DNA of 64,000 nt, from positions 3,199 through 67,198 of the forward strand of contig JALRBS010000118.1 in NCBI GenBank assembly GCA_023262325.1. Direction: 5' to 3'. Source of the stretch: Ilumatobacteraceae bacterium (GTDB lineage: Bacteria > Actinomycetota > Acidimicrobiia > Acidimicrobiales > Ilumatobacteraceae). The position numbers were made by a program, and so were the translations under genes. The notes beneath the pieces were generated by a model that did not search any database, had not been told where the DNA came from, and was given only the letters and a program-made list of their open reading frames with translations. How positions within the stretch are numbered: the stretch's first letter is position 1; every line of letters starts with the position of its first letter. Shown here one piece after another: positions 1-64,000 of the stretch.

Positions 1-225
1 TTCGGTGATGCATGTGTGTGGTGGGGGATCGCGCTTGTTGCTGCCACCACCGGCGTCGGTCGATGGGGGCTCATCGGTGCGTTCGTGATGAACGTATTGC
101 TCTTGCGTGTCTCGGGCGTCGCGATGTTGGAGAAATCGCTCGTCAAGCGAAAGCCGCAATACGAGGAGTACATCGCACGCACAAGCGCGTTTATTCCACG
201 TCCGCCACGACGAGTGGTCAACTGA
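1..225 (+). CDS. C-terminal fragment of a DUF1295 / steroid 5-alpha-reductase-like membrane protein (5' end outside window)
   Basis: Frame 1 is open from the window edge to the stop at 223-225. The tail NVLLLRVSGVAMLEKSLVKRKPQYEEYIARTSAFIPRPP resembles the conserved C-terminus of DUF1295 proteins. It overlaps the convergent galM stop by 8 nt. Confidence 0.5.
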   Translation, partial: FGDACVWWGIALVAATTGVGRWGLIGAFVMNVLLLRVSGVAMLEKSLVKRKPQYEEYIARTSAFIPRPPRRVVN

Positions 226-1240
226 ATCGAAACATGAAACGCGCCCACCGGTGATACGCCTCACCAGGTTGAACGATGACGTTGCCAAGGTGGGGGTGAT
301 GAATGGCGTCAGGTGCGGATTGCGGCTCGACACATATTGCGCTGTGTCGTCCAAATGTGCGTCCCGAACGTCCGGTTGTCGTCGGGATCGAGTTCGAGGT
401 GTAGATCTGAGCACCGTCGTGATTCGTGGATAGTGCAACTTGCCGTCCCGAACCCTCGTGCCAGATGCTCACCACCTCGTCGTCTGGTGATCGTTGGTCA
501 GCGAAGACGTAGTGGTGGTCGAGCCCGTCGTGTAGGGGTCCGTGTTCGAGATCGATTGACGATGCGAGCCGACGACGTGTCGTCCAGTCGTATGGCGTTC
601 CTTCAACCGCCGTGAGCTCACCGGTTGGAATCTGTTCGATATCTGTTGCAACGAGCGCGAGTGAGTGCACTTGTAAGTCATGTTGCAGCACGCTCTCCCC
701 GCTCACGCCACTGAGGTTCCAGTAGACGTGATTCGTCAGGTTCAGCGGCGTTGCTCGATCGACCGTCGCAGCCCACTCAATGAGCAGGGACGAGTCGTCA
801 AGTCGGTAGGTCGTTGTCGCCTCAACGATCCCGGGGAATCCTTCCGCACCATCAGGGCTTCGATGGTGAAAGACGACCGACGTCGATGTGACCTCCCCAA
901 GCGACCACACAACGGCGTCAAATGCCTCAAGGCCACCTCCGTGCAGGCAGTTCGCGCCCTCGTTCGCAGTGACCACATGTCGAACACCATCGATCTCAAA
1001 TGACGCGGTACCGATTCGGTTCGCCACCCTGCCAACGGTTGACCCAAGAAAGAGCGAGCGATGGCGAGCGTACGCAGCATCGTCGTCGAGGCCGAGCACG
1101 ATGTCGTCAACATGGCCGTGGCGGTCTGGAGTCCGAACTGACACAATCGACGCGCCGCGGGCACTGAGTGTTACCGATAGCGCGTCGGGATCACCCAGAG
1201 TGATCCACGGTGCGGTGTGTGCGCGATCGACCGCTTGCAT
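218..1240 (-). CDS. galM: aldose 1-epimerase (galactose mutarotase family)
   Basis: 340-aa ORF with mutarotase-type motifs GRVANRIG..FEIDG, NCLHGG, TNHVYWNL and ICVEPQ. TACCCT-N7-ATG lies upstream. Confidence 0.85.
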   Translation of the reverse strand: MQAVDRAHTAPWITLGDPDALSVTLSARGASIVSVRTPDRHGHVDDIVLGLDDDAAYARHRSLFLGSTVGRVANRIGTASFEIDGVRHVVTANEGANCLHGGGLEAFDAVVWSLGEVTSTSVVFHHRSPDGAEGFPGIVEATTTYRLDDSSLLIEWAATVDRATPLNLTNHVYWNLSGVSGESVLQHDLQVHSLALVATDIEQIPTGELTAVEGTPYDWTTRRRLASSIDLEHGPLHDGLDHHYVFADQRSPDDEVVSIWHEGSGRQVALSTNHDGAQIYTSNSIPTTTGRSGRTFGRHSAICVEPQSAPDAIHHPHLGNVIVQPGEAYHRWARFMFRFS

Positions 1241-1247
1241 GCGAGGC

Positions 1248-1253
1248 AGGGTA
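1248..1253 (-). promoter_or_regulatory. -10 element TACCCT, 7 nt upstream of the galM ATG (leaderless-type)
   Basis: The minus strand reads TACCCT GCCTCGC ATG. Confidence 0.45.
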
Positions 1254-1310
1254 GCCGCTCGTTGTCATGTGCGATACGAGTCCAACTGGGCGAACCCTCG
1301 GGAGATTCCG

Positions 1311-1316
1311 TAGGTT
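1311..1316 (+). promoter_or_regulatory. -10 element TAGGTT, 7 nt upstream of GTG 1324 (leaderless-type)
   Basis: taggtt tacctcc gtg. Confidence 0.45.
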
Positions 1317-1323
1317 TACCTCC

Positions 1324-2370
1324 GTGAAGCTTTCAATGATGATCAACTACTCGGGTGACTTTCATGCTGACGTGCAGAAGGTGTGCGATCTCGAATCAGC
1401 GGGACTCGATCTCGTGTGGGTGCCCGAGGCGTACAGCTTCGATGCGATCAGCCAACTCGGATACCTCGCCGCCAAAACCTCGACCATTCAGATGGGAACC
1501 GGCATCATCAACGTCTATTCCCGAACGGCAACCTGTGTCGCTCAAACAGCCGCTGGTCTCGACTTCGTGAGCGGGGGACGGTTCGTGCTCGGCCTCGGTG
1601 CGTCAGGACCTCAGGTCATTGAAGGTTTCCATGGCGTCCCTTATGACAAGCCGATGGCGAGAATCCGCGATTACATCAACGTCTGTCGCATGACATGGAA
1701 ACGGGAACCAGTCGTCTATGACGGACCGACCGTGCAGGTGCCACTGCCGGCGGGGGAAGGTACCGGTCTTGGCAAGCCGTTGAAGATCATTAATCATCCT
1801 GTGCGCAGCGATATTCCTATTTTCTGGGCGTCGCTCATGGGTCTCTCGGTGACCGCAACCGCCGAATACGCCGACGGTTGGCTCCCAATATTCTTCGATC
1901 CAGAGAAGTTCCATCAGGTATGGGGAGATGAGCTCAAGGCGGGCACCGCCAAACGCGATCCATCGCTTGGTCAGTTGCAAATTTCGGCTGGTGGCATGGT
2001 TGCAATTGGTGACGAATTTGTGGGTGAGCGAAAGCAGCAAATTCTCGATATCGCTCGTCCAAATATTGCGCTCTACGTCGGTGGCATGGGTGCCCGCGAC
2101 AAGAACTTCTACAACACGATTTGTCAGAAGTATGGCTATGTCGACGAGGCGATTGAAATCCAGGACAGGTATCTCTCAGGCGATAAGGCCGGCGCGGCAG
2201 CAGCGGTGCCAGCACAGATGCTCGAGCAAACGAATCTCGTTGGTCCCGCAGGGGAGATCAAGGAACGGCTCGCGGCGTATCGCGAAGCAGGGGTGACCCA
2301 CCTGTCGGTCACCCCGGTCGGTGGTGACCCGGTCGCAACGGTCGCTGCGCTGCGAGAAATCCTGTCGTGA
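1324..2370 (+). CDS. LLM-class (luciferase-like) F420-dependent oxidoreductase
   Basis: The ORF track gives 1267..2370. I prefer GTG 1324 (VKLSMMINYSGDF...) because TAGGTT sits 7 nt upstream and the 5' extension is Arg-rich junk. The sequence resembles the luciferase-like family (LDLVWVPEAYSFDA, GLGASGPQVIEGFHG). Confidence 0.8.
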   Translation: MKLSMMINYSGDFHADVQKVCDLESAGLDLVWVPEAYSFDAISQLGYLAAKTSTIQMGTGIINVYSRTATCVAQTAAGLDFVSGGRFVLGLGASGPQVIEGFHGVPYDKPMARIRDYINVCRMTWKREPVVYDGPTVQVPLPAGEGTGLGKPLKIINHPVRSDIPIFWASLMGLSVTATAEYADGWLPIFFDPEKFHQVWGDELKAGTAKRDPSLGQLQISAGGMVAIGDEFVGERKQQILDIARPNIALYVGGMGARDKNFYNTICQKYGYVDEAIEIQDRYLSGDKAGAAAAVPAQMLEQTNLVGPAGEIKERLAAYREAGVTHLSVTPVGGDPVATVAALREILS

Positions 2371-2405
2371 TACGCCGATAGTCGGCGAGTTCACACCGAG
2401 GGCAA

Positions 2406-3512
2406 CTAACGCGGTTCCCTTGGCAGGCCGAGCACGCGCTCGCCGAGAATATTGCGCATCACGTTTGAGGTCCCGCCCATGATTGTGTAGCCCGGGGCGT
2501 AGGTCATCGCCTTGGTGACGTCGTTCCAGAGCGTTGCGTCGACCCCAAAGACTCGGGATGCAAACTGAGCGACTCTCCACTCGTGCTCTGTGCAGAAACA
2601 TTTTGTCGCCGCAGAGAATCCAGCCGGGGCCTGGTGGAGCACTTCGCGAACGACGAGGATGCGGCCAATGCGGTACGCGGTTTCAAGTGCCGCAACCTCT
2701 TGGCGAACAATTGGGTCTGAGAGATCTGCGCGTTCAAGTGCAAGTTTGTAGAGCGCTTGGTTCGAGACGAGACGGTCGATTCCGCCTCGTTCGTGTTCAA
2801 GTTGGCGCATCGTCTGTTTGAAGGCGCTGCCTTCGACCCCGACGAGGTTATGCACCGGCACGCGCACATCGCTAAAGAACACTTCGGTGAAGTGGCGGTT
2901 CGTTGTCATGTCCTTGATCGTTCGCACCTCAATACCGGGGGACGACATTGGAACAATGATTTCACTGATGCCGGCATGCGGCGGGCCCTCGGATGAGGTG
3001 CGGCAGATGAGGTAGCAGTAATCGGCGAGGGCCCCAAATGAGGTCCATATCTTCTGACCATTGATGACGAACTCGTCACCTTCACGTCGAGCCGATGTCG
3101 TGAGCGATGCGAGGTCGCTGCCAGAGTTTGGCTCCGACATTCCGATGCACCAGGTCGTATCGCCGGAGAGCATTGACGGAAGAAACTCTTGCTGTTGATC
3201 GGCACGACCGAAGGCAATCAGCGCAGGGCCCATCTGGCGATCGGCGAACCACATTGCAGCGATTGGCGCTCCCGCGGCAATCATTTCTTCACCGATGATG
3301 AGCCGGTCAATTGCCGGGCGCCCACCTCCGCCATATTCCGTGGGCCAGGTCAGACCGATCCAGCCTCGGGAGCCAAGCTCTTTCGCGAATTCTTTTGAAT
3401 AGCCGTTAATCCATGAGTCGGCATGCCAGCCGAATCGCGCAACGGCATCCTCGGCGACTGCCCGTGCCTCGCTGCGCAGCGCCTCTTGTTCTGCAGTCCA
3501 CGCAAATTCCAT
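2406..3512 (-). CDS. acyl-CoA dehydrogenase family protein
   Basis: 368-aa ORF with ACAD pattern (WIGLTWPTEYGGGG, CIGMSEPNSGSDLASL, INGQKIWTS, MGGTSNVMRNILGERVLGLP). ATG 3512 lies 3 nt after the citrate synthase stop, so the two are probably co-transcribed. Confidence 0.85.
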   Translation of the reverse strand: MEFAWTAEQEALRSEARAVAEDAVARFGWHADSWINGYSKEFAKELGSRGWIGLTWPTEYGGGGRPAIDRLIIGEEMIAAGAPIAAMWFADRQMGPALIAFGRADQQQEFLPSMLSGDTTWCIGMSEPNSGSDLASLTTSARREGDEFVINGQKIWTSFGALADYCYLICRTSSEGPPHAGISEIIVPMSSPGIEVRTIKDMTTNRHFTEVFFSDVRVPVHNLVGVEGSAFKQTMRQLEHERGGIDRLVSNQALYKLALERADLSDPIVRQEVAALETAYRIGRILVVREVLHQAPAGFSAATKCFCTEHEWRVAQFASRVFGVDATLWNDVTKAMTYAPGYTIMGGTSNVMRNILGERVLGLPREPR

Positions 3513-3515
3513 TGA

Positions 3516-4787
3516 TCAGGCCCGCGAGTTGATCGGCACGTAATCGCGTGAATCAGGTCCGACGTACCACTGGCGAGGGCGCGAAATCTTTTGCTCTTTG
3601 TCGGCAAGCAATTCTTGCCAGTGCGCAAGCCAACCTGCGGTCCGCGGAATCGCAAACAGCACGGTGAACATGTCGACCGGGAAGCCCATCGCCTGATAGA
3701 TGAGCCCAGAGTAGAAGTCGACGTTTGGGTACAACTTGCGATCGACGAAGTAGGGGTCTTGCAGCGCGACCTCTTCAAGTTTCAACGCGATATCGAGAAG
3801 CGGGTTCTTGCCGGTCACCTCAAATACGTCGTAGGCCGTCTTCTTGATGATCGTCGCCCGGGGGTCATAGTTCTTGTACACGCGGTGGCCGAAGCCCATG
3901 AGGCGTCCGTTGCCCTCTTTGACCGACGTAATGAATGCGGGCACTTCATCGATTGATCCGATATCGGTGAGCATGCGCACCACTGCTTCATTCGCTCCAC
4001 CGTGGAGCGGTCCGTAGAGAGCGCTTGCCGCAGCGGCTGCAGACGAGTACGGATCGGCATTCGATGATCCGACGACACGCATCGCGGTTGTTCCACAGTT
4101 TTGCTCGTGGTCCGCGTGCAAGATGAAGAGGACGTCCATGGCCTTCTCGAGCACTGGGTCGACGGTGTAGTCATCGCCGACCTTCCACATCATCGAGAGG
4201 AAGTTGGCAGGAAATGAGAGGTCGTTGTTCGGGTAGTTGAAGGGCAATCCAACGCTGAATCGGTAGCACATCGATGCAATCGTCGGAGTCTTCGCGATGA
4301 GTCGGAGAACTTGCTTGTAGCGGCTGTCCGCGTCGTCAATGTCCTTCGCGCCGTCGTAAAAGGTGCCAAGCGCGGCGAGTGCGGACACGAACATGCCCAT
4401 GGGGTGCGCGTCGTAGTGAAATCCGTCGACGAAGCGTTTGCGCATGTTTTCGTGGATGAATGTGTGGTGCGTAACGTCGTTTCGCCAGTTCGCCAGTTGG
4501 TCGCTCGTTGGCAACTCGCCATTCAGCAACAAGTATGCAACTTCAAGGAATGATGAGTGTTCGGCGAGCTGCTCAATGGGGTACCCGCGGTAACGAAGTA
4601 CGCCATTGTCGCCGTCGAGATAGGTGATTGCTGACTTGCACGATGCGGTCTGCATGTACGCCGGGTCGTAGACGAACAGCGACGGGTCGAGGGACCGAAT
4701 TGCCGATGCTGGGAAGACACCACCTTCGATGGGTACGGTAACCGTCTGTCCGGTTCTGTCATCGGTAATCGTGATGGTTTCAGGCAC
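3516..4787 (-). CDS. gltA: citrate synthase (large GltA type)
   Basis: The track ORF runs to 4961. GTG 4787 is preceded by GGAGGA with a 7-nt spacer and gives a 423-aa protein of GltA size. Motifs: LDGDNGVLRYRGYPIEQL, LHADHEQN, GFGHRVYK. Confidence 0.9.
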   Translation of the reverse strand: MPETITITDDRTGQTVTVPIEGGVFPASAIRSLDPSLFVYDPAYMQTASCKSAITYLDGDNGVLRYRGYPIEQLAEHSSFLEVAYLLLNGELPTSDQLANWRNDVTHHTFIHENMRKRFVDGFHYDAHPMGMFVSALAALGTFYDGAKDIDDADSRYKQVLRLIAKTPTIASMCYRFSVGLPFNYPNNDLSFPANFLSMMWKVGDDYTVDPVLEKAMDVLFILHADHEQNCGTTAMRVVGSSNADPYSSAAAAASALYGPLHGGANEAVVRMLTDIGSIDEVPAFITSVKEGNGRLMGFGHRVYKNYDPRATIIKKTAYDVFEVTGKNPLLDIALKLEEVALQDPYFVDRKLYPNVDFYSGLIYQAMGFPVDMFTVLFAIPRTAGWLAHWQELLADKEQKISRPRQWYVGPDSRDYVPINSRA

Positions 4788-4884
4788 GTCGTCGTCCTCC
4801 GAATCGACTGGGGGGATACGCAAGTAATGTATCGGCGAACAGCCGAAGCGGACTAACGCAAGCCGAACGGGTTGCGCAGGGTGG

Positions 4885-6234
4885 TCACAGTGGCGAGTTG
4901 CCGTGGCGGCGTGGCGGCCGGCGGTCGCGTTTATCGACGAGCATGTCGAGCGCAGCCGCAATGACTGAACGCGTGTCAGCGGGGTCGATCACGTCGTCAA
5001 CGTAGCCGCGCTCGGCAGCGACATACGGATTCAACAGTCGCTCCGAATAGTCGCTTTCGAATGCCTGGCGATCCTCGTCACTTGCGCCTCGGCGAAGAAT
5101 TGCAGAGGCCTGGCCGGCTCCCATGACGGCGAGCTCGGCCCACGGCCATGCAAGGCAGATGTCGTTGCCCATCTCCTTCGAATCCATCACGATGTAGGCC
5201 CCGCCGTAGCTCTTGCGCAGAATGACACATACTCGTGGCACGGTTGCTTGGCCATAGGCAAAGACGAGCTGCGCGCCGTGGCGGATCATCCCGCGCCATT
5301 CGAGATCCTTGCCGGGGTAAAAACCTGGGGTGTCAACGAGGGTCACGATCGGCAGGTTGAACGCGTCGCAGGTGTTGACGAAACGGGCAGCCTTCTGCGA
5401 GGCCGGAATGTCGAGGGTTCCTGCGAGGGCCATCGGCTGATTGGCAACAAGACCTATCGCTCGACCACCGATCGTGGCAAAACCAGTCACCGCGTTCATC
5501 GCCCAATTTCGGCGAACCTCGGTGAAAACACCGTCGTCAACAATTGATTCAATGACGTCCCGTACGTCGTAACTGCCGGTCGTCGACTCAGGAATGAGGT
5601 CGCCCGCTTCGGGGGTGCGGCGAGACGTCGGATCGCCGGTTTCGCGTCGTTCAGTGCGAAGGTCCGAATGATCTGGCAGATAGTCAAGAAGTTCGGAGAT
5701 CATGTCTGCCGCCTCGGCGCGGTCGGCGACGACGGCGGTGGCAAGTCCTGCAGAACGTTCCATCGTTGTGGCACTGCCAAGCTCAGTCTTTGAAATTTCG
5801 ACACCGGTGAATTGGCGAATCATGAGTGGCCCGTTGACAAATGCGTACGCCTCGTTCGTCATGACAACGAAGTCGACGAGGCCAAGAAGCAGTGCCGGTC
5901 CTGATACTGCCGGTCCGTCGACGATCGCAAAGGTGGGGATGACGCCCGAGCAACGGGTCAGCAATTTTGCAGCGACACCCCAGCCGTGTAACGGTGCGAT
6001 GCCCTCGGCGATATCGGCGCCCGCAGAATTGATGACAATGACGAGTGGGAGGCGTTGTTCGAGCGCAAGGCGGACACCTTCGCTCATCACCTGCGTCATC
6101 TGCGAGGTGAGCGGTGGTGCCACGTCGCTTGCTGCGAAGTCGACCCAGACGACACGACGTTCCTCGACCAGTCTTACGCGAGCGGTGACCGGAACGGAGA
6201 CTCCGGTCGCGATACCTAGCTCGTCAATTGACAT
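4885..6234 (-). CDS. acyl-CoA carboxylase carboxyltransferase (beta-subunit) homolog with short, divergent N-domain
   Basis: 449-aa ORF. The C-terminal half is canonical (ASQKAARFVNTCDAFNLPIVTLVDTPGF, RKSYGGAYIVM, NPYVAAERGYVDDVIDP, HGNSPL). The N-terminal half is recognisable but degenerate. TAACCT-N6-ATG lies upstream. Confidence 0.75.
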   Translation of the reverse strand: MSIDELGIATGVSVPVTARVRLVEERRVVWVDFAASDVAPPLTSQMTQVMSEGVRLALEQRLPLVIVINSAGADIAEGIAPLHGWGVAAKLLTRCSGVIPTFAIVDGPAVSGPALLLGLVDFVVMTNEAYAFVNGPLMIRQFTGVEISKTELGSATTMERSAGLATAVVADRAEAADMISELLDYLPDHSDLRTERRETGDPTSRRTPEAGDLIPESTTGSYDVRDVIESIVDDGVFTEVRRNWAMNAVTGFATIGGRAIGLVANQPMALAGTLDIPASQKAARFVNTCDAFNLPIVTLVDTPGFYPGKDLEWRGMIRHGAQLVFAYGQATVPRVCVILRKSYGGAYIVMDSKEMGNDICLAWPWAELAVMGAGQASAILRRGASDEDRQAFESDYSERLLNPYVAAERGYVDDVIDPADTRSVIAAALDMLVDKRDRRPPRRHGNSPL

Positions 6235-6240
6235 GCTCTG

Positions 6241-6246
6241 AGGTTA
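6241..6246 (-). promoter_or_regulatory. -10 element TAACCT, 6 nt upstream of ATG 6234 (leaderless-type)
   Basis: The minus strand reads TAACCT CAGAGC ATG. Confidence 0.5.
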
Positions 6247-6324
6247 GGTCGCCGTGGTGGTGCCGCGTGGATTCGACTGACGTGCCTCGTTCACTCGGCG
6301 CGTCGCTTGTGTGGCCGGGAGCAT

Positions 6325-7245
6325 CTATCCGTTGTCAGTGACGGGATATAACCCGCGGTCCTCGTGGATGCGTGTCTCGATCGAGGTGAGGACTGCATCC
6401 CGCACTGCGCGCGTTGCCGGCGAGGGATTTGGACGTTGGCGGCGAACCCACGCAACGCGGCGTCGAGGCAGACCGGTGACCGTGATGAGGCGAGCACCGG
6501 TGAGATCGGTCTCACCGACCGCTGTAGCGGGCACGATGGTCGCCCCGTGCCCGTCGATGGCGAGTGCGGAGAGTAATCGAACACTGTCAATTTCGGATTG
6601 CGACCGAAGGGTGACACCCTGTTCGGCGGTGGACCGTTCGAGGATTCGACGAAGTGCCGCGCCCAGCGGTGGTAGCAGGAGGGGCTCACCGTCTAAATCT
6701 TCAATCGAAATTTCGTCACGGTTGGATAGGTGATGGTCGGTCGGAGCGAGGAGCAGCAGCGCTTCATCGAAAATTGGTTCGACAACGAGGTCGGGCTCAT
6801 CAATCGGAAGGTGAAGAATCGCCGCATTAAGGAGTCCCGACACGACGTTAGGAAGCAGTGCTGATGTGCTGCCCTCGGTAACGACGGTGTGCACGTTGGG
6901 GTAGACCTCGCTGAGACGGCGCAGGGTTGGCGGAATGGACCAACGAGCAATCGTTCCGATGACGCCGATGCGCACATCTCCGCTGACGTCGGACTCGCTG
7001 CTCTCGAGGTCCGAGCGAATGTCATCGAGTTCGTGCATGATTCGCCGTGCCCGGATAAGAACTTTTCGACCCTCCTCAGTGACACGACCTGTCTGGCGAT
7101 CGATGAGCACAGTTCCGAGTTCGCGTTCGAGTTTGCTGATATGCGAGGAAACGTTTGATTGAACCGTATAAAGGGCACGGGCTGCTGATGAGAAACTGCC
7201 GTGGTCGGCAATAGCGATGAGCGTGCTGAGTTGGCGAAGATCCAT
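6325..7245 (-). CDS. LysR family transcriptional regulator
   Basis: 306-aa ORF with an N-terminal winged HTH (MDLRQLSTLIAIADHGSFSSAARALYTVQSNVSSHISKLEREL) followed by a substrate-binding domain. Confidence 0.9.
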   Translation of the reverse strand: MDLRQLSTLIAIADHGSFSSAARALYTVQSNVSSHISKLERELGTVLIDRQTGRVTEEGRKVLIRARRIMHELDDIRSDLESSESDVSGDVRIGVIGTIARWSIPPTLRRLSEVYPNVHTVVTEGSTSALLPNVVSGLLNAAILHLPIDEPDLVVEPIFDEALLLLAPTDHHLSNRDEISIEDLDGEPLLLPPLGAALRRILERSTAEQGVTLRSQSEIDSVRLLSALAIDGHGATIVPATAVGETDLTGARLITVTGLPRRRVAWVRRQRPNPSPATRAVRDAVLTSIETRIHEDRGLYPVTDNG

Positions 7246-7253
7246 CTCTAAAA

Positions 7254-7268
7254 ACGATATCAGATATC
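7254..7268 (-). promoter_or_regulatory. putative -10 (TATCGT, 8 nt upstream of the LysR ATG) embedded in the palindrome GATATCAGATATC
   Basis: The plus strand at 7256-7268 reads gatatcagatatc, a 13-bp palindrome. The minus-strand TATCGT corresponds to 7259..7254. The surrounding region is AT-rich in a GC-rich genome. Confidence 0.4.
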
Positions 7269-7280
7269 TCTAAGTTCGAC

Positions 7281-7310
7281 TTGCGAGATGCACGAAATCA
7301 CGTGCATAAT
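7281..7310 (+). promoter_or_regulatory. putative promoter TTGCGA-N18-CATAAT driving the candidate sRNA
   Basis: ttgcga at 7281-7286 and cataat at 7305-7310, with an 18-nt spacer. There is no plus-strand CDS downstream before the terminator at 7381-7419. Confidence 0.45.
7288..7307. promoter_or_regulatory. perfect dyad ATGCACG-N6-CGTGCAT (candidate operator)
   Basis: 7-bp arms at 7288-7294 and 7301-7307. The dyad lies inside the spacer and -10 of the putative sRNA promoter, between the divergent LysR and sRNA starts. Confidence 0.5.
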
Positions 7311-7316
7311 TTCACA

Positions 7317-7419
7317 AGCAAATATCGACGCGGTACACCCCCCAAGTCCCGCTCGAGGAACCCAATTGGGATTCCAGGTAGAGATGCCCCGGCCCCCCAT
7401 CGGGGCGTCTCCCGTTTTT
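7317..7419 (+). ncRNA. candidate small RNA of about 100 nt, 6C-family-like (two hairpin loops each carrying CCCCCC)
   Basis: Hairpin 1: 7326-7333 pairs with 7349-7355 (one bulge), and the loop contains cccccc at 7338-7343. Hairpin 2: 7357-7375 (ggaacccaattgggattcc). Hairpin 3: an 11-bp stem, 7381-7391 with 7401-7411, whose loop contains cccccc at 7393-7398, followed by ttttt at 7415-7419. The 5' end is only inferred from the promoter. Confidence 0.5.
7381..7419 (+). terminator. intrinsic terminator (11-bp GC-rich stem, 9-nt loop, T5 tract)
   Basis: gagatgccccg / cggggcgtctc pair with one G-U, followed by ccg and ttttt. The orientation fits only a plus-strand transcript. Confidence 0.55.
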
Positions 7420-7487
7420 CAGCCGATTTGCCGGTACCGAGCCCGGTCGCAAGGGACCGAGGGCGAAGTGTGGACAGGCGTGGGTCT

Positions 7488-9752
7488 TCAGCCTGCCGAG
7501 GCCACTTTTGCGCGCACGATATTGAGCGCCGATCCCGCCCTGAACCACTCGACCTGCTCGTCGCTGAACGTGTGCGTGGTGAGGAACTCGACTGAGGAAC
7601 CATCAGCTCGCACGACGCGACAACGGATCTCTTTCCCGGGAACCGGTGGCAGGTCGCAAATGTCAATGCGATCGCTCTCGCCGATGAGTTCGTAACTGTC
7701 GGGGTCGGAAAAGGTCAACGGCAACAGCCCTTGCTTCTTGAGGTTGGTCTCATGAATGCGGGCGAATGACCGGGCAATGACGGCAACCCCGTTACGGAAG
7801 CGTGGTTCCATCGCTGCGTGCTCGCGGGACGAACCTTCGCCGTAGTTGCGATCGCCGACGGCAACCCAGCGGATACCGGCTTCGTGATATCGCCGTGCAA
7901 TTTCGGGGTACGTACGACGGTCGCCATCGGTGGTGTCCAACCCGATGCCAACTTCGCTGTCGAACGCATTGACCGCCCCTGCGAACAGGTTTCCGGAAAT
8001 GTTTTCAAGGTGGCCGCGATAGGTGAGCCACGGACCTGCTGCTGAAATGTGGTCAGTAGTACACTTGCCTTGCGCCTTCATCAGCACCGGGAGTCCCACA
8101 TAATCGTTGCCATCCCATGCTTGGAATGGCTCGAGTAACTGAAGACGTTCGCTCGAAGGCGATACCTGCACGACGACTCCATCGCGGTCGGCTGGCGGAG
8201 CGGTAAATGTGTCCTCACCTGGGTCGTAGCCGTGTGCTGGGAGGACGACACCAACGGGAGCGTCTAGTCGCACCTCTGTGCCGTCGGGGGATGTGATCGT
8301 GTCGGTTACCGGATCGAAATCAAGCCGGCCTGACAGGGCGATTGCCATGACGGTGTCGGGCGAGGTGACGAACGAGTAGGTGTTTGCTGACCCATCATTT
8401 CGTTTCGGGAAGTTTCGATTGAACGAATTGACGATCGTGTTTGGAACCGCTGTGGCATCCTCAGGTCGACTCCACTGACCGATGCACGGCCCGCAGGCGT
8501 TCGCCAACACCGTCGCGCCAACCGCTTCGAGGTCAGCAAGAATTCCGTCTCTCTCGATCGTTGCACGTGTCTGTTCTGATCCGGGTGTGATGAGGAGGTC
8601 AACTTTGGCGCGGAGACCGTGGGCGGCCGCTTGACGCGCAATCGATGCCGCCCGAGTGAGATCCTCATAGGACGAGTTCGTGCACGAGCCAATCAGCGCA
8701 GCGGAGATCTCGATCGGCCAACCGTTTTCTGCGGCGGCAGCACCAACTGCGGATCCGACACGGTGCGCTCGGTCGGGCGAGTGTGGACCATTGATCATTG
8801 GCCGCAAGTCATCCAAGTTGATTTCGATGAGTTCGTCATAGAGAGCGCCCTCGTCGGGACGAAGATCATCGGCGACAGCGTCGGCAGCGTCTGCGTGTTC
8901 GGCTCTGCCCGTGCTGCGTAAGTACGCCGCCATATTGCTGTCATAGGCAAAAACTGAGGTCGTAGCGCCGATTTCGGCACCCATATTGCAGATCGTTGCT
9001 TTTCCGGTTGCGGAAATTGAGTCGGCTCCGGGGCCGTGGTATTCGACGATCGCACCAGTTCCGCCCTCAACGGTGAGCAGGCGCGCAACTTCCAAGATCA
9101 CGTCTTTTGGTGATGACCAACCACTCAGCGACCCCGTGAGGCGAACGCCAATGACCTTCGGCCAGCGAACGTTCCATGGAAAGCCCGTCATTACGTCGAC
9201 TGCGTCGGCACCACCAACACCGATCGCAACCATGCCAAGGCCACCAGCATTCGGGGTGTGTGAATCGGTGCCGATCATCATGCCGCCGGGGAACGCGTAG
9301 TTCTCGAGAACGACCTGGTGAATGATGCCGGACCCGGGGCCCCAGAATCCGATGCCATATTTTGCGGAGACGGAACGAAGGAAGTCGTACACCTCGCGAT
9401 TGGTGTCAACCGCAACCCCGAGGTCGATGGTTGCGCCAACCTTGGCTTGGATGAGGTGATCACAGTGAACCGTCGATGGAACCGCGGCTTCCGGAAGTCC
9501 TGCCGTCATGAACTGCAGAAGGGCCATCTGTGCCGTGGCATCTTGCATCGCCACGCGATCTGGGTTGAAGTCAGCGTACGAGAGCCCTCGTTCCATCTCT
9601 TGTCCCGAAGGATCCACGAGATGGTTGATGAGAATCTTCTCGGCGAGCGTCAGCGGACGACCAAGCCGTTCACGTCCAAGCGCAACACGTCCGGGAAGTG
9701 AGGCGTAGACGCGACGTACGAGATCGATGGGGGTTGATGCGCTTACCGACAT
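7488..9752 (-). CDS. acn: aconitate hydratase, mitochondrial-type (about 750 aa)
   Basis: 754-aa ORF with long stretches matching the mitochondrial aconitase signature: [156 protein letters not shown]. Confidence 0.9.
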
Positions 9753-9758
9753 GGCTCC

Positions 9759-9764
9759 ACTATA
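9759..9764 (-). promoter_or_regulatory. -10 element TATAGT, 6 nt upstream of the acn ATG (leaderless-type)
   Basis: The minus strand reads TATAGT GGAGCC ATG. Confidence 0.55.
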
Positions 9765-9794
9765 CGAACCGAGGTCTGCTTCGGCGCAGGGGAC

Positions 9795-10451
9795 TCAGTC
9801 GAGTCGCTGTCCCCATTTACCCCAGTGGCTCACCTCGGTTGCAGGAAGCCGCGAAGCGGCCTTGAACTCAGTCCCAATCGTGTAGGCGATCGGAAACAGA
9901 CCGGCCTGGCTGACTCGTTCGAAGGGGATGCCGAGAAGTTCTGCGGCCTTTTGTTCGCCCCCGTTCGGCATATGAAGGGTGGTCCATGCTGATCCCATGC
10001 CGCGTTCACGCAGCGCGAGCATGAAACTCCACACAGCGGGCAACAACGAGCCCCAGAACGCAGCTGAGTTTGACGCGTCGGGTCGACCCTCGAGACATGG
10101 AATGAGCAATACCGGAGCCTTTTCAAAGTTGTCGGAAAGGTATTGGGCGGAGTCCGTCACGCGCGGAGCGGCCGCGTGTCGAGGGTCGGACTCGGCATAT
10201 TGAGGACGGGGCATCTGGCGATATGCCGCAAAGTTCTCGGCGTAGATGTCTTTGAGCGCTTTCCGATCGCTCTCGTCGGTAATAAATACCCACTGCCATC
10301 CCTGCCGGTTCGAACCTGTTGGTGCCTGAAGAGCGATATCAAGGCATTCCATGATGACGTCGGTGTCCACCGGACGATCGAAATCGAGTCGCTTTCGAAC
10401 GCTTCGGGTGGTGAGGAGTACTTCATCGGCAGACAGATTGAGTCGGGTCAT
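9795..10451 (-). CDS. nitroreductase family protein
   Basis: The track ORF is 9795..10487 (GTG). I prefer ATG 10451 (MTRLNLSADEVLLTTRSVRKRLDF...) because AAGACT sits 7 nt upstream. The fold resembles the nitroreductase family (TGSNRQGWQWVFI). Confidence 0.75.
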   Translation of the reverse strand: MTRLNLSADEVLLTTRSVRKRLDFDRPVDTDVIMECLDIALQAPTGSNRQGWQWVFITDESDRKALKDIYAENFAAYRQMPRPQYAESDPRHAAAPRVTDSAQYLSDNFEKAPVLLIPCLEGRPDASNSAAFWGSLLPAVWSFMLALRERGMGSAWTTLHMPNGGEQKAAELLGIPFERVSQAGLFPIAYTIGTEFKAASRLPATEVSHWGKWGQRLD

Positions 10452-10544
10452 GGTGACGAGTCTTGCAGATGTACCGGTAGTGCTCACGAGGTGAGCAAAG
10501 GGCGTGATTCGTGATTCATCGCCCAGCTTTGCGAAACTTGCACC

Positions 10545-11408
10545 ATGTCAATTGAAGTAGCCGGACTACCCACAGGTTTTGATGCGCACCCCGTTGATGG
10601 GACGGGTCGGGTGACGATTGCGGTTCACGACCATGTTGCGCTCGTGACGTTCTCACGTCCTGATAAGCGCAACGCACTCGATGGGGATCAATTCGCGGCG
10701 ATCGCCGAGGCCGGGCGACAACTGAAGTCGATGAAGGAAGTTCGGGTTGTCGTTCTGCATGGACTGGGTGCCTCGTTCTGCGCTGGTCTCGATTTTTCGG
10801 GCTTCGCGTCGATGGTGAACTCCGGACCTGCGACGGGGAGCGAAGCCAATAGCCCGGGCAGGCTGACCGAATCTGGACTCACCCACCTCGGTCAGCAGGT
10901 GTGTTGGGTATGGCAGGAGCTTGAGGTGCCCGTGATCGCGGCAATGCACGGACATGCATTGGGAGGCGGACTACAGATTGCGCTCGGTGCAGATATTCGC
11001 ATTGCACACCCCGACACACAGCTTTCGGTTCGCGAGGTTCACTGGGGCATCATCCCTGACATGACGGGCACACATATTTTGGATCGGCTCGTACGTCCAG
11101 ATATTGCGAGAGAGCTCACCTACACGGCTCGGGTGCTCGATGCCGCTGAGGGACACGAACTTGGTCTCGTGACGCGCTTGTCCCAGTCGCCACTTGACGA
11201 CGCGCTCGGGATGGCGCGCGAGATTGCCGGTCGAAACCCGCATGCGATTCGTGCCGCAAAACGCCTCTTGTCGCGGTCGTTCACGGCAGGAGCGGGCGAA
11301 CAATTTGCCGCCGAGCGCAGTGAAATTGGTGTTCTCATCGGAACACCGAATCAAGTCGAAGTCATCACCGCAAATCTCGAAAAGCGCGCCCCAATCCTTG
11401 TGGATTAA
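10545..11408 (+). CDS. enoyl-CoA hydratase/isomerase (crotonase) family protein
   Basis: 287-aa ORF with crotonase motifs FSRPDKRNALD, FCAGLDF, AAMHGHALGGGLQIALGADIRIA. Confidence 0.85.
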   Translation: MSIEVAGLPTGFDAHPVDGTGRVTIAVHDHVALVTFSRPDKRNALDGDQFAAIAEAGRQLKSMKEVRVVVLHGLGASFCAGLDFSGFASMVNSGPATGSEANSPGRLTESGLTHLGQQVCWVWQELEVPVIAAMHGHALGGGLQIALGADIRIAHPDTQLSVREVHWGIIPDMTGTHILDRLVRPDIARELTYTARVLDAAEGHELGLVTRLSQSPLDDALGMAREIAGRNPHAIRAAKRLLSRSFTAGAGEQFAAERSEIGVLIGTPNQVEVITANLEKRAPILVD

Positions 11409-11508
11409 CGCAATCGCGAACTTCGCTCCACGCGTGTAGAATATTTGTTCTGGGCCAGCGTCGTCCCAGCGCCACACCCCCCTTTGACATTTCAGTGGAA
11501 AGACGACG

Positions 11509-14500
11509 ATGCAGCCTTCAGTTCTTAGACGCGGTCTCTATGACCCCCGTTTCGAGCATGACTCGTGTGGTGTGTCATTCGTTGCAAACCTGCGTGGAGT
11601 TCGCTCGCATGAGCTCGTTCGTACTGGTCTCTTGGCGCTCACAAATATGGAACATCGGGGCGCGACCGGGGCAGAACCCGATACCGGTGACGGTGCCGGC
11701 ATTCTTCTGCAGATCCCAGACGCGCTTTTTCGTTCCGTTGCAGGGTGTGAGCTTCCTGCAGTAGGGCAGTACGCCGCCGGAATCGCGTTTCTCTCCGCCG
11801 AGGCGACACGAGCCACATCTCAGCGTGCAGAGATCGAGCGGATTCTTCGTGAAGAAGGATTGGAAACGTTGGGATGGCGAGAAGTTCCGACTAATCCGGC
11901 GTCGCTCGGAGCGACGGCACGAGCGGCGATGCCGTCGTTCTGGCAACTCTTCTGCGCCTCCCTGGACCGACGCTCGGGTATTGCGCTCGACCGGATCACC
12001 TTCATCGCACGTAAACGGACTGAGCACGAACTCGACGGTGTCTACTTCCCGTCATTGTCGGCGCGAACAATCGTGTATAAGGGGATGCTCACGACCCCCC
12101 AACTCGCCGAATTCTTTCCTGATCTCACCGACACGCGAACAGAAAGCGCTCTGTTACTCGTCCACTCACGTTTCTCAACAAACACGTTCCCGTCGTGGCC
12201 GCTGGCACATCCATACCGATTCGTGGCGCATAACGGGGAGATCAACACCGTGCAGGGCAATCAGAACTGGATGCGAGCACGAGAGGCGCTCGCACAGAGC
12301 GAATTGCTTCCTGGGCTCGAACGAGCACTTCCGATCTGTACGCCAGGTGGGTCTGATACGGCTCGATTCGATGAAGTGCTCGAACTCCTTCACCTCGGTG
12401 GGAGGTCGATCGAACATGCCGTCTTGATGATGATTCCGGAGGCATGGGAGAACAACGACGAGATGGATCCGGATCGTCGAGATTTCTACCGTTTCCACGC
12501 TGCGCTGATGGAACCGTGGGATGGACCCGCGAGCGTCACCTTTACGGACGGCGAAGTGATTGGTGCCGTCCTCGACCGCAATGGACTTCGCCCGAGCCGA
12601 TACTGGGTGACCGACGATGACCTCGTCGTCATGGCGTCCGAAGTCGGGGTGATCGACCTGCCAGCCCACAAGATCGTCTCGAAAGGTCGACTGCAGCCGG
12701 GCCGCATGTTTCTCATCGACACCAACGAAGGTCGCATCGTCGATGACGAAGAAATCAAACAGCGCCTCGCCTCCGAGCGTCCGTACGGGGAGTGGCTCAA
12801 GGCAGGAATGGTCGAACTTCACGACCTGCCAGAGCGAGAGCACGCAGTGTTCAGCCACGACAGCGTGCGTCGCCGCCAGCAGATGTTTGGCTACACGCAC
12901 GAAGAACTCAAGGTGCTTCTTGCGCCAATGGCGGCGAAAGGCATCGAACCGATCGGATCGATGGGTACCGACACGCCACTTGCCGTGCTGTCAGATCGCC
13001 CACGTCTTCTCTTTGACTACTTCCAGCAGTTGTTTGCCCAAGTAACGAACCCTCCGCTCGACGCAATTCGTGAAGAGGTCGTCACCGCAGTGTCTTCCAC
13101 AATCGGTCCAGAGGCGAACTTGCTCTCGCCTGGCCCCGACAGTTGTCGACAACTTGTGTTGCCGTTCCCGATTATTGAAAACGACGAACTCGCAAAGATC
13201 ATGTTCGCTGCTGAAGAAGGCGGTCGACCGGAATTTCGATCGCACGTCGTTCGGGCGCTGTATCCGGTTGACGGTGGTGGTGATGCTCTCGAGCGTCGCC
13301 TCGAGCAAATCTTTGAAGAAGTGAGCACCGCGATCGCCGATGGCGCCCGCGTCATCGTGCTCTCAGACCGAAACGCCGACGCAACACTTGCCCCAATTCC
13401 TTCTTTGTTGACGACATCGGCAGTTCACCATCACTTGGTGCGCACTCAGCAGAGGACGATGGTCGGACTCGTTGTCGAATCGGGTGATGCCCGTGAGGTG
13501 CATCACATGGCACTCCTCATCGGATACGGGGCCGGCGCAGTGAATCCATATCTCGCGTTCGAATCCATCGAGGATCTCATCACCACCAGCATGCACGACC
13601 TCGGCGCGATTGATCCCGCCACGGCTATTCACAACTACGTGAAAGCATGCGGAAAAGGCGTGCTCAAGGTCATGTCCAAAATGGGAGTGTCGACCGTTGC
13701 GTCCTACACCGGCGCGCAGATCTTCGAGGCGATTGGTATCGGAGAGTCGCTGATCGACAAATACTTCACCGGCACCGTTAGTCGGCTCAGTGGTATCACG
13801 ATCAACGAGATCGCAGAAGCCGTAGCGATGCGTCACCGATCAGCGCATCCAACCCGACCGGAAGAGCGAGCACACCGACAGCTCGAACTCGGCGGTGAAT
13901 ACCAATGGCGACGCGAGGGTGAGCACCATCTCTTCAACCCCGAGACTGTGTTCAAGTTGCAACACGCGACCCGCGCGAAGCGATGGGACATCTTCAAGGA
14001 GTACACGCAACTCGTCGATGATCAGTCAACGCGTCTCGCGACGTTGCGTGGTCTCTTCCGATTTGCGGATAATCGTTTGCCAATTTCAATTGACGAGGTT
14101 GAGGCCGCCTCGGTCATTATGAAGCGCTTCTCAACCGGCGCGATGTCGTATGGATCAATTTCTGCAGAAGCTCACGAGACGCTTGCGATTGCGATGAATT
14201 CGATTGGTGCGAAGTCGAACACCGGCGAAGGTGGGGAAGACGCCGACCGACTCCACGACCCGGCCCGACGTTCATCGATTAAGCAGGTCGCATCGGGACG
14301 TTTCGGCGTGACCTCTGAGTACCTCACGAATGCGGACGATCTGCAAATCAAGATGGCTCAGGGTGCGAAGCCCGGCGAGGGTGGACAGTTGCCAGGACAC
14401 AAGGTGTATCCGTGGGTAGCGAAGACGCGGCACTCGACCCCTGGAGTGGGCCTGATAAGTCCGCCGCCACACCATGACATCTACTCAATCGAGGACCTCA

Positions 14501-16041
14501 AGCAGCTCATTCACGATTTGAAGAACTCGAATCCATCTGCTCGAGTGCACGTGAAGCTCGTCGCCGAAATGGGTGTTGGAACAGTGGCAGCTGGTGTGTC
14601 AAAGGCGAAGGCCGACGTGGTGCTCATCAGCGGGCACGACGGCGGTACTGGTGCATCGCCACTGACCTCGCTGAAACATGCTGGTGGTCCTTGGGAGCTA
14701 GGGCTGGCGGAAACCCAGCAGACCCTCGTCATGAACGGACTTCGCGACCGAATCGTCGTTCAGACCGACGGCCAATTGAAAACTGGTCGTGATGTGGTTA
14801 TTGCGGCGCTGCTCGGTGCCGAGGAGTTTGGTTTCGCGACGGCACCGCTTGTTGTGTCGGGCTGCATCATGATGCGCGTCTGTCACCTTGACACGTGCCC
14901 TGTCGGTATCGCGACGCAGAATCCAGAACTTCGAGCCCGGTTCAGCGGCAAGCCCGAATTCGTCGTCAACTTCTTTGAGTTCATCGCCGAAGAAGTTCGC
15001 CAACTCATGGCCGAACTTGGCTTCCGAACCATGGATGAGATGATCGGCCACGTCGAAGCACTTGACGTCGCCCCGGCTGTTGACCATTGGAAGGCGAGTG
15101 GCCTCGACATTTCGCCAATTCTTGAGCCTGCCGAGAACGTGTACGGGCAGTCACTTCATGCATCCGTCACGCAAGATCACGGGCTTGATGAGGCGCTCGA
15201 CCAACACCTCATCGCCGCATGTGCGCCCGCAATCGATGATGCAGTTCCGGTTTCGCTGGAATTACCGATTCGCAATGTCAACCGTACGGTCGGAACGATG
15301 CTCGGTCACGAGATCACTCGTAAATGGAAAGGTGATGGACTGCCAGACGGGACGATCAACCTTCGATTCGATGGTTCTGCTGGCCAGAGCTTCGGTGCCT
15401 TCTTGCCTCGAGGTGTCACGATGACCCTGTGGGGCGATGCAAATGACTACGTCGCGAAGGGGCTTTCAGGAGGGAGGATTGTCCTGCGACCATCCGAAGG
15501 ATCAACCTTTGTTGCCGAGGATCAAGTCATCGCAGGCAATGTCATCGGTTATGGCGCAACCTCCGGCGAGATTTTTATTCGCGGCATCGTCGGCGAACGT
15601 TTCTGTGTTCGAAACTCGGGTGCCACTGCCGTCGTAGAGGCGGTAGGGGATCATGGTTGCGAGTACATGACCGGTGGTGTCGTTGTTGTGCTCGGCTCTA
15701 CTGGACGAAACTTTGGTGCCGGCATGTCGGGCGGTATCGCCTACGTGTACGACAAAGACGGATCGTTTGATCGTCGGGTAAATACCGAAATGGTCGCGAT
15801 CGAAGTTCTCGGCGAAGGCGACCGCGAGGATCTCCATCGTCTCATTACGGCACACGCTGAACGCACAGAGAGCGAAGTTGCGAAGCGATTGCTCGCATCC
15901 TGGAATGTTGAGATGAGTCGCTTCCGAAAGGTCATGCCTACGGACTACCGGCGAGTATTGGACGTGATGGCTCAAGCGGCTTCTGAAGGCGCCGATGACG
16001 CTGAGGCCGTTCGACGAGTGATGGAGGCGGCACGTGGGTGA
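11509..16041 (+). CDS. gltB: glutamate synthase large subunit
   Basis: 1510-aa ORF with an N-terminal Ntn amidotransferase domain ([13 protein letters not shown]), a central FMN/Fe-S domain and a C-terminal GltB beta-helix domain. It overlaps gltD by 8 nt. Confidence 0.97.
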
Positions 16042-17485
16042 AGCAACCGGATTCCTTCAGTGGAGTCGACAACTTCCAGAACGGCGACCAGTTCCCGTGC
16101 GTTTGAAGGACTGGAAAGAGGTCTATGAGGACTTTCCGGCGGAGTCGGTGCGAACACAGGCAGGTCGTTGCATGGACTGCGGCAGTCCGTTCTGCAACAA
16201 CGGATGTCCGCTTGGCAATCTCATTCCAGACTGGAATGACCTCGTCTATCGAGATCTCTGGCGCCAAGCGATCGAGCGTCTGCACGCGACGAATAACTTT
16301 CCGGAGTTCACCGGGCGGCTTTGCCCTGCGCCATGCGAATCCGCGTGTGTCGTGGGCATCAACCAGCCTGCGGTGGCGATTAAGCAGGTTGAAGTTGAAA
16401 TTGTTGATCGCGCCTTCGAAGAAGGCTGGATCGTTCCGCAGGTACCAACAGTGAAAACCGGTCGCCGAGTTGCGGTGATCGGGTCGGGTCCCGCCGGACT
16501 CGCCGCGGCGCAGCAACTCACTCGTGCGGGACACGACGTTGTCGTGCTCGAGCGGGCTGACCGTATCGGTGGTCTCCTCCGGTATGGAATTCCTGAGTTC
16601 AAAATGGAGAAGCGCCACATTGACCGTCGGCTCGAACAGATGCAGGCGGAGGGCACTGAATTTCGAACAAACGCGATCGTCGGGGACAACATCGACATCG
16701 AGGTTCTTCGAGCCTCGCATGACGCAGTGGTGCTTGCGTGCGGCGCAACGGCGTGGCGGGACCTACCCATCCCGGGTCGGGAACTTCGCAACATTCACCA
16801 AGCGATGGAATATCTTCCGCTCGCGAATCGGGTGCAACTCGGCGACATCGAGCAATCGGCAATCGATGTGCATGGAGGGCACGTCGTCATTATCGGTGGA
16901 GGAGACACCGGCGCTGACTGTCTTGGTACGGCCTTACGACAAGGTGCCGCCTCGGTGACACAACTTGAAATCATGCCCCGACCACCCGAAGAGCGCTCTG
17001 CGGGAAACCCGTGGCCTCAGTACGCCATGATTTATCGAGTGTCGTCTGCACACGAGGAAGGCGGCGATCGGGTGTACAGCGTTAACACGGATCGTTTTCT
17101 CGATGACGGGGAGGGCAACGTTCGTGCGTTGCTCATTCATGAGGTTGAGATGATCGATGGTCGATTCGTCAAGGTCGAAGGCACCGATCGAGAGATTCCC
17201 GCCGACTACGTCTTTCTCGCGATGGGCTTCGTAGGTCCGGAAAAGGGCTCATGGCTCGACGAACTCGGTGTGCAACTCGACGATCGTGGAAACGTTGCCC
17301 GCGATGCCAACTACATGTCGTCGCAACCGGGCGTGTTTGTGGCTGGCGACATGGGGCGAGGCCAGAGCCTCATTGTGTGGGCGATTGCCGAAGGTCGCTC
17401 GGCAGCCGCCGGAGTGGACTCGTTCCTCATGGGCGAAACACGGCTGCCGAGACCGGTTGCGCCAACAGACCGACCGCTTATGTGA
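16034..17485 (+). CDS. gltD: glutamate synthase small subunit (NADPH)
   Basis: 483-aa ORF with an Fe-S motif CMDCGSPFC...GCPLGN and dinucleotide folds [14 protein letters not shown] and [13 protein letters not shown]. Confidence 0.95.
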
Positions 17486-17537
17486 GTGCTGTTGTCGCCA
17501 GTGTGAACCATGCTGTCGGTGACCTCGCGGAACCGAA

Positions 17538-17543
17538 TACGAT
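17538..17543 (+). promoter_or_regulatory. -10 element TACGAT, 6 nt upstream of ATG 17550 (leaderless-type)
   Basis: tacgat agagat atg. Confidence 0.5.
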
Positions 17544-17549
17544 AGAGAT

Positions 17550-18137
17550 ATGTCGCCGAAAGTTGTGTTCGCCGCTGCAGCGTTGCTGACAGTCGGAATA
17601 TCAGCGACAGGGTGTTCTGGCGGAGTCTCCTCGTCGGCGGCAACGGTGTCGCCGATTGAGCCGACGTCGTATGTCGTGAAGGAACTCGTCACGACGACGA
17701 CAACTATTGCTCCAACGACGACAACGACGTTGCCTGGCCAGCTTGGTGAGCCGTACATGCACACAATCGTGAAGAACGACAACCCTTCGTACCTCGCCGA
17801 TGTCTACAGCATCACTCTTGAGACGCTCAATGACGCGAATCGGACCAATCCTGATTACGGCGCATTTCCGATCGGTGGAACCGTCATCATTCCCGCTGGA
17901 GCGATCATGCCCAATGCTGGTGTCGTGGTGAGCACGAACAGCGACGGCACACAGTCTGCAACCGGAACGAATTGCAGCGTCGTTGAGCACACCATCGTCG
18001 CTGGAGACAATCCAACTGTTGTCGCCAACCAGTATTCGGTCACGCTCGAAGATCTGGCTCGAGCGAATGCGACCAACGCGACCTATCTCAGCTTCCTGCT
18101 CGGTGGCACCCTCATCATTCCGGTCGGCGACTGCTAA
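17550..18137 (+). CDS. LysM-domain lipoprotein (two LysM repeats)
   Basis: 195-aa ORF with a signal peptide and lipobox (LTVGISATGC), a Thr-rich linker, and two LysM repeats (HTIVKNDNPSYLADVYSITLETLNDAN..., HTIVAGDNPTVVANQYSVTLEDLARAN...). Confidence 0.85.
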   Translation: MSPKVVFAAAALLTVGISATGCSGGVSSSAATVSPIEPTSYVVKELVTTTTTIAPTTTTTLPGQLGEPYMHTIVKNDNPSYLADVYSITLETLNDANRTNPDYGAFPIGGTVIIPAGAIMPNAGVVVSTNSDGTQSATGTNCSVVEHTIVAGDNPTVVANQYSVTLEDLARANATNATYLSFLLGGTLIIPVGDC

Positions 18138-18153
18138 CGCCGGTTGTCACAAA

Positions 18154-19173
18154 CTACGAATGATCTCTCGAACCGAGATCGGGCCATGTCCGTTTCGGAC
18201 GTGAATTCCTGCCGCTCACCTCAGAGTTGCGACGCTCGGTAAGCGCCCACTTTCGTCGCCAGCTCGTCGTCGCGGGACCTCGGAGCGGATTCGTCTGGTC
18301 AGCACTGAAACGGCGAGCCGCCGACCAGAAGTCCGAGACGGATTCTTCGGCGAGACGTGCGACTGCCGATTCGATGCGGGCGTTGTATCGACGCGTGTTT
18401 TCATCCGAAACGGGCTGCAGTGGTTCGCCAAAGATGACTCGAGTTCGCCCGGGTCGCGGTTTGCGCATTCCCTTACCAAAGATTGCGCCAGTTCCTTCGA
18501 TGTGGACCGGGACAATCATTGTGCCTGTGCGCGATGAAAGATACGCAGCACCGCCCTTAAATGCCTGTGACCATCCGTCAGGCGATCGTCCGCCCTCCGG
18601 GTAGATGAGAAGACTCCGCCCGTCGTCGATGAGTTCACGAAACTGATCCGACGACTGTCGGCCTGTGGATTCTCGATCGATTGGAATTGCGTTGAGTGCA
18701 AGCGCAGAGAACACCGCTTTCCATCGTCGGTCAAAGAAGTAGTCAGCGGCTGCTGCCACGACAAGATCTTGTCGCCATACATGTGGAATTGCCTGGATCA
18801 TGACAGCGGTATCGAGATGGCTGTGGTGATCTGGAGCAAAGATCAAGGGTGGCGGGTCATCAAGCCGTGCGAGGTCTGCGAGTCGGTCAAGGCCATGAAC
18901 TTCGGGACGTGCGAGCACGCCAGTGAGCAGGCGCATCGGTCCAGCCGTCACGATCCCTCGAACCACCGACGCAACAGGGCGCCGAGCCCATTCTGTAGCG
19001 AAATTTGCTCCAAGGGTGTCGGGCTCTTCGGGCACGACGACACCACGTGGCACGGTCGGCGACCGCCATGGAAATCCAAATTTCGCCAACGGTTTTGCAA
19101 CGGAGCGAATTCCGCGTTCGACCGTTCCCGCAAGACGCTGCGCTCGGCGAGTGATTGCGACTCGTTTGCTCAT
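18154..19173 (-). CDS. lysophospholipid / 1-acyl-sn-glycerol-3-phosphate acyltransferase family protein (PlsC-like)
   Basis: 339-aa ORF with an HX4D motif (HHSHLD) and IYPEGGRSPDG. Its ATG shares one nt with the upstream gene's TAA stop (19173). Confidence 0.8.
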   Translation of the reverse strand: MSKRVAITRRAQRLAGTVERGIRSVAKPLAKFGFPWRSPTVPRGVVVPEEPDTLGANFATEWARRPVASVVRGIVTAGPMRLLTGVLARPEVHGLDRLADLARLDDPPPLIFAPDHHSHLDTAVMIQAIPHVWRQDLVVAAAADYFFDRRWKAVFSALALNAIPIDRESTGRQSSDQFRELIDDGRSLLIYPEGGRSPDGWSQAFKGGAAYLSSRTGTMIVPVHIEGTGAIFGKGMRKPRPGRTRVIFGEPLQPVSDENTRRYNARIESAVARLAEESVSDFWSAARRFSADQTNPLRGPATTSWRRKWALTERRNSEVSGRNSRPKRTWPDLGSRDHS

Positions 19174-20759
19174 TACTTCACATCGGCGACGAGTACCGAG
19201 GGGACGTGGAGGTGGGTGATCGTGGGGGAGCGACCGACAACATCACTTGCCAGTTCGAACGCGTCGTCGAGGGTCGAGGCCGGGGTGAATCCCATTCGGC
19301 GCACTGCCACTGGATCTCCACCGACGATGATGACTCTTCCGGCCCATTGCTGGCCGTGAGCACCCCAATACCAGGCGTAGAACGGGTGTACGCCGTGATA
19401 CGCGTTTCCGGTTCGGTAGAGGTGTCGGTACCACTCGTCCTCGGCGTATCGCTTTTCCCACTTCTCCGACATGACAACAGGGTCGGTGGTGTCAGCGAGA
19501 ACTTCATCAAAAAAGTCGATGTAACTCGGATGATGCACGGGATGGAAATCGCGGTAGGTCGGGTGCGTCATGATGACGACGCCTCCTTCGCGAACCAACG
19601 GTTTGTTGCGATACATGTTGAACATGTACCCAAGACCCATACACATGACGAGGATCGGATTCATGATCGACTCGGGGTTGTACGGACTGATGAACGGAAC
19701 TCCGAGGGTGAGAATGTCGGTTTGACCTTCGACTTCGACAAGGTGTTGACGGTAGACGTCATCCAGAGTTCGCTCATGAACTGATTCGGTGAACCCCGCG
19801 TGAATACCGGTCATCGCATACGGCGCTTCGATGCCGTGGAAAATCTTGCGTGCTGCCCGGCGTGGCAGGCGATTCAGGGTTTTCGATGTCGCAAGAAATG
19901 TTGCCCGATCGCGAGCCGTCCATTCCCATTCTCGTTTGGAGAGAAAATCGAAGGGTGATGGAAATGCGTCAGTGTTGATTGTGGTCTCAATTTGAAAGAT
20001 CTTTGGTCCGTGATCTCGAAGCACCTTTCCGAGTCGCCAGATCGAGTGGTGCAGCGCCGAGTGGTGACGGTCCATGAGGCTTCGCGTATTTCGTAATGAC
20101 TCGGGATTGTGATGGTGGCTGAGACAGCGGTACGACGCAACGCCGGTGACGAGCGATTTCCAGCCGCCATCCATCGCAACCTGGTTGACATTCGCGTACA
20201 CCACTAGGTCGGATTCGGCGACACGGCGATTAATTTCAAGCACTTCTCCGTGGTCGGTTGTTCCGAGCACCGTGAGATTCTCGGGATCCTCAGCATCGTG
20301 CTGGTAGAGGGTTCCCGCAGGAGCAAACGCATCGTAAATTCGACTGCCAAGCACATGACGCAATTCGTATTCGTGCATGCGTCGGTGCAGACCGAGCGCC
20401 GCAATGATGTGGACATCATCGACACCAGCTTCTGCGGCGAGGTTGAGCACGGCCTCAATGACTCGCTGGCGCGAGTCCGGACGTCTCATCTTTGGCAATG
20501 AGAGGCTCGCGTCGTCGAAGCAGATTGTTAACTTCATATTCGGCACGAGCAGCGCCCGAAGCGGTTCCATGTCGATCGGGTTGTCGAGCGCATGGCGAAT
20601 TGCGCCACCGACGTCGCTGATTCCGGGAAATGGTTCAGCCGGATAGATCACTCGGCTCCGGTCGGATGGAAGACGTTCAAGACTGAACTTCTCTCCATGC
20701 CAAAAGAGCATCGGGGGAGTCGAACGGTCGACATCGAGTACGAATCCTGGGCGTGGCAT
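19173..20759 (-). CDS. LarA-like (DUF2088 / lactate racemase N-terminal domain) protein, function unknown
   Basis: 528-aa ORF. The N-terminal half resembles LarA-type proteins (KLTICFDDASLSLP, IIAALGLHRRM, DLVVYANVNQVAMDGGWKSLVTG, SHHHNP). The start and stop codons each overlap a neighbour by 1 nt. Confidence 0.6.
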   Translation of the reverse strand: MPRPGFVLDVDRSTPPMLFWHGEKFSLERLPSDRSRVIYPAEPFPGISDVGGAIRHALDNPIDMEPLRALLVPNMKLTICFDDASLSLPKMRRPDSRQRVIEAVLNLAAEAGVDDVHIIAALGLHRRMHEYELRHVLGSRIYDAFAPAGTLYQHDAEDPENLTVLGTTDHGEVLEINRRVAESDLVVYANVNQVAMDGGWKSLVTGVASYRCLSHHHNPESLRNTRSLMDRHHSALHHSIWRLGKVLRDHGPKIFQIETTINTDAFPSPFDFLSKREWEWTARDRATFLATSKTLNRLPRRAARKIFHGIEAPYAMTGIHAGFTESVHERTLDDVYRQHLVEVEGQTDILTLGVPFISPYNPESIMNPILVMCMGLGYMFNMYRNKPLVREGGVVIMTHPTYRDFHPVHHPSYIDFFDEVLADTTDPVVMSEKWEKRYAEDEWYRHLYRTGNAYHGVHPFYAWYWGAHGQQWAGRVIIVGGDPVAVRRMGFTPASTLDDAFELASDVVGRSPTITHLHVPSVLVADVK

Positions 20760-21955
20760 CAGTGCGTACCTCTCATATCAAAAGCGATTTTGATTGCTCC
20801 CCGCCGACCCGCTGATGCGGCGTGGGCAAGGGCTTGGACATGGTCCTCAAGGGGATAGGTCGCCGAGACGAGACGCTCGGCGCCGATGTGTCGTGCGAGT
20901 TGCATTGCGAGGTCGAATGTTCGAACGTCCTTGCCGTCAACGTGTTCCGTGCCGTAGGTGTAGGAACCAAGCAACGCGATTTCCCGATGCCAGAGCCCGG
21001 TGAGGTCGAGGCGAACATCGCCGGGCAACCCGAGAAGCACGACGGCTCCTCTCGGGCGAGTCACCTCGATGGCCTGGCGAACTGACGACGCGTCACCAAT
21101 CGCGTCAATGGTCGCATGAGATCCCGATGACAGGTGGCTGCCGATCCGGTGTGAACCAGAGAGCCGACGAACGGCACGGGGGAGTTCGTCGCCAGACGCA
21201 AGGACGTCTGCGCCGAATCCCCTTGCGAGACGCATCTGTTGGGGGTAACGAGCGGAGGACACGATTCGTGCGTTCGGAACGGCTGCGCGCAGCGCCGCGA
21301 TCGCACCAAGACCCATCGTTCCCGCTCCAAGCACTACGAATATTGGTGACTCCGTGTCGCCGAGGTGTCGGTTCTCATGGTGGTTCGCGATGAGCGCCGC
21401 GTGAACCGAACCGGCGAGTGGTTCGATGAGCAGCGCTGTCTCATCGCTCATGTCGGCGGGAACGTCATGTAGTTGCGATTCGTGCGCCCAAAACCACGGC
21501 GCCCAACCGCCACCGGTCGAGCAGCAGAACCCTGTTTGGATACCCGGTTCGAGCGGTCCAGTCGCGAGGTGGGCGTAGTCATCGCCGTCGGCAGGCGCGG
21601 CACCTTCCCAGGGTGGCTTCGCTCCTCTCGCAGCGTGGCCGAGCACCGGTTCAATAACGACGCGGCGTCCCGAGTCGGTCTCGCCGACGATCTCGTGGCC
21701 TGGAACAAACGGAAATGACACAAAGTCTTCGAAGTAGGTCGACGCGTGTCCATCGATAAGCGCAAGGTCGGAACCGCAGATTCCACACATACGCGTGGTG
21801 ACTTTGTTCCACCCTTCACCGGATGGTCGCGGCGGATCGTCAATTGATCGATACTCGACCGGAGCAACTCTGACGCTCGTCGAGGGGCTTGTCACCGACA
21901 ACAAACGTGCCATGCCGAATCGGCGCACGCTGTGGTGGACCTGAAGCGCCTTCAT
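20759..21955 (-). CDS. zinc-dependent alcohol dehydrogenase (MDR) family protein
   Basis: 398-aa ORF with CGICGSD and GHE catalytic-zinc motifs and a GAGTMGLG Rossmann fold. I could not find the usual structural-zinc Cys cluster. An ATGA overlap joins it to the upstream gene. Confidence 0.8.
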   Translation of the reverse strand: MKALQVHHSVRRFGMARLLSVTSPSTSVRVAPVEYRSIDDPPRPSGEGWNKVTTRMCGICGSDLALIDGHASTYFEDFVSFPFVPGHEIVGETDSGRRVVIEPVLGHAARGAKPPWEGAAPADGDDYAHLATGPLEPGIQTGFCCSTGGGWAPWFWAHESQLHDVPADMSDETALLIEPLAGSVHAALIANHHENRHLGDTESPIFVVLGAGTMGLGAIAALRAAVPNARIVSSARYPQQMRLARGFGADVLASGDELPRAVRRLSGSHRIGSHLSSGSHATIDAIGDASSVRQAIEVTRPRGAVVLLGLPGDVRLDLTGLWHREIALLGSYTYGTEHVDGKDVRTFDLAMQLARHIGAERLVSATYPLEDHVQALAHAASAGRRGAIKIAFDMRGTH

Positions 21956-24300
21956 GAGAATGACCTTCGTCGTTCACGTTCTGACAGCAGTGGCCCTATC
22001 GGCAGAAGCGATCTGGGTCCTCCGCTTGCCTTTGACCAATTCTCAACAAGCCAGCCTCGCTTGCGGGCGATCGCTGCAAGTCGAGTTTCGGGGTTCACGG
22101 CGACCGGGAATCCCACGGCCTCGAAAAGTGGTAAGTCGGACGAGGAATCGGCGTACGCAACACACTCCTCAAGTTTGAAACCTTCGGCATCGCAATAGTC
22201 GGCGAGAATTTGTGCTCGTGCCTCGCCAGTTGGCGGGACGCTCGTCATCTCTCCAGTGAGGGTGCCATCGGAACGTACCGTCATTTCTGCAGCGACGATT
22301 TCGTCAAACAGTGGTTTGAGTCCTGCCACGTTGAACGAGAGTGCGCCGGTGATGAGCACCGTTCGATGCCCAGCCGCGCGATGTTCACGAACCCTCCGAA
22401 TACCTTCAGGGAAACACTTCGAAATAATGAGCCCGGTGAGCATTGCGTCGACGTCAGTATCGATCTGTTCAATCGGTGCTCCGTCGTAGCGGCGATAGAA
22501 GTGCCGGAGAAAGTCTGTTCGATCGCGACGGTCCATGCGCAGCAGTCCTGGAGCCTCGGTGAGGGTGCGTGCGACGTATCGCAGGCGTTCGCGGCTGTCG
22601 AGTCGACGTGTCGCGAGCCAGGAGTAGCTTTCGACAACGTTAGATGCAATCAGCGTGTTCTCAAGGTCAAAGGCAGCAACATGACGCTTTGAATCGAGGA
22701 CTTGGTTCCGCAGCCGCGTTGAGCGATCGGCGGTCTTGACCTTGCCAGGCGTGCTCTTCACGCGGGCGTGTTCGACGATTGAGGGAAGGTGGATGTTGTG
22801 GACGTAATGCGCCCAGTCGACAACGCGGGGGTCGAAGGTGAAGGACTGCTGGTCTTCGACGGAAAGGCGATTCCAGATGTCCATCAGGTTGTCGACCTGG
22901 TAAATCGCCTCGCATTCGGTGTACAGCCCGTACAACTCGACGTACTCGAGCGCACGCTCAACCTCGAGACGTCTCGTCTCGAGGGTTGCTGCGAATTCCG
23001 CTTGCTTTCCACGAAGCGGCAACATCTGCATCACCGACTCGGCGCGCGTGATTGCTGACTTCGCTCGACCAAGTTGACTCTGCACACGGCCCCGACCCGG
23101 AAATCGCCACTCGGGTACAAGGATGGGCTGACCCTCGTTGTCGTACAGCGGATGCTCGGTGAACCAACTGCTGACGTGATTGACAAGCGTGCGATATTTG
23201 AGCGGGTTGATGCCCCCCGAAGCCACCTGGGTAATGAACGGCGCGTCCTTCGAACCTTGCGCTGCCACCGCAACGATGGCGGCAACGACAAGGTCAACTG
23301 GAATGACATCGATGGTGCCCTCGGGGACGCCGGGGAACTCTTTGAGTAACCCGCGCGCGTACGAAATGATGACCGGCTCCGCCATGCGGAACCCCCGAAT
23401 CCAACCGGGTCGAGGTTCCGCCCACGCAGATTCAATAATTGATGGTCGAACGATTGAGACGGGAATATCGCCCTTAGTCTCGGTGAGCGCCTGTTCACCG
23501 AGTGCCTTGGTGAATGCGTACGCATCTGGCCAGCCCACCGACGCTGCTCGGGATCGCCCGGCGGTGACAAGTTCGTCACGAACCCAACGTTCTCGAATCT
23601 GTTCCGTCTTCGCCGCTAGTGCAGGTGCGCCGGCGGCACCAAGTTCCGCGCGGGCCCGTTTTCTGAACTCGTTCAGACGCGCCGGTGTTCGTGAAGCGGC
23701 CTCGGTATCACCATGAAGTCGGCGGGCTGAATGCACTTCATCTCGCCAATTCAGCCCGATCGCAAACGGGCCCTCCGAGACGAGCTCCTCCGGCGCGGTT
23801 CCGCGACGATTACCTGCGACGTAGCAGGTCGACACCGCTACAAGGTGTGGGGCAATGTTGAGATCGTGACAAAGCTCGGCGAGACGCACGGGTCCGAGCA
23901 AGTTGATTTCGACAGCCTGGTCGAGTGGAGAATCGAACGACACAGCCGCGGCGGAGTGAATAATCGTGTCGACCGAAGAAAAAATTGACCGGCTATCCGC
24001 ATCAAGGCCAAGTCCATCCGTACTCACATCTCCCGCAATGGTGGTAATGCGTCGTGCGCACATCTCCTCAAATGACTCTTCAGACGAGCTGTAGATGTCG
24101 CGCAACCTGTCGAAGGCATCGTTGGCGAGTATTTCGCGTTGGGTTCGACGAGCGGCAGAGGTTCGGCGTCCGTCGCGCACAATCAGAATGAGTTCGCAAT
24201 CCGGGACAGCACGCAGTAGTCGTTCCACCAGCGCGGTGCCAACGAACCCCGTGGCGCCCGTGATGGCGATTCGCTTACCGGCGAGTGACGAAGAAATCAC
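21952..24300 (-). CDS. fusion protein: fatty acyl-CoA/thioester reductase-like extended SDR (N-terminal) plus HAD-IB hydrolase domain (C-terminal)
   Basis: 782-aa ORF with a GTG start. ITGATGFVG at residues 13-21 and YAFTK at 261-265 fit a male-sterility/FAR-type NAD-binding domain. The HAD motifs are FDLENT (residues 544-549), VLITGA (648-653) and YADSSSDLP (716-724). Confidence 0.7.
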   Translation of the reverse strand: MISSSLAGKRIAITGATGFVGTALVERLLRAVPDCELILIVRDGRRTSAARRTQREILANDAFDRLRDIYSSSEESFEEMCARRITTIAGDVSTDGLGLDADSRSIFSSVDTIIHSAAAVSFDSPLDQAVEINLLGPVRLAELCHDLNIAPHLVAVSTCYVAGNRRGTAPEELVSEGPFAIGLNWRDEVHSARRLHGDTEAASRTPARLNEFRKRARAELGAAGAPALAAKTEQIRERWVRDELVTAGRSRAASVGWPDAYAFTKALGEQALTETKGDIPVSIVRPSIIESAWAEPRPGWIRGFRMAEPVIISYARGLLKEFPGVPEGTIDVIPVDLVVAAIVAVAAQGSKDAPFITQVASGGINPLKYRTLVNHVSSWFTEHPLYDNEGQPILVPEWRFPGRGRVQSQLGRAKSAITRAESVMQMLPLRGKQAEFAATLETRRLEVERALEYVELYGLYTECEAIYQVDNLMDIWNRLSVEDQQSFTFDPRVVDWAHYVHNIHLPSIVEHARVKSTPGKVKTADRSTRLRNQVLDSKRHVAAFDLENTLIASNVVESYSWLATRRLDSRERLRYVARTLTEAPGLLRMDRRDRTDFLRHFYRRYDGAPIEQIDTDVDAMLTGLIISKCFPEGIRRVREHRAAGHRTVLITGALSFNVAGLKPLFDEIVAAEMTVRSDGTLTGEMTSVPPTGEARAQILADYCDAEGFKLEECVAYADSSSDLPLFEAVGFPVAVNPETRLAAIARKRGWLVENWSKASGGPRSLLPIGPLLSERERRRSFS

Positions 24301-24307
24301 AGCCCAC

Positions 24308-24313
24308 TTTCTA
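24308..24313 (-). promoter_or_regulatory. -10-like TAGAAA, 7 nt upstream of GTG 24300
   Basis: The minus strand reads TAGAAA GTGGGCT GTG. The match is imperfect because the last base is A. Confidence 0.35.
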
Positions 24314-24321
24314 TCACGTAT

Positions 24322-24346
24322 CTACCAAGTGGTAGACAACTGGTAG
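24322..24346. promoter_or_regulatory. candidate TetR operator: CTACCA-AG-TGGTAG dyad plus a third TGGTAG half-site
   Basis: ctaccaagtggtag at 24322-24335 and tggtag again at 24341-24346. The element is centred in the 55-bp divergent region between the TetR gene and the reductase-HAD gene. Confidence 0.55.
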
Positions 24347-24349
24347 AAA
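24344..24349 (+). promoter_or_regulatory. -10-like TAGAAA, 6 nt upstream of ATG 24356
   Basis: tagaaa atcggt atg. The match is imperfect because the last base is A. Confidence 0.35.
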
Positions 24350-24355
24350 ATCGGT

Positions 24356-24949
24356 ATGACTGCAGATTCAACCCGACGACGGATCCTTGAGGAGTCGCTT
24401 GACCTCTTCGGCACGCGAGGTGTCGATGGCGTCTCGCTCGACGACATCGCAGAGTCCGTCGGTGTTCGAAAGCAGAGCATCCTCTATTGGTTCAATTCCA
24501 AGGCGACGCTGGTTGATGCGGTACTCGACCATGCCGCAGACGAACTTCTCACGGTTGTCGAGGCCGCAGTGCGCTCTCGGGGAGATGACCCGTTGGCGAG
24601 GGTCGATGCGGTTGTGTGTGCGGTGTTTCGGCCCGTTGTTCGACGACCTGCGCTTCTTGGTCTCGTCCGCGAAGTGGGACGGCTCGACCCCCGACACCTC
24701 AATCATCTACGTCAGCGCCTCGACCCCGTTATTCAGGCGTGTCGGTGTTATTTCGAAAGCGAAATGCATCGGGGTCGACTACGTCGCTGTGATCCCGCAC
24801 TACTCGCCGGAATGCTCTATGCGACGGTGGCTGGCGTTGGCACCGAGCCCGTGGTGCTCGAATCCCTCGGTTGGACAGCAGACACTGCCGGACTCAGACA
24901 ACTTCGTCGCGAGCTTCGTCGCTATGTGCGTGCAACGCTCGCTCCTTGA
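24356..24949 (+). CDS. TetR/AcrR family transcriptional regulator
   Basis: 197-aa ORF with an N-terminal HTH (RRRILEESLDLFGTRGVDGVSLDDIAESVGVRKQSILYWFNSK). Confidence 0.9.
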   Translation: MTADSTRRRILEESLDLFGTRGVDGVSLDDIAESVGVRKQSILYWFNSKATLVDAVLDHAADELLTVVEAAVRSRGDDPLARVDAVVCAVFRPVVRRPALLGLVREVGRLDPRHLNHLRQRLDPVIQACRCYFESEMHRGRLRRCDPALLAGMLYATVAGVGTEPVVLESLGWTADTAGLRQLRRELRRYVRATLAP

Positions 24950-24961
24950 TGACGCCGAACC

Positions 24962-24993
24962 CTCGACCTCCTAATAACTCGACGTCCTAATAA
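24962..24993. repeat. tandem direct repeat, 2 x 16 bp (CTCGACNTCCTAATAA)
   Basis: ctcgacctcctaataa at 24962-24977 is followed directly by ctcgacgtcctaataa at 24978-24993, with one mismatch. The second copy contains the ddl stop codon (24987-24989). Confidence 0.85.
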
Positions 24994-26090
24994 TCAGTGC
25001 GGCGGCGTGCCAATTCGTGACGTTCGACTGCAAGCGTGATGAGGCGCTCAATGAGCTCCGCATAGGTAAGTCCGCTCGCCAGTACGAGCTTTGGATACAT
25101 CGAAATCGGAGTGAAGCCGGGCATCGTATTCATCTCGTTGAAAAGCACTCGCTCGGTGTCTTCTTCGTAAAAGAAGTCGCAACGACCGAGACCGGAGCAG
25201 CCAAGTGTGCGAAAAATCCGAATCGCAAGATCTCGCGTGACCGCAGCAACGTGGTGAGGAATGTCTGCTGGTATCGCCGTGCGTGATCGACCGTCGAGGT
25301 ATTTGTCGGCGTACGAATAAAACACGTCTGCCGGGATAATTTCGCCGGGTCCAAAGACTGCTGGGCTTTCATTTCCCAGCACAGCGATCTCGAGCTCTCG
25401 CCCGTTGATCGCCTCTTCGACAAGGACAGTCGAGTCGTAGGTCAAGGCGTGCTGCAGGGCCGTGCCCAACTCTTCTTCGCTTGCCACTCGAGAGACTCCG
25501 ACTGAGGAACCCATATTTGCTGGTTTCACAAAACATGGAAAGCCGAATGATTGTCGAATGTCGTGAGCGATGGCATCGGCAGTTCGATCTTCGAGTTCGT
25601 GCACACGGAGCCATCGCGGCACCTCGATACCTGCCTCTCCGACGAGTCGCTTTGCGACCGCCTTGTCCATCGATACCGCCGATCCAAGAACACCGGAACC
25701 GACATAGGCAATGTCGAGCAACTCAAGAAGTCCTTGAACTGTTCCGTCCTCACCCATTGGGCCGTGAAGGAGGGGGAGGACGACGAGATCAGACGACCTT
25801 GAACGTTCTTGAACGAGTAACTCCCACGGGTTTACGACATCGCCGACAACGGACATTTTGGTCGGTTTCTCATCTTCGGATTCGAGAGCGAACGGGTCCT
25901 CAACAACCGACCAGATGCCATCACGAGAAATTCCCACGGCGAGTGTGTCGAAAAGTTCCCTGTCGATCGCCTCAACAACGTGACGGGCAGTCGTGCAACT
26001 CACGTCGTGCTCGGCAGACTGGCCGCCAAAGAGCACGACAACGCGGGTGCGACGCTTCTTCACACGATTCACGGTACTGTCCGATGTCAT
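24987..26090 (-). CDS. ddl: D-alanine--D-alanine ligase
   Basis: The track ORF runs to 26366, but that extension is antisense to murF and has no Ddl similarity. Ddl similarity starts at RVVVLFGGQSAEHDVS. Candidate starts are ATG 26090, ATG 26099 or GTG 26072. Confidence 0.9.
   Translation of the reverse strand: MTSDSTVNRVKKRRTRVVVLFGGQSAEHDVSCTTARHVVEAIDRELFDTLAVGISRDGIWSVVEDPFALESEDEKPTKMSVVGDVVNPWELLVQERSRSSDLVVLPLLHGPMGEDGTVQGLLELLDIAYVGSGVLGSAVSMDKAVAKRLVGEAGIEVPRWLRVHELEDRTADAIAHDIRQSFGFPCFVKPANMGSSVGVSRVASEEELGTALQHALTYDSTVLVEEAINGRELEIAVLGNESPAVFGPGEIIPADVFYSYADKYLDGRSRTAIPADIPHHVAAVTRDLAIRIFRTLGCSGLGRCDFFYEEDTERVLFNEMNTMPGFTPISMYPKLVLASGLTYAELIERLITLAVERHELARRRTDY
26075..26080 (+). 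promoter_or_regulatory. -10 element TACTGT, 8 nt upstream of murF ATG 26089
   Basis: tactgt ccgatgtc atg. The hexamer lies inside or next to the first codons of ddl on the other strand. Confidence 0.35.
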
Positions 26091-27408
26091 GCGGCTCATG
26101 GCATCACAGGTTGCGGCGGCGACCGGTGGCCTGTTGATCGGTCCGGACGTTGAAATCGTGGGCGTCGGTTTTGACTCGCGTGAACGCCTTGATGGAGCGA
26201 TGTTTGTTGCCGTCGTTGGTGAACGTGACGGCCATGACTTCGTCGATACGGCAGTTGAGGGTGGGGCGCGGGCAGCACTCGTGTCGAAGACTGACCGCGC
26301 ATACGGAACGACGGTCATCGCAGTGGATAACACGGTCGATGCATTCGGCGCGCTTGCGGCAGACATGCACAGAGCACATTTCGCTCACGCCCATACCGTC
26401 GGTGTTACTGGCAGCGTGGGCAAGACAACCACAAAAAATTTCATCGCAGGTTGCCTGCCGTCAAAGCGGGTATGGGCGAATCGATCAAGTTTCAACAACG
26501 ACCAGGGTCTGCCGTACACGGTGCTCAATGCACCGGCGGGTACTGAAGTTCTCGTGCTTGAAATGGGTATGCGAGGTTTCGGCGAAATTCAACGGCTCTG
26601 CGACATCGCACCGCCCACTATTTCCGTTGTCACACGAATTGGCGAAGCGCACACCGAACGGCTCGGAGGCATTGAAGGGGTCGCACGAGCAAAATCTGAA
26701 ATTGTCGATGCGCTTCGATCAGATGGGGTTGCGGTACTTCAGGCGAACGATCGGTTCACGAAGTCGATGGCGGCGATGTGTCGTGGTTCGGTTGTCACTT
26801 TTGGGGATGACGGAGACGTGTTTGCGCGGGAGATCAGGGTTGATGATTGCGGGCGCGCTTCGTTTGTGGCGTGCAGTCCATGGGGGGAATCGTCCGTCAC
26901 GCTGTCAATTCCGGGCACACACAACGTGTCGAATGCACTGGCTGCCCTTGCAGTCGCAGGGTCCGTCGGAGAATCGATCGCCGATGCTGCCGGAGCCCTC
27001 GGCGCCGTCGCGGCTGGCGACCATCGCATGGTCCTCCATGAATTCCCACGGCGTGCATTGCTCATTGATGATTGCTACAACGCGAATCCAACGTCGATGG
27101 CTGCTGCGTTCGATACAGCACTGTCAATGAATCGGCGTCGCACGATTGCCGTGTGCGGTCTGATGGCGGAAGTTGACGACGAGGTGAAGGCACACCATTC
27201 GGTTGCACAATTGGCGACGAGTAGCGGGATCGAACTGTGGCCAGCAGACACGAGTCTTTACGGATTGCCTCCGATGGAAGATCTTGCGGCTCGAGTCTGC
27301 GAGGTACTCATCGGCGGTGATGTGTCGGTAGTGGTCAAGGGCAGTCGAGTCGCCGGTCTCGAAACGCTCGTGGAGCGCGTCATCGGCTCACTCAGTGAAG
27401 CCGGCTAG
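26089..27408 (+). CDS. murF: UDP-N-acetylmuramoyl-tripeptide--D-alanyl-D-alanine ligase
   Basis: The track ORF starts at 25993. MurF similarity starts at MRLMASQVAAATGG (ATG 26089, alternative 26098). Mur ligase P-loop GVTGSVGKTTTK, plus DDCYNANP. Confidence 0.9.
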   Translation: MRLMASQVAAATGGLLIGPDVEIVGVGFDSRERLDGAMFVAVVGERDGHDFVDTAVEGGARAALVSKTDRAYGTTVIAVDNTVDAFGALAADMHRAHFAHAHTVGVTGSVGKTTTKNFIAGCLPSKRVWANRSSFNNDQGLPYTVLNAPAGTEVLVLEMGMRGFGEIQRLCDIAPPTISVVTRIGEAHTERLGGIEGVARAKSEIVDALRSDGVAVLQANDRFTKSMAAMCRGSVVTFGDDGDVFAREIRVDDCGRASFVACSPWGESSVTLSIPGTHNVSNALAALAVAGSVGESIADAAGALGAVAAGDHRMVLHEFPRRALLIDDCYNANPTSMAAAFDTALSMNRRRTIAVCGLMAEVDDEVKAHHSVAQLATSSGIELWPADTSLYGLPPMEDLAARVCEVLIGGDVSVVVKGSRVAGLETLVERVIGSLSEAG

Positions 27409-28684
27409 GTGAGCCATCAATGGCTGTGCCAGGTTCATCTTGAAGGAATGAGTCGACAGTGAGCGACGAAAGGTTGCAATAGAAGCCGACAATCCACGCA
27501 CCGACGGCGCCGATTGCGAGCACCCAACGAGCACCGATCGAGTCCATGACCGGTCCTGCGAGCAGATTTCCAAGAGGGATCGAACCGCCGAAAGACATGA
27601 ACCACAGGGGCATGATCGATGCTCGCTCTCCGTTCGTCACATTGTGTTGCAGCTCGGTCATCATCGCGGTTGCGAGCAAGAAGTACACGACGCCGAGTGC
27701 GAAAGAAATCGGTAACGCCAGGGCGTACGAGCTCGTCATCGCGAAGCAAAACAGGATCAAGGCAAACATACGGAACGCCCACTTGATGATCGTGTGACGG
27801 TTCTGACCCGCGAGCACGGTGCCAACCGACAACGCCCCGAGAAAGGCACCTGAACCCCACACGATGTAAAGAACCTTGTAGCTCGAGGAGTCAGCGGCGA
27901 GTCCGAGGTTGAGACGCGCGACGGAGGGAAAGAGGCCGATGTAGGGAAGGCTGACCAGTGAGAAGATGAACATCGAGACGAGCAGAGTCTGTAACACTCG
28001 TCGACTACGGGCCAGCTTGATACCGGTGGTGAGAGCCCTCCATCCTCGCGCCGTATTGCTTGCGACAACTTTGGGCAAGCCCACGCGAGTGAGAGGTGTC
28101 ATGACGAAGATGTAGGTGGCGGCGTTGACGAGAAAGAGTTCCCACAGGTTGAAACCAAACCAGCCGAGCAGCGCGGCGAGCGACGGGCCAGCAATACGGC
28201 TGCCGTTGATCATCGCGCTTGTCAAACTGACCGCACCAGCGAGGTCTTCCCGAGGCACCATCGCTGGAAGGCTCGCGTTAAAAGCCGGCGCCTGAGCGGT
28301 ATTTGAGATACCGATGGCGAGTTGTACGGCGAATATCGTCCAAATTGGGGCATGCCACTTCGCGAGAAATGCGAGAACGACCGAGGCGAGCATCATGCAG
28401 CCTTGCATGGCAAGTACGAGCCGTGTTCGATCGACACGGTCCGCAAGCACTCCTGCAGGTACCGACCCGAAGAGCTGTGGTCCAAGCTGCGCGAAGATGA
28501 GCAAGCCCACGAAGGCGGCTGATCCGGTACGCAGGTCGAGGTAGGCGGGCAGCATGAAGTTCTGCATCCATGTGCCGACATTTGATAAGGAAGCGCCGGT
28601 AAAGAGAAGTCGAAAGTGTCGATGCTGTAGCGCAGCCTTAGCGGTACCGCGCTTGATTGAAGTGGTCTCTGCTGTCGTCTTCAT
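27392..28684 (-). CDS. MFS transporter
   Basis: 430-aa ORF that is hydrophobic throughout, with about 12 TM segments by eye. Its 3' end overlaps the murF 3' end by 17 nt. Confidence 0.8.
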   Translation of the reverse strand: MKTTAETTSIKRGTAKAALQHRHFRLLFTGASLSNVGTWMQNFMLPAYLDLRTGSAAFVGLLIFAQLGPQLFGSVPAGVLADRVDRTRLVLAMQGCMMLASVVLAFLAKWHAPIWTIFAVQLAIGISNTAQAPAFNASLPAMVPREDLAGAVSLTSAMINGSRIAGPSLAALLGWFGFNLWELFLVNAATYIFVMTPLTRVGLPKVVASNTARGWRALTTGIKLARSRRVLQTLLVSMFIFSLVSLPYIGLFPSVARLNLGLAADSSSYKVLYIVWGSGAFLGALSVGTVLAGQNRHTIIKWAFRMFALILFCFAMTSSYALALPISFALGVVYFLLATAMMTELQHNVTNGERASIMPLWFMSFGGSIPLGNLLAGPVMDSIGARWVLAIGAVGAWIVGFYCNLSSLTVDSFLQDEPGTAIDGSPSRLH

Positions 28685-28762
28685 GGGGGCTAGGTCAACT
28701 TAGCCGCGCACTACAACGAATCTTTGAATGACTGCCACCACGGGCGCAGGCGATGAAGAGCG

Positions 28763-29800
28763 TTAGGAGAGGATGTCGGCGAAGGTGTGCAACATCTGAG
28801 GGGGACCTGAGAGCAGAAGTGTCGTCAGGACCGTGTCCTCCCAACGCGGCAGCTCCGACCGAATCTTGTCGGGTGGCCCCACTAACGCGACATCCTCGAC
28901 CATTTTGAGAGGAATCGAGGCTGCTGCCTCTTCTTTGCGTCCTTCGAGGTAGAGCTCCTGAACCCGTACAGCAACATCTTCGTACCCCATTCGAGCAAAC
29001 ACGTCGAAGTGGAAATTTGCGCCTCGTGCGCCCATGCCGCCCGCATAGAGCGCGAGCATCGGACGAACGAGATCAGCACACTTTTCTACGTCTGGACCAG
29101 GAATGACCGAGATAGGGGCGATGACTTCGAACCGCTGCTGCTTATCCGCCTGACCTGACTTCGCGAAGCCATCGTGGAGGCAGCGTTCATAGAACGAGTT
29201 CTCCGAAGGCGAAAAGAACAGCGGCAGCCATCCATCACAAATTTCCGCGGCAAGTGCGACGTTCTTTGGACCTTCGGCGCCGAGATAAATCGGCACGTCG
29301 GTACGAAATGGATGCACCGTTGACTTCAGTGGCTTTCCGAGCCCCGTTGCGTTTGTGCCGTCGTAGGGGAGTGAGTACTGGTTGCCGTCAAACTCCACGG
29401 GGCGATCGCGTCGAAGCACCGATCGAATGATCTCGACGTATTCGCGGGTGCGTTCTAGAGGACGTTCATAATGTTCGCCATACCAACCTTCAACGACCTG
29501 TGGACCGGATACGCCGAGCCCGAGAATGAAGCGTCCGCCACTGAGGTGGTCCATCGTCATCGCAGCCATAGCAGTAGCCGTTGGGGTTCGCGCCGACAGT
29601 TGGCAGATTCCCGTTCCGAGTTGAATCCGCTCGGTCGAGGCTCCCCACCACGCAAGCGGGGTTAGCGCGTCTGACCCGTATGCCTCAGCGGTCCACGCCG
29701 AAGCGAAACCCAATCGTTCGGCCTCAAGGATTCCCTCGAGAGCTCCTTTAGGAGGACCCGCTGACCAATACCCAACGCTGTATCCGAGTTGCAAAGTCAT
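28763..29800 (-). CDS. LLM-class F420-dependent oxidoreductase
   Basis: 345-aa ORF paralogous to 1324..2370 (GLGVSGPQVVEGWYG, GMGARGANFH). TAAGGT-N6-ATG lies upstream. Confidence 0.8.
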   Translation of the reverse strand: MTLQLGYSVGYWSAGPPKGALEGILEAERLGFASAWTAEAYGSDALTPLAWWGASTERIQLGTGICQLSARTPTATAMAAMTMDHLSGGRFILGLGVSGPQVVEGWYGEHYERPLERTREYVEIIRSVLRRDRPVEFDGNQYSLPYDGTNATGLGKPLKSTVHPFRTDVPIYLGAEGPKNVALAAEICDGWLPLFFSPSENSFYERCLHDGFAKSGQADKQQRFEVIAPISVIPGPDVEKCADLVRPMLALYAGGMGARGANFHFDVFARMGYEDVAVRVQELYLEGRKEEAAASIPLKMVEDVALVGPPDKIRSELPRWEDTVLTTLLLSGPPQMLHTFADILS

Positions 29801-29806
29801 GTCTCG

Positions 29807-29812
29807 ACCTTA
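29807..29812 (-). promoter_or_regulatory. -10 element TAAGGT, 6 nt upstream of ATG 29800 (leaderless-type)
   Basis: The minus strand reads TAAGGT CGAGAC ATG. Confidence 0.5.
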
Positions 29813-29859
29813 GAACGACTTGGGCGGAACTCGGTGGTTCGACAACCCGACTGTCGCCG

Positions 29860-30963
29860 TTAGCGCGAGATTGACTGAGCAACGACGGCGTTCACAACCT
29901 CGCCGTTACGAGTATTGAGTCCGTTCCCAAGATGCGAGTTCGATGCAATTGCGTGATCGGTACCTTTTTGCGCAAGTTCGGCGATGCGCGGCAGGGTCAC
30001 ATTTGTGAGTGCAAGCGTCGAGGTTCTCGGCACAGCACCCGGCATGTTGCCCACGGCGTAGTGGACGATGCCATGTACCTCTCGTGTTGGTTCGCGATGA
30101 GATGTTTCGATCGTCGTTTCAACACAGCCCCCTTGATCGACTGCGACGTCGACGATCACGCTGCCTTTGCGCATCGTTCGAACCATGTCCTCAGATACGA
30201 CAACCGGCGCTCGACCACCGGCAACAAGTACGGCGCCGATGACGAGGTCACTTGATGCGACCGCCCGGGCTACAGCGGCGCGACTCGAGGCAAGTGTGCG
30301 AAGTCGTGAGAACTTGTGTTCGTCGATCCAAATGAGACGCTCGATTGATCGATCGACGATCGTGACGTTTGCGCCGAGTCCGAGGGCGACTCGAGCAGCT
30401 GCCCATCCAACGTTTCCACCACCGAGAACGAGAACTTCGGCTGGCAGAACTCCTGGCACTCCACCCATGAGCAGGCCGGCTCCACCAAGGTGGGCAGAGA
30501 GGTGGTGGGCACCCATTTGTGCCGCGAGTTGTCCGGCAATTTCGCTCATTGGTGCGAGCAGCGGCAGCCCACCGTTGTCGTCAGTAACAGTTTCATAAGC
30601 GAAACCTGTCGTGCCTGCATCACATAGAGCGGTCGCAACCCCGGGATAGGCGGCGAGATGCAGGTAGGTAAACAACGTGAGGTCACTTCGGAGATACGTG
30701 AATTCATTGTCCTGAGGTTCTTTCACCTTCACGACCAGTTCAGCGCCCCACGCATCGGCTGCACTGTCGACAATGATCGCGCCGGCTGCCTCATAATCGC
30801 CGTTCGCAAAACCAGCGCCGAGGCCGGCGTCATATTCCACAAGGACCGTCTTTCCGAGTGCATGAAGTTCGGACGCGCCGTCTGGTGTGAGTGCAACTCG
30901 ACGCTCGTCGGACTTGATTTCGCGTGGAACGCCAACGCTCTGGAAACCATGTGTGTCGCTCAT
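29860..30963 (-). CDS. ald: alanine dehydrogenase
   Basis: 367-aa ORF with VGVPREIKSDERRVALTP, a VLVLGGGNVG Rossmann fold and HYAVGNMPGAVPRTST. It is divergent from an Lrp/AsnC regulator, as in the mycobacterial ald/aldR pair. Confidence 0.92.
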   Translation of the reverse strand: MSDTHGFQSVGVPREIKSDERRVALTPDGASELHALGKTVLVEYDAGLGAGFANGDYEAAGAIIVDSAADAWGAELVVKVKEPQDNEFTYLRSDLTLFTYLHLAAYPGVATALCDAGTTGFAYETVTDDNGGLPLLAPMSEIAGQLAAQMGAHHLSAHLGGAGLLMGGVPGVLPAEVLVLGGGNVGWAAARVALGLGANVTIVDRSIERLIWIDEHKFSRLRTLASSRAAVARAVASSDLVIGAVLVAGGRAPVVVSEDMVRTMRKGSVIVDVAVDQGGCVETTIETSHREPTREVHGIVHYAVGNMPGAVPRTSTLALTNVTLPRIAELAQKGTDHAIASNSHLGNGLNTRNGEVVNAVVAQSISR

Positions 30964-30969
30964 GCGACC

Positions 30970-30975
30970 AGTATG
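30970..30975 (-). promoter_or_regulatory. -10-like CATACT, 6 nt upstream of the ald ATG (leaderless-type)
   Basis: The minus strand reads CATACT GGTCGC ATG. Confidence 0.4.
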
Positions 30976-31024
30976 AACACTTTGGCGCCGAGCATTACTC
31001 GAAAATCCGTAGTGGTAGCGTTCT

Positions 31025-31486
31025 TTGACGATGGATTCATCACCTATAGATCAAATTGACGAACGAATCATTCGTATTCTCGCAGTCAGGGGTCGAATCT
31101 CGTGGGCGGAGTTGGCGAACGAGGTACATCTCTCTCCGACTGCGGTGGCGGAAAGGGTGCGACGCCTCGAACGAGAAGGCGTTATTACGTCGTATTCGGC
31201 GAACGTCAACACGCAAAAACTCGGGACGACGGTGCGGGCAGTGATCGAGGTGGGCCTCGTAGCAGGAGCAGACATCGAAGCATTCGAACGCCGCCTTCAC
31301 ACTCGATCAGAGATTTCCTTTGCGGCGTATGTCACCGGCAGGTCCGATTACTCAGTTCAGGTTGACTGCGTCGGAGCGGAGGGGCTCGATGAGGTAGTGC
31401 GATGGCTCCGATCTGACGTCGCTGTATCGAGCACCGAAAGCAGGTTCGTGCTGCGCGTTGTTATCGAGCAGCGTCAGACATGGTAA
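31025..31486 (+). CDS. Lrp/AsnC family transcriptional regulator
   Basis: 153-aa ORF (TTG 31025, with ATG 31031 equally possible). It has an HTH (IDERIIRILAVRGRISWAELANEVHLSPTAVAERVRRLEREGVI) and an ACT-like RAM domain. Confidence 0.88.
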   Translation: MTMDSSPIDQIDERIIRILAVRGRISWAELANEVHLSPTAVAERVRRLEREGVITSYSANVNTQKLGTTVRAVIEVGLVAGADIEAFERRLHTRSEISFAAYVTGRSDYSVQVDCVGAEGLDEVVRWLRSDVAVSSTESRFVLRVVIEQRQTW

Positions 31487-31495
31487 AAATCCACC

Positions 31496-32926
31496 ATGTC
31501 TGAGACAGTAAAAAATTTCATCAACGGAGAAGTTCGCGACTCGGCTCAAGGGCGGCGGAGCGAAATCATCGATCCATGCACAGGCGAAGCATACGCAGAG
31601 GCGGTTGTGTCGGACGCCGCCGATGTTGATGCTGCGATGGCAGCAGCCGAGCACGCGTTCGAGTCATGGAAGCGAACCACCCCGTCAGAGCGTTCGCTGG
31701 CAATGTTGAAATTTGCTGACGCGGTCGAGGCGGCTGCTGATGAACTCATGGCTGCCGAATCAAAGAACTGCGGCAAGCCCTATGACCTTCATCGTGGCGA
31801 AGAAATTGGTCCAATGGTTGATCAGATTCGGTTCTTCGCGGGTGCTGCTCGACATCTCGAAGGGAAGGCTTCGACTGAATACATGGCGGACCTTACGTCC
31901 ATCATCCGCCGCGAGCCGGTAGGCGTCTGTGCGCAGGTTGCACCATGGAACTATCCGATGATGATGGCAGTCTGGAAACTTGCACCGGCGATTGCCGCTG
32001 GAAACACTGTCGTTCTCAAACCGAGCGACACCACGCCCGTCACCACCACCATGCTCGCCGAGATTGCTGCCGAGCATTTTCCCGCTGGCGTTCTCAACGT
32101 GATTTGCGGCGATCGCGACACAGGACGTGCGATGGTGACTCACCCGACCCCCGCCATGGTGTCTGTTACCGGATCCGTTCGTGCTGGTACAGAAGTTGCC
32201 GCTGCGGCGTCGGCCGACTTGAAGCGAGTTCACCTTGAACTCGGCGGTAAAGCACCCGTCATCGTGTTCAACGACGCAGATATCGAATCCGCAGCTGAGG
32301 CGATCGCAACTGCGGGCTATTTCAATGCCGGTCAGGACTGCACAGCAGCAACTCGTGTGCTCGTTCAGAAGGGTATCGCTGGGGAGTTCGCCGCTGCCCT
32401 CGCCGAACAAGCCTCCAGTGCAGGTATCGGCAGTCCGCAAGACGCAGACATTCTCCTTGGCCCGGTTAACAACGCGAATCAACTCGCGCACGTGCTCGGC
32501 TTTCTCGACCGAAAGCCATCTCATGCCAAAGTGCTCGCCGGTGGTGAGCGACTCGGCGAAACCGGCTATTTCATTCGTCCGACAGTGGTCGCCGGCCTCC
32601 GTCAAGGAGATGAGATGAGCGAGCGGGAAATCTTTGGTCCCGTGATCACCGTTCAGGAGTTTGACGACGAAGCGGAAGCCTTGACGGCGGCGAACTCAGT
32701 TGAATACGGACTTGCATCGAGCGTGTGGACCCAGCAGGTGGGTCGCGCTATGCGGATGTCTCGAGAACTCGAGTTTGGCTGTGTGTGGATCAACACCCAT
32801 ATTCCGCTTGTCGCTGAAATGCCGCACGGCGGGTACAAGAAGTCGGGCTACGGAAAAGATCTGTCTGCATACGCGCTCGACGACTACACGCGCATCAAGC
32901 ACGTCATGGTGAACATCGGCGGATGA
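31496..32926 (+). CDS. NAD-dependent aldehyde dehydrogenase (aminobutyraldehyde/betaine-aldehyde DH-like)
   Basis: 476-aa ORF with ALDH motifs VLKPSDTTP, ELGGKAP, GQDCTAATR and EIFGPV. Confidence 0.88.
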   Translation: MSETVKNFINGEVRDSAQGRRSEIIDPCTGEAYAEAVVSDAADVDAAMAAAEHAFESWKRTTPSERSLAMLKFADAVEAAADELMAAESKNCGKPYDLHRGEEIGPMVDQIRFFAGAARHLEGKASTEYMADLTSIIRREPVGVCAQVAPWNYPMMMAVWKLAPAIAAGNTVVLKPSDTTPVTTTMLAEIAAEHFPAGVLNVICGDRDTGRAMVTHPTPAMVSVTGSVRAGTEVAAAASADLKRVHLELGGKAPVIVFNDADIESAAEAIATAGYFNAGQDCTAATRVLVQKGIAGEFAAALAEQASSAGIGSPQDADILLGPVNNANQLAHVLGFLDRKPSHAKVLAGGERLGETGYFIRPTVVAGLRQGDEMSEREIFGPVITVQEFDDEAEALTAANSVEYGLASSVWTQQVGRAMRMSRELEFGCVWINTHIPLVAEMPHGGYKKSGYGKDLSAYALDDYTRIKHVMVNIGG

Positions 32927-32957
32927 CCCACCGATTGAATGTCGTTTAGGTAGCCAT

Positions 32958-33473
32958 ATGCGTAGCCCTCATGAGGTGCTCGGTGTCCGCGAGAACGCCT
33001 CACGACGCGAAATTCGCGAGGCGTACCGTCGGCGCGCAAGGTTGCTTCACCCTGATAGCGGTGGAACGGGTCGCGTCGATGAGATGGTTGAACTCAATGA
33101 CGCATACTCCGAGCTGTCTCGGGGACACGTTCGCATCACCGCTGCTCCCACATCGCCATCGCCCGTCGTCTCGGTGAATGCGCCCGCTCGATTCCCGTGG
33201 CGGTTCGTTGTGTCGTGTGCGATCATCGGCTCGGCTGTTGTCGTTGCCGGCTCCCTCATTGTCTCGCCCCGGGCAGCGGAGGCGCCAGACGGCGTCATCA
33301 CTGTCGGTTCGTGTGTGGAGATCTTCGACAATCTCACTGTCGGTGAAGTTGAGTGCGGGGGCACCGGTCAACTCGTGGTTCGGCAATTTGTTCCACTCGA
33401 TGCGGGGTGTGCTGATGGATCAGTTGGTTACCTCGATCGCCAGGGCATGGGTCGCGCTTGTCTCGACGAGTAG
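32958..33473 (+). CDS. J-domain (DnaJ-like) membrane protein with Cys-containing C-terminal domain
   Basis: 171-aa ORF. It has a J domain with an HPD motif (HEVLGVRENASRREIREAYRRRARLLHPD), one TM segment (FVVSCAIIGSAVVVAGSLIV) and a 4-Cys C-terminal region. Confidence 0.7.
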   Translation: MRSPHEVLGVRENASRREIREAYRRRARLLHPDSGGTGRVDEMVELNDAYSELSRGHVRITAAPTSPSPVVSVNAPARFPWRFVVSCAIIGSAVVVAGSLIVSPRAAEAPDGVITVGSCVEIFDNLTVGEVECGGTGQLVVRQFVPLDAGCADGSVGYLDRQGMGRACLDE

Positions 33474-33871
33474 CGATCAGTCTGCTGTTGTGCGTCATCG
33501 CAGTGTCAACGGTGGCCCTTGTGGCAGGGCAACAAACGGTCACCCTGGACGACCTCGAGGATGGCGACTGCTTCGTGTTTGACGAGGAAATGGATCTGCA
33601 GAACCTGACATCGTTCGATCTTCAACCTTGCGCAAATGCTCTCGCAAGTGTGAAGGGATCAGGTCGAGTTGCCGCACAAGTTGTCGCAACTTCAGACCTG
33701 CGAACTGGCGACGAGGAGTATCCGTCCGTGGAGGAGTTGTTACTGCGGGCTGACACGTTTTGCACTGCGGAGGGGTTTAATGCCTACGCGGTGATTCCGC
33801 TGCTGCCAGACGAATCAACGTGGACCCGCCGCCAAGGACGTGCGGTATGCGTTGCGCTCGCACGGGCATGA
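33458..33871 (+). CDS. hypothetical membrane-anchored/secreted protein with a 4-Cys domain (septum-formation-family-like)
   Basis: 137-aa ORF with a TTG start that overlaps the previous stop. It has an N-terminal hydrophobic segment, then GDCF...PC...C...VCV. Confidence 0.5.
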   Translation: MSRRVAISLLLCVIAVSTVALVAGQQTVTLDDLEDGDCFVFDEEMDLQNLTSFDLQPCANALASVKGSGRVAAQVVATSDLRTGDEEYPSVEELLLRADTFCTAEGFNAYAVIPLLPDESTWTRRQGRAVCVALARA

Positions 33872-33909
33872 GTGGTGCGGGAATGGACGCTGGTAGCCTG
33901 ACTGTTCGA

Positions 33910-33982
33910 GGGCGATTAGCTCAGTTGGAAGAGCGCCACGTTCACACCGTGGAGGTCATGGGATCGAGGCCCGTATCGCCCA
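33910..33982 (+). tRNA. tRNA-Val (anticodon CAC)
   Basis: Hand-folded cloverleaf: 7-bp acceptor stem (GGGCGAT/ATCGCCC), D-arm GCTC/GAGC, anticodon stem CCACG/CGTGG with loop TTCACAC, 5-nt variable loop, T-arm ATGGG/CCCGT and discriminator A. No CCA is encoded. Confidence 0.9.
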
Positions 33983-34017
33983 CTCGAGGATCTCTCGGTC
34001 GTGACCATTCGTGCGGT

Positions 34018-34023
34018 TAATCT
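34018..34023 (+). promoter_or_regulatory. -10 element TAATCT, 6 nt upstream of GTG 34030 (leaderless-type)
   Basis: taatct gacgat gtg. Confidence 0.5.
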
Positions 34024-34029
34024 GACGAT

Positions 34030-34452
34030 GTGCAGCGCTGTGATCGACCAGGGTGCAACGAAGTTGCCGAACTGTCGTACGGGTTCGATCGCGATCGACA
34101 ACTTTTCTGGATTTCACCGCTTGAAAGTGAAGGCTCGGCGGGACGGTTATGTGCAGCGCATGCCGACCGACTCACTGTTCCGAAGGGCTGGGCGCTCGAT
34201 GACCGCCGTGATCCGACGTTGCGCCTATTTCGATCGAAACACGACGTTTCTCCGTCAACAAGAAATCGACGCAACCGCCGGACAACACGAACACCACGTG
34301 TTGAAACACCCTCGTTGTGGTCAGAGGTTGGTGGTGCTTCGTCGATTGCACTTCCACAACGCCCAGAGAATTCCGAACCTTCACGACAGCTGTCGCCGTT
34401 GCTGTTACGGGCGTTTACCGGAATTCCACTTGCGCACGGCGAAGTTGACTAG
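34030..34452 (+). CDS. DUF3499 domain-containing protein
   Basis: 140-aa ORF. MQRCDRPGCNEVAELSYGFDRDRQLFWISPL...LCAAHADRLTVPKGWALDDRR matches the conserved actinobacterial DUF3499 pattern. Confidence 0.75.
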   Translation: MQRCDRPGCNEVAELSYGFDRDRQLFWISPLESEGSAGRLCAAHADRLTVPKGWALDDRRDPTLRLFRSKHDVSPSTRNRRNRRTTRTPRVETPSLWSEVGGASSIALPQRPENSEPSRQLSPLLLRAFTGIPLAHGEVD

Positions 34453-34889
34453 TGGCGATTGAACTGCACGGTTCGTCCGTTGTGAAGAGCACGCCGAGTG
34501 CGGTGTATGAGATTTTGCGCGATCTTTCTACGTACCCGCAGTGGGTTCACATTGTGGAGTCAGCGGTAGAGGAGGGTTCAGGGGTCTATGACGTCACGTT
34601 GCGTGCAACCATTGGTCCATTCGCCCGTTCGAAGCGTCTTCGTATGCGTCGAGTTCTTGATGAAGCCGACGCGGTGGAGTTTGTGCGAGAGGAACTCGAC
34701 GGAAAGCGGCATGCCCATTGGCAATATCGCGCCTCGATATGTGCCGACGAGATGACAACAGTCGTTAACGCAACGCTCGTATACGGCGGTGCGTTGTGGA
34801 TTCCTGGTTCGTTCGATCGCGTCATCGCTGACCAGATCGATCAGGCAGGGTCGCGTCTTGACGCTCTCATCGACGCGCGCGAGCACTAA
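34452..34889 (+). CDS. SRPBCC (polyketide cyclase/dehydrase-like) family protein
   Basis: 145-aa ORF containing SAVYEILRDLSTYPQWVHIV. Its start abuts the DUF3499 stop. Confidence 0.65.
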   Translation: MAIELHGSSVVKSTPSAVYEILRDLSTYPQWVHIVESAVEEGSGVYDVTLRATIGPFARSKRLRMRRVLDEADAVEFVREELDGKRHAHWQYRASICADEMTTVVNATLVYGGALWIPGSFDRVIADQIDQAGSRLDALIDAREH

Positions 34890-35670
34890 ATCGACCGTCG
34901 ACGCCCCTGTGAACCTCGAGTTCGCAGCCAAATATTTCGCTGAGTACCTCGTTCGAGAATGCCTTCTCGATCGGACCTTCGAAACAAATCTTCGCGTCAC
35001 GCACACCAAGCACATGAGTAACTCCGGACGGAACTTCTTCAAGATGGTGTGTCACCATCACGAGCGCCGACAGCGCTCTGTCGCCAGTCAGGCCGTGTAA
35101 GGCATCGACGAGATCCTCGCGAGCGAGTAGGTCAAGTCCGACAAACGGCTCATCGAGGACCACCAGATCAGGACTCGTCATGAGGGTTCGCGCAACAAGG
35201 ACCCGCTGCCGTTCGCCTGACGACAACGATCCGAAACGCTGTTCGGCACGCGAACCCACACCCATGCGGTTGAGGCAACGTCGCGCTTGCGCTCGTTGCT
35301 GTTCTGAGTACGAGTGCCACCACGGTTCAAGTGCGGCGTTGATCGCAGTGACCACGATGTCCTCGGCCGTGAGATCGAGCCGTAACTGATCAGAGAATCC
35401 CTGGGACGCATAGCCAATGCGTCGCCGCATGGCACGCACATCCATACGGCCAAGCCGCTCACCGAGCACATCGATCGTCCCAGAACTTGGATGCTCAACG
35501 AGCGCGAGGAGTTTGAGCAACGTCGATTTGCCCCCGCCATTCGGACCGAGCACAACCCAGCGTTCGCCTGACTGAACCCGCCAGTTGATGCCGGTGAGAA
35601 TCGTTCGTTCACCACGTTGAAATGCGACGTCAGTGACAGTCACGATATTTCGAGATGGATCGAGGGTCAT
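34867..35670 (-). CDS. ABC transporter ATP-binding protein (no adjacent permease)
   Basis: The track ORF runs to 35718. ATG 35670 forms an ATGA overlap with the rlmN stop. Walker A GPNGGGKST, signature LSSGERQRV, Walker B LVVLDEP. Confidence 0.85.
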   Translation of the reverse strand: MTLDPSRNIVTVTDVAFQRGERTILTGINWRVQSGERWVVLGPNGGGKSTLLKLLALVEHPSSGTIDVLGERLGRMDVRAMRRRIGYASQGFSDQLRLDLTAEDIVVTAINAALEPWWHSYSEQQRAQARRCLNRMGVGSRAEQRFGSLSSGERQRVLVARTLMTSPDLVVLDEPFVGLDLLAREDLVDALHGLTGDRALSALVMVTHHLEEVPSGVTHVLGVRDAKICFEGPIEKAFSNEVLSEIFGCELEVHRGVDGRFSARARR

Positions 35671-36710
35671 GTTTTCCGACTGATCTTGATGGGCTGGCCG
35701 GCAGCAAGTTGCCCACACGCGGCGTCGATTTCGTTACCTCGATTTCTTCTAACCGTCACGGGCACACCAGCGCTGTCGAGAACTGCACGAAATGCCTGAA
35801 TCCGCGCATGGGAAGATCCAGAGACCGGGTAGCCGGGAGTGCGATTGAGCGGAATCAGGTTGACGTGCACGACGGGTCGAATCTCGCGACACAGCCTGGC
35901 AAGTTCTTCTGCGTCGCGCACCGAATCGTTGACACCATCAATCATCGCCCACTCAAAACTCATACGTCGCCTTCGGGATTCGACGTAGTCGCGGCAGGCA
36001 TTCATCAAATCGCGTATTGGATACCGCCGGTTGATCGGTATGAGTTGATTACGTAACTCGTCCCGTGCTGCGTGCAGGCTGACGGCGAGTGTCACTGGCA
36101 ACGGTCGTTCGGCGAGCCGCCGAATGCCTGGAATGAGTCCGACGGTCGACACGGTGAGATGGCGAGCCGACAGCCCGAAATCATCATGAATACGTTGCAT
36201 GGCGGGCCACAACGCGTCCTCGTTGGCGAGTGGTTCGCCCATACCCATTGCGACAACATTCGTCAGTCGGCGTCCGGTCGAGGCTGCCGCTTCTTTTGCG
36301 AGTGCGACCTGCTCAACGATTTCACCAACCGTCAAGTGGCGTGAGAACCCGGCCTGACCGGTCGCACAGAAAGAACACCCCATTGCACAGCCAGCCTGTG
36401 TAGATACGCACACCGTCGCGCGATCGCTGTATTTCATGAGCACCGTTTCGATGCGATGACCACCTGATGTCTCAAACAGAAATTTGATGGTGTCGCCATC
36501 ATCCGATACCGAAGATGCCTTCTCGGACAGTTCCCGGGGGAGAGCGTGCGCGAGTTCGTCACGTAACCCCTTCGGCAATGTGGTCCAACTGCTCGGCTCG
36601 CCGCCCTGGGCGTACATCGCCGCCCACACTTGATCGAGGCGGTACCGCGGATGGCCATCCAACAGGGTTGCGAGTTCCGCTCGCTCGATGCCGAACCTCG
36701 TAGCACTCAT
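35667..36710 (-). CDS. rlmN: 23S rRNA/tRNA (adenine-C2)-methyltransferase, radical SAM
   Basis: 347-aa ORF with radical SAM motif CAMGCSFCATG, plus GMGEPLAN and the C-terminal IDAACGQL. Confidence 0.9.
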   Translation of the reverse strand: MSATRFGIERAELATLLDGHPRYRLDQVWAAMYAQGGEPSSWTTLPKGLRDELAHALPRELSEKASSVSDDGDTIKFLFETSGGHRIETVLMKYSDRATVCVSTQAGCAMGCSFCATGQAGFSRHLTVGEIVEQVALAKEAAASTGRRLTNVVAMGMGEPLANEDALWPAMQRIHDDFGLSARHLTVSTVGLIPGIRRLAERPLPVTLAVSLHAARDELRNQLIPINRRYPIRDLMNACRDYVESRRRRMSFEWAMIDGVNDSVRDAEELARLCREIRPVVHVNLIPLNRTPGYPVSGSSHARIQAFRAVLDSAGVPVTVRRNRGNEIDAACGQLAAGQPIKISRKT

Positions 36711-36712
36711 GG

Positions 36713-37684
36713 TCAGTCGGCTGACGTGTATTCCAGGTTCATGACATACGCACGGTCGGTGTGGTGAACAGTCAAACCTAACGATTCATACATCGACAGT
36801 GCCGCCTCGTTGTCGCTGTCGACATACAACATTCCAATCTGCAGTCCCTGGTCGGCGAGGTGAGCAAATCCTGACATTGCGAGCTGGCGACCTAGTCCGC
36901 GCCCGGCGAGATCAGGTGCTACCGCAATAACGTAAATTTCGCCCATGGCGGGCTGATGGCTATTCGGTTCGTGACGTTTCGTCCAGCAAAACCCAGCCAT
37001 TTCACGGGTATCGCCGTCGGATTCCCCGCGGGATCTCTCATGCACTCGAAAATCCTCGGCTTTAAACCATGACGCATGAAGACGACGTTCAAGGCTCTCA
37101 CGAGTCCAACCACCCTGTTCGTCATGGTCCGAAAAAGCTGCATTATTAAGTGTCAGCCACGGTTCTATGTCTCGAATCTCGTCGAAGTCACGAGTATGCG
37201 CTCCCTCGTCGCGGAAGCGCTGACGAACCGTCCCATCGAGACGCATGCGCATTTGCAGAAGGCGCCGATCTTCAGTGAAACCAATTCCCTGAGCCACCGA
37301 TTCGGCCCAACGGTCGTGGTCCCGAATCCACCATGTCACCTTTGGGACGCCTTCGCGCCGTAAGGCGCCAATCACCGCACTCACAATTTCGCTGGTCACC
37401 GTACGCGGCGGAGCTAGGTCATGATCGTTATTGGCGACGACTTCAATCACCCAGCCTTCATTTGACTGACTTGCGAGCGCGACCACGGAGGTATCACCCT
37501 CAACGCCACCAAGTGCCGCGATTGGAGGCGGGTCGCAACCGACATCGAGCAGGTCGAGCATGAGGTGATCGCTCAACACGCTGTGCCCGTGCAACGCCGA
37601 GACGCTCTCACAAAAGGACGCGATATAAGCCCTGGTCTCCGTAGTAACCGGTGCCGCAAGTTCGTTTGCTCTCCGCTGCGGCAT
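36713..37684 (-). CDS. mshD: mycothiol synthase (tandem GNAT domains)
   Basis: The track ORF runs to 37717 (TTG). ATG 37684 gives the N-terminal length expected for MshD. There are two GNAT halves, and the second carries AVAPDLAGRGLGRQL. Confidence 0.75.
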   Translation of the reverse strand: MPQRRANELAAPVTTETRAYIASFCESVSALHGHSVLSDHLMLDLLDVGCDPPPIAALGGVEGDTSVVALASQSNEGWVIEVVANNDHDLAPPRTVTSEIVSAVIGALRREGVPKVTWWIRDHDRWAESVAQGIGFTEDRRLLQMRMRLDGTVRQRFRDEGAHTRDFDEIRDIEPWLTLNNAAFSDHDEQGGWTRESLERRLHASWFKAEDFRVHERSRGESDGDTREMAGFCWTKRHEPNSHQPAMGEIYVIAVAPDLAGRGLGRQLAMSGFAHLADQGLQIGMLYVDSDNEAALSMYESLGLTVHHTDRAYVMNLEYTSAD

Positions 37685-37729
37685 ACCTGCGAGGCTACTC
37701 CTGTCGTTCGGGTTCAACGGAGTGAGTGG

Positions 37730-37933
37730 TTAGCGAGAGGCTCTACCCGCACGCAGCAGCGATCTCTGCGCCGATCGCAGCAGTCGTTCTGACTCGTACA
37801 GCGCCGACAACAAATCTTCACGTTCTGACGATCGCAGCGGCTCGATGAGCGCTGTGACTCGGTCCCGGCAACGCGAGACCGATTCCTCGACCGCCGACAC
37901 CTCGGCAGCAACCGTTTCCGGTGACGACTCCAT
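37730..37933 (-). CDS. small hypothetical protein (67 aa, predicted helical, acidic N-terminus and basic C-terminus)
   Basis: The ORF has a perfect TATGGT-N6-ATG signature and ends 13 nt (TTG 37717) to 45 nt (ATG 37684) before the mshD start. I recognise no family. Confidence 0.45.
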   Translation of the reverse strand: MESSPETVAAEVSAVEESVSRCRDRVTALIEPLRSSEREDLLSALYESERLLRSAQRSLLRAGRASR

Positions 37934-37939
37934 CCCTTC

Positions 37940-37945
37940 ACCATA
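37940..37945 (-). promoter_or_regulatory. -10 element TATGGT, 6 nt upstream of ATG 37933 (leaderless-type)
   Basis: The minus strand reads TATGGT GAAGGG ATG. Confidence 0.5.
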
Positions 37946-38000
37946 CGCGCCATTTCCCGCCCATGCGACTGAGCCGAAGGCTGTCGACCTTGCGCGTCGG

Positions 38001-38006
38001 TAGCCT
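38001..38006 (+). promoter_or_regulatory. -10 element TAGCCT, 7 nt upstream of GTG 38014 (leaderless-type)
   Basis: tagcct caacaac gtg. Confidence 0.5.
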
Positions 38007-38013
38007 CAACAAC

Positions 38014-39075
38014 GTGACGCGTCTACGGGAGAACATCGCCGCCATGCCCGGCTACCACTCTCCGCAAGTCGACGTACCCGTGCGTCTCAACACGAACGAA
38101 TCGCCATTCGCGCCCCCAGCATCTTTCGTGAATGCACTTGTTGCCCAACTGAGTGACGTTTCGTGGAACCGATACCCCGATCGAAAGGCGACTCGTCTCT
38201 GCAGCGCGATCGCAGATCGCCACGGAGTTTCACCCTCCGAGGTATTCGTTGCCAACGGATCAAACGAGGTGCTTCAGACGATTCTCATTGCATATGGAGG
38301 TGCTGGCCGATCGGTACTCGTCAACGAACCCGGCTACCAGATGCATGTGCAGATCGCGAAGGTCACGGGTGCGCAGGTTCACACAGTTGCTCGCCGGGGA
38401 GACTTCACCGTTGATGAGGACGCGTTCGTTGATGCGCTGCGACAACGAACGCCTCACGTGGTCTTTCTGACATCTCCGAATAATCCAACCGGTCTTTGTG
38501 ACCCAGAGCACCTCATCGATCTGGCGCTCGTCGAGAGCGATGCGGTCGTTGTCGTCGACGAGGCCTATGCAGAATTCGGTCGCTGGTCCGCACTCGATCG
38601 GCCGCTGCATGACCGAGTGGTCATTACGAGGACATTCTCAAAAACGTGGAGCATGGCTGCCGCTCGACTTGGCTACGCAATTTCGACGACCGCCATGGTG
38701 GACAGTTTGTGGACGACTGCGCTGCCGTACCACCTTGACTCTGTCAAGCAACTTGCAGGAGTGCTCGCGCTCCGATTTACCGACGAGATGGATGAACGCG
38801 TCGCTGCGATCAAAGGTGAGCGCGATCGGCTCATTAGCCAACTTCGTTCGTTCGGGTGTGTTGTTGTGGACAGCGACGCGAACTTCGTCTTGTTTGAGGC
38901 TCGACGAGGCACCAAAGATGCCGACAGCATTTGGCAAGAACTCGTCGATAGAGGCGTACTCGTGCGTAATTGCAGCAGTTGGCCCGGGCTCGAAGGGTGG
39001 CTACGCGTCACCATCGGTACGCCTCAGGAAAACGATGCATTTCTTGGCGCGATGAAGGAGATCACACATGTCTGA
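38014..39075 (+). CDS. hisC: histidinol-phosphate aminotransferase
   Basis: The track ORF starts at 37921, and ATG 37963 is an alternative. HisC similarity begins near VTRLRENIAAMPGYHSPQVDVPVRLNTNESPF. The PLP lysine context is RTFSKTWSMA. Confidence 0.88.
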   Translation: MTRLRENIAAMPGYHSPQVDVPVRLNTNESPFAPPASFVNALVAQLSDVSWNRYPDRKATRLCSAIADRHGVSPSEVFVANGSNEVLQTILIAYGGAGRSVLVNEPGYQMHVQIAKVTGAQVHTVARRGDFTVDEDAFVDALRQRTPHVVFLTSPNNPTGLCDPEHLIDLALVESDAVVVVDEAYAEFGRWSALDRPLHDRVVITRTFSKTWSMAAARLGYAISTTAMVDSLWTTALPYHLDSVKQLAGVLALRFTDEMDERVAAIKGERDRLISQLRSFGCVVVDSDANFVLFEARRGTKDADSIWQELVDRGVLVRNCSSWPGLEGWLRVTIGTPQENDAFLGAMKEITHV

Positions 39076-39679
39076 CAATCAACCGAAAGCACCGAGAGCA
39101 GCCACGGCTTCTCGAAATACCAAGGAAACCCAAATTGAGATTTCACTCAACCTTGACGGCGAAGGTCACGCGGCGGCGTCAACAGGGCTACCGTTCTTCG
39201 ATCACATGCTCGATCAGATCGGCCGACATGGTGGATTTGATCTCGTCATTGCGGCAAAGGGTGACTTGCATGTCGACTCGCATCACACGGTCGAGGACGT
39301 TTCAATAGCGCTTGGCGAGGTCTTTCGACAAGCATTCGGTGATAAGGCAGGTATCCGCAGGTTCGCGAGCGGACGATTTCCACTAGATGAGGCACTCGTC
39401 GATGTATCGCTCGATCTCTCGGGACGACCGTTTGTCGAGTGGCATGTCGACATGCCCGAGAGTCTTCCGCTCGGTGACCCGCCGTTCGACCCGCAACTCG
39501 CCGAGCACGCAATCTCGTCGTTCGCAACTGCTGCGGGAATCACGCTCCACGTTGAGCTCATCCGTGGACGAAACGTCCATCACATTATTGAGGCGGTCTT
39601 CAAGGGTGTCGCTCGGTGTTTGCGTGATGCCGTACGCATTGAAGGTCGTGGAATTCCTTCGACCAAAGGCGTCCTGTGA
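39068..39679 (+). CDS. hisB: imidazoleglycerol-phosphate dehydratase
   Basis: 203-aa ORF containing RNTKETQIEISLNLDG, FFDHMLDQIGRHG and HHIIEAVFKGVARCL. It overlaps hisC by 8 nt. Confidence 0.95.
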   Translation: MSDNQPKAPRAATASRNTKETQIEISLNLDGEGHAAASTGLPFFDHMLDQIGRHGGFDLVIAAKGDLHVDSHHTVEDVSIALGEVFRQAFGDKAGIRRFASGRFPLDEALVDVSLDLSGRPFVEWHVDMPESLPLGDPPFDPQLAEHAISSFATAAGITLHVELIRGRNVHHIIEAVFKGVARCLRDAVRIEGRGIPSTKGVL

Positions 39680-39704
39680 CTCAGCCCATGATGGTGATTC
39701 GATC

Positions 39705-40322
39705 GTGGTGAACATTGCCGTCATCGATTACGGCATCGGCAATCTGCATTCGGCAAGCAATGCTCTCAACTCCCTTGGTGCCGATTCGAGGTTGACGAAC
39801 GATCCGGCGACAATTCGCGCAGCAGATGGCGTCGTTCTACCCGGAGTCGGAAATTTTGGCGCCTGTATGACGGCACTTCGGGAGGCGGAACTCGAGGAGG
39901 AGACAGTCGCTGCCGCTCTTTCGGACACACCATTTCTGGGCATCTGCGTAGGTATGCAGATGCTATTCGACAGTTCTGAGGAAAGCCCTGGTATTGCCGG
40001 GCTCGGCGTCATGAACGGCGCGATCAAGTATCTGCCGACAACGGTCAAACGACCGCAAATGCAGTGGAACCAACTTGAGAGCCTCGGCTCAGATCTCGTG
40101 CTCGGCGCAGAGCCCGATGATCGTTGGATGTATTTCGTGCACTCGCTGTCAGCGCATCCAGTTGATTCATCGGTGATCGCTGCGACGGTGCAGTACGGCG
40201 GACCAGTGGTTGCGGCCGTCAGGACCACGCGTCTGCTCGCCGTGCAATTTCATCCCGAGAAATCCGGTGTTGCCGGTTTAGCCCTTTTGCGGCGATGGCT
40301 CAACCTTGAGGTTGGGTTATGA
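39705..40322 (+). CDS. hisH: imidazole glycerol phosphate synthase, glutaminase subunit
   Basis: The track ORF starts at 39387 inside hisB. GTG 39705 gives VVNIAVIDYGIGNLHSA. The catalytic Cys context is GICVGMQ, and the C-terminus has FHPEKS. Confidence 0.92.
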   Translation: MVNIAVIDYGIGNLHSASNALNSLGADSRLTNDPATIRAADGVVLPGVGNFGACMTALREAELEEETVAAALSDTPFLGICVGMQMLFDSSEESPGIAGLGVMNGAIKYLPTTVKRPQMQWNQLESLGSDLVLGAEPDDRWMYFVHSLSAHPVDSSVIAATVQYGGPVVAAVRTTRLLAVQFHPEKSGVAGLALLRRWLNLEVGL

Positions 40323-41038
40323 CACTCGATCTGTACCCAGCGATCGACATCTTCGACGGCAAAGTTGTCCGTCTCGCACAAGGCGACTACGACGCGGAAA
40401 CGGTGTACGGAAATAAACCTTCCGAGGTCGCAAAGAAATTCGTTGACGAGGGCGCCCGTTGGATACACATCGTCGATTTGAATGCTGCGCGAGGTGAGGG
40501 GCCGGTCAATCGTCCAGTTCTTCTCAACCTCGTTCGAACGTTGGATGGGCGAGCACAAGTGCAAACAGGGGGCGGGGTTCGAACTGTTGCTGATGCAGCA
40601 GCACTTGCCGACGGCGGAATCAGCCGCGTCGTGATGGGCTCGGCCGCCATACGGCAGCCCGGGCTCGTCTCCGAAGTTGCAGCGGTCCTCGACGTTGCGG
40701 TCGGGTTAGACCACAACGGTGGTTTTGTCGCAACCGATGGTTGGACCTCACCAAGCGAACTCACCGTCGACCGTGCCCTCGATCTCTTTCCGGCTGCATC
40801 GGCGTTTGTGGTGACCGACATCAACAGGGACGGCATGTTGAGCGGTCCTGACATCGAGGGTTTGCGACGTTGCACCGAACGAACCAGCACTCCAGTAATC
40901 GCAAGCGGTGGGATCTCATCTCTCGCCGACATTCGAGCACTGCGCGACATTCCAGGTCTCGCTGGAGTGATAACCGGGAAAGCGCTGTACGAGCATCGGT
41001 TCACTGTTGCCGAAGCGATCGCTGAGGTGAACTTGTGA
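40319..41038 (+). CDS. hisA: ProFAR isomerase HisA (possibly bifunctional PriA as in many Actinomycetota)
   Basis: 239-aa ORF containing [32 protein letters not shown] and ASGGISS. A 4-nt overlap occurs at each end. Confidence 0.9.
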
Positions 41039-41814
41039 ACGCGACGGTCGCGAGAGTCATTCCTTGCCTCGACGTCACCGATGGTCGTGTCGTCAAGGGT
41101 GTCAACTTTGTCGATTTAGCCGACGCTGGGGACCCTGTCGAACTTGCCGTTCGCTACGACGAACAAGGGGCAGACGAACTCGTCTTTCTTGACATCACCG
41201 CATCGAGCGATGCTCGGCAAACTGTCGTCGACATGGTCAACCGGGTTGCAGAACGCGTCTTCATTCCGTTCACGGTGGGCGGCGGTATTCGGTCCCTCGA
41301 GGATGCACGTCGCATTCTCCGTGCCGGCGCGGACAAGGTCAGCGTGAACACAGCCGCAGTTCAACGTCCAGCACTCATTACGGAAATTTCTGATGTATTC
41401 GGAAGCCAGTGCGTCGTGTGCGCAATTGACGCCCGCGAGTCTCGGCCAGGATTTTTTGAAGTCGTTCTCCACGGAGGTCGAACCCCGACCGGACTTAATG
41501 CAATCGAATGGGCGCAAAATGCCACGTCGCACGGATGCGGAGAAATACTCCTGACATCGATGGATCGAGACGGGACTCGCCAGGGGTTTCACCACGAGCT
41601 CAATTCTGCAATCACGGCGGCAGTTGATGTGCCGGTGATTGCAAGCGGTGGTGTCGGTTCAATCGACCATCTCGCAGATGGAATCATTCATGGGGGAGTA
41701 GATGCCGTTCTTGCGGCCTCGATCTTTCATTTTGGGGAGTCCACAATCGCTGAGGCAAAAGCGTCCTTGATGCATCACGGCATTCGGGTTCGGCCGACTC
41801 CAAGCGCCAACTGA
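41035..41814 (+). CDS. hisF: imidazole glycerol phosphate synthase, cyclase subunit
   Basis: 259-aa ORF containing [36 protein letters not shown] and [10 protein letters not shown]. Confidence 0.95.
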
Positions 41815-41835
41815 GTTGTCAACCTCGCCATTGGC

Positions 41836-41841
41836 TACCGT
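41836..41841 (+). promoter_or_regulatory. -10 element TACCGT, 6 nt upstream of ATG 41848 (leaderless-type)
   Basis: taccgt cgacac atg. Confidence 0.5.
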
Positions 41842-41847
41842 CGACAC

Positions 41848-42831
41848 ATGGCGATCCCTCACGAAAACATGGAATATCGACGTCTCGGTGCAACCGGTCT
41901 CAAAGTAAGCGTGTTGTCTTTCGGCTCGTGGGTCACCTTCGACACACAAATGGCTGATGATCCAGCGCTCGAGTGCATGCAGGCCGCTCACGATGCTGGA
42001 TGCAACTTTTTCGACAACGCCGAGGCCTACGCAGGTGGCAAAAGTGAGTCGATCATGGGACGGGTATTCCGTGATCTCGGTTGGCCGAGATGGTCGTATG
42101 TGCTCACCACGAAGCTCTACTGGGGAATCCACGGCAATGACCCCAATATGAGGAACACGCTGAACCGCAAGTACCTCATGCAAGCGATCGACGGTTCACT
42201 CGAACGCCTCCAGCACGAATTTGTTGACGTTGTGTACTGCCATCGATCTGATCCGAACACACCGATGCATGAGACCGTTCGCGCGATGAGTGACATTGTC
42301 GCCTCGGGCAAGGCGCTGTACTGGGGCACAAGCGAGTGGTCAGCGGATGAGATCAGACATGCGATAGAGATTGCTGACCGGCACCATTTGCACGCACCCG
42401 TTACCGAGCAGTCGCAGTACAACTTGCTCGAGCGTCGCCGCGTCGAGCGCGAGTACGGACGACTCCATGAAGAAACCGGATACGGCAACACGATCTGGAG
42501 CCCCCTGGCGTCGGGTTTGCTCTCAGGTAAGTACCGAGACGGAATTCCTGACGACTCGCGTGGAGCCCTCGCCGGTTACGAGTGGCTGCGGGAGCGAATG
42601 TCGGACGAGGCCGCAATTGCCAAGATTGAACGACTTCGACCAATCGCAGATCGGCTGGGATGCTCGATGGCGCAACTCGCGATCGCGTGGTGCACGCTGC
42701 ATCCGATGGTTTCAACGGTGATCACCGGGGCAAGCCGGGCCTCTCAGGTTCGCGAGAACTTCGGCGCACTCGACGTCATCCCGCAGCTCACGGAGGACAT
42801 CTCGGCCGAGATGGTGCAAGCGTTGAAGTAG
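41848..42831 (+). CDS. aldo/keto reductase (Kv-beta-subunit-like AKR)
   Basis: 327-aa ORF containing [32 protein letters not shown] and WGTSEWSA. Confidence 0.85.
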
Positions 42832-43599
42832 TTACGCACCGACGGCGTGGTAACCGCCGTCTACGTGAATGACCTCACCCGTCGTGGCTGGGAACCAATC
42901 CGAAAGCAGGGCGCAACAGGCTCGGGCAACCGGCTCTGCGTTGTTGACATCCCAACCGAGAGGTGCCCGACCATCCCACGTGTCCTCAAACAGCGCGAAC
43001 CCAGGAATCGACTTGGCCGCCATGGTCCTCACCGGCCCTGCTGCGACGAGATTGCAACGAATCTGTTGGGCGCCGAGTTCTCTCGCGAGATACCGCGACA
43101 GGCTTTGCAAGGCTGATTTCGCGACACCCATCCAGTTGTACGCAGGCCATGCTTGGGAATTGTCGAAGTCGAGGCCGACAATTGAACCACCGTGCGGCAT
43201 GAGCGGAACGAAGGCATCAGCGAGGGTTTTCAGTGAGTAGGTAGAGATGTGCATCGCTGTCGCAACGTCTTCCCACGGGGCGCCGAAAAAGTCGTCGCCC
43301 AAGCATGACGCTGGCGCAAACCCGATCGCGTGTAGTACTCCGTCGACCGTGCCCAGCGACTTTCGAACCGATTCCCGAGCGCTCTCAACGTGTTCTCCAA
43401 CGGTGACGTCGAACTCGTAGACGTCAATTTCAGCGCTCAACTTGCGCGCCGTTCGCTGTGTGAGCGACAGCGCCCGTCCTGCGCCGGTCAAGACGATGTG
43501 TGCACCTTCGCGAAGTGCTATCTCTGCAACGCCATATGCAAGAGATGCATCGGTCAGCACGCCGGTGATGACAAGTTTTTTGCCCTCAAGAATTCCCAT
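42832..43599 (-). CDS. fabI: enoyl-[acyl-carrier-protein] reductase (NADH), InhA/FabI type
   Basis: 255-aa ORF that aligns closely by eye to InhA (GKKLVITGV, HAIGFAP, MPAYNWMGVAKSALQS, NLVAAGPVRT, LLSDWFPATTGEVIHVDGG). Its stop abuts the AKR stop with zero spacing. Confidence 0.9.
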   Translation of the reverse strand: MGILEGKKLVITGVLTDASLAYGVAEIALREGAHIVLTGAGRALSLTQRTARKLSAEIDVYEFDVTVGEHVESARESVRKSLGTVDGVLHAIGFAPASCLGDDFFGAPWEDVATAMHISTYSLKTLADAFVPLMPHGGSIVGLDFDNSQAWPAYNWMGVAKSALQSLSRYLARELGAQQIRCNLVAAGPVRTMAAKSIPGFALFEDTWDGRAPLGWDVNNAEPVARACCALLSDWFPATTGEVIHVDGGYHAVGA

Positions 43600-43605
43600 G
43601 GCATG

Positions 43606-43611
43606 AAGGTA
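43606..43611 (-). promoter_or_regulatory. -10 element TACCTT, 6 nt upstream of the fabI ATG (leaderless-type)
   Basis: The minus strand reads TACCTT CATGCC ATG. Confidence 0.5.
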
Positions 43612-43654
43612 GTCGCCTGCGGATCCGCAACGAGCGATGTGCGATGATCATGTC

Positions 43655-44326
43655 ATGCGTGTAGGCATCATTGGTGGTAGCGGGCCGGCAGGTTCAGCAC
43701 TGGCGGCACGACTCGCAAGTGTGGGTGTCGAAGCCATCATTGGGTCGCGATCGAAGTACCGGGCGATGGAGTCTCGAGATCGCTATCTCGAAACGAACCC
43801 AGAACTCAAGCCGCTGCTTGGTTATGGCGATAACGCCGAAGCTGCCGCCTGTGACCTCGTGGTCATTGCGACGCCATGGGATTCAGCCGCAACGACTGCG
43901 AGAGAGTTCGCTGCATTGCTGTCAGGAAAGATTCTCGTCAGCATGGCCAACGCGCTCGTCAAGGTTGGTCCCGAGTTCCAGCCACTCGTTCCGCCCCGAG
44001 GAAGCGTTGCTGCTCACGTACAGGCCGCAATGCCTGAGTGTCGTGTGGTGGCAGCGTTCCATCACCTCCCGGCCAAAGAACTCGGTCACATCGGTGAGCC
44101 GATTGACTCCGATGTACTCATTTGCGGAGATGATCCCGACGCCGTCGCCATCGTGAGCGAACTCGTGTCGAAAATTCCCGGCTGCCGACCTCTCGATGCA
44201 GGCGAATTGTCAAATGCAACCGCCATTGAGGCCTTTACGGCGGTGCTGTTACAACTCAACGTTCGGTATCGAACGAGGGTTGCTCCAAAACTGACAGGGA
44301 TTCGTCCCTCGGACGCACCTGCCTGA
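43655..44326 (+). CDS. NADPH-dependent F420 reductase-like oxidoreductase
   Basis: The track ORF starts at 43637. ATG 43655 gives MRVGIIGGSGPAGSALAARLA, a dinucleotide fold typical of the NpdG/Fno family. Confidence 0.6.
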   Translation: MRVGIIGGSGPAGSALAARLASVGVEAIIGSRSKYRAMESRDRYLETNPELKPLLGYGDNAEAAACDLVVIATPWDSAATTAREFAALLSGKILVSMANALVKVGPEFQPLVPPRGSVAAHVQAAMPECRVVAAFHHLPAKELGHIGEPIDSDVLICGDDPDAVAIVSELVSKIPGCRPLDAGELSNATAIEAFTAVLLQLNVRYRTRVAPKLTGIRPSDAPA

Positions 44327-44332
44327 CCAAAT

Positions 44333-45466
44333 ATGTCTGACTCGATGCGACTGTATGACACTGCGCGAGCAGCGATTGTTCCGTTTGCTCCGCCAACTGA
44401 CGTCCTCATGTACGTGTGCGGAATTACGCCCTATGACGCAACCCATCTGGGGCATGCGTCGACGTTCCTTACCTATGACGTGCTCATTCGTCGACTTATC
44501 GACCGCGGCCATACGGTTCGCTGCGTCCGGAACGTAACCGATGTCGACGATCCACTTTTCGCAAAAGCTCGAGAACTCGGTGTTCACTATCTGGATCTTG
44601 CGGCAGGAGAGGAACGTCGCTTTAACGAAGACATGGAGGCGCTCAACGTGCTTCCAGTCTTTTCAGCACCTAGAGCCTCGTCGGCGATCCCAGATATTCG
44701 GAAGTTCATCCAGGTAGTGCTCGATAACGGCAACGCCTACGTCGCTGGGGGGTCGGTGTACTTCGATGTCTCCACGTTCTCCACATTCGGTGCAGTGAGC
44801 TCATACAGCCATGCAGAAATGATGAGGCTTGCGGCTCAACGAGGTGGCAATATTGAGGACCCGAACAAAAGAAATCCACTCGATTTTGTGTTGTGGCAAC
44901 CTTCAGCGGTCGATGAGCCCTCGTGGGAAACACCGTGGGGTCCAGGTCGACCGGGCTGGCACGTTGAATGCAGCGCCCTCGCGCTACGCGAACTCGGAGA
45001 ACATGTTCACCTGCACGGCGGAGGAGCAGATCTGATTTTTCCTCATCACGAATGTGAGCGGGCACAGTCTGAGTCTGCGACGGGTACACCGTTCGTGGAT
45101 CACTGGATGCACGCCGCGCTCATTTCCAAAGATGGCGAGAAAATGTCGAAAAGTCTCGGGAATCTCGTATTCGTCGACGCGCTACGTCGCGAATGGGATC
45201 CGATGGCAATACGACTCGGCATAATTGCCCACCACTACCGCACCGAATGGTCGTGGAACGATCAACTCATGCCTGACGCAAACTCAAGATTGAACGAGTG
45301 GCGCGCCAGCGGTGGTGGAGCCACGAATTCGACCACGCTCGACGCTGTTCGTTTGTGCCTCGACGATGATCTCGATACTCCGGCAGCAACCGAGGCGATC
45401 GACACCGCTTGCCGACGAGGCGAACGCGTCCATGATGCTGCTGCGTTGCTCGGCATCGCTCTCTAA
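44333..45466 (+). CDS. mshC: cysteine:1D-myo-inosityl 2-amino-2-deoxy-alpha-D-glucopyranoside ligase (CysRS paralog)
   Basis: 377-aa ORF containing MYVCGITPYDATHLGHASTFLTYDVLIRRL, VRNVTDVDDPL and KMSKSLGN. It has no anticodon-binding extension, which fits MshC rather than CysS. Confidence 0.8.
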   Translation: MSDSMRLYDTARAAIVPFAPPTDVLMYVCGITPYDATHLGHASTFLTYDVLIRRLIDRGHTVRCVRNVTDVDDPLFAKARELGVHYLDLAAGEERRFNEDMEALNVLPVFSAPRASSAIPDIRKFIQVVLDNGNAYVAGGSVYFDVSTFSTFGAVSSYSHAEMMRLAAQRGGNIEDPNKRNPLDFVLWQPSAVDEPSWETPWGPGRPGWHVECSALALRELGEHVHLHGGGADLIFPHHECERAQSESATGTPFVDHWMHAALISKDGEKMSKSLGNLVFVDALRREWDPMAIRLGIIAHHYRTEWSWNDQLMPDANSRLNEWRASGGGATNSTTLDAVRLCLDDDLDTPAATEAIDTACRRGERVHDAAALLGIAL

Positions 45467-45512
45467 ATGCTCTCGTGTGCGTCCTCGTGCCGAGTCATAG
45501 ACTAAGGGCTCT

Positions 45513-47495
45513 ATGACGGCGATCTCTGTGGTGCTGCCCGACGGTTCGACTCGGGAACTTGACGATGGCGCCACCGCCTTTGACCTTGCATCCTCTATCG
45601 GAAGCGGACTTGCAAAAGCAGCGGTTGCAGCGGTTGTTGACGGTTCGCTTGTTGACCTTTCCACGACCCTTCACGACAACGCATTGGTCTCGATCATTAC
45701 GTCGACCAGTGACGAAGGGCGTCATGTGCTTCGACATTCGACGGCTCACGTTCTTGCGCAGGCAGTCACCAGACTGTTCCCAGGCGCGAAGTTTTCGGTC
45801 GGGCCTGCGATTGAGAATGGCTTCTATTACGACTTCGATCTTCCCGGTGGTGCGACGTTCAGCGCAGATGACCTCGACGCCATTGAATCGGAGATGCGAC
45901 GCATTGTCGACGAAGATCAACCCTTTATTCGAAGCGAAATGACGCCTTCTGAGGCTCTCGCTCTGTTTGCGGATCAGCCCTACAAATGCGAAATTATTCA
46001 ACGGGTGACCGCAGCCGATGGTGATTCTCTCGATGCGGGAGAGGTCGGTTCGGGTGATGTGATTTCGGCCTACCGAAACTGTGATGACTTCGTCGACATG
46101 TGCGTTGGGCCGCACGTTCCCTCCACAAGTCGCCTTCAACATTTCGCGCTGCAGCGCACATCTGGTGCCTATTGGCGCGGTTCAGAACAGGCGCGCATGC
46201 TGCAGCGAATCTATGGAACCGCGTGGGAGTCAAAAGCCGCGCTCCAAGCCCACCTGCAGCAGTTAGAGGAGGCAGCTAAGCGAGACCACCGTCGTCTCGC
46301 TACCGAACTTGACCTGCTGAGCTTCCCATCCGAGATCGGAGGCGGACTGGCGATCTGGCATCCGCGCGGTGCCATCGTTCGTCGCATCATGGAGGACTAC
46401 AGCCGGTCGCGCCACGAACGGGGCGGCTACCAATTTGTGTTTACGCCACATCTTGCAAACGGCAAGTTGTTTGCGACGTCCGGCCATCTCGACTACTACG
46501 CGGACGGTATGTACCCGCCGATGGAAATGGACAACGGCACGTACTACATGAAGCCGATGAACTGCCCGATGCATTGCCTCGTATACGGCAGTCGACAACG
46601 TAGCTATCGAGAACTTCCGATTCGTCTCTTCGAACTAGGAAACGTCTACCGCTACGAGCGCGCCGGCACGTTGCATGGCCTCATGAGAATTCGTGGGTTC
46701 ACTCAGGACGACAGTCATATCTTCTGCCGAGAGGATCAACTCGCCGATGAAGTTGCTTCGCTTCTCGATTTCGTACTCTCCGTGCTGCGCGCCTTCGGAT
46801 TTGATGAATTCACGTTCAATCTTTCAACAAAAGATCCTGAAAAGTACGTCGGCAGCGATGAGATTTGGGAAAAGGCCACCGACGCACTCCGAACTGCACT
46901 CGATCGGCACGGACTCACATACGGCGTAAAAGATGGTGACGCTGCGTTCTATGGTCCGAAGATCGACATTGATGTTCGAGATGCCATTGGACGCTCGTGG
47001 CAGCTCTCGACGATTCAGGCTGACTTCAACAATCCCGAACGATTTGACCTTGAGTACATCGGCGCTGATAACGCCCGTCATCGGCCGATCATGTTGCATC
47101 GAGCGTTGTTCGGATCGATTGAGCGGTTCTTCGGTGTTCTTCTTGAGCACTACGCAGGCGCTTTCCCCACCTGGCTCGCGCCTGTGCAGGTTCGAGTACT
47201 GCCGGTGTCTGCGGCGCACGAAACCTATGCTCGGCACGTTGTCGAGATGCTTGCCGAGAAGAACATCCGTGTGGACAGCGTCGACGCCGGAGACGCACTC
47301 GGTAAGCGCATTCGTGCCGCCAAACTTGAGAAAATTCCGTACGTGCTTGTCGTTGGCGACGACGACGTCGCAGCGTCAACAGTTGGGGTGAATCCCCGTG
47401 GGGGAGACGTCGATCGAGATGTGCCTCTCGCCGATTTCATGCAGTCGATTCTCGCTGAAATTACGGAGGCAACTGCGAAGGCAATGACGGCGTGA
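45513..47495 (+). CDS. thrS: threonine--tRNA ligase
   Basis: 660-aa ORF with a TGS domain at the N-terminus, an editing-domain motif HSTAHVLAQA, class II motifs (FRGFTQDDSHIF, GSIERF) and an anticodon-binding C-terminus. Confidence 0.97.
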   Translation: MTAISVVLPDGSTRELDDGATAFDLASSIGSGLAKAAVAAVVDGSLVDLSTTLHDNALVSIITSTSDEGRHVLRHSTAHVLAQAVTRLFPGAKFSVGPAIENGFYYDFDLPGGATFSADDLDAIESEMRRIVDEDQPFIRSEMTPSEALALFADQPYKCEIIQRVTAADGDSLDAGEVGSGDVISAYRNCDDFVDMCVGPHVPSTSRLQHFALQRTSGAYWRGSEQARMLQRIYGTAWESKAALQAHLQQLEEAAKRDHRRLATELDLLSFPSEIGGGLAIWHPRGAIVRRIMEDYSRSRHERGGYQFVFTPHLANGKLFATSGHLDYYADGMYPPMEMDNGTYYMKPMNCPMHCLVYGSRQRSYRELPIRLFELGNVYRYERAGTLHGLMRIRGFTQDDSHIFCREDQLADEVASLLDFVLSVLRAFGFDEFTFNLSTKDPEKYVGSDEIWEKATDALRTALDRHGLTYGVKDGDAAFYGPKIDIDVRDAIGRSWQLSTIQADFNNPERFDLEYIGADNARHRPIMLHRALFGSIERFFGVLLEHYAGAFPTWLAPVQVRVLPVSAAHETYARHVVEMLAEKNIRVDSVDAGDALGKRIRAAKLEKIPYVLVVGDDDVAASTVGVNPRGGDVDRDVPLADFMQSILAEITEATAKAMTA

Positions 47496-48034
47496 ATCAC
47501 ATTGAGCACCTTTGGAATGGGTGGCGCAGCGACTATGTAAGCGATTCGGGACATAACCGAACCTCCGAATCACCTCCAAACACGAGCGTCTTTACCGAGC
47601 TGCTCACGTCAGGGCTTTCTGACCTCGAGACGTTTATTGTCCATCGGAGCTCAACCTGTTTCGTTGTGATGAACGCCTTCCCGTACTCGACGGGCCACGT
47701 GCTCGTCGTTCCCTACCGAGAAGTAGCGTTTCTTGATGATCTGAACGACGACGAGACCTTCGATCTGTGGACGGTTGTGAGGCGTGCAGTGAACGTGCTG
47801 AGGACCGAGTTTCGACCAGAGGGTGTGAACGTCGGACTCAATCTTGGACGGGCCGCTGGTGGTTCGATCGCCCAGCATCTTCACGTGCACGTTGTTCCAC
47901 GTTGGACAGGTGACTCAAACTTTATGACGGCAATTGCAACGACAAGGACGCTGCCGGAGGCACTTGATGTTTCGGCGGATCGAGTGCGAAATGGGTGGAG
48001 CAAGCTTGGCGATACGCCTAGTGTGAGGTCATGA
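47492..48034 (+). CDS. HIT family protein (Ap4A phosphorylase-like, Rv2613c-type)
   Basis: 180-aa ORF with a GTGA overlap with thrS and the histidine triad HLHVHVVPR. Confidence 0.85.
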   Translation: MNHIEHLWNGWRSDYVSDSGHNRTSESPPNTSVFTELLTSGLSDLETFIVHRSSTCFVVMNAFPYSTGHVLVVPYREVAFLDDLNDDETFDLWTVVRRAVNVLRTEFRPEGVNVGLNLGRAAGGSIAQHLHVHVVPRWTGDSNFMTAIATTRTLPEALDVSADRVRNGWSKLGDTPSVRS

Positions 48035-48531
48035 GCGACACGACCCAGGAACAGAGCGGCGATGTCGTCGACACGCTTCCGGCAGACCTTCAGCCAGCGC
48101 TCAGTGAGACCATCTACAAGTTTCCGGATAACTCTCGTCGACGCATACCGGCGACGACGTATCTCGCAATCGGCGTTGCAATTGGTGCCTCGCGACTTGT
48201 TGGCGTCTCGGTTGTCAACGGCGGCGTTTTGCTGGTTGGTCTGTTGCTCGCTCTCTTTGGTGTGTACGGATTCGTGGCCGGGTTTCGGATGCACACCAAC
48301 GAGAAGGACGCGTTAATCGCCGCACAGAGCGCTGTCGGCTTTCCCATTGGACATGCTTCAGCGCAGCAGGTCTGGCGTGGCGTGTTGAGCCGCCCGACAT
48401 GGCGGGTGCTCGTGTATTCCATTGAGGAGCCGCCGCATCAGCGAGCGCTCGTGCTGGTCGACGCCATTTCGGGAGAAGTCGTCGAACACCTCGTTGAGGA
48501 CAACCCTGAATCGAGTGTTCACGATGCTTGA
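48031..48531 (+). CDS. hypothetical membrane protein (2 predicted TM segments)
   Basis: 166-aa ORF with an ATGA overlap to the HIT gene and an 8-nt overlap to pgsA1. I recognise no family. Confidence 0.55.
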   Translation: MSDTTQEQSGDVVDTLPADLQPALSETIYKFPDNSRRRIPATTYLAIGVAIGASRLVGVSVVNGGVLLVGLLLALFGVYGFVAGFRMHTNEKDALIAAQSAVGFPIGHASAQQVWRGVLSRPTWRVLVYSIEEPPHQRALVLVDAISGEVVEHLVEDNPESSVHDA

Positions 48532-49249
48532 CGGCGCATTTCGCGGACCCGTTGACCGTGCCGTGCGACCGATCGGTCGGGCGCTACGTAAAACGCGGCT
48601 GACGCCAGATCATTTGACACTCATCGGGCTCATCTTGGCGGCCTGTTCGGCAGTCACGATCGGCGCTGGCCGTCTCATTGTCGGGTTGTTACTCGTCATC
48701 AGCGCAGCGCTTCCCGATCTTTTCGATGGTGCGCTGGCGAAAGCGAGCAACACGTCGAGCCAGCGCGGCGCATTCTTTGATTCAACGATGGACCGAGTGA
48801 CCGACGCACTTCTCCTCGGCGGTCTTGCGTGGTATCTCGCCGATTCCTATTCGGGGCGAATGGCTGTATTGCCGTTTGCGGTGTCTGCCTTAGCGAGCGT
48901 CATTTCGTATCAACGCGCGAAGGCCGAGTCGCTCGGATTGGACGCAAAGGGTGGGCTGATGGAACGAGCGGAACGAATCGTTTTGCTCTGCCTAGGCATC
49001 CTCCTTGAAGGTCTGGGTCTCCGACCCGCCATCGTCGTCGTGCTCTGGATTCTGCTCGCGCTCATTGGTGTGACCGCAGTGCAGCGATTCGTCAAAGTGT
49101 GGCGCCAGGCAGAGGTATCGGACATCACGCAGGAACGAATTGACCTCAGGCGCGAACGTCGTGTCGAACGGCGAAACGTGCGTGTTGAGCGACGAGACCA
49201 AACTCGGCTCGTCGTGCAGCGACGTCGAGACGATCGCCGTCGCCGGTAG
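48524..49249 (+). CDS. pgsA1: CDP-alcohol phosphatidyltransferase (phosphatidylinositol phosphate synthase type) with Arg-rich C-terminal tail
   Basis: The track ORF starts at 48422, and ATG 48524 gives MLDGAFRGPV. The CDP-OH-P motif is DLFDGALAK...GAFFDSTMDRVTD. Synteny matches the mycobacterial thrS-HIT-pgsA1-patA-pimA cluster. Confidence 0.85.
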   Translation: MLDGAFRGPVDRAVRPIGRALRKTRLTPDHLTLIGLILAACSAVTIGAGRLIVGLLLVISAALPDLFDGALAKASNTSSQRGAFFDSTMDRVTDALLLGGLAWYLADSYSGRMAVLPFAVSALASVISYQRAKAESLGLDAKGGLMERAERIVLLCLGILLEGLGLRPAIVVVLWILLALIGVTAVQRFVKVWRQAEVSDITQERIDLRRERRVERRNVRVERRDQTRLVVQRRRDDRRRR

Positions 49250-49255
49250 GCGTCC

Positions 49256-50131
49256 GTGTCGCGCGCCCTCACCACTTTTCGACTGGCGGAAGCCATGGCG
49301 ACGCGGGTTCCACTCTCAGTGTCTCAGGCTCTTTGTCGACCGGTTGGGGTGGCGTCACGAATCTACGCACGGTCGGCGCGTGCCATGGCGTCGCGTCATC
49401 AGCAACGAGTGACACCGGGACTATCGGATCATCAGATGCAACGACGGGTGGACGCCGTATTCGAGAGTTACGCCCGGTATTGGATCGAGAGTCTTCGACT
49501 TCCACGAATTTCGAAGCAACGTGTGATCAACGGCATCACTGTTCACGGATATGTCCACGTCGTGAACGCTCTTGAGCGAGGCAACGGAGCGATCCTCGCC
49601 CTTCCACATCTTGGCGGATGGGAGTGGGCAGGTCGATGGCTTGCTGATCGTGGTGTTCGCGTTGTCGCTGTCGCCGAACGCTTGAAAGACGAGTCGGTCG
49701 ATCGCTACCTCACCGAGGTACGGGCCTCGCTCGGTATTGAGGTCATCTCGCTCGACGATCGAGCAGGAATTTCGGTGATGTCCGCTCTTAGAGAGAACGC
49801 CGTCGTCTGTCTTCTGTGTGATCGCGATCTTCAAGGAAACGGTGTCGAGGTCACATTCTTCGGCGAGACAACGACGATTCCGGCTGGGCCTGTTGCCCTT
49901 GCGATGCGCACCGGAGCGTCCTTGCTACCAACTGCGGTGTATCACACGCCACGGCGTGACGGTCATATAGGTGTGGTACTTCCGGAGATCGCTCTGGTGC
50001 GCTCTGGGTCGTCGCTACGGGTTGATTTGGCAACCTATTCACAGCAACTTGTTGGCGCGCTTGAAGATCTCATCGGTCGAGCACCACAACAATGGCATTT
50101 ACTGCAACCCAACTGGCCGAGCGACATATGA
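49256..50131 (+). CDS. patA: phosphatidylinositol mannoside acyltransferase (LpxL/HtrB-like lauroyl acyltransferase family)
   Basis: 291-aa ORF containing ALPHLGGWEWAG and CDRDL. Its position between pgsA1 and pimA supports the call. Confidence 0.75.
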   Translation: MSRALTTFRLAEAMATRVPLSVSQALCRPVGVASRIYARSARAMASRHQQRVTPGLSDHQMQRRVDAVFESYARYWIESLRLPRISKQRVINGITVHGYVHVVNALERGNGAILALPHLGGWEWAGRWLADRGVRVVAVAERLKDESVDRYLTEVRASLGIEVISLDDRAGISVMSALRENAVVCLLCDRDLQGNGVEVTFFGETTTIPAGPVALAMRTGASLLPTAVYHTPRRDGHIGVVLPEIALVRSGSSLRVDLATYSQQLVGALEDLIGRAPQQWHLLQPNWPSDI

Positions 50132-51222
50132 GCACGGATTCACTTCGCGTTGCAATGTTCTGCCCCTACAGCCTGAGCGTTCCAGGAGGCGTGCAAGGGC
50201 AGGTCCTCGGGCTTGCGCGCGCGTTGCGACGACGAGGACACGAGGTTCGCGTGCTTGGCCCATGCGATGGTCCTCCTCCGGCCTCGTTCGTGACACCGCT
50301 TGGGGACTCACTTCCTACCGCTGCAAACGGGTCGGTGGCTCCGTTGGCTCCTGACCCAAGTGCTGCGTTACGGACGATTCGAGCGATCCGAGATGAAAAA
50401 TTTGACCTGTGGCACCTTCACGAGCCACTCGCGCCCGGACCGACCCTGACTGCGCTCACATTGCATTCTCGGCCGATCGTCGGGACCTTTCACGCTGCAG
50501 GTCGATCGTCGAGTTATCGATTTCTCAAACCGGTGTTATCACCACTGGTGCGGCGCATAGATCACCGAGTCGCCGTGTCAATTGAGGCACGCGCACTCGT
50601 GTCGCAACATTTTGGCGGTGACTACGAAGTGCTCTTCAACGGCATCGACATCCCAGACATTGAAGACGACCGGAGTGAAGTAAAGGCCATGTCGATCCTG
50701 TTCATCGGTCGGCACGAAGAACGAAAGGGTCTTGCCGTCTTACTCCAAGCGGTAGAGCAGTTGCACGGCGTTGTATTTCCAGAATTGGTCTGCCACATCA
50801 TTGGAGACGGTCCCGACACAGAATCGCTTCGGCAACGGTATTCCGACCAGCGACGATTTCGTTGGCACGGTCGAGTGACCGACGGCGAGAAGTCTGCTCT
50901 CCTGCGTGAAGCGACCGTGTTTGTCGCTCCATCGCTCAGGGGGGAGTCCTTCGGAGTGGTGTTGCTTGAAGCGATGGCGGCGAGCACAGCAGTGATCGCA
51001 AGCGACATCCCGGGTTATCGAACCGTCGCAACACACGACAACGATGCGTTGCTCGTCCCGCCAGGACGTTCCGACGCTCTCGCCAACGCGCTCACCGCAG
51101 TGTTGAGTTCACACGAGATTCAGAACCGCCTTATCGCAGCTGGTCGCGCTACTGCGGAGTCGATGTCGATGGACCGTCTTGCGTTGAAATATGTCGACCG
51201 ATACCGCCAAGTTCTGAAATAG
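50128..51222 (+). CDS. pimA: GT4 glycosyltransferase, phosphatidylinositol alpha-mannosyltransferase type
   Basis: The track ORF starts at 50092, and ATG 50128 forms an ATGA overlap with patA. It contains RVAMFCPYS...GGVQGQV and the EX7E motif ESFGVVLLEAMA. Confidence 0.85.
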   Translation: MSTDSLRVAMFCPYSLSVPGGVQGQVLGLARALRRRGHEVRVLGPCDGPPPASFVTPLGDSLPTAANGSVAPLAPDPSAALRTIRAIRDEKFDLWHLHEPLAPGPTLTALTLHSRPIVGTFHAAGRSSSYRFLKPVLSPLVRRIDHRVAVSIEARALVSQHFGGDYEVLFNGIDIPDIEDDRSEVKAMSILFIGRHEERKGLAVLLQAVEQLHGVVFPELVCHIIGDGPDTESLRQRYSDQRRFRWHGRVTDGEKSALLREATVFVAPSLRGESFGVVLLEAMAASTAVIASDIPGYRTVATHDNDALLVPPGRSDALANALTAVLSSHEIQNRLIAAGRATAESMSMDRLALKYVDRYRQVLK

Positions 51223-51247
51223 CGGGCTCAGACAAGCTCGAATCTCG

Positions 51248-51253
51248 TAGACT
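51248..51253 (+). promoter_or_regulatory. -10 element TAGACT, 6 nt upstream of GTG 51260 (leaderless-type)
   Basis: tagact ttgagt gtg. Confidence 0.45.
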
Positions 51254-51259
51254 TTGAGT

Positions 51260-51811
51260 GTGAGCCTTCTCGTCATTGTCATCCTGGTAGTCGTTCTGCT
51301 CTTAGTCTTCGCTTCGCTGTACAACGGTCTTGTGCGAAAGCGAAACGCTGTTGACAACGGCTGGTCTCAGATCGATGTCCAGCTCAAGCGGCGGCTTGAC
51401 CTTGTGCCGAACCTCGTCGAGACCGTCAAGGGCTACGCCGAACACGAGCGTGAAACGCTTGAAGCGGTAATCGCAGCGAGAAATAGTGCAGTTTCGGCTC
51501 CTGACACCCCAGGTGCTCAAGCGGCGGCAGAGGGCCCCCTCGTTGGAGCCTTGCGTCAACTCTTCGCGGTGGCGGAGGCGTATCCAGACCTCAAAGCGAA
51601 CGCGAACTTTCTTGCGTTGCAGGAAGAACTCACCGCCACAGAAGGGCGAGTCGCCTATGCGCGGCAGTTCTACAACGACGCAGTGTTGCGGTACCACAAC
51701 GCCATCGACCAGGTACCCGGAGCCTTTGTTGCCAAGATGTTCTCTTTTGGTCGACGCGAATATTTCGATGCCGGTCCCGAGGCTGACGCAGCGCCGTCGG
51801 TCAGTTTCTGA
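51260..51811 (+). CDS. lemA: LemA family protein
   Basis: The track start is TTG 51254, which directly abuts the TAGACT hexamer, so I prefer GTG 51260. It has an N-terminal TM segment, then LYNGLVRKRNAVDNGWSQIDVQLKRRLDLVPNLVETVKGYAEHE. Confidence 0.85.
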   Translation: MSLLVIVILVVVLLLVFASLYNGLVRKRNAVDNGWSQIDVQLKRRLDLVPNLVETVKGYAEHERETLEAVIAARNSAVSAPDTPGAQAAAEGPLVGALRQLFAVAEAYPDLKANANFLALQEELTATEGRVAYARQFYNDAVLRYHNAIDQVPGAFVAKMFSFGRREYFDAGPEADAAPSVSF

Positions 51812-51817
51812 GGAAGT

Positions 51818-52723
51818 ATGCACGAACTCATCCGTGCCAACAAGCGACGGAGCGCGCTCCTCGTCATATCTTTCATCGTCTTCGTCGTCCTCCTTGGAAC
51901 AATTATTGGCTGGATGATTGGCGGTGGGCCGGTTGTCACCCTCGTATCAGCGATCCTCGCCTTCGCACTTTCGATCGGATCGTGGTGGTCATCGGCATCG
52001 ATCGCACTTCGTGTCAGTCGTGCCCGACCAGCGGACCCCGCCGAGTTCAAACGTCTTCACAATCTGGTTGAAGGGCTCTGCATCGCAGGCGGAATTCCGA
52101 AGCCGGCGGTCTATGTCGTTGATGATGAGGCTCCAAACGCATTCGCGACCGGGAGAAACCCACAACATGCTGCAATCGCCGTCACCACGGGTTTGCTCGA
52201 AAAGATGAATCGAGTTGAACTCGAAGGTGTTGTTGCGCACGAGCTCAGCCACATTCGACATCACGACATCACCGTCTCAACGATTGCGGTCACGCTGGTT
52301 GGAACTGTTGCGCTGATGAGTGACCTTGCAATCCGAACGATGTGGTGGAACGGTGGTCGAACTTCGCGCGATTCAGATCGATCGCAACGCAATAACCCGC
52401 TCGCGATTATTGGTTTTGCACTCATCGTGCTTTCGCCGTTGATTGCGCGATTGTTGCAGGCTGCGGTATCTCGTCAGCGAGAATCGCTTGCCGACATTGG
52501 CGCCTGCGAACTCACACGGTTTCCACCGGGATTGATTAGCGCGCTTGAAAAGCTGCAGGACGACACCACAGTGACGCACAGTGCGAGCACCGCCACCGCC
52601 CACCTGTGGATCGAGCAACCGATGAGCGGTGTTGGAGACACGGGTCGGCTAGGTTCCGTTCATCGACTGTTCAATACCCACCCGCCGCTCGACGAGCGGA
52701 TACAAGCACTGAAGGAACTATGA
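51818..52723 (+). CDS. htpX: M48 family zinc metalloprotease (HtpX-like)
   Basis: 301-aa ORF with TM segments and the HEXXH motif HELSHIRHHD. GAGGAAG lies upstream. Confidence 0.85.
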   Translation: MHELIRANKRRSALLVISFIVFVVLLGTIIGWMIGGGPVVTLVSAILAFALSIGSWWSSASIALRVSRARPADPAEFKRLHNLVEGLCIAGGIPKPAVYVVDDEAPNAFATGRNPQHAAIAVTTGLLEKMNRVELEGVVAHELSHIRHHDITVSTIAVTLVGTVALMSDLAIRTMWWNGGRTSRDSDRSQRNNPLAIIGFALIVLSPLIARLLQAAVSRQRESLADIGACELTRFPPGLISALEKLQDDTTVTHSASTATAHLWIEQPMSGVGDTGRLGSVHRLFNTHPPLDERIQALKEL

Positions 52724-53847
52724 GATCACATCGTGTACTTGTCCGTCTGCTTGCGGTCGGAGCGCTCTCATCGATGGTCGTTGCGGCCTGCGGTGGGTCA
52801 ACTGAAGAACTCATTGGATCAGCGACCGAAGCGCTCAATGACCTCACCTCATCCACAGAGGCCGTCGCAACGGACGAAGGGCCTGCGACATCCGAAGATG
52901 CTGCCGAAGAAACGTCGGATGAAGAGGTCGCCGTCGAGGAGCCAGCCTTTCGAATGCCGCTGACTGGCGAGCCATTGGATTCGGCTGACCAAATACCTCA
53001 GCGTCCGGCACTCGTCGTCAAAATTCCGAATAACCCACAAGCCCTCCCGCAGACTGGACTCAATGAGGCCGACATTGTCTACGAGGAGATCATCAATGAC
53101 AACATCACCAGATTTGCAGCAGTATTCCACAGCCAAGATTCTGATCCCGTTGGACCGATCCGCTCTGGGCGTGCCCAAGATGTCGACCTCTTGACGAACC
53201 TTGATGCGCCGCTTTTCGCGTGGTCAGGCGGTAATGCTGGCGTCACAAAGATCATCAATAACTCGACGCTGTACAGCCTGAGTTATGTCGGCGGATACGG
53301 AAACAGCTACTACCGGAGAGACGGCCGTGGGGGAGCACCTCACAACCTCTTTTCTTCGACCGAAACACTTTGGGAGCACGCTCCAGACGACTTCAACATT
53401 CCGCCTCAGGTCTTCTCGTACACGCTGCCCGGAACAGAGTTGACTGGCGACACTGCAACGGTTGTTGAGGTGGAACTTGATTCGATTCTTGCGCGGTGGG
53501 ATTACGACGCCGCAAGCGGTCATTACCTGCGATCAGAGTACGGAGAACCGTATATGAGCGAGCTCACTGGTCAGGTGTGGACTGACAACCTCGTCGTTCT
53601 CCTCACTGAATACATACCCGGCATTGTTGATGCGAGAAGTCCAGAAGCGCAGACCGTATGGTCCGGCAAGGCGTACGTCTTCTCAGATGGCATCGTACGA
53701 ACGGGTGTGTGGCAACGCAGCTCGAATGTAGAGCCGTGGAATCTTTACACCGATGAGACCATGGATACCCCGCTCAAGCTCGCACCAGGCCGCACCTGGG
53801 TCGAGCTTCCAAGAAATGACCCTGACAACGTGCGCTACGTGTCTTGA
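52720..53847 (+). CDS. DUF3048 domain-containing lipoprotein
   Basis: The track ORF starts at 52606. ATG 52720 forms an ATGA overlap with htpX and has GAAGGA upstream. It has a lipobox VVAACGGS and the pattern PLTGEPL...RPALVVKIPNNPQALPQTGLNEADIVYEE. Confidence 0.75.
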   Translation: MRSHRVLVRLLAVGALSSMVVAACGGSTEELIGSATEALNDLTSSTEAVATDEGPATSEDAAEETSDEEVAVEEPAFRMPLTGEPLDSADQIPQRPALVVKIPNNPQALPQTGLNEADIVYEEIINDNITRFAAVFHSQDSDPVGPIRSGRAQDVDLLTNLDAPLFAWSGGNAGVTKIINNSTLYSLSYVGGYGNSYYRRDGRGGAPHNLFSSTETLWEHAPDDFNIPPQVFSYTLPGTELTGDTATVVEVELDSILARWDYDAASGHYLRSEYGEPYMSELTGQVWTDNLVVLLTEYIPGIVDARSPEAQTVWSGKAYVFSDGIVRTGVWQRSSNVEPWNLYTDETMDTPLKLAPGRTWVELPRNDPDNVRYVS

Positions 53848-53875
53848 GGACTGAGCGCTCACGCCACGCCGTCGA

Positions 53876-53881
53876 TAGATT
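53876..53881 (+). promoter_or_regulatory. -10 element TAGATT, 6 nt upstream of the pdxS ATG (leaderless-type)
   Basis: tagatt gtccgc atg. Confidence 0.5.
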
Positions 53882-53887
53882 GTCCGC

Positions 53888-54772
53888 ATGTCGAGTGGTA
53901 CCACAGGCTCATTTCCCGTAAAGCGCGGACTCGCTGAGATGCTGTCCGGCGGCGTCATCATGGACGTCGTCACCCCTGATCAAGCAAAAATTGCCGAAGA
54001 TGCGGGCGCCTGCGCAGTCATGGCCCTCGAACGAGTTCCAGCCGACATCCGCCGCGATGGCGGTGTCGCGCGCATGAGCGATCCTGACATGATCGATGGC
54101 ATCAAGGAAGCAGTCACCATTCCGGTCATGGCGAAGGTGCGTATCGGCCATTTCGTTGAGGCTCAGATCATTCAGGACCTCGGTGTCGACTTCATTGACG
54201 AGTCGGAAGTACTTACGCCGGCTGACGAAGCACATCACATTGACAAATTCAAATTCGATGTGCCCTTCGTCTGCGGTGCAACAAATCTTGGTGAAGCACT
54301 TCGTCGTATCGCTGAAGGTGCGGCGATGATTCGATCAAAGGGTGAGGCCGGTACCGGCAACATTGTCGAGGCTGTTCGACACCTACGCTCGATCCTCGGA
54401 GACATTCGAAAGGTTGGACAGGCGGACTCTGCGGAGTTGTTTGATTGGGCGAAGAAGCTTCAGGCACCGCTGCCGCTCGTGCAAGAACTCGCCGAAACTG
54501 GTGCCCTCCCGGTTCCGCTGTTCTGTGCTGGTGGTATCGCGACGCCTGCTGATGCGGCCCTCGCAATGCAGCTTGGCGCACAGGCGGTGTTTGTCGGCTC
54601 TGGCATCTTCAAGAGCGACGAGCCGGAGCGACGGGCTCGAGCCATCGTTGAAGCGACGACCCATTACAACGACCCGTCAGTTCTCGCAAAAGTCAGTCGT
54701 GGGCTTGGAGCACCGATGACCGGCATCGGAATGGACGAAATCAATCAGCGCTATGCGGAGCGTGGATGGTGA
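53888..54772 (+). CDS. pdxS: pyridoxal 5'-phosphate synthase, lyase subunit
   Basis: 294-aa ORF containing [31 protein letters not shown] and [15 protein letters not shown]. Confidence 0.97.
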
Positions 54773-54802
54773 CCTCTCTAGCCACGGGAGGGGAGCCCCC
54801 AG

Positions 54803-55423
54803 GTGAACGTCGGCGTACTCGCTCTACAAGGCGCGTATCACGCGCACGTTAGAACTCTTCGCTCCTTAGGGGTGTCGGCAACGGAGATTCGAAAGCCCGC
54901 CGATCTCGACGGTCTCAGCGGGGTCATCCTGCCCGGTGGTGAGAGTACGACGATGTCAATGCTGCTCGACTCGAGCGGGCTGCGACAGCCGCTCACCGAA
55001 CTCGGCAACTCAGGAGTTGCCATGCTCGGCACCTGTGCAGGACTCATCATGCTCGCCTCGAGGATTGCAGATGGTCGGGACGACCAGTTACCGCTTGGAC
55101 TACTCGACGTCGATGTACAGCGAAATGGGTACGGTCGCCAGCTCGACAGCTTCGAATGTGAACTCGACGTTGACATAAACGGAATGCAGCGAATGCACGG
55201 GGTCTTCATTCGCGCACCAAAGATCACGCGCATCGGCCAAGGCGTCCGGGTCCTTGCGGCTCTCGACGGCATTCCAGTTCTCGTCGAGCACGGGGTGTGC
55301 CTTGGCGCCTCATTCCATCCCGAACTTGGCAACTCGACGCTCGTCCATCGTCATTTTCTTCAGCTCGCAGAGGCGTCCGCACCTGCGACGACACCACCGT
55401 TGACACACTTGGGAAGCAGGTAG
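54803..55423 (+). CDS. pdxT: pyridoxal 5'-phosphate synthase, glutaminase subunit
   Basis: 206-aa ORF with a GTG start, containing VGVLALQGA, LPGGESTT, GTCAG and FHPEL. Confidence 0.93.
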   Translation: MNVGVLALQGAYHAHVRTLRSLGVSATEIRKPADLDGLSGVILPGGESTTMSMLLDSSGLRQPLTELGNSGVAMLGTCAGLIMLASRIADGRDDQLPLGLLDVDVQRNGYGRQLDSFECELDVDINGMQRMHGVFIRAPKITRIGQGVRVLAALDGIPVLVEHGVCLGASFHPELGNSTLVHRHFLQLAEASAPATTPPLTHLGSR

Positions 55424-55425
55424 GT

Positions 55426-56175
55426 ATGTCAGGACATTCCAAATGGGCAACCATCAAACACAAAAAGGGCGCTGCCGACAAGGCGCGAGGCAAACTCTTC
55501 GCCAAACTCGCCCGACAGATTGAGGTTGCGGCTCGCGCCGGCGGCGGCGACCCTGATATGAACCCAGGACTGCGCTCGGCCGTGGCGAAAGCCAAGGGCG
55601 CTCAAATGACGAACGATGCAATCGATCGCGCCATCAAGCGTGGAACCGGAGACGCGGGCGGGCAGTCCTATGAAGCGATCACCTACGAGGGCTACGCGCC
55701 GTGTGGCGTCGCACTGCTCATTGACGTGCTCACCGACAACCGAAATCGAACCGGCGCTGAGATTCGAAACGTCTTCACCAAACTCGGTGGCTCGATGGCT
55801 GAACCGGGTTCGGTGAGTTGGCAGTTCTCTCGACGTGGCGTTGTGCTCGTTGACGGAAAAGTGCCGGAAGATGAGGTTCTGCTCATTGCCCTGGACAACG
55901 GAGCAGACGACTGCGCCGATGATGGCGGAGTCTGGCGCCTCACCTGCGAACCAAATCAGTCGCTCGCCCTCGCCGAAATCCTGCGCGACGGTGGCATAGA
56001 AGTGATTTCGGCTGAATCACCAATGCTCTCGGACAACCTGGTTCCGGTGACAACAGTTGAAGATGCTCGTTCGGTGCTGAGAATTATCGAAGCCCTTGAG
56101 GACAACGACGACGTTCAGGACGTTCATTCGAACTTCGACATCAGCGACGACATTCTGGAGACAGCGACACAATGA
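55426..56175 (+). CDS. yebC: YebC/PmpR family DNA-binding transcriptional regulator
   Basis: The track ORF starts at 55297 inside pdxT. ATG 55426 gives MSGHSKWATIKHKKGAADKARGKLFAKL. Confidence 0.93.
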   Translation: MSGHSKWATIKHKKGAADKARGKLFAKLARQIEVAARAGGGDPDMNPGLRSAVAKAKGAQMTNDAIDRAIKRGTGDAGGQSYEAITYEGYAPCGVALLIDVLTDNRNRTGAEIRNVFTKLGGSMAEPGSVSWQFSRRGVVLVDGKVPEDEVLLIALDNGADDCADDGGVWRLTCEPNQSLALAEILRDGGIEVISAESPMLSDNLVPVTTVEDARSVLRIIEALEDNDDVQDVHSNFDISDDILETATQ

Positions 56176-56630
56176 GCACAAGCGCCCCCAAAGTTGGTTC
56201 GGTTGCCCCTGATTTCGTTCTGTCCTCCACCGGAGGGCAGAACGTTCGACTCAGCGATTACAAGGGCCAGCCGGTGGTACTCGTGTTCTACCCAGGCGAT
56301 GACTCGCCAGTGTGCACAAAGCAGCTCAACTCGTATAACGATGGCTTGGAGCAATTCAACGCGTTGCGCGCTCAGGTCATCGGAATCTCGGCACAGGACA
56401 TCTCGAGCCACGAGGCGTTTTCAACGAAGTACGGCTTCCAATTTCCCCTGCTTGCCGATGTTGACAAAGCAGTGGCTGGCGCGTACGGCGTGCTCGGACC
56501 GCTCGGATTTCCCCGCCGCAGTATCTTCATCGTGGACGCAGCAGGAATCGTCCGGTATGTGCATCGAGCGAAGGCGGGTCTCACCTATCGCCCGGTCGCC
56601 GAGCTCATTGACGCACTCGAAGCGCTGTAA
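56172..56630 (+). CDS. bcp: thioredoxin-dependent peroxiredoxin (Bcp/PrxQ type)
   Basis: 152-aa ORF with an ATGA overlap to yebC and the active site FYPGDDSPVCT. Confidence 0.88.
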   Translation: MSTSAPKVGSVAPDFVLSSTGGQNVRLSDYKGQPVVLVFYPGDDSPVCTKQLNSYNDGLEQFNALRAQVIGISAQDISSHEAFSTKYGFQFPLLADVDKAVAGAYGVLGPLGFPRRSIFIVDAAGIVRYVHRAKAGLTYRPVAELIDALEAL

Positions 56631-56660
56631 TCGATGCCGGAGCAGGTCCGGCGGAGTCGA

Positions 56661-56666
56661 TAGAAT
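56661..56666 (+). promoter_or_regulatory. -10 element TAGAAT, 7 nt upstream of GTG 56674 (leaderless-type)
   Basis: tagaat cgaactt gtg. Confidence 0.5.
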
Positions 56667-56673
56667 CGAACTT

Positions 56674-57210
56674 GTGTTCGACGACGAGGGAGCAACGCTA
56701 CGGGTGCTTGGTATTGACCCAGGTCTCACGCGATGCGGTTTTGCAGTCGTTGACGCCGCAAAACCGTCGAAGTTGACGGCGCTCTCGCTAGGGGTCTTTC
56801 GGACCTCCCCAAGCGAGGAGATTCCATCGCGGCTCGCGGACCTGCAGCGCGATATTGCCGACCTTATTGACGAGTTCACGCCTCAGGTTGTCGCGGTTGA
56901 GCGACTGTTTTTTCAGGTCAACGTTCGCACTGCGATGAGCGTTGGACAGGCCAGCGGCGTTGTGTTGAGCCAGGCGGCGCTGGCTGGCTGTCGAGTCGTC
57001 CAGTACACCCCCAACGAGGTGAAACAAGCCGTCGCTGGGTACGGCGCAGCCGACAAGGCTCAGGTTCAGCGCATGGTGCAACAACGACTTCAGCTCTCGA
57101 GCCCGCCGAAACCCGCTGACGCCGCCGACGCGGCAGCGCTTGCGTTGTGCTTCCTGTCGCACGAACCCGTTGGCCGTGCCATCTCGAAAGCGATCGGGGG
57201 AACCAGATGA
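56674..57210 (+). CDS. ruvC: crossover junction endodeoxyribonuclease RuvC
   Basis: The track ORF starts at 56194 inside bcp. RuvC similarity starts at LRVLGIDPGLTRCGFAVV. I chose GTG 56674, with GTG 56704 as an alternative. Confidence 0.9.
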   Translation: MFDDEGATLRVLGIDPGLTRCGFAVVDAAKPSKLTALSLGVFRTSPSEEIPSRLADLQRDIADLIDEFTPQVVAVERLFFQVNVRTAMSVGQASGVVLSQAALAGCRVVQYTPNEVKQAVAGYGAADKAQVQRMVQQRLQLSSPPKPADAADAAALALCFLSHEPVGRAISKAIGGTR

Positions 57211-57794
57211 TTGCCACGCTGCGGGGCTACCTGACAACGATTACCTCTGAGCATTCGGCGGTCATCGAAGTTTCCGGCGTGGGGTACGAGGTGTCCATGA
57301 CGTCTCGAGGGCTTCGAAAGTTGTCGAAAGACACTGAGATACTTCTCCATGTACACCACCACATTCGTGAGGACGCACAGCACCTTTACGGATTTTTGAC
57401 GCAGACCGAGCGGACCACATTCCGAGATCTTCTCAGCACCCACGGAGTTGGTCCCGCTCTCGCTCTTGCGATCCTCGACACTCACGAACCGTCGGCACTC
57501 ATCGACATTGTTGCCTCAGGAGATCACGCGGCGCTCACACTCGTTCCCGGCGTCGGAAAGAAGACCGCCGAGCGGTTACTCATCGAACTGCGTTCGCGAC
57601 TCTCGCTTCCAACGATTGACACCGATGATGGCACTCGAACAAGGTCAGCCATCGCGGAAATTCGAGCTGCACTCGAGAATCTTGGGTACGCGCCGAGCGA
57701 GGTTGTGGCGGCGACCAGTGAACTTCCTCATGATGTCACTGCTGCTGATGGCCTCCGCCAGGCCCTAGCGTCCTTAGGAGCTGCTCGTGCGTGA
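57207..57794 (+). CDS. ruvA: Holliday junction DNA helicase subunit RuvA
   Basis: ATG 57207 forms an ATGA overlap with ruvC and gives MIATLRGYL. It also has the HhH motif [12 protein letters not shown]. Confidence 0.93.
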
Positions 57795-58821
57795 GGAGTT
57801 TCTCGATCCTGGAGTTGGAGACCCCGTCGTGGACGAGGCCGAGATCGGATTGCGGCCCCGTTCGCTGAGCGAATTTATTGGGCAAGCGGAACTGAAAGAA
57901 CATCTCGAAATTGTTCTCGAGGCAGCGAAGCGCCGCGGTCAGGCTCTCGACCATTTGTTGTTCGCCGGTCCTCCCGGACTTGGAAAGACGACGCTGGCCG
58001 GCATCATTGCAGTTGAGCGTGGCGTTGAACTTCACGTCACTTCCGGCCCTGCACTTGAGCGAGCCGGAGACCTCGCCGCCATATTGACCAAGCTCGGCGA
58101 AGGCGACGTGCTGTTTATCGATGAGATCCACCGACTGTCCCGCTCTGTTGAAGAAATTCTGTACCCCGCAATGGAGGATTTTCAGCTCGACATCGTTGTT
58201 GGCAAGGGTCCAGCAGCGTCCAGCATTCGTCTCACAATGCCGCCATTCACCCTCGTCGGGGCGACGACGCGCACTGGAATGATTACCGGACCTCTTCGTG
58301 ACCGTTTTGGCTACGTCGCTCGACTCGATTACTACAGCGTCGAAGAACTGCAAGACGTTGTTACACGCGCAGCCAATATCTGGAAAGTTGACATTGACGT
58401 AAAGGGCGCGTGGGAAATTGCGCGCCGCTCCAGAGGAACTCCACGAATTGCCAACCGGCTCCTCAGAAGGGTGAGGGACTACTCAGAGGTCAGATCGAAC
58501 GGCGCGATTACAACCGACGTCGCACGAGAGGGACTTCGCGTCTTCGGAGTAGATGACTTAGGGCTCGACAAAGTCGACCGATCGTTGCTCGAAGCGTTGT
58601 GCTCAAAGTTCGGTGGAGGTCCAGTCGGACTGTCGACACTCGCCATTGCGGTGGGTGAACAGCCCGAGACTGTTGAAGACGTACACGAACCGTTTCTCAT
58701 TCAACTCGGCCTCCTTGCTCGAACACCGAGGGGACGTATTGCGTTGCCTGCGGCGTACGGCCATTTAGGCGTCACTCCTCCCGCTACTTCGCCTCAGCCG
58801 CATACGTTGTTTGACGAATAA
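57787..58821 (+). CDS. ruvB: Holliday junction DNA helicase subunit RuvB
   Basis: 344-aa ORF with Walker [10 protein letters not shown], Walker B LFIDEIH and [12 protein letters not shown]. Confidence 0.97.
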
Positions 58822-59819
58822 TGCAGCTTTCATCATTTGATTACACGTTGCCAGACGACCTCATTGCGCAGCACCCCGTCGAACCTCGGTCGTCAGCACG
58901 ACTACTCGTCGACACGAAGCCCTCGCCGACGCACGCAACCGTGCAAAACCTCCCGTCGTTTCTGGAAGCTGGAGATCTTGTCGTTGTCAACAACACCAAA
59001 GTGATCCCGGCCCGAATCAGGCTCCGTCGTGAGACCGGTGGCGCCGTCGAGGTGCTGCTGCTTGAACCATCACATGAGGCTCGTTGGGAATGTCTCGTTC
59101 GCCCCGGAGGAAAGCTCAAGAAGGGCGAAGTCCTGCTCAGTGAAGGTGGAGTTCCCGTCTGTGCTCTCGTCGGTCGAAGGGCGAGTGCGTCAGATGCCAC
59201 GTTCGAGATCGATCTTCTCGTCGACATCGACACGCTCTTCGCACTTGGTGAAATGCCATTACCTCCGTACATCCGACAATCTCCTGCTGATACGAGCCGG
59301 TATCAGACGGTGTACGCCCAGCGCGCCGCGAGCGCCGCAGCACCAACGGCAGGACTGCACCTCACAGCCGAAGTGCTCGATGACCTCACGAAGGCAGGTG
59401 TCGGATATGCCGAGGTCGAGCTCGTCGTTGGAATCGACACGTTTCGACCGATTGAAGTCGACGACGTCACGCACCATGTGATGCACAGCGAGTTCTATTC
59501 GGTTCCGAGCGCAACGCTCGAGAAGATCGAGGACGCCAGACGTGTTGTTGCAATTGGGACGACGACCACGCGGGCGCTCGAGAGCATGCATCACTTGAAC
59601 GCCAACGAAGGGCGCACAAGGATTTTCATCACCCCAGGTCATCAATGGGGTGTTGTTGACCTCATGATGACAAATTTTCATCAGCCCCGAACGACGCTCC
59701 TCGTCATGATCGAGGCGTTCGTAGGTCCTCGGTGGCGGATGCTCTACGAGACTGCGATCCTCAATCGCTACCGAATGTTGAGTTTCGGCGACGCGATGCT
59801 TCTCAACCGTCACCGCTAG
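58821..59819 (+). CDS. queA: S-adenosylmethionine:tRNA ribosyltransferase-isomerase
   Basis: 332-aa ORF containing FDYTLPDDLIAQHPVEPR, NNTKVIPAR, APTAGLH and NFHQPRTTLL. Confidence 0.93.
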   Translation: MQLSSFDYTLPDDLIAQHPVEPRSSARLLVDTKPSPTHATVQNLPSFLEAGDLVVVNNTKVIPARIRLRRETGGAVEVLLLEPSHEARWECLVRPGGKLKKGEVLLSEGGVPVCALVGRRASASDATFEIDLLVDIDTLFALGEMPLPPYIRQSPADTSRYQTVYAQRAASAAAPTAGLHLTAEVLDDLTKAGVGYAEVELVVGIDTFRPIEVDDVTHHVMHSEFYSVPSATLEKIEDARRVVAIGTTTTRALESMHHLNANEGRTRIFITPGHQWGVVDLMMTNFHQPRTTLLVMIEAFVGPRWRMLYETAILNRYRMLSFGDAMLLNRHR

Positions 59820-59830
59820 CGTCAACACTC

Positions 59831-60946
59831 GTGTTTCCAGTCAACCTCGATGTGGTCGCGCAAAGCGGGTCGGCCCGGGCGGGCATCGCGCACACTGCCC
59901 GCGGAAGCTACCTGACGCCCTTATTCATGCCGGTTGGAACCCGCGGGGCAGTGAAGTACCTCGATTCGGTTGATTACGAGACAATTGGCGCACAAATTGT
60001 GCTCGGTAACACCTACCACCTCATGATGCGACCGGGGGCTGACGTCGTTGAACACTTTGGAGGCCTTGCTGCCTTCGCCGGGTGGAAGGGTCTTACACTC
60101 ACCGACTCGGGTGGTTTTCAGGTGTTCTCTCTCGATCCAAAGGTCGACGACGATGGGGTGACATTCCGAAGTGTGTACGACGGCTCGACACATAGGTTCA
60201 CCCCTGAAGGAGCCGTCGATATTCAGCAGCAGCTCGGCGCCGACATACAGATGGTGCTCGACGTGTGCCCACCGCTGCCAAGCACAGAAGAGGTTGTACG
60301 ACTCGCGCTCGAACGCACCAGTGCGTGGGCAAGTCGCGCCCGCGCGCATCACCGCCGAAATGATCAGTCACTATTCGGAATCGTGCAAGGTGGCACGAGC
60401 ATCTCGATGCGTCGCGAGAGCGCTGAACGTACTGCAGCACTTGACTTCGACGGTTACGGAATCGGTGGGCTCTCCGTGGGCGAGCCGAGGGAGGAGATGC
60501 TGCCGGCGATCGAGGCGGCGGTTGAAGGTCTTCCGACGAATCGCCCTCGGTATCTCATGGGAGTTGGTGATCCACTCTCGTTAGTGGAAGCCGTAGCCCG
60601 TGGCGTTGACCAATTTGATTGCGTCATGCAAACGAGACTTGGCCGACACGGAACTGCACTGACGTCCACTGGACGCTGGCAGGCAAAAGCGCAGCGCTAC
60701 GCGCTGAGCGACGAACCGATCGACGAGTCCTGTGGATGCGCAGTGTGCTCACGTCACTCACGTGGCTACATCCGTCATCTCTTTCAGACGAAAGAACCGA
60801 CCGCATCACGTCTCCTGAGTCTCCACAACCTCGAGTGGACGATCAATCTTGTCGATGCGATGCGCAACGCGATCATCGCAGGCACATTCGAGGACCTCCA
60901 TCAGGAGATTTCATCCGTGTGGGACGACGCTCGCACCGACAAATAG
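59831..60946 (+). CDS. tgt: tRNA-guanine transglycosylase (queuine tRNA-ribosyltransferase)
   Basis: The track ORF starts at 59732 inside queA, and GTG 59831 is chosen. It contains TPLFMPVGTRGAVK, TDSGGFQV, GGLSVGE and the zinc motif CGCAVCSRHSRGYIRHL. Confidence 0.93.
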   Translation: MFPVNLDVVAQSGSARAGIAHTARGSYLTPLFMPVGTRGAVKYLDSVDYETIGAQIVLGNTYHLMMRPGADVVEHFGGLAAFAGWKGLTLTDSGGFQVFSLDPKVDDDGVTFRSVYDGSTHRFTPEGAVDIQQQLGADIQMVLDVCPPLPSTEEVVRLALERTSAWASRARAHHRRNDQSLFGIVQGGTSISMRRESAERTAALDFDGYGIGGLSVGEPREEMLPAIEAAVEGLPTNRPRYLMGVGDPLSLVEAVARGVDQFDCVMQTRLGRHGTALTSTGRWQAKAQRYALSDEPIDESCGCAVCSRHSRGYIRHLFQTKEPTASRLLSLHNLEWTINLVDAMRNAIIAGTFEDLHQEISSVWDDARTDK

Positions 60947-60976
60947 CGACGCAATCTCGCTAGCATCGAGAGCCGT

Positions 60977-61333
60977 ATGGATACCCCCATGTCGTTCATT
61001 GCCCAAACGGATTCAGCCTCATCAGGTGGAGCACTCTTTCAGTTTGTCCTGTTGCTCGCAGTGCCCGTTGCGCTGTATTTCCTGATGATCCGACCGCAAC
61101 GAAAGAAGATGCGCGAGACCGCTGCGATGCAAGCAGCGCTTGGAGTTGGTGACGAGGTCATCACGGCAGCGGGCATTTTTGGCTTTATCACTGCTGTTGA
61201 ATCGGACCTTTTTTGGATCGAAGTTGATGAGGACGTTCAGCTTCGTGTTCTGAAGAGCCAAGTTCAAGGGCGTGTTCCGTCCCGTTCGGACTCTGCGGCT
61301 ACTGAGACGGCCGGCGAGTCGGATGAGTCGTGA
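60977..61333 (+). CDS. yajC: preprotein translocase subunit YajC
   Basis: 118-aa ORF with one TM segment followed by MIRPQRKKMRE and GDEVITAAGIFG. Confidence 0.9.
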   Translation: MDTPMSFIAQTDSASSGGALFQFVLLLAVPVALYFLMIRPQRKKMRETAAMQAALGVGDEVITAAGIFGFITAVESDLFWIEVDEDVQLRVLKSQVQGRVPSRSDSAATETAGESDES

Positions 61334-62673
61334 GCAGTCGTCGTCTCTGGATCGGCCTTCTCGCCTTCGTTGCGATTGTTGCCACACTGCTCATCGCGAA
61401 CGTAGCGACCGGTAACCGTCCAATTCTTGGGCTCGACCTTCAAGGGGGCGTCTCGGTCATTTTGCAATCCACCGATGAGGCGTCTGCCGATGACTTACTC
61501 GTCGTGCAGGACCTCATTCGCGACGAACTTGAAACGCTCGGAATAGCAGAGCCCGACGTTCGTGTCGAGGGTACGAACATCGTCGTTGACCTTCCCGGAG
61601 TCAAGGATCAGGCTCAAGCACTCGACGCCGTTGATGTTGCAGGAATTGTGACGTTACGACCCGTGTACGCGTGCCAGGCGGGTGTCACGCCGGCCGATAT
61701 CGGCGACCTATTGCCTGACGGCCAATTTGCGCTTATCACCTCAGACGGCATGCAAACCTGCGTCGTCGGTGCGCCCGGTGGCACGGGGGAGGTCTTCAGC
61801 AGGGGCAGTGCCCAAGCGCAGATCAATCAACTCACAAATTCCTGGATCGTGTCTGTCGATTTGAAGGCAGAAAATCAAGCCGAGTGGAATGCGCTCGCAG
61901 CACAGTGCTACTCGGGAACCGACGTATGCCCGAGTCGCCAACTTGCAATCGTGCTCGACGACATCATCCAATCGGCACCAACGGTGAACCAGCCATCGTT
62001 TACAACCGGCGTCGAGATTTCAGGGGCGTTCACCGAAGACGAAGTTCGATCGCTCGCCCGAGTGCTGAATCGTGGCGCCTTTCCCGTCGATGTCGAGGCC
62101 CAGCGTGTGGAGACGGTTTCCGCGACGGCCGGAGCCGATTCGCTCCGGGCTGTGTTCATCGCAGGCGCAGTCGGGCTAGTCGTCATGCTCCTGTACCTGA
62201 TTGCCTATTACCGAACGATCGCCGCGGTGATCGTCTTTGGGCTCAGCGTCTGGGGCGCCCTTGTCTTTTCCCTCGCTGCCCTCGTGTCGAAGGCAACCAA
62301 CTACGCACTGAGTCTCGCCGGTATCACAGGCATCATCGTTGCGATCGGTGTCACCGTCGACAGCTATCTCGTGTTGTTCGAGCGACTCAAGGATGAAGTC
62401 CGTTCGGGTCGGTCTCCCCGAAATGCCGCGCCGCGAAGCTTCCAATCGACGTGGCGAACCATTGTTTCCGCCGACCTTGTGTCGATTCTTGCGTCTGCAA
62501 TTCTGTTCTGGCTGAGCGTCGGTTCCGTGAAGGGTTTTGCCTTGTACCTGGGGCTCACGACGTTGTGTGACCTCATCGTCTGTTGGTTCTTCACCCGGCC
62601 TGCGACCATTCTGTTCGCCCGCCGAAGCACATACGCGTCGGGCAAACTGCTCGGTCTGGAGGCAACCCGATGA
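61330..62673 (+). CDS. secD: protein translocase subunit SecD
   Basis: 447-aa ORF containing ILGLDLQGGVSV and C-terminal 6-TM SecDF motifs (GIIVAIGVTVDSYLVLFERLKDE). It overlaps yajC by 4 nt. Confidence 0.92.
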   Translation: MSSRRLWIGLLAFVAIVATLLIANVATGNRPILGLDLQGGVSVILQSTDEASADDLLVVQDLIRDELETLGIAEPDVRVEGTNIVVDLPGVKDQAQALDAVDVAGIVTLRPVYACQAGVTPADIGDLLPDGQFALITSDGMQTCVVGAPGGTGEVFSRGSAQAQINQLTNSWIVSVDLKAENQAEWNALAAQCYSGTDVCPSRQLAIVLDDIIQSAPTVNQPSFTTGVEISGAFTEDEVRSLARVLNRGAFPVDVEAQRVETVSATAGADSLRAVFIAGAVGLVVMLLYLIAYYRTIAAVIVFGLSVWGALVFSLAALVSKATNYALSLAGITGIIVAIGVTVDSYLVLFERLKDEVRSGRSPRNAAPRSFQSTWRTIVSADLVSILASAILFWLSVGSVKGFALYLGLTTLCDLIVCWFFTRPATILFARRSTYASGKLLGLEATR

Positions 62674-63815
62674 GCGATGCAGCAGTCACCACCAAGGTTC
62701 CAGTCGCGACGAGTGCTTCCGGACGGTTGTTCCGAGGTCAAACAGCCATCGATTTCTACGGCCGGAGAAAATTCGGAATTGCAATTTCAATATTGCTGAT
62801 TGTTGCCACCGTGGTTTCGCTTGGATCCCGGGGCCTCAACCTTGGTATCGATTTTGAAGGCGGAACGTCCTGGGACATTCCAGCGTCAGATTTCACGGTT
62901 GATGAAGCCGACGCCGTGCTTGCTGATCTCGCGATTGACACTGAAGGGTCGAGAATTCAGTCGCGAAACTCCGATGCAGGTTCTTTCCTAAAGGTGCAGG
63001 TTCGTTCACTTACCGATGCGCAAGCCTCGGCAGTGCGCGCCGCCCTAGCCGACGCCGCGGGACTCAACGTTGATGTCATCAACGTGAACGTGGTGAGCGC
63101 ATCTTGGGGGAGTGACATCACGAATAAAGCGCTCCGTGCGCTCATCATCTTCCTCGTGGTTGTCGCCATCTTCATTTCGTTGCGGTTCGAATGGCGTATG
63201 GCGCTAGCTGCCATTATTGCGATGCTTCACGATGTCGTGATCAGCGTCGGTCTCTATTCGATCTTTGGATTCGTGGTTACACCGGCAACGGTCATTGCCT
63301 TCCTCACAATTCTGGGGTACTCGCTCTACGACACGATCGTTGTATTTGACCGGGTACGCGAGAACGAGACGAGATTTACGACCACGAGAATTCCGTTTGG
63401 GGATGTAACAAACGTCTCAATGAATCAGGTGCTCATGCGCTCCGCGAATACCTCGATTTCTTCTGTATTGCCGGTTATTGCGCTGCTCGTCGTGGGTGCT
63501 GGCATCTTCCACGCCTCCACCCTGAGCGAATTCGCGGTTGCGTTGCTGCTTGGCATGCTGACCGGAACCTATTCATCGATCTTTGTTGCCGCTCCGATGC
63601 TCGCTGCGCTCAAGAACCGTGCAGAACCGTGGCAGCGAGCGAAAGGCCGCGTCGTGACGGGTGCCGATCTACGGGAGTTAGTGCTTGGGGGAGCCCCGAA
63701 AAGCCGAAGAAGTAGAGATGGTGAGGGGAACACCGCTCACGACGCTTCTCCCTCGGACGACGCCACTGCGATCCTTCAACATGCACCGCGTCCACGCAAA
63801 CGACGTCGTCGGTGA
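62670..63815 (+). CDS. secF: protein translocase subunit SecF
   Basis: The track ORF starts at 62583, and ATG 62670 forms an ATGA overlap with secD. It contains GIDFEGGTSW and LGYSLYDTIVVFDRVREN, and ends in a basic tail. Confidence 0.92.
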   Translation: MSDAAVTTKVPVATSASGRLFRGQTAIDFYGRRKFGIAISILLIVATVVSLGSRGLNLGIDFEGGTSWDIPASDFTVDEADAVLADLAIDTEGSRIQSRNSDAGSFLKVQVRSLTDAQASAVRAALADAAGLNVDVINVNVVSASWGSDITNKALRALIIFLVVVAIFISLRFEWRMALAAIIAMLHDVVISVGLYSIFGFVVTPATVIAFLTILGYSLYDTIVVFDRVRENETRFTTTRIPFGDVTNVSMNQVLMRSANTSISSVLPVIALLVVGAGIFHASTLSEFAVALLLGMLTGTYSSIFVAAPMLAALKNRAEPWQRAKGRVVTGADLRELVLGGAPKSRRSRDGEGNTAHDASPSDDATAILQHAPRPRKRRRR

Positions 63816-63871
63816 TTCGACGAATCGTGGCGCGCCTTTCGTCGCTCCTACAACACGCGGTTTCGGAGCGA

Positions 63872-63877
63872 TAGCCT
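63872..63877 (+). promoter_or_regulatory. -10 element TAGCCT, 6 nt upstream of ATG 63884 (leaderless-type)
   Basis: tagcct cgctct atg. Confidence 0.5.
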
Positions 63878-63883
63878 CGCTCT

Positions 63884-64000
63884 ATGGATCGCTCGCAGTG
63901 GATTGCGAAGCACATACGGGAGATTGAGGATTATCCAATTGACGGTGTGACCTTCCGTGATGTCACGCCTCTGCTAGCGGATGCGCCGGCATTCGGTCGT
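63884..64000 (+). CDS. apt: adenine phosphoribosyltransferase, N-terminal fragment (3' end outside window)
   Basis: This ORF is absent from the track because only 39 codons are visible. MDRSQWIAKHIREIEDYPIDGVTFRDVTPLLADAPAFGR matches the Apt N-terminus. The position after secF matches the actinobacterial secDF-apt-relA order. Confidence 0.75.
   Translation, partial: MDRSQWIAKHIREIEDYPIDGVTFRDVTPLLADAPAFGR

What the first reader, a model, noticed from the sequence alone, without database searches (positions are those of the whole stretch)
7281..7419. Candidate 6C-like small RNA in the only large non-coding gap, divergent from LysR and convergent with aconitase
The 243-bp gap between the LysR start (7245) and the aconitase stop (7488) is the only sizeable non-coding stretch in the 64 kb. 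On the plus strand it contains a promoter-like TTGCGA-N18-CATAAT (7281-7310). About 100 nt of sequence follows that folds by hand into three hairpins. The last hairpin is an 11-bp GC-rich stem followed by TTTTT (7381-7419), a textbook intrinsic terminator that has no plus-strand gene to terminate. Hairpins 1 and 3 each present exactly six consecutive cytosines in their loops (7338-7343 and 7393-7398). Two hairpins with C6-or-longer loops define the actinobacterial 6C RNA family (mycobacterial B11, Corynebacterium 6C RNA), and those RNAs are of similar length. The aconitase gene has no obvious terminator of its own, so read-through from it would be antisense to this RNA.
Basis: partly seen in the sequence, partly recalled or inferred. 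Interest (0 to 1): 0.62.

Follow-up and report, generated by a model that had tools for sequence, protein, structure and literature searches.

The report
6C-like small RNA beside LysR
The gap between a LysR regulator gene and the aconitase gene holds a real, conserved gene for a small RNA of about 105 nt with cytosine-rich hairpin loops; it is a divergent relative of the actinobacterial 6C RNA that Rfam misses, and in every related Acidimicrobiia genome examined it lies back-to-back with the same regulator gene.

Summary
Window 7281-7419 (+) holds a sigma-70-like promoter, three hairpins and a strong intrinsic terminator. C6 runs sit in the loops of hairpins 1 and 3.

This is not chance. All 80 orthologous LysR loci fetched from Acidimicrobiia MAGs carry exactly one copy, divergent from lysR. 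The -10 box lies a fixed 57-58 nt from the lysR ATG. Covariation is strong in every stem (91.7% of cells paired against 35-56% in slid controls; 28 of 37 pairs show changes on both sides).

The usual, probably ancestral, form has three hairpins, each with a UCCCCCAA loop. In the window's clade the middle hairpin has shrunk and lost its C run.

Rfam's 6C model does not hit the window. It does align full-length to hairpins 2+3 of three-hairpin relatives, at 29-34 bits against a gathering score of 47.

Most likely it is a LysR-controlled, trans-acting RNA that pairs with G-rich ribosome-binding sites. The RNA gene, its structure and its linkage to lysR are shown. Regulation, targets and a discrete transcript are inferred. 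Verdict: a new variant of a known kind.

The parts
7317..7420 (+). Small RNA gene, about 100-105 nt. The 5' end is inferred (about 6-8 nt after the -10 box). The 3' end lies in or after the T run.
   Evidence: My covariance model R1 matches 7312-7424 at 85.7 bits, E 1.5e-26, and this is the only match in the 64 kb. Fold z = -4.08. Homologues are present in 80 of 80 loci.
7281..7310 (+). Promoter of the RNA gene: -35 TTGCGA (7281-7286), 18-nt spacer, -10 CATAAT (7305-7310).
   Evidence: The -10 region CACGTGCATA(C/A)TTTCAC is the most conserved part of the intergenic region across 81 loci. The -35 consensus is CTTGaaA.
7325..7356 (+). Hairpin 1, with a 9-nt loop ACCCCCCAA holding the C6 run 7338-7343.
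   Evidence: Four of the loop Cs are invariant in 77 sequences. All 7 inner stem pairs show changes on both sides.
7357..7375 (+). Hairpin 2, a short derived form (GGAACCC-AAUU-GGGAUUCC) with no C run.
   Evidence: In most relatives (the loci with about 50-58% LysR identity) this position holds a longer hairpin with a CCCCC loop. That longer hairpin is the one the Rfam 6C model aligns to its first hairpin.
7377..7419 (+). Hairpin 3, an intrinsic terminator: extended stem 7377-7414, loop CCCCCCA 7393-7399, T run 7415-7419.
   Evidence: Stem cells are 99.3% paired and 9 pairs show compensatory changes. It corresponds to the second hairpin of the 6C model in relatives.
7256..7268 (.). 13-bp dyad GATATCAGATATC (GATA-N5-TATC), the candidate LysR-binding box. 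It is centred about 55 nt upstream of the inferred RNA start. It overlaps a possible lysR -10 box (TATCGT, 7259-7254 on the minus strand, 8 nt before the ATG).
   Evidence: Sequence. GATA-N5-TATC is present at the same place in the homologous loci. Binding was not tested.
7288..7307 (.). Second palindrome, ATGCACG-N6-CGTGCAT, spanning the promoter spacer and part of the -10 box.
   Evidence: Sequence. The left arm is kept only in the window's clade (L001-L013, L023). The right arm, CACGTGCAT, is near-universal.
6325..7245 (-). LysR-type transcriptional regulator, 306 aa, with no cysteine. It is divergent from the RNA gene.
   Evidence: Pfam HTH_1 and LysR_substrate. The best solved relatives are OxyR proteins, but the protein has no Cys at all.
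4885..6234 (-). Carboxyltransferase (acyl-CoA carboxylase beta-type) directly downstream of lysR. It is part of the conserved block.
   Evidence: Pfam Carboxyl_trans. It lies downstream of lysR on the same strand in 77 of 80 loci.
7488..9752 (-). Mitochondrial-type aconitase, convergent with the RNA gene (context only, not a conserved partner).
   Evidence: TIGR01340 at 1074 bits. It is next to the RNA in only about 18 of 80 loci.

Best explanation
Window 7317-7420 (+) encodes a stand-alone regulatory small RNA of the C-rich-loop type. It is a divergent relative of the actinobacterial 6C RNA. It is transcribed from its own sigma-70-type promoter and ended by its own intrinsic terminator. The promoter shares a compact control region of fixed length with the divergent gene for a cysteine-free LysR-type regulator. 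That regulator most likely binds the conserved GATA-N5-TATC dyad, activates the RNA promoter when it senses an unknown small-molecule ligand, and represses its own leaderless promoter, as GcvA does at gcvB. The exposed CCCCCC loops of hairpins 1 and 3 then pair with G-rich ribosome-binding regions of target mRNAs and block translation, as shown experimentally for 6C in mycobacteria. Shown here: the gene's anatomy, its structural conservation with covariation, one copy per locus, and its invariant linkage to lysR. Inferred: LysR dependence, the exact transcript ends, the targets and the pairing mechanism.
For: Promoter, three hairpins and terminator are present. The same element occurs once, divergent from lysR, in 80 of 80 Acidimicrobiia loci with 50-74% LysR identity. 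My model scores them 79-149 bits, apart from L008 (48.6 bits), whose terminator loop looks mis-assembled, and finds no second genuine copy. The -10 box lies 57-58 nt from the lysR ATG in all 81 loci. Covariation on a sequence-only MAFFT alignment: 91.7% of cells paired against 35-56% for slid partners; 28 of 37 pairs changed on both sides; 302 such cells against 82 +/- 7 in shuffles, with 0 of 500 shuffles as high. At least four Cs are invariant in loops 1 and 3 across 77 sequences. RF01066 (6C) aligns full-length to hairpins 2+3 of relatives at 29-34 bits. The terminator hairpin, GGCCCCGC..CCCCC..GCGGGGCC followed by UCCC, closely matches the 6C consensus. The RNA persists in the window's clade, where no co-directional gene follows it. 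That argues for action in trans. Metatranscriptome assemblies from many environments contain the element. One 81-nt contig has a sequencing adapter abutting the 3' side of the terminator stem, and another contig starts 6 nt after the -10 box. Published mechanism for 6C: C-rich loops bind G-rich RBSs without a chaperone (PMC6486639). Precedent for an sRNA gene divergent from the LysR-type gene that activates it: gcvA/gcvB (PMC1557403).
Against: No Rfam hit on the window copy, and no relative reaches the 6C gathering score. Unrelated C-loop sRNA models score similarly on relatives (ar14 29.8 bits, sX13 18.9 bits), so the 6C resemblance could be convergent. No stranded read-level RNA data exist for this organism. 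Contig ends are not transcript ends, and several contigs run on into the flanks. Many genes in this genome look leaderless, including aconitase and the carboxyltransferase, so the pool of Shine-Dalgarno-type targets may be small. No target has been identified.
Confidence: 0.6

Rival explanations
1. It is a protein-binding or sequestering RNA. The repeated, exposed C-rich loops act as tandem binding sites that titrate an RNA-binding protein, rather than pairing with mRNAs.
For: The ancestral form shows three near-identical UCCCCCAA loops on separate hairpins, a layout typical of decoy RNAs. The 6C motif itself was at first suggested to be a structural or protein-binding RNA (PMC3384566).
Against: For 6C, the closest relative, direct loop-mRNA pairing was shown genetically and appeared chaperone-independent (PMC6486639). 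The window's clade has dropped one of the three loops without losing the gene. No candidate protein partner is linked to the locus.
Confidence: 0.15
2. It is a cis-acting element, not a trans-acting RNA. Either it is a LysR-controlled leader or attenuator of the downstream HAD-PlsC gene that became orphaned in the window's clade, or it is mainly a bidirectional terminator and insulator between aconitase and lysR.
For: In most loci a HAD-IB/acyltransferase gene follows on the same strand within about 40-140 nt. Some metatranscriptome contigs join the RNA to that downstream sequence. Aconitase has no terminator of its own. In L035, L067, L070 and L076 the aconitase stop lies only about 20-25 nt from the hairpin.
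Against: In many of the loci read, the HAD-PlsC gene has its own TANNNT -10 box 6-9 nt before its start codon, just after the terminator. The element is fully conserved, with compensatory changes and invariant loop Cs, in 14 loci plus the window. In these, the next gene is a convergent aconitase (window, L001-L009), a reverse-strand ORF (L012, L013) or an unrelated PAP2 gene (L010, L011, L023). A plain terminator needs neither a promoter nor two further hairpins nor invariant loop sequences.
Confidence: 0.1
3. It is a C-rich-loop sRNA that arose independently of 6C. It would be convergent with 6C, as alphaproteobacterial ar14/cuckoo RNAs and Xanthomonas sX13 are, and so would be a wholly separate family.
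For: It is below threshold for RF01066 everywhere. ar14 and sX13 models score comparably. Its neighbours (LysR, HAD-PlsC, aconitase) differ from the published 6C neighbourhoods, cg0360/cg0362 and Rv3660c/Rv3661 (PMC4046766, PMC3384566). Earlier scan notes report other C-loop RNAs at other Acidimicrobiia loci.
Against: It occurs in the same phylum as 6C. The 6C model aligns end to end (positions 1-75) in five separate relatives. Primary-sequence similarity in the 3' hairpin and the trailing UCCC is close. The topology is the same as in C. glutamicum: a divergent gene, then the RNA, then a co-directional gene (PMC4046766).
Confidence: 0.3
4. It is a chance set of hairpins in a GC-rich spacer, with no gene.
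For: None beyond the absence of an Rfam hit.
Against: 80 of 80 loci are conserved, with covariation and a promoter at fixed spacing.
Confidence: 0.01

Closest known systems
6C RNA (Rfam RF01066; B11/MTS2822 in M. tuberculosis, cgb_03605 in C. glutamicum)
   Same: Same phylum, Actinomycetota. A stand-alone sRNA of about 100 nt with its own promoter. GC-rich hairpins display runs of 5-6 or more Cs in their loops. The last C-loop hairpin doubles as the terminator and is followed by UCCC and Us. The 6C model aligns full-length to hairpins 2+3 of three-hairpin relatives (29-34 bits). In C. glutamicum the gene is also divergent from one neighbour and co-directional with the next (PMC4046766).
   Different: Scores are below the gathering score of 47 bits everywhere, and the window copy has no hit at all. 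There is an extra 5' C-loop hairpin, so most relatives have three C loops. In the window's clade the hairpin that corresponds to the first 6C hairpin has lost its C run. Loops usually carry C5 (UCCCCCAA) rather than six or more Cs. The gene is invariably paired with a LysR gene, which is not reported for 6C. Published 6C regulators are SigA/SigB, GlxR, RamA and LexA (PMC5014011).
sRNA genes divergent from a LysR-type regulator gene (gcvA/gcvB; oxyR/oxyS from my own knowledge; lsrB beside AbcR1/2)
   Same: The sRNA gene lies head-to-head with an LTTR gene, with a short shared control region holding a dyad. In E. coli gcvB is divergent from gcvA, whose product activates it (PMC1557403). AbcR1/2 lie next to the LysR gene lsrB (PMC3712013).
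   Different: The RNAs are unrelated and the phylum differs. This LysR has no cysteine, so it cannot work as a thiol switch like OxyR, even though OxyR is its best solved relative. Regulation is inferred here, not shown.
Other C-rich-loop, anti-Shine-Dalgarno-like sRNAs (alphaproteobacterial ar14, Xanthomonas sX13)
   Same: Several hairpins with C-rich loops. The models give weak matches on relatives (29.8 and 18.9 bits).
   Different: They come from Proteobacteria, have different loop motifs (CCUCCUCCC in the ar14 consensus) and show no sequence relationship. The resemblance is in architecture only.

Membership tests
6C RNA (Rfam RF01066) | Covariance-model score at or above the curated gathering score (47 bits) | tested here: not met
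   No hit in the window at gathering score or at E <= 10 on 7200-7520. No hit at gathering score in 16 relatives. Sub-threshold hits of 29-34 bits in L018, L074, L075, L015 and L041.
6C RNA (Rfam RF01066) | Two adjacent stem-loops of about 80 nt in total, each with at least 6 conserved Cs in the loop (definition as quoted in PMC5014011) | tested here: inconclusive
   The window has two C6 loops (7338-7343, 7393-7398), but they sit on hairpins 1 and 3 with a C-less hairpin between them. Relatives have adjacent C-loop hairpins 2+3, usually with C5.
6C RNA (Rfam RF01066) | Occurs in Actinobacteria (Actinomycetota) | tested here: met
   All 80 homologous loci come from MAGs. Most are labelled Acidimicrobiia, Acidimicrobiales, Acidimicrobiaceae, Ilumatobacteraceae or, more broadly, Actinomycetota or Actinomycetes. 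One is labelled only 'bacterium' and three carry species names that look wrong.
6C RNA (Rfam RF01066) | Orthologous genomic position (between the Rv3660c and Rv3661 homologues; cg0360/cg0362) | not testable with these tools
The homologue search returned only close relatives. From memory only, Rv3661 and cg0360 may be HAD-type phosphatases. That would be a synteny link but is unverified.
6C RNA (Rfam RF01066) | C-rich loops pair with G-rich RBS regions of mRNAs (PMC6486639) | not testable with these tools
   Only leads: G5 runs 6 nt upstream of the ruvA start (run at 57196) and of a HAD/Sterile-domain gene (start 23385).
LTTR-sRNA divergent pair (GcvA/GcvB type) | sRNA gene head-to-head with a LysR-type regulator gene, with a conserved dyad in the shared control region | tested here: met
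   81 of 81 loci. The -10 box lies 57-58 nt from the lysR ATG, and the GATA-N5-TATC dyad is conserved.
LTTR-sRNA divergent pair (GcvA/GcvB type) | Transcription of the sRNA depends on the adjacent regulator | not testable with these tools
   This needs genetics or an EMSA.
OxyR (peroxide-sensing LTTR) | Redox-active cysteine pair (E. coli C199/C208) | tested here: not met
   The 306-aa protein has no cysteine. The aligned positions read LGAALR..ILERS.
Intrinsic (Rho-independent) terminator | GC-rich hairpin followed by a T run on the transcribed strand | tested here: met
   12-pair stem at 7381-7411, then TTTTT at 7415-7419, on the + strand only.

The most novel reading that the evidence does not exclude
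The RNA is the true acidimicrobial orthologue of 6C, preserved in an older three-loop form, and the adjacent cysteine-free LysR protein is its dedicated, ligand-responsive transcription factor. The conserved block is carboxyltransferase, then lysR, then the divergent RNA followed by HAD-IB/PlsC acyltransferase (or a PAP2 phosphatase). This would tie 6C-type RNAs to control of acyl-CoA and membrane-lipid metabolism, and would give the first clear upstream signal for a family whose physiological input has stayed obscure since its discovery.
Probability: 0.2. Interest if true: 0.7.

Novelty: new variant of a known kind. Interest (0 to 1): 0.55.

Why it matters
6C is one of the few sRNAs conserved across Actinobacteria, and what controls it and what it is for remain largely unknown. 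This study shows a class-wide, structurally supported relative that the Rfam model misses, so Acidimicrobiia genomes are currently annotated without it. The relative comes with an obvious candidate regulator and a conserved lipid-metabolism neighbourhood. That makes the questions of which signal turns on a 6C-type RNA and what it represses directly testable. It also documents loop gain and loss (three C loops against two) within a single RNA family. Acidimicrobiia are abundant in marine, estuarine and freshwater plankton, so a covariance model for this RNA would improve the annotation of many MAGs and metatranscriptomes.

Tried and rejected
2. Synteny test against canonical 6C loci through distant homologues of the HAD-IB domain: the search listed only close Acidimicrobiia relatives, so I abandoned it.
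3. OxyR/OxyS analogy: OxyR is the best solved relative of the LysR protein, but the protein has no cysteine. Rejected as a thiol sensor.
4. Expression. No RNA run is served for the window's organism, and X3 behaves like DNA, with one 4.6-kb contig. For relatives, only unstranded Logan contigs are available. Their ends mostly reflect assembly-graph breaks or run into the flanks. These data show presence in RNA libraries, not a discrete transcript.
5. Target prediction with RNA.duplexfold on the whole RNA was not meaningful, because it opens the terminator stem. I kept only two G5-RBS leads.
6. Protein-coding reading: the + strand ORFs 7281-7595 and 7288-7695 run antisense into aconitase, and homologues differ by indels that are not multiples of 3 in loops and in hairpin 2. 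Rejected.
7. The 'only non-coding gap' claim: my greedy ORF model gave spurious gaps, so it was not assessed.
8. Literature: no paper combines Acidimicrobiia with 6C or with C-rich sRNAs, and none combines LysR, 'divergently transcribed', sRNA and C-rich.

Full report
**Observation.**
- The promoter scan returns a single site, TTGCGA-18-CATAAT at 7281-7310 (+), against 0.1 expected.
- RNAfold of 7311-7420 gives three hairpins at -42.9 kcal/mol, z = -4.08, with no shuffle as stable.
- Hairpin 3 is a 12-pair stem (7381-7411) followed by TTTTT (7415-7419). It is called as a terminator on the + strand only.
- The C6 runs at 7338-7343 and 7393-7398 both lie in loops. Only five C6 or longer runs exist on the + strand of the 64 kb.

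**Organism and neighbours.** The flanking genes are a LysR-type regulator (6325-7245, minus strand; Pfam HTH_1 and LysR_substrate) and a mitochondrial-type aconitase (7488-9752, minus strand; TIGR01340 at 1074 bits). A genome-collection search with the LysR protein returned 80 loci with 50-74% identity. All come from MAGs, most labelled Acidimicrobiia, Ilumatobacteraceae or Acidimicrobiaceae. Public runs that hold the window's sequence are estuary and seawater metagenomes.

**Conservation.**
- Reading the 230 nt upstream of lysR in all 80 loci shows the same element every time.
- A covariance model built from 77 non-redundant copies (R1) finds exactly one genuine copy per locus, always on the strand opposite lysR and next to it. 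Scores are 79-149 bits, except L008 (48.6 bits), whose terminator loop looks mis-assembled. Two extra hits of about 16 bits are noise.
- The window copy scores 85.7 bits at 7312-7424 and is the only hit in the 64 kb.
- The -10 box sits 57 or 58 nt from the lysR ATG in all 81 loci. The block CACGTGCATA(C/A)TTTCAC and the -35 CTTGaaA are the most conserved intergenic positions.
- A 13-bp dyad, GATA-N5-TATC (window 7256-7268), is conserved between the two genes.

**Structure.** I used a sequence-only MAFFT alignment (A1; mean column identity 67%).
- RNAalifold predicts the three hairpins, and 21 of its 28 pairs show compensatory changes.
- With the outer stems added (37 pairs), 91.7% of cells are paired, against 35-56% when partners are slid by 1-3 columns.
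- 28 pairs change on both sides. There are 302 such cells against 82 +/- 7 in shuffles, and none of 500 shuffles reaches any observed measure.
- At least four Cs are invariant in loops 1 and 3 in all 77 sequences.

This is a structured RNA under selection for both its stems and its loop sequence.

**Architecture and the window's peculiarity.** Most relatives, those with about 50-58% LysR identity, carry three hairpins of about 130 nt in total, each with a UCCCCCAA-type loop. In the window's clade (L001-L013 and L023, LysR identity of 58% or more), hairpin 2 is shortened or replaced and has no C run. Its basal stem still covaries (GGAA/UUCC against GGGAU/AUCCC). L046 has the window-type 5' end but keeps a C loop on hairpin 2, so it looks intermediate. 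The window RNA is therefore a derived form with two C loops.

**Relation to 6C.** RF01066 gives no hit in the window, either at gathering score or at E <= 10 on 7200-7520. It gives no gathering-level hit in 16 relatives.
- With permissive thresholds it is the best-scoring Rfam family on the element in three-hairpin relatives: 30.5 bits in L018, and 34.0, 32.2, 30.0 and 29.2 bits in L074, L075, L015 and L041. Each alignment covers model positions 1-75 and maps to hairpins 2+3.
- The 3' hairpin (GGCCCCGC-loop-GCGGGGCC, then UCCC) closely resembles the 6C consensus.
- The gathering score is 47 bits, so formal membership fails.
- The ar14 and sX13 models, for unrelated C-loop sRNAs of Proteobacteria, also score 29.8 and 18.9 bits. 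Part of the signal is therefore shared architecture.

I conclude that this is a 6C-type RNA and probably a distant homologue. I put independent origin at about 0.3.

**Context.**
- A carboxyltransferase gene (window 4885-6234) follows lysR on the same strand in 77 of 80 loci.
- On the other side, most loci have a 480-aa HAD-IB plus acyltransferase (PlsC-like) gene after the RNA on the same strand. In the loci I read, it typically has its own TANNNT box 6-9 nt before the start codon, so it is probably a leaderless mRNA with its own promoter.
- L010, L011 and L023 have a PAP2 gene there instead.
- The window, L001-L009 and the L035 group have a convergent aconitase.

So the RNA-lysR-carboxyltransferase block is constant and the downstream gene is not. 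That argues against a purely cis-acting leader. The recurring lipid-related neighbours are a lead to the regulator's signal, nothing more.

**The regulator.** Its best solved relatives are OxyR proteins of P. aeruginosa and C. glutamicum. However, it contains no cysteine, and the OxyR redox positions are not conserved. It is therefore not a thiol peroxide sensor, and a small-molecule co-inducer is more likely. On the lysR strand, TATCGT (7259-7254) lies 8 nt before the ATG and inside the dyad. This fits a leaderless, autorepressed lysR (inference).

**Expression.** No RNA run is served for the window's own organism. For relatives, many metatranscriptome assemblies contain the element.
- In X31 an 81-nt contig of depth 12.9 has Illumina adapter sequence abutting the 3' side of the terminator stem.
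- In X25 a contig begins 6 nt after the -10 box.
- In some searches no contig covers lysR.
- Other contigs run into the flanks or simply span the conserved block.

Contigs carry no strand. This is weak support for transcription and no proof of a discrete RNA.

**Mechanism.** By analogy with 6C, whose C-rich loops bind G-rich RBSs of panD, dnaB and other mRNAs without a chaperone (PMC6486639), the exposed C6 loops should pair with G-rich translation-initiation regions. Aconitase and the carboxyltransferase appear leaderless, so they are unlikely targets at the RBS. Within the window, G5 runs lie 6 nt before the starts of ruvA and of a HAD/Sterile-domain gene. These are leads only. The LysR/sRNA head-to-head layout has precedents in gcvA/gcvB (PMC1557403), in lsrB beside AbcR1/2 (PMC3712013) and, from my own knowledge, in oxyR/oxyS.

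**Novelty.** Full-text searches found no paper linking Acidimicrobiia with 6C or with C-rich sRNAs. Rfam 15 does not detect the element at its curated thresholds. Earlier notes of this scan describe the same family in other Acidimicrobiia genomes. I treated them as leads, and my results agree with them. I classify the finding as a new variant of a known kind.

Noticed in passing
window 4885-6234 (-), and downstream of lysR in 77 of 80 loci: A 449-aa carboxyltransferase (Carboxyl_trans; N-terminally shorter than the mmdA/AccD profiles) always follows lysR on the same strand. Together with the HAD-PlsC or PAP2 genes on the other side of the RNA, this forms a conserved lipid-flavoured neighbourhood.
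   Followed up: partly
window 9753-9775 and 6235-6255 (minus strand): Aconitase (TATAGT-N6-ATG) and the carboxyltransferase (TAACCT-N6-ATG) have a -10 box 6 nt before the start codon and no Shine-Dalgarno sequence, so they look leaderless. The HAD-PlsC genes of relatives show the same pattern.
   Followed up: no
window 57196-57209 (+) and 23385-23396 (-): GGGGG runs lie 6 nt upstream of the ATG of ruvA (57207-57794) and of a 477-aa HAD plus 'Sterile' (fatty-acyl reductase C-terminal) protein (21952-23385). They are possible pairing sites for the C6 loops. 6C is linked to the SOS response and DNA replication in other actinobacteria.
   Followed up: partly
L008:3821-3934: This copy has an 11-C run and a broken terminator stem where its close relatives have GGCCCCCCATCGGGGC. 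It is probably a homopolymer assembly error, and it scores only 48.6 bits.
   Followed up: no
L015, L030, L067 (record titles): MAGs labelled 'uncultured Bifidobacterium sp.', 'Ferrithrix thermotolerans DSM 19514 isolate LH-02apr19-314' and 'Bifidobacterium breve' carry the acidimicrobial lysR-RNA locus and group with the Acidimicrobiia loci. The taxon labels look wrong.
   Followed up: no
L035, L067, L070, L074, L076 (upstream of lysR): A sub-clade has a different promoter (-10 CAAGAT or CAATAT, without the CACGTG block) and three C loops. In four of them (L035, L067, L070, L076) the aconitase stop lies only about 20-25 nt from the RNA's terminator, so that hairpin probably ends both convergent transcripts. 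L074 is too short to show the aconitase gene.
   Followed up: no
window 7488-9752 (-): The aconitase is of the mitochondrial type (TIGR01340 at 1074 bits, 754 aa), not the AcnA type usual in Actinobacteria.
   Followed up: no

Follow-up and report, generated by a model that had tools for sequence, protein, structure and literature searches.

The question raised by this locus is what a homologue of LarA does in an operon otherwise composed of lipid genes. We analysed the window, a 64-kb stretch of DNA from an Ilumatobacteraceae bacterium, and arrived at the following reading, to which we give a probability of about 0.55: the operon is an elb-type alkylglycerolipid cassette, in which the LarA homologue would act on a glycerol-phosphate backbone through hidden-redox chemistry at a nickel-pincer cofactor. 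The features concerned are:

21952 to 24300, minus strand: FAR-HAD fusion, 782 aa, GTG start
20759 to 21955, minus strand: MDR zinc dehydrogenase, 398 aa (ADH_N and ADH_zinc_N)
19173 to 20759, minus strand: LarA homologue, 528 aa, assigned to the LarAH14/15/16 family
18154 to 19173, minus strand: PlsC/AGPAT-type acyltransferase, 339 aa (PF01553)
24356 to 24949, plus strand: divergent TetR-family regulator, 197 aa (TetR_N)
24321 to 24336, no strand: palindromic operator TCTACCA-N2-TGGTAGA, seen in the sequence
24341 to 24347, no strand: extra half-site TGGTAGA adjoining the tetR start, of putative role
24308 to 24313, minus strand: putative -10-like hexamer TAGAAA

The four minus-strand genes overlap at the junctions ATGA, TGATG and TAATG along the operon. 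Their coordinates are exactly those given in an earlier note made from the DNA alone, and the translational coupling it proposed is confirmed, as is its TetR gating: the 55-nt divergent gap contains a perfect dyad, TCTACCA-ag-TGGTAGA. A strict pattern for this operator is matched in 39 of 49 related intergenic regions, with close variants in most of the others, and extra half-sites also occur in a few relatives. The regulator (TetR_N, 9e-11 in a profile search) is weakly similar to FasR, RutR and AcrR, and would let go of its operator on binding a lipid or acyl-CoA-type ligand. The TAGAAA hexamer is preceded by TGA, as in an extended -10 element, and lies 7 nt upstream of the GTG start. A TAnA[AC][ACT] hexamer ends 6-10 nt ahead of the start codon in 47 of 68 sequences, and in many loci the right arm of the operator is itself this hexamer. 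The position of the -10-like hexamer suggests that the operon transcript is probably leaderless; a generic sigma-70 promoter scan gave nothing exceeding chance.

Profile searches with Pfam and NCBIfam upheld the four domain assignments made previously. The 782-aa protein joins an N-terminal fatty acyl-CoA/thioester reductase (FAR; NAD_binding_4, 3e-59) to a C-terminal HAD-IB phosphohydrolase (HAD/TIGR01490); a match to the Sterile domain scores 34.7 bits, slightly below the Pfam cutoff of 35.4 bits. It carries GATGFVG at 15, YAFTK at 261 and the HAD motif I DLENT at 545, and residues 3-513 match the solved fatty acyl-CoA reductase 7eoz with E = 4e-68. Motif I reads DLENT in Acidimicrobiia, and the phosphatase activity is not certain because Glu replaces the general-acid Asp. 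The MDR dehydrogenase has CGICGSD at 57, GHE at 86 and EPL at 178 and lacks the four-Cys structural-zinc loop, as had been noted. Among solved structures it comes closest to ketose reductase 1e3j, sorbitol dehydrogenase 1pl6 and idonate 5-dehydrogenase 6dkh, which classes it as a predicted polyol-dehydrogenase/ketose-reductase type and an accessory member of the cassette. The acyltransferase (PF01553, 8e-17; HHSHLD at 116, YPEGGR at 191) matches Thermotoga maritima PlsC 5kym with E = 7e-11.

We then compared the locus with 80 Acidimicrobiia genomes and 80 metagenome loci from other Actinomycetota. The cassette is near-invariant across these 160 actinobacterial loci, in the same gene order, and this bears out the proposal that the LarA-like gene is conserved together with the lipid genes; the arrangement far exceeds chance expectation. 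In Acidimicrobiia, PlsC is present in 72/72 loci, HAD in 60/60, FAR in 59/60 and ADH in 59/71; the corresponding counts for the metagenome loci are 60/60, 38/38, 38/38 and 60/61. The PlsC gene lies immediately downstream of the LarA homologue in all 72 Acidimicrobiia and all 60 metagenome loci. In Parafrankia, Nocardioides, Actinopolymorpha and Egicoccus the order is kept amid unrelated flanking genes. The regulator is less constant, being the divergent partner in 49 of 58 Acidimicrobiia loci versus 6 of 33 loci of other Actinomycetota. This distribution bears on the idea that the cassette is catabolic or remodelling, salvaging or degrading exogenous lyso-, ether- or hydroxy-lipids, with the substrate inducing it through TetR. 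Divergent TetR-gated operons are indeed typical of inducible catabolism or efflux, breakdown could make use of the polyol-type ADH and the phosphatase, and other phospholipid-synthesis genes are absent from the neighbourhood. However, the four enzymes are conserved outside Acidimicrobiia while TetR is not, the FAR and AGPAT domains are biosynthetic, and so is the homologous elb operon described below. We consider a catabolic role very improbable.

The 528-aa protein matches Lar_N (2e-36) and the NCBIfam model NF052592 (852.8 bits, cutoff 740), which identifies it at the profile level as a member of the LarAH14/15/16 family. Its AlphaFold model (pLDDT 94.4) has the LarA fold, with the single-His enzyme 9q3k as best structural match (TM 0.85). 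D83, H125, K201 and H217 are equivalent to D72, H108, K184 and H200 of LarA and are invariant in 346 homologues from three clades. Thus the tether Lys, the Ni-binding His and one catalytic His expected of a LarA active site are present, but the second catalytic His is not: the loop bearing LarA H174 is deleted. The position of LarA R75 is occupied by L86, and by L, I, V or M throughout the 346 homologues. Without a second catalytic His or a carboxylate-binding Arg, the protein is unlikely to racemise or epimerise a 2-hydroxy acid, the activity suggested earlier. Desguin et al. (2020, PMC7583248) assayed a family representative, the Frankia LarAH14, with seven 2-hydroxy acids and detected no activity.

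Use of the nickel-pincer nucleotide (NPN) by the LarA homologue is nonetheless likely in our view. The alternative is that the protein works here without NPN, as a scaffold, a lipid-binding subunit or with another cofactor, leaving the chemistry to the other three enzymes. It draws on the Frankia LarAH14, inactive although NPN was supplied, on Frankia group 16 paralogues that lack the tether Lys and retain the PlsC and HAD context (Desguin et al.), and on the cofactor genes: no larB-, larC- or larE-like gene occurs in the whole 64-kb window, as previously stated, and none turned up in the 80 Acidimicrobiia loci either, so that cofactor supply in Acidimicrobiia is uncertain. Yet larE, larB and larC adjoin the cassette, in varying arrangements, in six loci of other Actinomycetota (L088, L089, L096, L126, L127 and L145), all three exceeding the NCBIfam cutoffs in L088. 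The invariance of K201, H217, H125 and D83 would also be hard to account for without the cofactor, and the closest solved relative holds NPN covalently through the equivalent Lys. We judge a role without NPN to be quite unlikely.

The surroundings of this family have a precedent. Table S1 of Desguin et al. 2020 (PMC7583248) already lists PlsC, HAD, ADH and thioester-reductase neighbours (COG0204, COG0560, COG1063 and COG3320) for LarAH groups 14-16; in group 14 the first three reach 88% each and COG3320 50%. In Myxococcus xanthus, elbABCDE corresponds to MXAN_1531 to MXAN_1527 (PMC13012113), elbD being MXAN_1528 (PMC11980068), and MXAN_1529 is classed as LarAH group 15 in the PMC7583248 dataset. 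MXAN_1529 is elbC, the elb gene without assigned function, and its sequence places it in the LarAH14/15/16 family. The domains of the locus read Epimerase, HAD, Lar_N, NAD_binding_4-AMP-binding-PP-binding-Acyltransferase and Epimerase. ElbC is 49% identical to our LarA homologue over the full length and passes the same NCBIfam equivalog (848.8 vs 852.8 bits). Residues 2-570 of the fusion align with ElbD 9-602 (28% identity over 639 aa, E = 1e-48), residues 542-750 with ElbB (34%, E = 2e-31), and the window PlsC with the ElbD acyltransferase domain, 1265-1436 (31%, E = 7e-15). We are therefore nearly certain that the operon is a compact relative of elb. Table S1 and elbC leave unsupported the claim that the system is undescribed and that a LarA homologue within a lipid gene set is unprecedented; its novelty is weakened by the existence of a related cluster that has been characterised and whose product is known. 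We found no literature joining the LarAH14/15/16 family to the elb operon, and this link is the new part of the finding.

Alkyl ether lipids of M. xanthus require elbD; fatty aldehyde was detected there but fatty alcohol was not, and the ether-forming steps were described as unknown (PMC9131029). The ElbC match suggests that a nickel-pincer enzyme acts in an unsolved step of bacterial ether-lipid synthesis; a need for ElbC itself is putative, since the sources consulted report no elbC mutant. The locus is best read as a TetR-repressed cassette, the actinobacterial counterpart of elbB-elbE, minus the acyl-activating ACS and ACP modules. In the order of steps that we infer, the FAR domain would first yield a fatty aldehyde or alcohol by reducing an acyl thioester. 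The LarA homologue, with its lysine-tethered NPN, would borrow a hydride from C2 of a glycerol-phosphate or DHAP-type backbone and later give it back, and the transient C2 ketone would let the alkyl chain join at C1. The ketose-reductase-type Zn-ADH, where present, would set the C2 alcohol, as the SDR ElbE might in myxobacteria. The PlsC-type enzyme would then acylate the backbone, and the HAD-IB domain would remove the phosphate to yield 1-O-alkyl(-acyl)glycerolipids. An ether lipid as the product is slightly favoured, while this particular hidden-redox etherification mechanism is tentative and, taken alone, rather doubtful. The pathway may differ from that of Elb, because ACS, ACP and an ElbE-type SDR are absent. 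It also counts against an ether-lipid product that we found none described from aerobic Actinomycetota with the cassette. The earlier, more general proposal of a glycerolipid derived from a fatty aldehyde or alcohol, with a backbone redox step, is supported.

The product could instead be a non-ether lipid (a wax-ester-like compound, a long-chain 1,2-diol or a hydroxy-acyl glycerolipid), the LarA homologue epimerising or isomerising a hydroxylated acyl chain or head group, as the earlier note had it. Wax-ester synthesis likewise pairs a FAR with an acyltransferase, and the FAR domain resembles standard alcohol-forming FARs: it scores 233 bits against the solved FAR (phmmer) and 175 bits against ElbD (blastp), and this apparent closeness to a generic FAR counts against the elb reading. 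The ADH belongs with the polyol dehydrogenases, a single-His LarA could perform a 1,2-hydride shift, for instance from a 2-hydroxy-aldehyde to a hydroxy-ketone, and no actinobacterial cassette has an assigned product. Against this, alkyl ether lipids are what is linked to elb, which alone among clusters combining this family with these modules has been studied genetically. The lost carboxylate-binding Arg and the inactive Frankia enzyme also argue against such an epimerase, the acyltransferase is PlsC/AGPAT-type rather than a wax synthase, and an HAD-IB phosphatase implies a phosphorylated backbone. A non-ether product thus seems improbable, and the alkylglycerolipid cassette is retained as the preferred reading.

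Among known systems, the Frankia LarAH14 (Franean1_4168, group 14) is 56% identical to the window protein and has the same family, signature residues and gene context, with no material difference; Desguin et al. left its function 'unknown' and did not connect it to ether lipids or ElbC (PMC7583248). Group 17 LarASp and LarABw (9q3k, 9q2u, 9q3j; Gatreddi et al. 2025), which give the best fold match, have the tether Lys, the Ni-binding His and a single catalytic His in common with it. In the LarASp substrate site, His115, Tyr307 and His401 correspond to H125, Y360 and H458 of the window protein, with conservation of 98% or more at each, and the group 17 substrate is likewise not a simple 2-hydroxy acid. 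However, sequence identity is only ~20-22%, group 17 has Asn for His174 where the window protein has lost the whole loop, it retains Lys at the Arg75 position where the window protein has Leu, and its genes have glycolytic and triose-phosphate neighbours (for LarASp, ones of triose and sugar phosphate metabolism) in place of lipid genes. LarA itself shares the fold and, presumably, hydride transfer through NPN; the window protein is ~100 residues longer, its family has Asn for Lys298 according to the Desguin table, and racemase activity was not detected for the family representative.

The elb operon (Lorenzen et al. 2014; MIBiG BGC0000871) shares the order HAD, LarAH, acyltransferase. It differs by its AMP-binding (ACS) and ACP domains and its ElbA/ElbE SDRs, which the window cassette lacks, and by a reductase fused to ACS-ACP-AT instead of HAD, whereas the MDR Zn-ADH inserted in most actinobacterial cassettes has no elb counterpart and a divergent TetR regulates the window cassette. 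The AGPS route of eukaryotes and myxobacteria (FAR, GNPAT, AGPS and acyl/alkyl-DHAP reductase) may be analogous, with its FAR, PlsC-superfamily acyltransferase, C2 ketone, C2 reductase and later phosphatase. Neither the window nor the cassette encodes an AGPS-type flavoenzyme; were the two routes indeed analogous, ether formation would fall to the LarA homologue.

An ORF call places the four minus-strand genes that the earlier note had described as a translationally coupled operon at exactly the coordinates read there, with a tetR gene diverging from them:

18154-19173, minus strand: PlsC-type acyltransferase, 339 aa
19173-20759, minus strand: LarAH, the LarA homologue, 528 aa
20759-21955, minus strand: zinc alcohol dehydrogenase (Zn-ADH), 398 aa
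21952-24300, minus strand: FAR-HAD fusion, 782 aa, GTG start
24356-24949, plus strand: TetR gene (TetR_N, 9e-11)

The junctions, read directly in the sequence, are ATGA, TGATG and TAATG, in agreement with translational coupling, and both the 55-nt gap to tetR and the dyad lying in it were verified. Every motif quoted for these proteins was located in the translations, and profile searches backed the FAR, HAD-IB, ADH, LarA and PlsC domain calls. The fusion matches NAD_binding_4 (3e-59) and exceeds the cutoff of HAD-IB TIGR01490, while its Sterile match (34.7 bits) falls slightly below Pfam's 35.4-bit cutoff; the solved fatty acyl-CoA reductase 7eoz aligns with its residues 3-513 (E = 4e-68). 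Zn-ADH matches ADH_N and ADH_zinc_N, LarAH matches Lar_N (2e-36) and PlsC matches Acyltransferase (8e-17). Zn-ADH is indeed devoid of the four-Cys structural-zinc loop, and its nearest solved relatives are ketose reductase and sorbitol, xylitol and idonate dehydrogenases, not fatty-aldehyde reductases. The initial observation is thus confirmed and its domain reading is correct. Motif I of the HAD domain (22666-22680) deserves attention: it reads DLENT, not DxDxT, in 68 of the 75 hits, those of the Acidimicrobiia fusions, a Glu taking the place of the second, general-acid Asp. The canonical DxDGT is retained in a few other hits and in ElbB, encoded by the ether-lipid operon elbABCDE of Myxococcus xanthus. 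Judging from this motif, the phosphatase chemistry of the Acidimicrobiia HAD domain may be altered, which is a caveat on any dephosphorylation role predicted for it.

The dyad between tetR and the fusion gene is perfect (TCTACCA-ag-TGGTAGA, 24321-24336) and is accompanied by a third half-site at 24341-24347. The strict pattern TCTACCA-N2-TGGTAGA occurs in 39 of 49 related intergenic regions. With a TetR_N regulator and a conserved predicted operator in the shared intergenic region, the locus has the organization of a putative TetR-repressed divergent operon. A TAGA(A/C)-type hexamer, which in many loci coincides with the right operator arm, ends 6-10 nt ahead of the start codon in 47 of 68 sequences; in the window this region is TGATAGAAA (24308-24316, minus strand), and the GTG follows at a distance of 7 nt. 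The transcript may thus be leaderless, with a -10 element that bound TetR would occlude or flank. A generic scan of 17400-25100 for sigma-70 promoters and terminators returned nothing above shuffled expectation.

Other genes of the window were also inspected. Convergent to the PlsC gene and 16 nt from its stop, the plus-strand gene at 17550-18137 encodes a protein that looks secreted and has a Thr-rich linker and two faint LysM-like repeats; it is probably unrelated to the cassette. On the minus strand at 24987-26366, the mechanical ORF of a D-Ala-D-Ala ligase (459 aa) overlaps the start of murF by about 370 nt; as the gene called in ENA encodes 361 aa, the true start is probably internal. The region 32958-37717 carries an ABC ATPase, a radical SAM protein (347 aa) and a GNAT/FR47 protein (323 aa) on the minus strand, and, on the opposite strand, a DnaJ-domain protein and four or five short ORFs that match no Pfam entry; it could be a small peptide-modification locus. 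After thrS and a HIT protein, the plus strand at 48422-51222 encodes a CDP-alcohol phosphatidyltransferase, a lipid A-type acyltransferase and a GT4 glycosyltransferase, the classic actinobacterial PI/PIM arrangement (pgsA1, PIM acyltransferase, pimA). Ordinary phospholipid genes are therefore located elsewhere and not beside the cassette.

LarAH scores 852.8 bits against NCBIfam NF052592 ('NPN-dependent hydroxyacid isomerase, LarAH14/15/16 family', NPN being the nickel-pincer nucleotide cofactor), for an equivalog cutoff of 740, and covers model positions 1-520 of 520. An identical protein is present on ENA metagenome contig ERZ27267664 k141_296427, and the nearest genome loci are 91-92% identical at LarAH. 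The window derives from an Acidimicrobiia member resembling Ilumatobacteraceae. Its AlphaFold model (pLDDT 94.4, pTM 0.92) shows the two-domain LarA fold, and the top 19 PDB matches of this model are all LarA family members. The best are the single-His structures 9q3k and 9q3j (TM 0.85; E = 3e-33 for 9q3k), canonical racemases ranking lower (TM 0.71-0.78).

Alignment with LarA of L. plantarum equates D83, H125, K201 and H217 of LarAH with D72, H108, K184 and H200. The NPN-tether Lys (K201), the Ni-ligand His (H217) and one of the two catalytic His sought by the earlier note are hence present; the second is missing, since the S173-H174-F175-F176 loop of LarA is deleted. Loss of this loop agrees with the signature table of Desguin et al. 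2020 (PMC7583248), which also gives Lys298 replaced by Asn, and the His174 equivalent is described as missing in groups 14 and 15 (Gatreddi et al. 2025, PMC12611868). The carboxylate-binding R75 of LarA becomes L86. Across 346 full-length homologues (Acidimicrobiia, other Actinomycetes, Myxococcota), D83, H125, K201 and H217 show no variation, and L, I, V or M always occupies the R75 position. In LarASp, which is encoded among genes of triose and sugar phosphate metabolism, the ligand lies near His115, His306, Tyr307 and His401; these map to H125, P359, Y360 and H458 of LarAH, and H125, Y360 and H458 are each at least 98% conserved in its homologues. The family comprises 397 clusters at 50% identity (E <= 1e-30). 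Three long or fused homologues were examined, and the fusions were set aside as functional hints. P0461, a LarAH C-terminus joined to an acyltransferase, lacks part of its N-terminus, and the same fusion could arise from a one-base error where the genes overlap by 1 nt. P0416 (947 aa), N-terminally extended and carrying a chlorophyll a/b-binding domain besides its ElbC-like Lar_N region (38% identical), is probably a eukaryotic gene-model artefact. P0417 (574 aa) has an N-terminal extension as well, and P0416 and P0417 may be eukaryotic (algal) homologues of the subfamily or gene-model fusions. The fusion check found no extra domains in the remaining long homologues.

The LarAH groups were defined by Desguin et al. 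2020, whose dataset includes a group 14 sequence of Ilumatobacter coccineum close to the window LarAH (PMC7583248). The group 14 context was tabulated in the same study (Table S1: COG0204, COG0560 and COG1063, 88% each; COG3320, 50%) and left uninterpreted, so that a LarA homologue beside lipid genes is not unprecedented, as had been supposed. Groups 14 and 15 are listed there as 'unknown function', and the LarAH14 of Frankia (56% identical to ours), purified and given the cofactor, was inactive on lactate, 2-hydroxyisovalerate, 2-hydroxyisocaproate, malate, 2-hydroxyglutarate, phenyllactate and gluconate, the seven substrates assayed (PMC7583248). On the strength of this inactivity, the deleted H174 loop and the Leu at Arg75, the canonical 2-hydroxy-acid racemase reading was rejected. 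In the Frankia group 16 paralogues FRAAL3757 and Francci3_2278 the NPN-tether K184 is replaced by G, one of them also being devoid of H108, while the PlsC and HAD context is retained at 100% (PMC7583248); they may be cofactor-independent derivatives in the same lipid setting. In June 2026 the reactions of the LarA family were still said to be limited to hydroxyacid racemisation and epimerisation (PMC13524815). On the distribution of lar genes, the supplements of PMC11770544 give LarA prevalence only.

The neighbourhood of LarAH was compared across Actinomycetota, as the earlier note had proposed. A genome scan with one genome per species gave at least 592 loci, of which 80, all from Acidimicrobiia (64-92% identity), were retained. 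Counting only loci with sufficient flank, PlsC lies directly downstream of LarAH in 72/72 of them, and HAD (60/60), FAR (59/60), ADH (59/71) and divergent TetR (49/58) accompany it. In 80 metagenome loci of other Actinomycetota, anchored on the Egicoccus LarAH (61-71% identity), the figures are PlsC 60/60, FAR 38/38, HAD 38/38, ADH 60/61 and TetR 6/33. LarAH is thus co-conserved with PlsC, FAR and HAD, whereas TetR is mostly a feature of Acidimicrobiia. Parafrankia, Nocardioides coralli, Actinopolymorpha alba and Egicoccus possess the four genes in identical order within unrelated flanks, so that the conservation reflects function and goes beyond inherited synteny. In 12 Acidimicrobiia lineages (loci L040-L042, L049, L051, L052, L067, L069, L075 and L077-L079) the ADH is absent and LarAH directly follows FAR-HAD, as in the elbB-elbC order. 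FAR-HAD, LarAH and PlsC make up the core of the cassette; ADH and TetR are lineage-variable. One ADH-less locus, L079, belongs to Candidatus Poriferisocius, whose name hints at a symbiont of sponges; these animals contain abundant ether lipids whose bacterial origin is uncertain (bioRxiv 10.64898/2026.06.23.733905).

Cofactor supply was addressed by tblastn with verified Egicoccus queries. None of the NPN biosynthesis genes larB, larC and larE was found in the 64-kb window, where their absence had already been noticed and a gene scan agrees, in the 80 Acidimicrobiia loci, or in the M. xanthus, Parafrankia and Nocardioides loci. In Egicoccus itself, the cassette continues on the same strand into overlapping larE, larB and larC genes, which pass the NCBIfam cutoffs (297.7 vs 150, 230.5 vs 175 and 127.7 vs 90, respectively). 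A second actinobacterial MAG (L089) carries larE (inverted), larB and larC directly after PlsC, and in four metagenome loci the three genes adjoin the cassette, upstream or downstream, in differing arrangements. Directly after larC, L089 also encodes a second PlsC-type acyltransferase (12540-13316). In total, larEBC abuts the cassette in 6 loci of other Actinomycetota among about 170 loci. By an informal estimate, a lone lar cluster in a multi-Mb genome would fall inside a locus of at most 20 kb with a probability well under 1%, and by that estimate six cases represent a strong enrichment.

The elb operon connects these data to lipids. Since elbABCDE corresponds to MXAN_1531 to MXAN_1527 (PMC13012113), elbD being MXAN_1528 (PMC11980068), the group 15 protein MXAN_1529 of the Desguin dataset (PMC7583248) is ElbC. 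ElbC passes NF052592 (848.8 bits) and is 49-50% identical to the window LarAH over the full length, almost as close as Frankia LarAH14. Group 15 is drawn from Myxococcota; its members lie near HAD, two NAD-epimerase-family genes and a FadD-type ligase, a setting similar to elbABCDE. These alignments and profile matches show that the orphan LarA subfamily and ElbC are one protein family. The legend in the 2026 PNAS paper gives elbC no assigned function (PMC13012113), and our literature search retrieved no paper containing both 'ether lipid' and 'lactate racemase'.

From its residues, LarAH would be able to hold NPN and abstract a hydride beside one general base, and would not have the features needed for stereocentre inversion and carboxylate binding. 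The simplest reading would be a hidden-redox step on a glycerol-phosphate or DHAP-type moiety. In one version, C2 of 1-acyl-G3P would be transiently oxidised to a ketone, the acyl group being then exchanged for a fatty alcohol in an AGPS-like manner and the hydride returned; dispensability of ADH in 12/71 loci fits this version. In the other, the hydride would be borrowed from C2 of G3P, the C1 hydroxyl would form a hemiacetal with a fatty aldehyde, and NPN-H would reduce the oxocarbenium to alkyl-DHAP, a separate reductase then reducing C2. This second version fits the detection in M. xanthus of fatty aldehyde and not of fatty alcohol (PMC9131029), and also the polyol/ketose type of the nearest solved ADH relatives. 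Backbone acylation would fall to PlsC and phosphate removal to HAD-IB. An AGPS-dependent route was rejected: the window has no AGPS-like gene, and no FAD_binding_4/FAD-oxidase match was found among the window genes scanned. We tentatively propose, with a probability of roughly 0.3, that ElbC/LarAH14 is the missing ether-bond-forming enzyme of an aerobic AGPS-independent pathway, acting through an NPN-dependent, redox-neutral 'borrowed hydride' etherification on glycerol-phosphate. The product of the cassette, the LarAH substrate and the supply of cofactor in this particular organism are putative.

Two puzzles would merge here into a single testable question: the substrate-less LarA groups 14 and 15, a large subfamily of 397 clusters, and the ether-forming chemistry of elb, in which elbC is still drawn as '?'. 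If our proposal is true, a LarA-family enzyme would for the first time catalyse something other than racemisation or epimerisation, and for the first time act on a substrate that is not a carboxylate. Myxobacterial ether-lipid and plasmalogen-precursor synthesis would then be nickel-dependent, and ether-lipid production would have gone unrecognised in hundreds of Actinomycetota species (Acidimicrobiia, Frankia, Nocardioides, Nitriliruptoria). Should the link hold, nickel-pincer chemistry would extend past 2-hydroxy acids, a membrane-lipid pathway would be predicted to depend on nickel, and abundant aquatic and soil Actinomycetota would become candidate sources of non-isoprenoid alkyl glycerol ethers. 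Such ethers serve as environmental biomarkers. A literature search gave no report of alkyl ether glycerolipids in organisms with the cassette. ElbD-based screens can miss it, as FAR-HAD is 28% identical to ElbD for a 30% identity filter (PMC11868695).

Compared with the M. xanthus locus (Epimerase / HAD (PF12710) / Lar_N / NAD_binding_4-Sterile-AMP-binding-PP-binding-Acyltransferase / Epimerase), the window clusters all ElbC, ElbB, FAR-like and AGPAT-like modules, with E-values from 0 to 7e-15. FAR-HAD residues 2-570 align with ElbD 9-602 (28%, E = 1e-48) and residues 542-750 with ElbB (34%, E = 2e-31), while PlsC residues 110-279 align with ElbD 1265-1436 (31%, E = 7e-15). Zn-ADH has no counterpart in elb; conversely, the ElbE-type SDR is absent from the cassette, the MDR Zn-ADH standing in its place in 59/71 and 60/61 loci. 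No ACS/ACP homologue adjoins the cassette in the window or in the 160 actinobacterial loci, distant ACS-like matches occurring only at the locus edge, 8-10 kb from LarAH, in 3 Acidimicrobiia loci. ADH-less loci have no adjacent ElbE/ElbA-type SDR or ACS/ACP as a substitute. The canonical elbB-C-D-E form is present in a Deltaproteobacteria MAG. The suggestion that the operon is an undescribed system is therefore upheld in part: family and neighbourhood were published, and a homologous operon was already genetically tied to alkyl ether lipids. What appears to be new is the assignment of elbC to the nickel-pincer LarA family, the compact, ADH-containing version of the elb cassette without ACS/ACP in Actinomycetota, and the physical linkage of an elb-type cassette to larEBC in several lineages.
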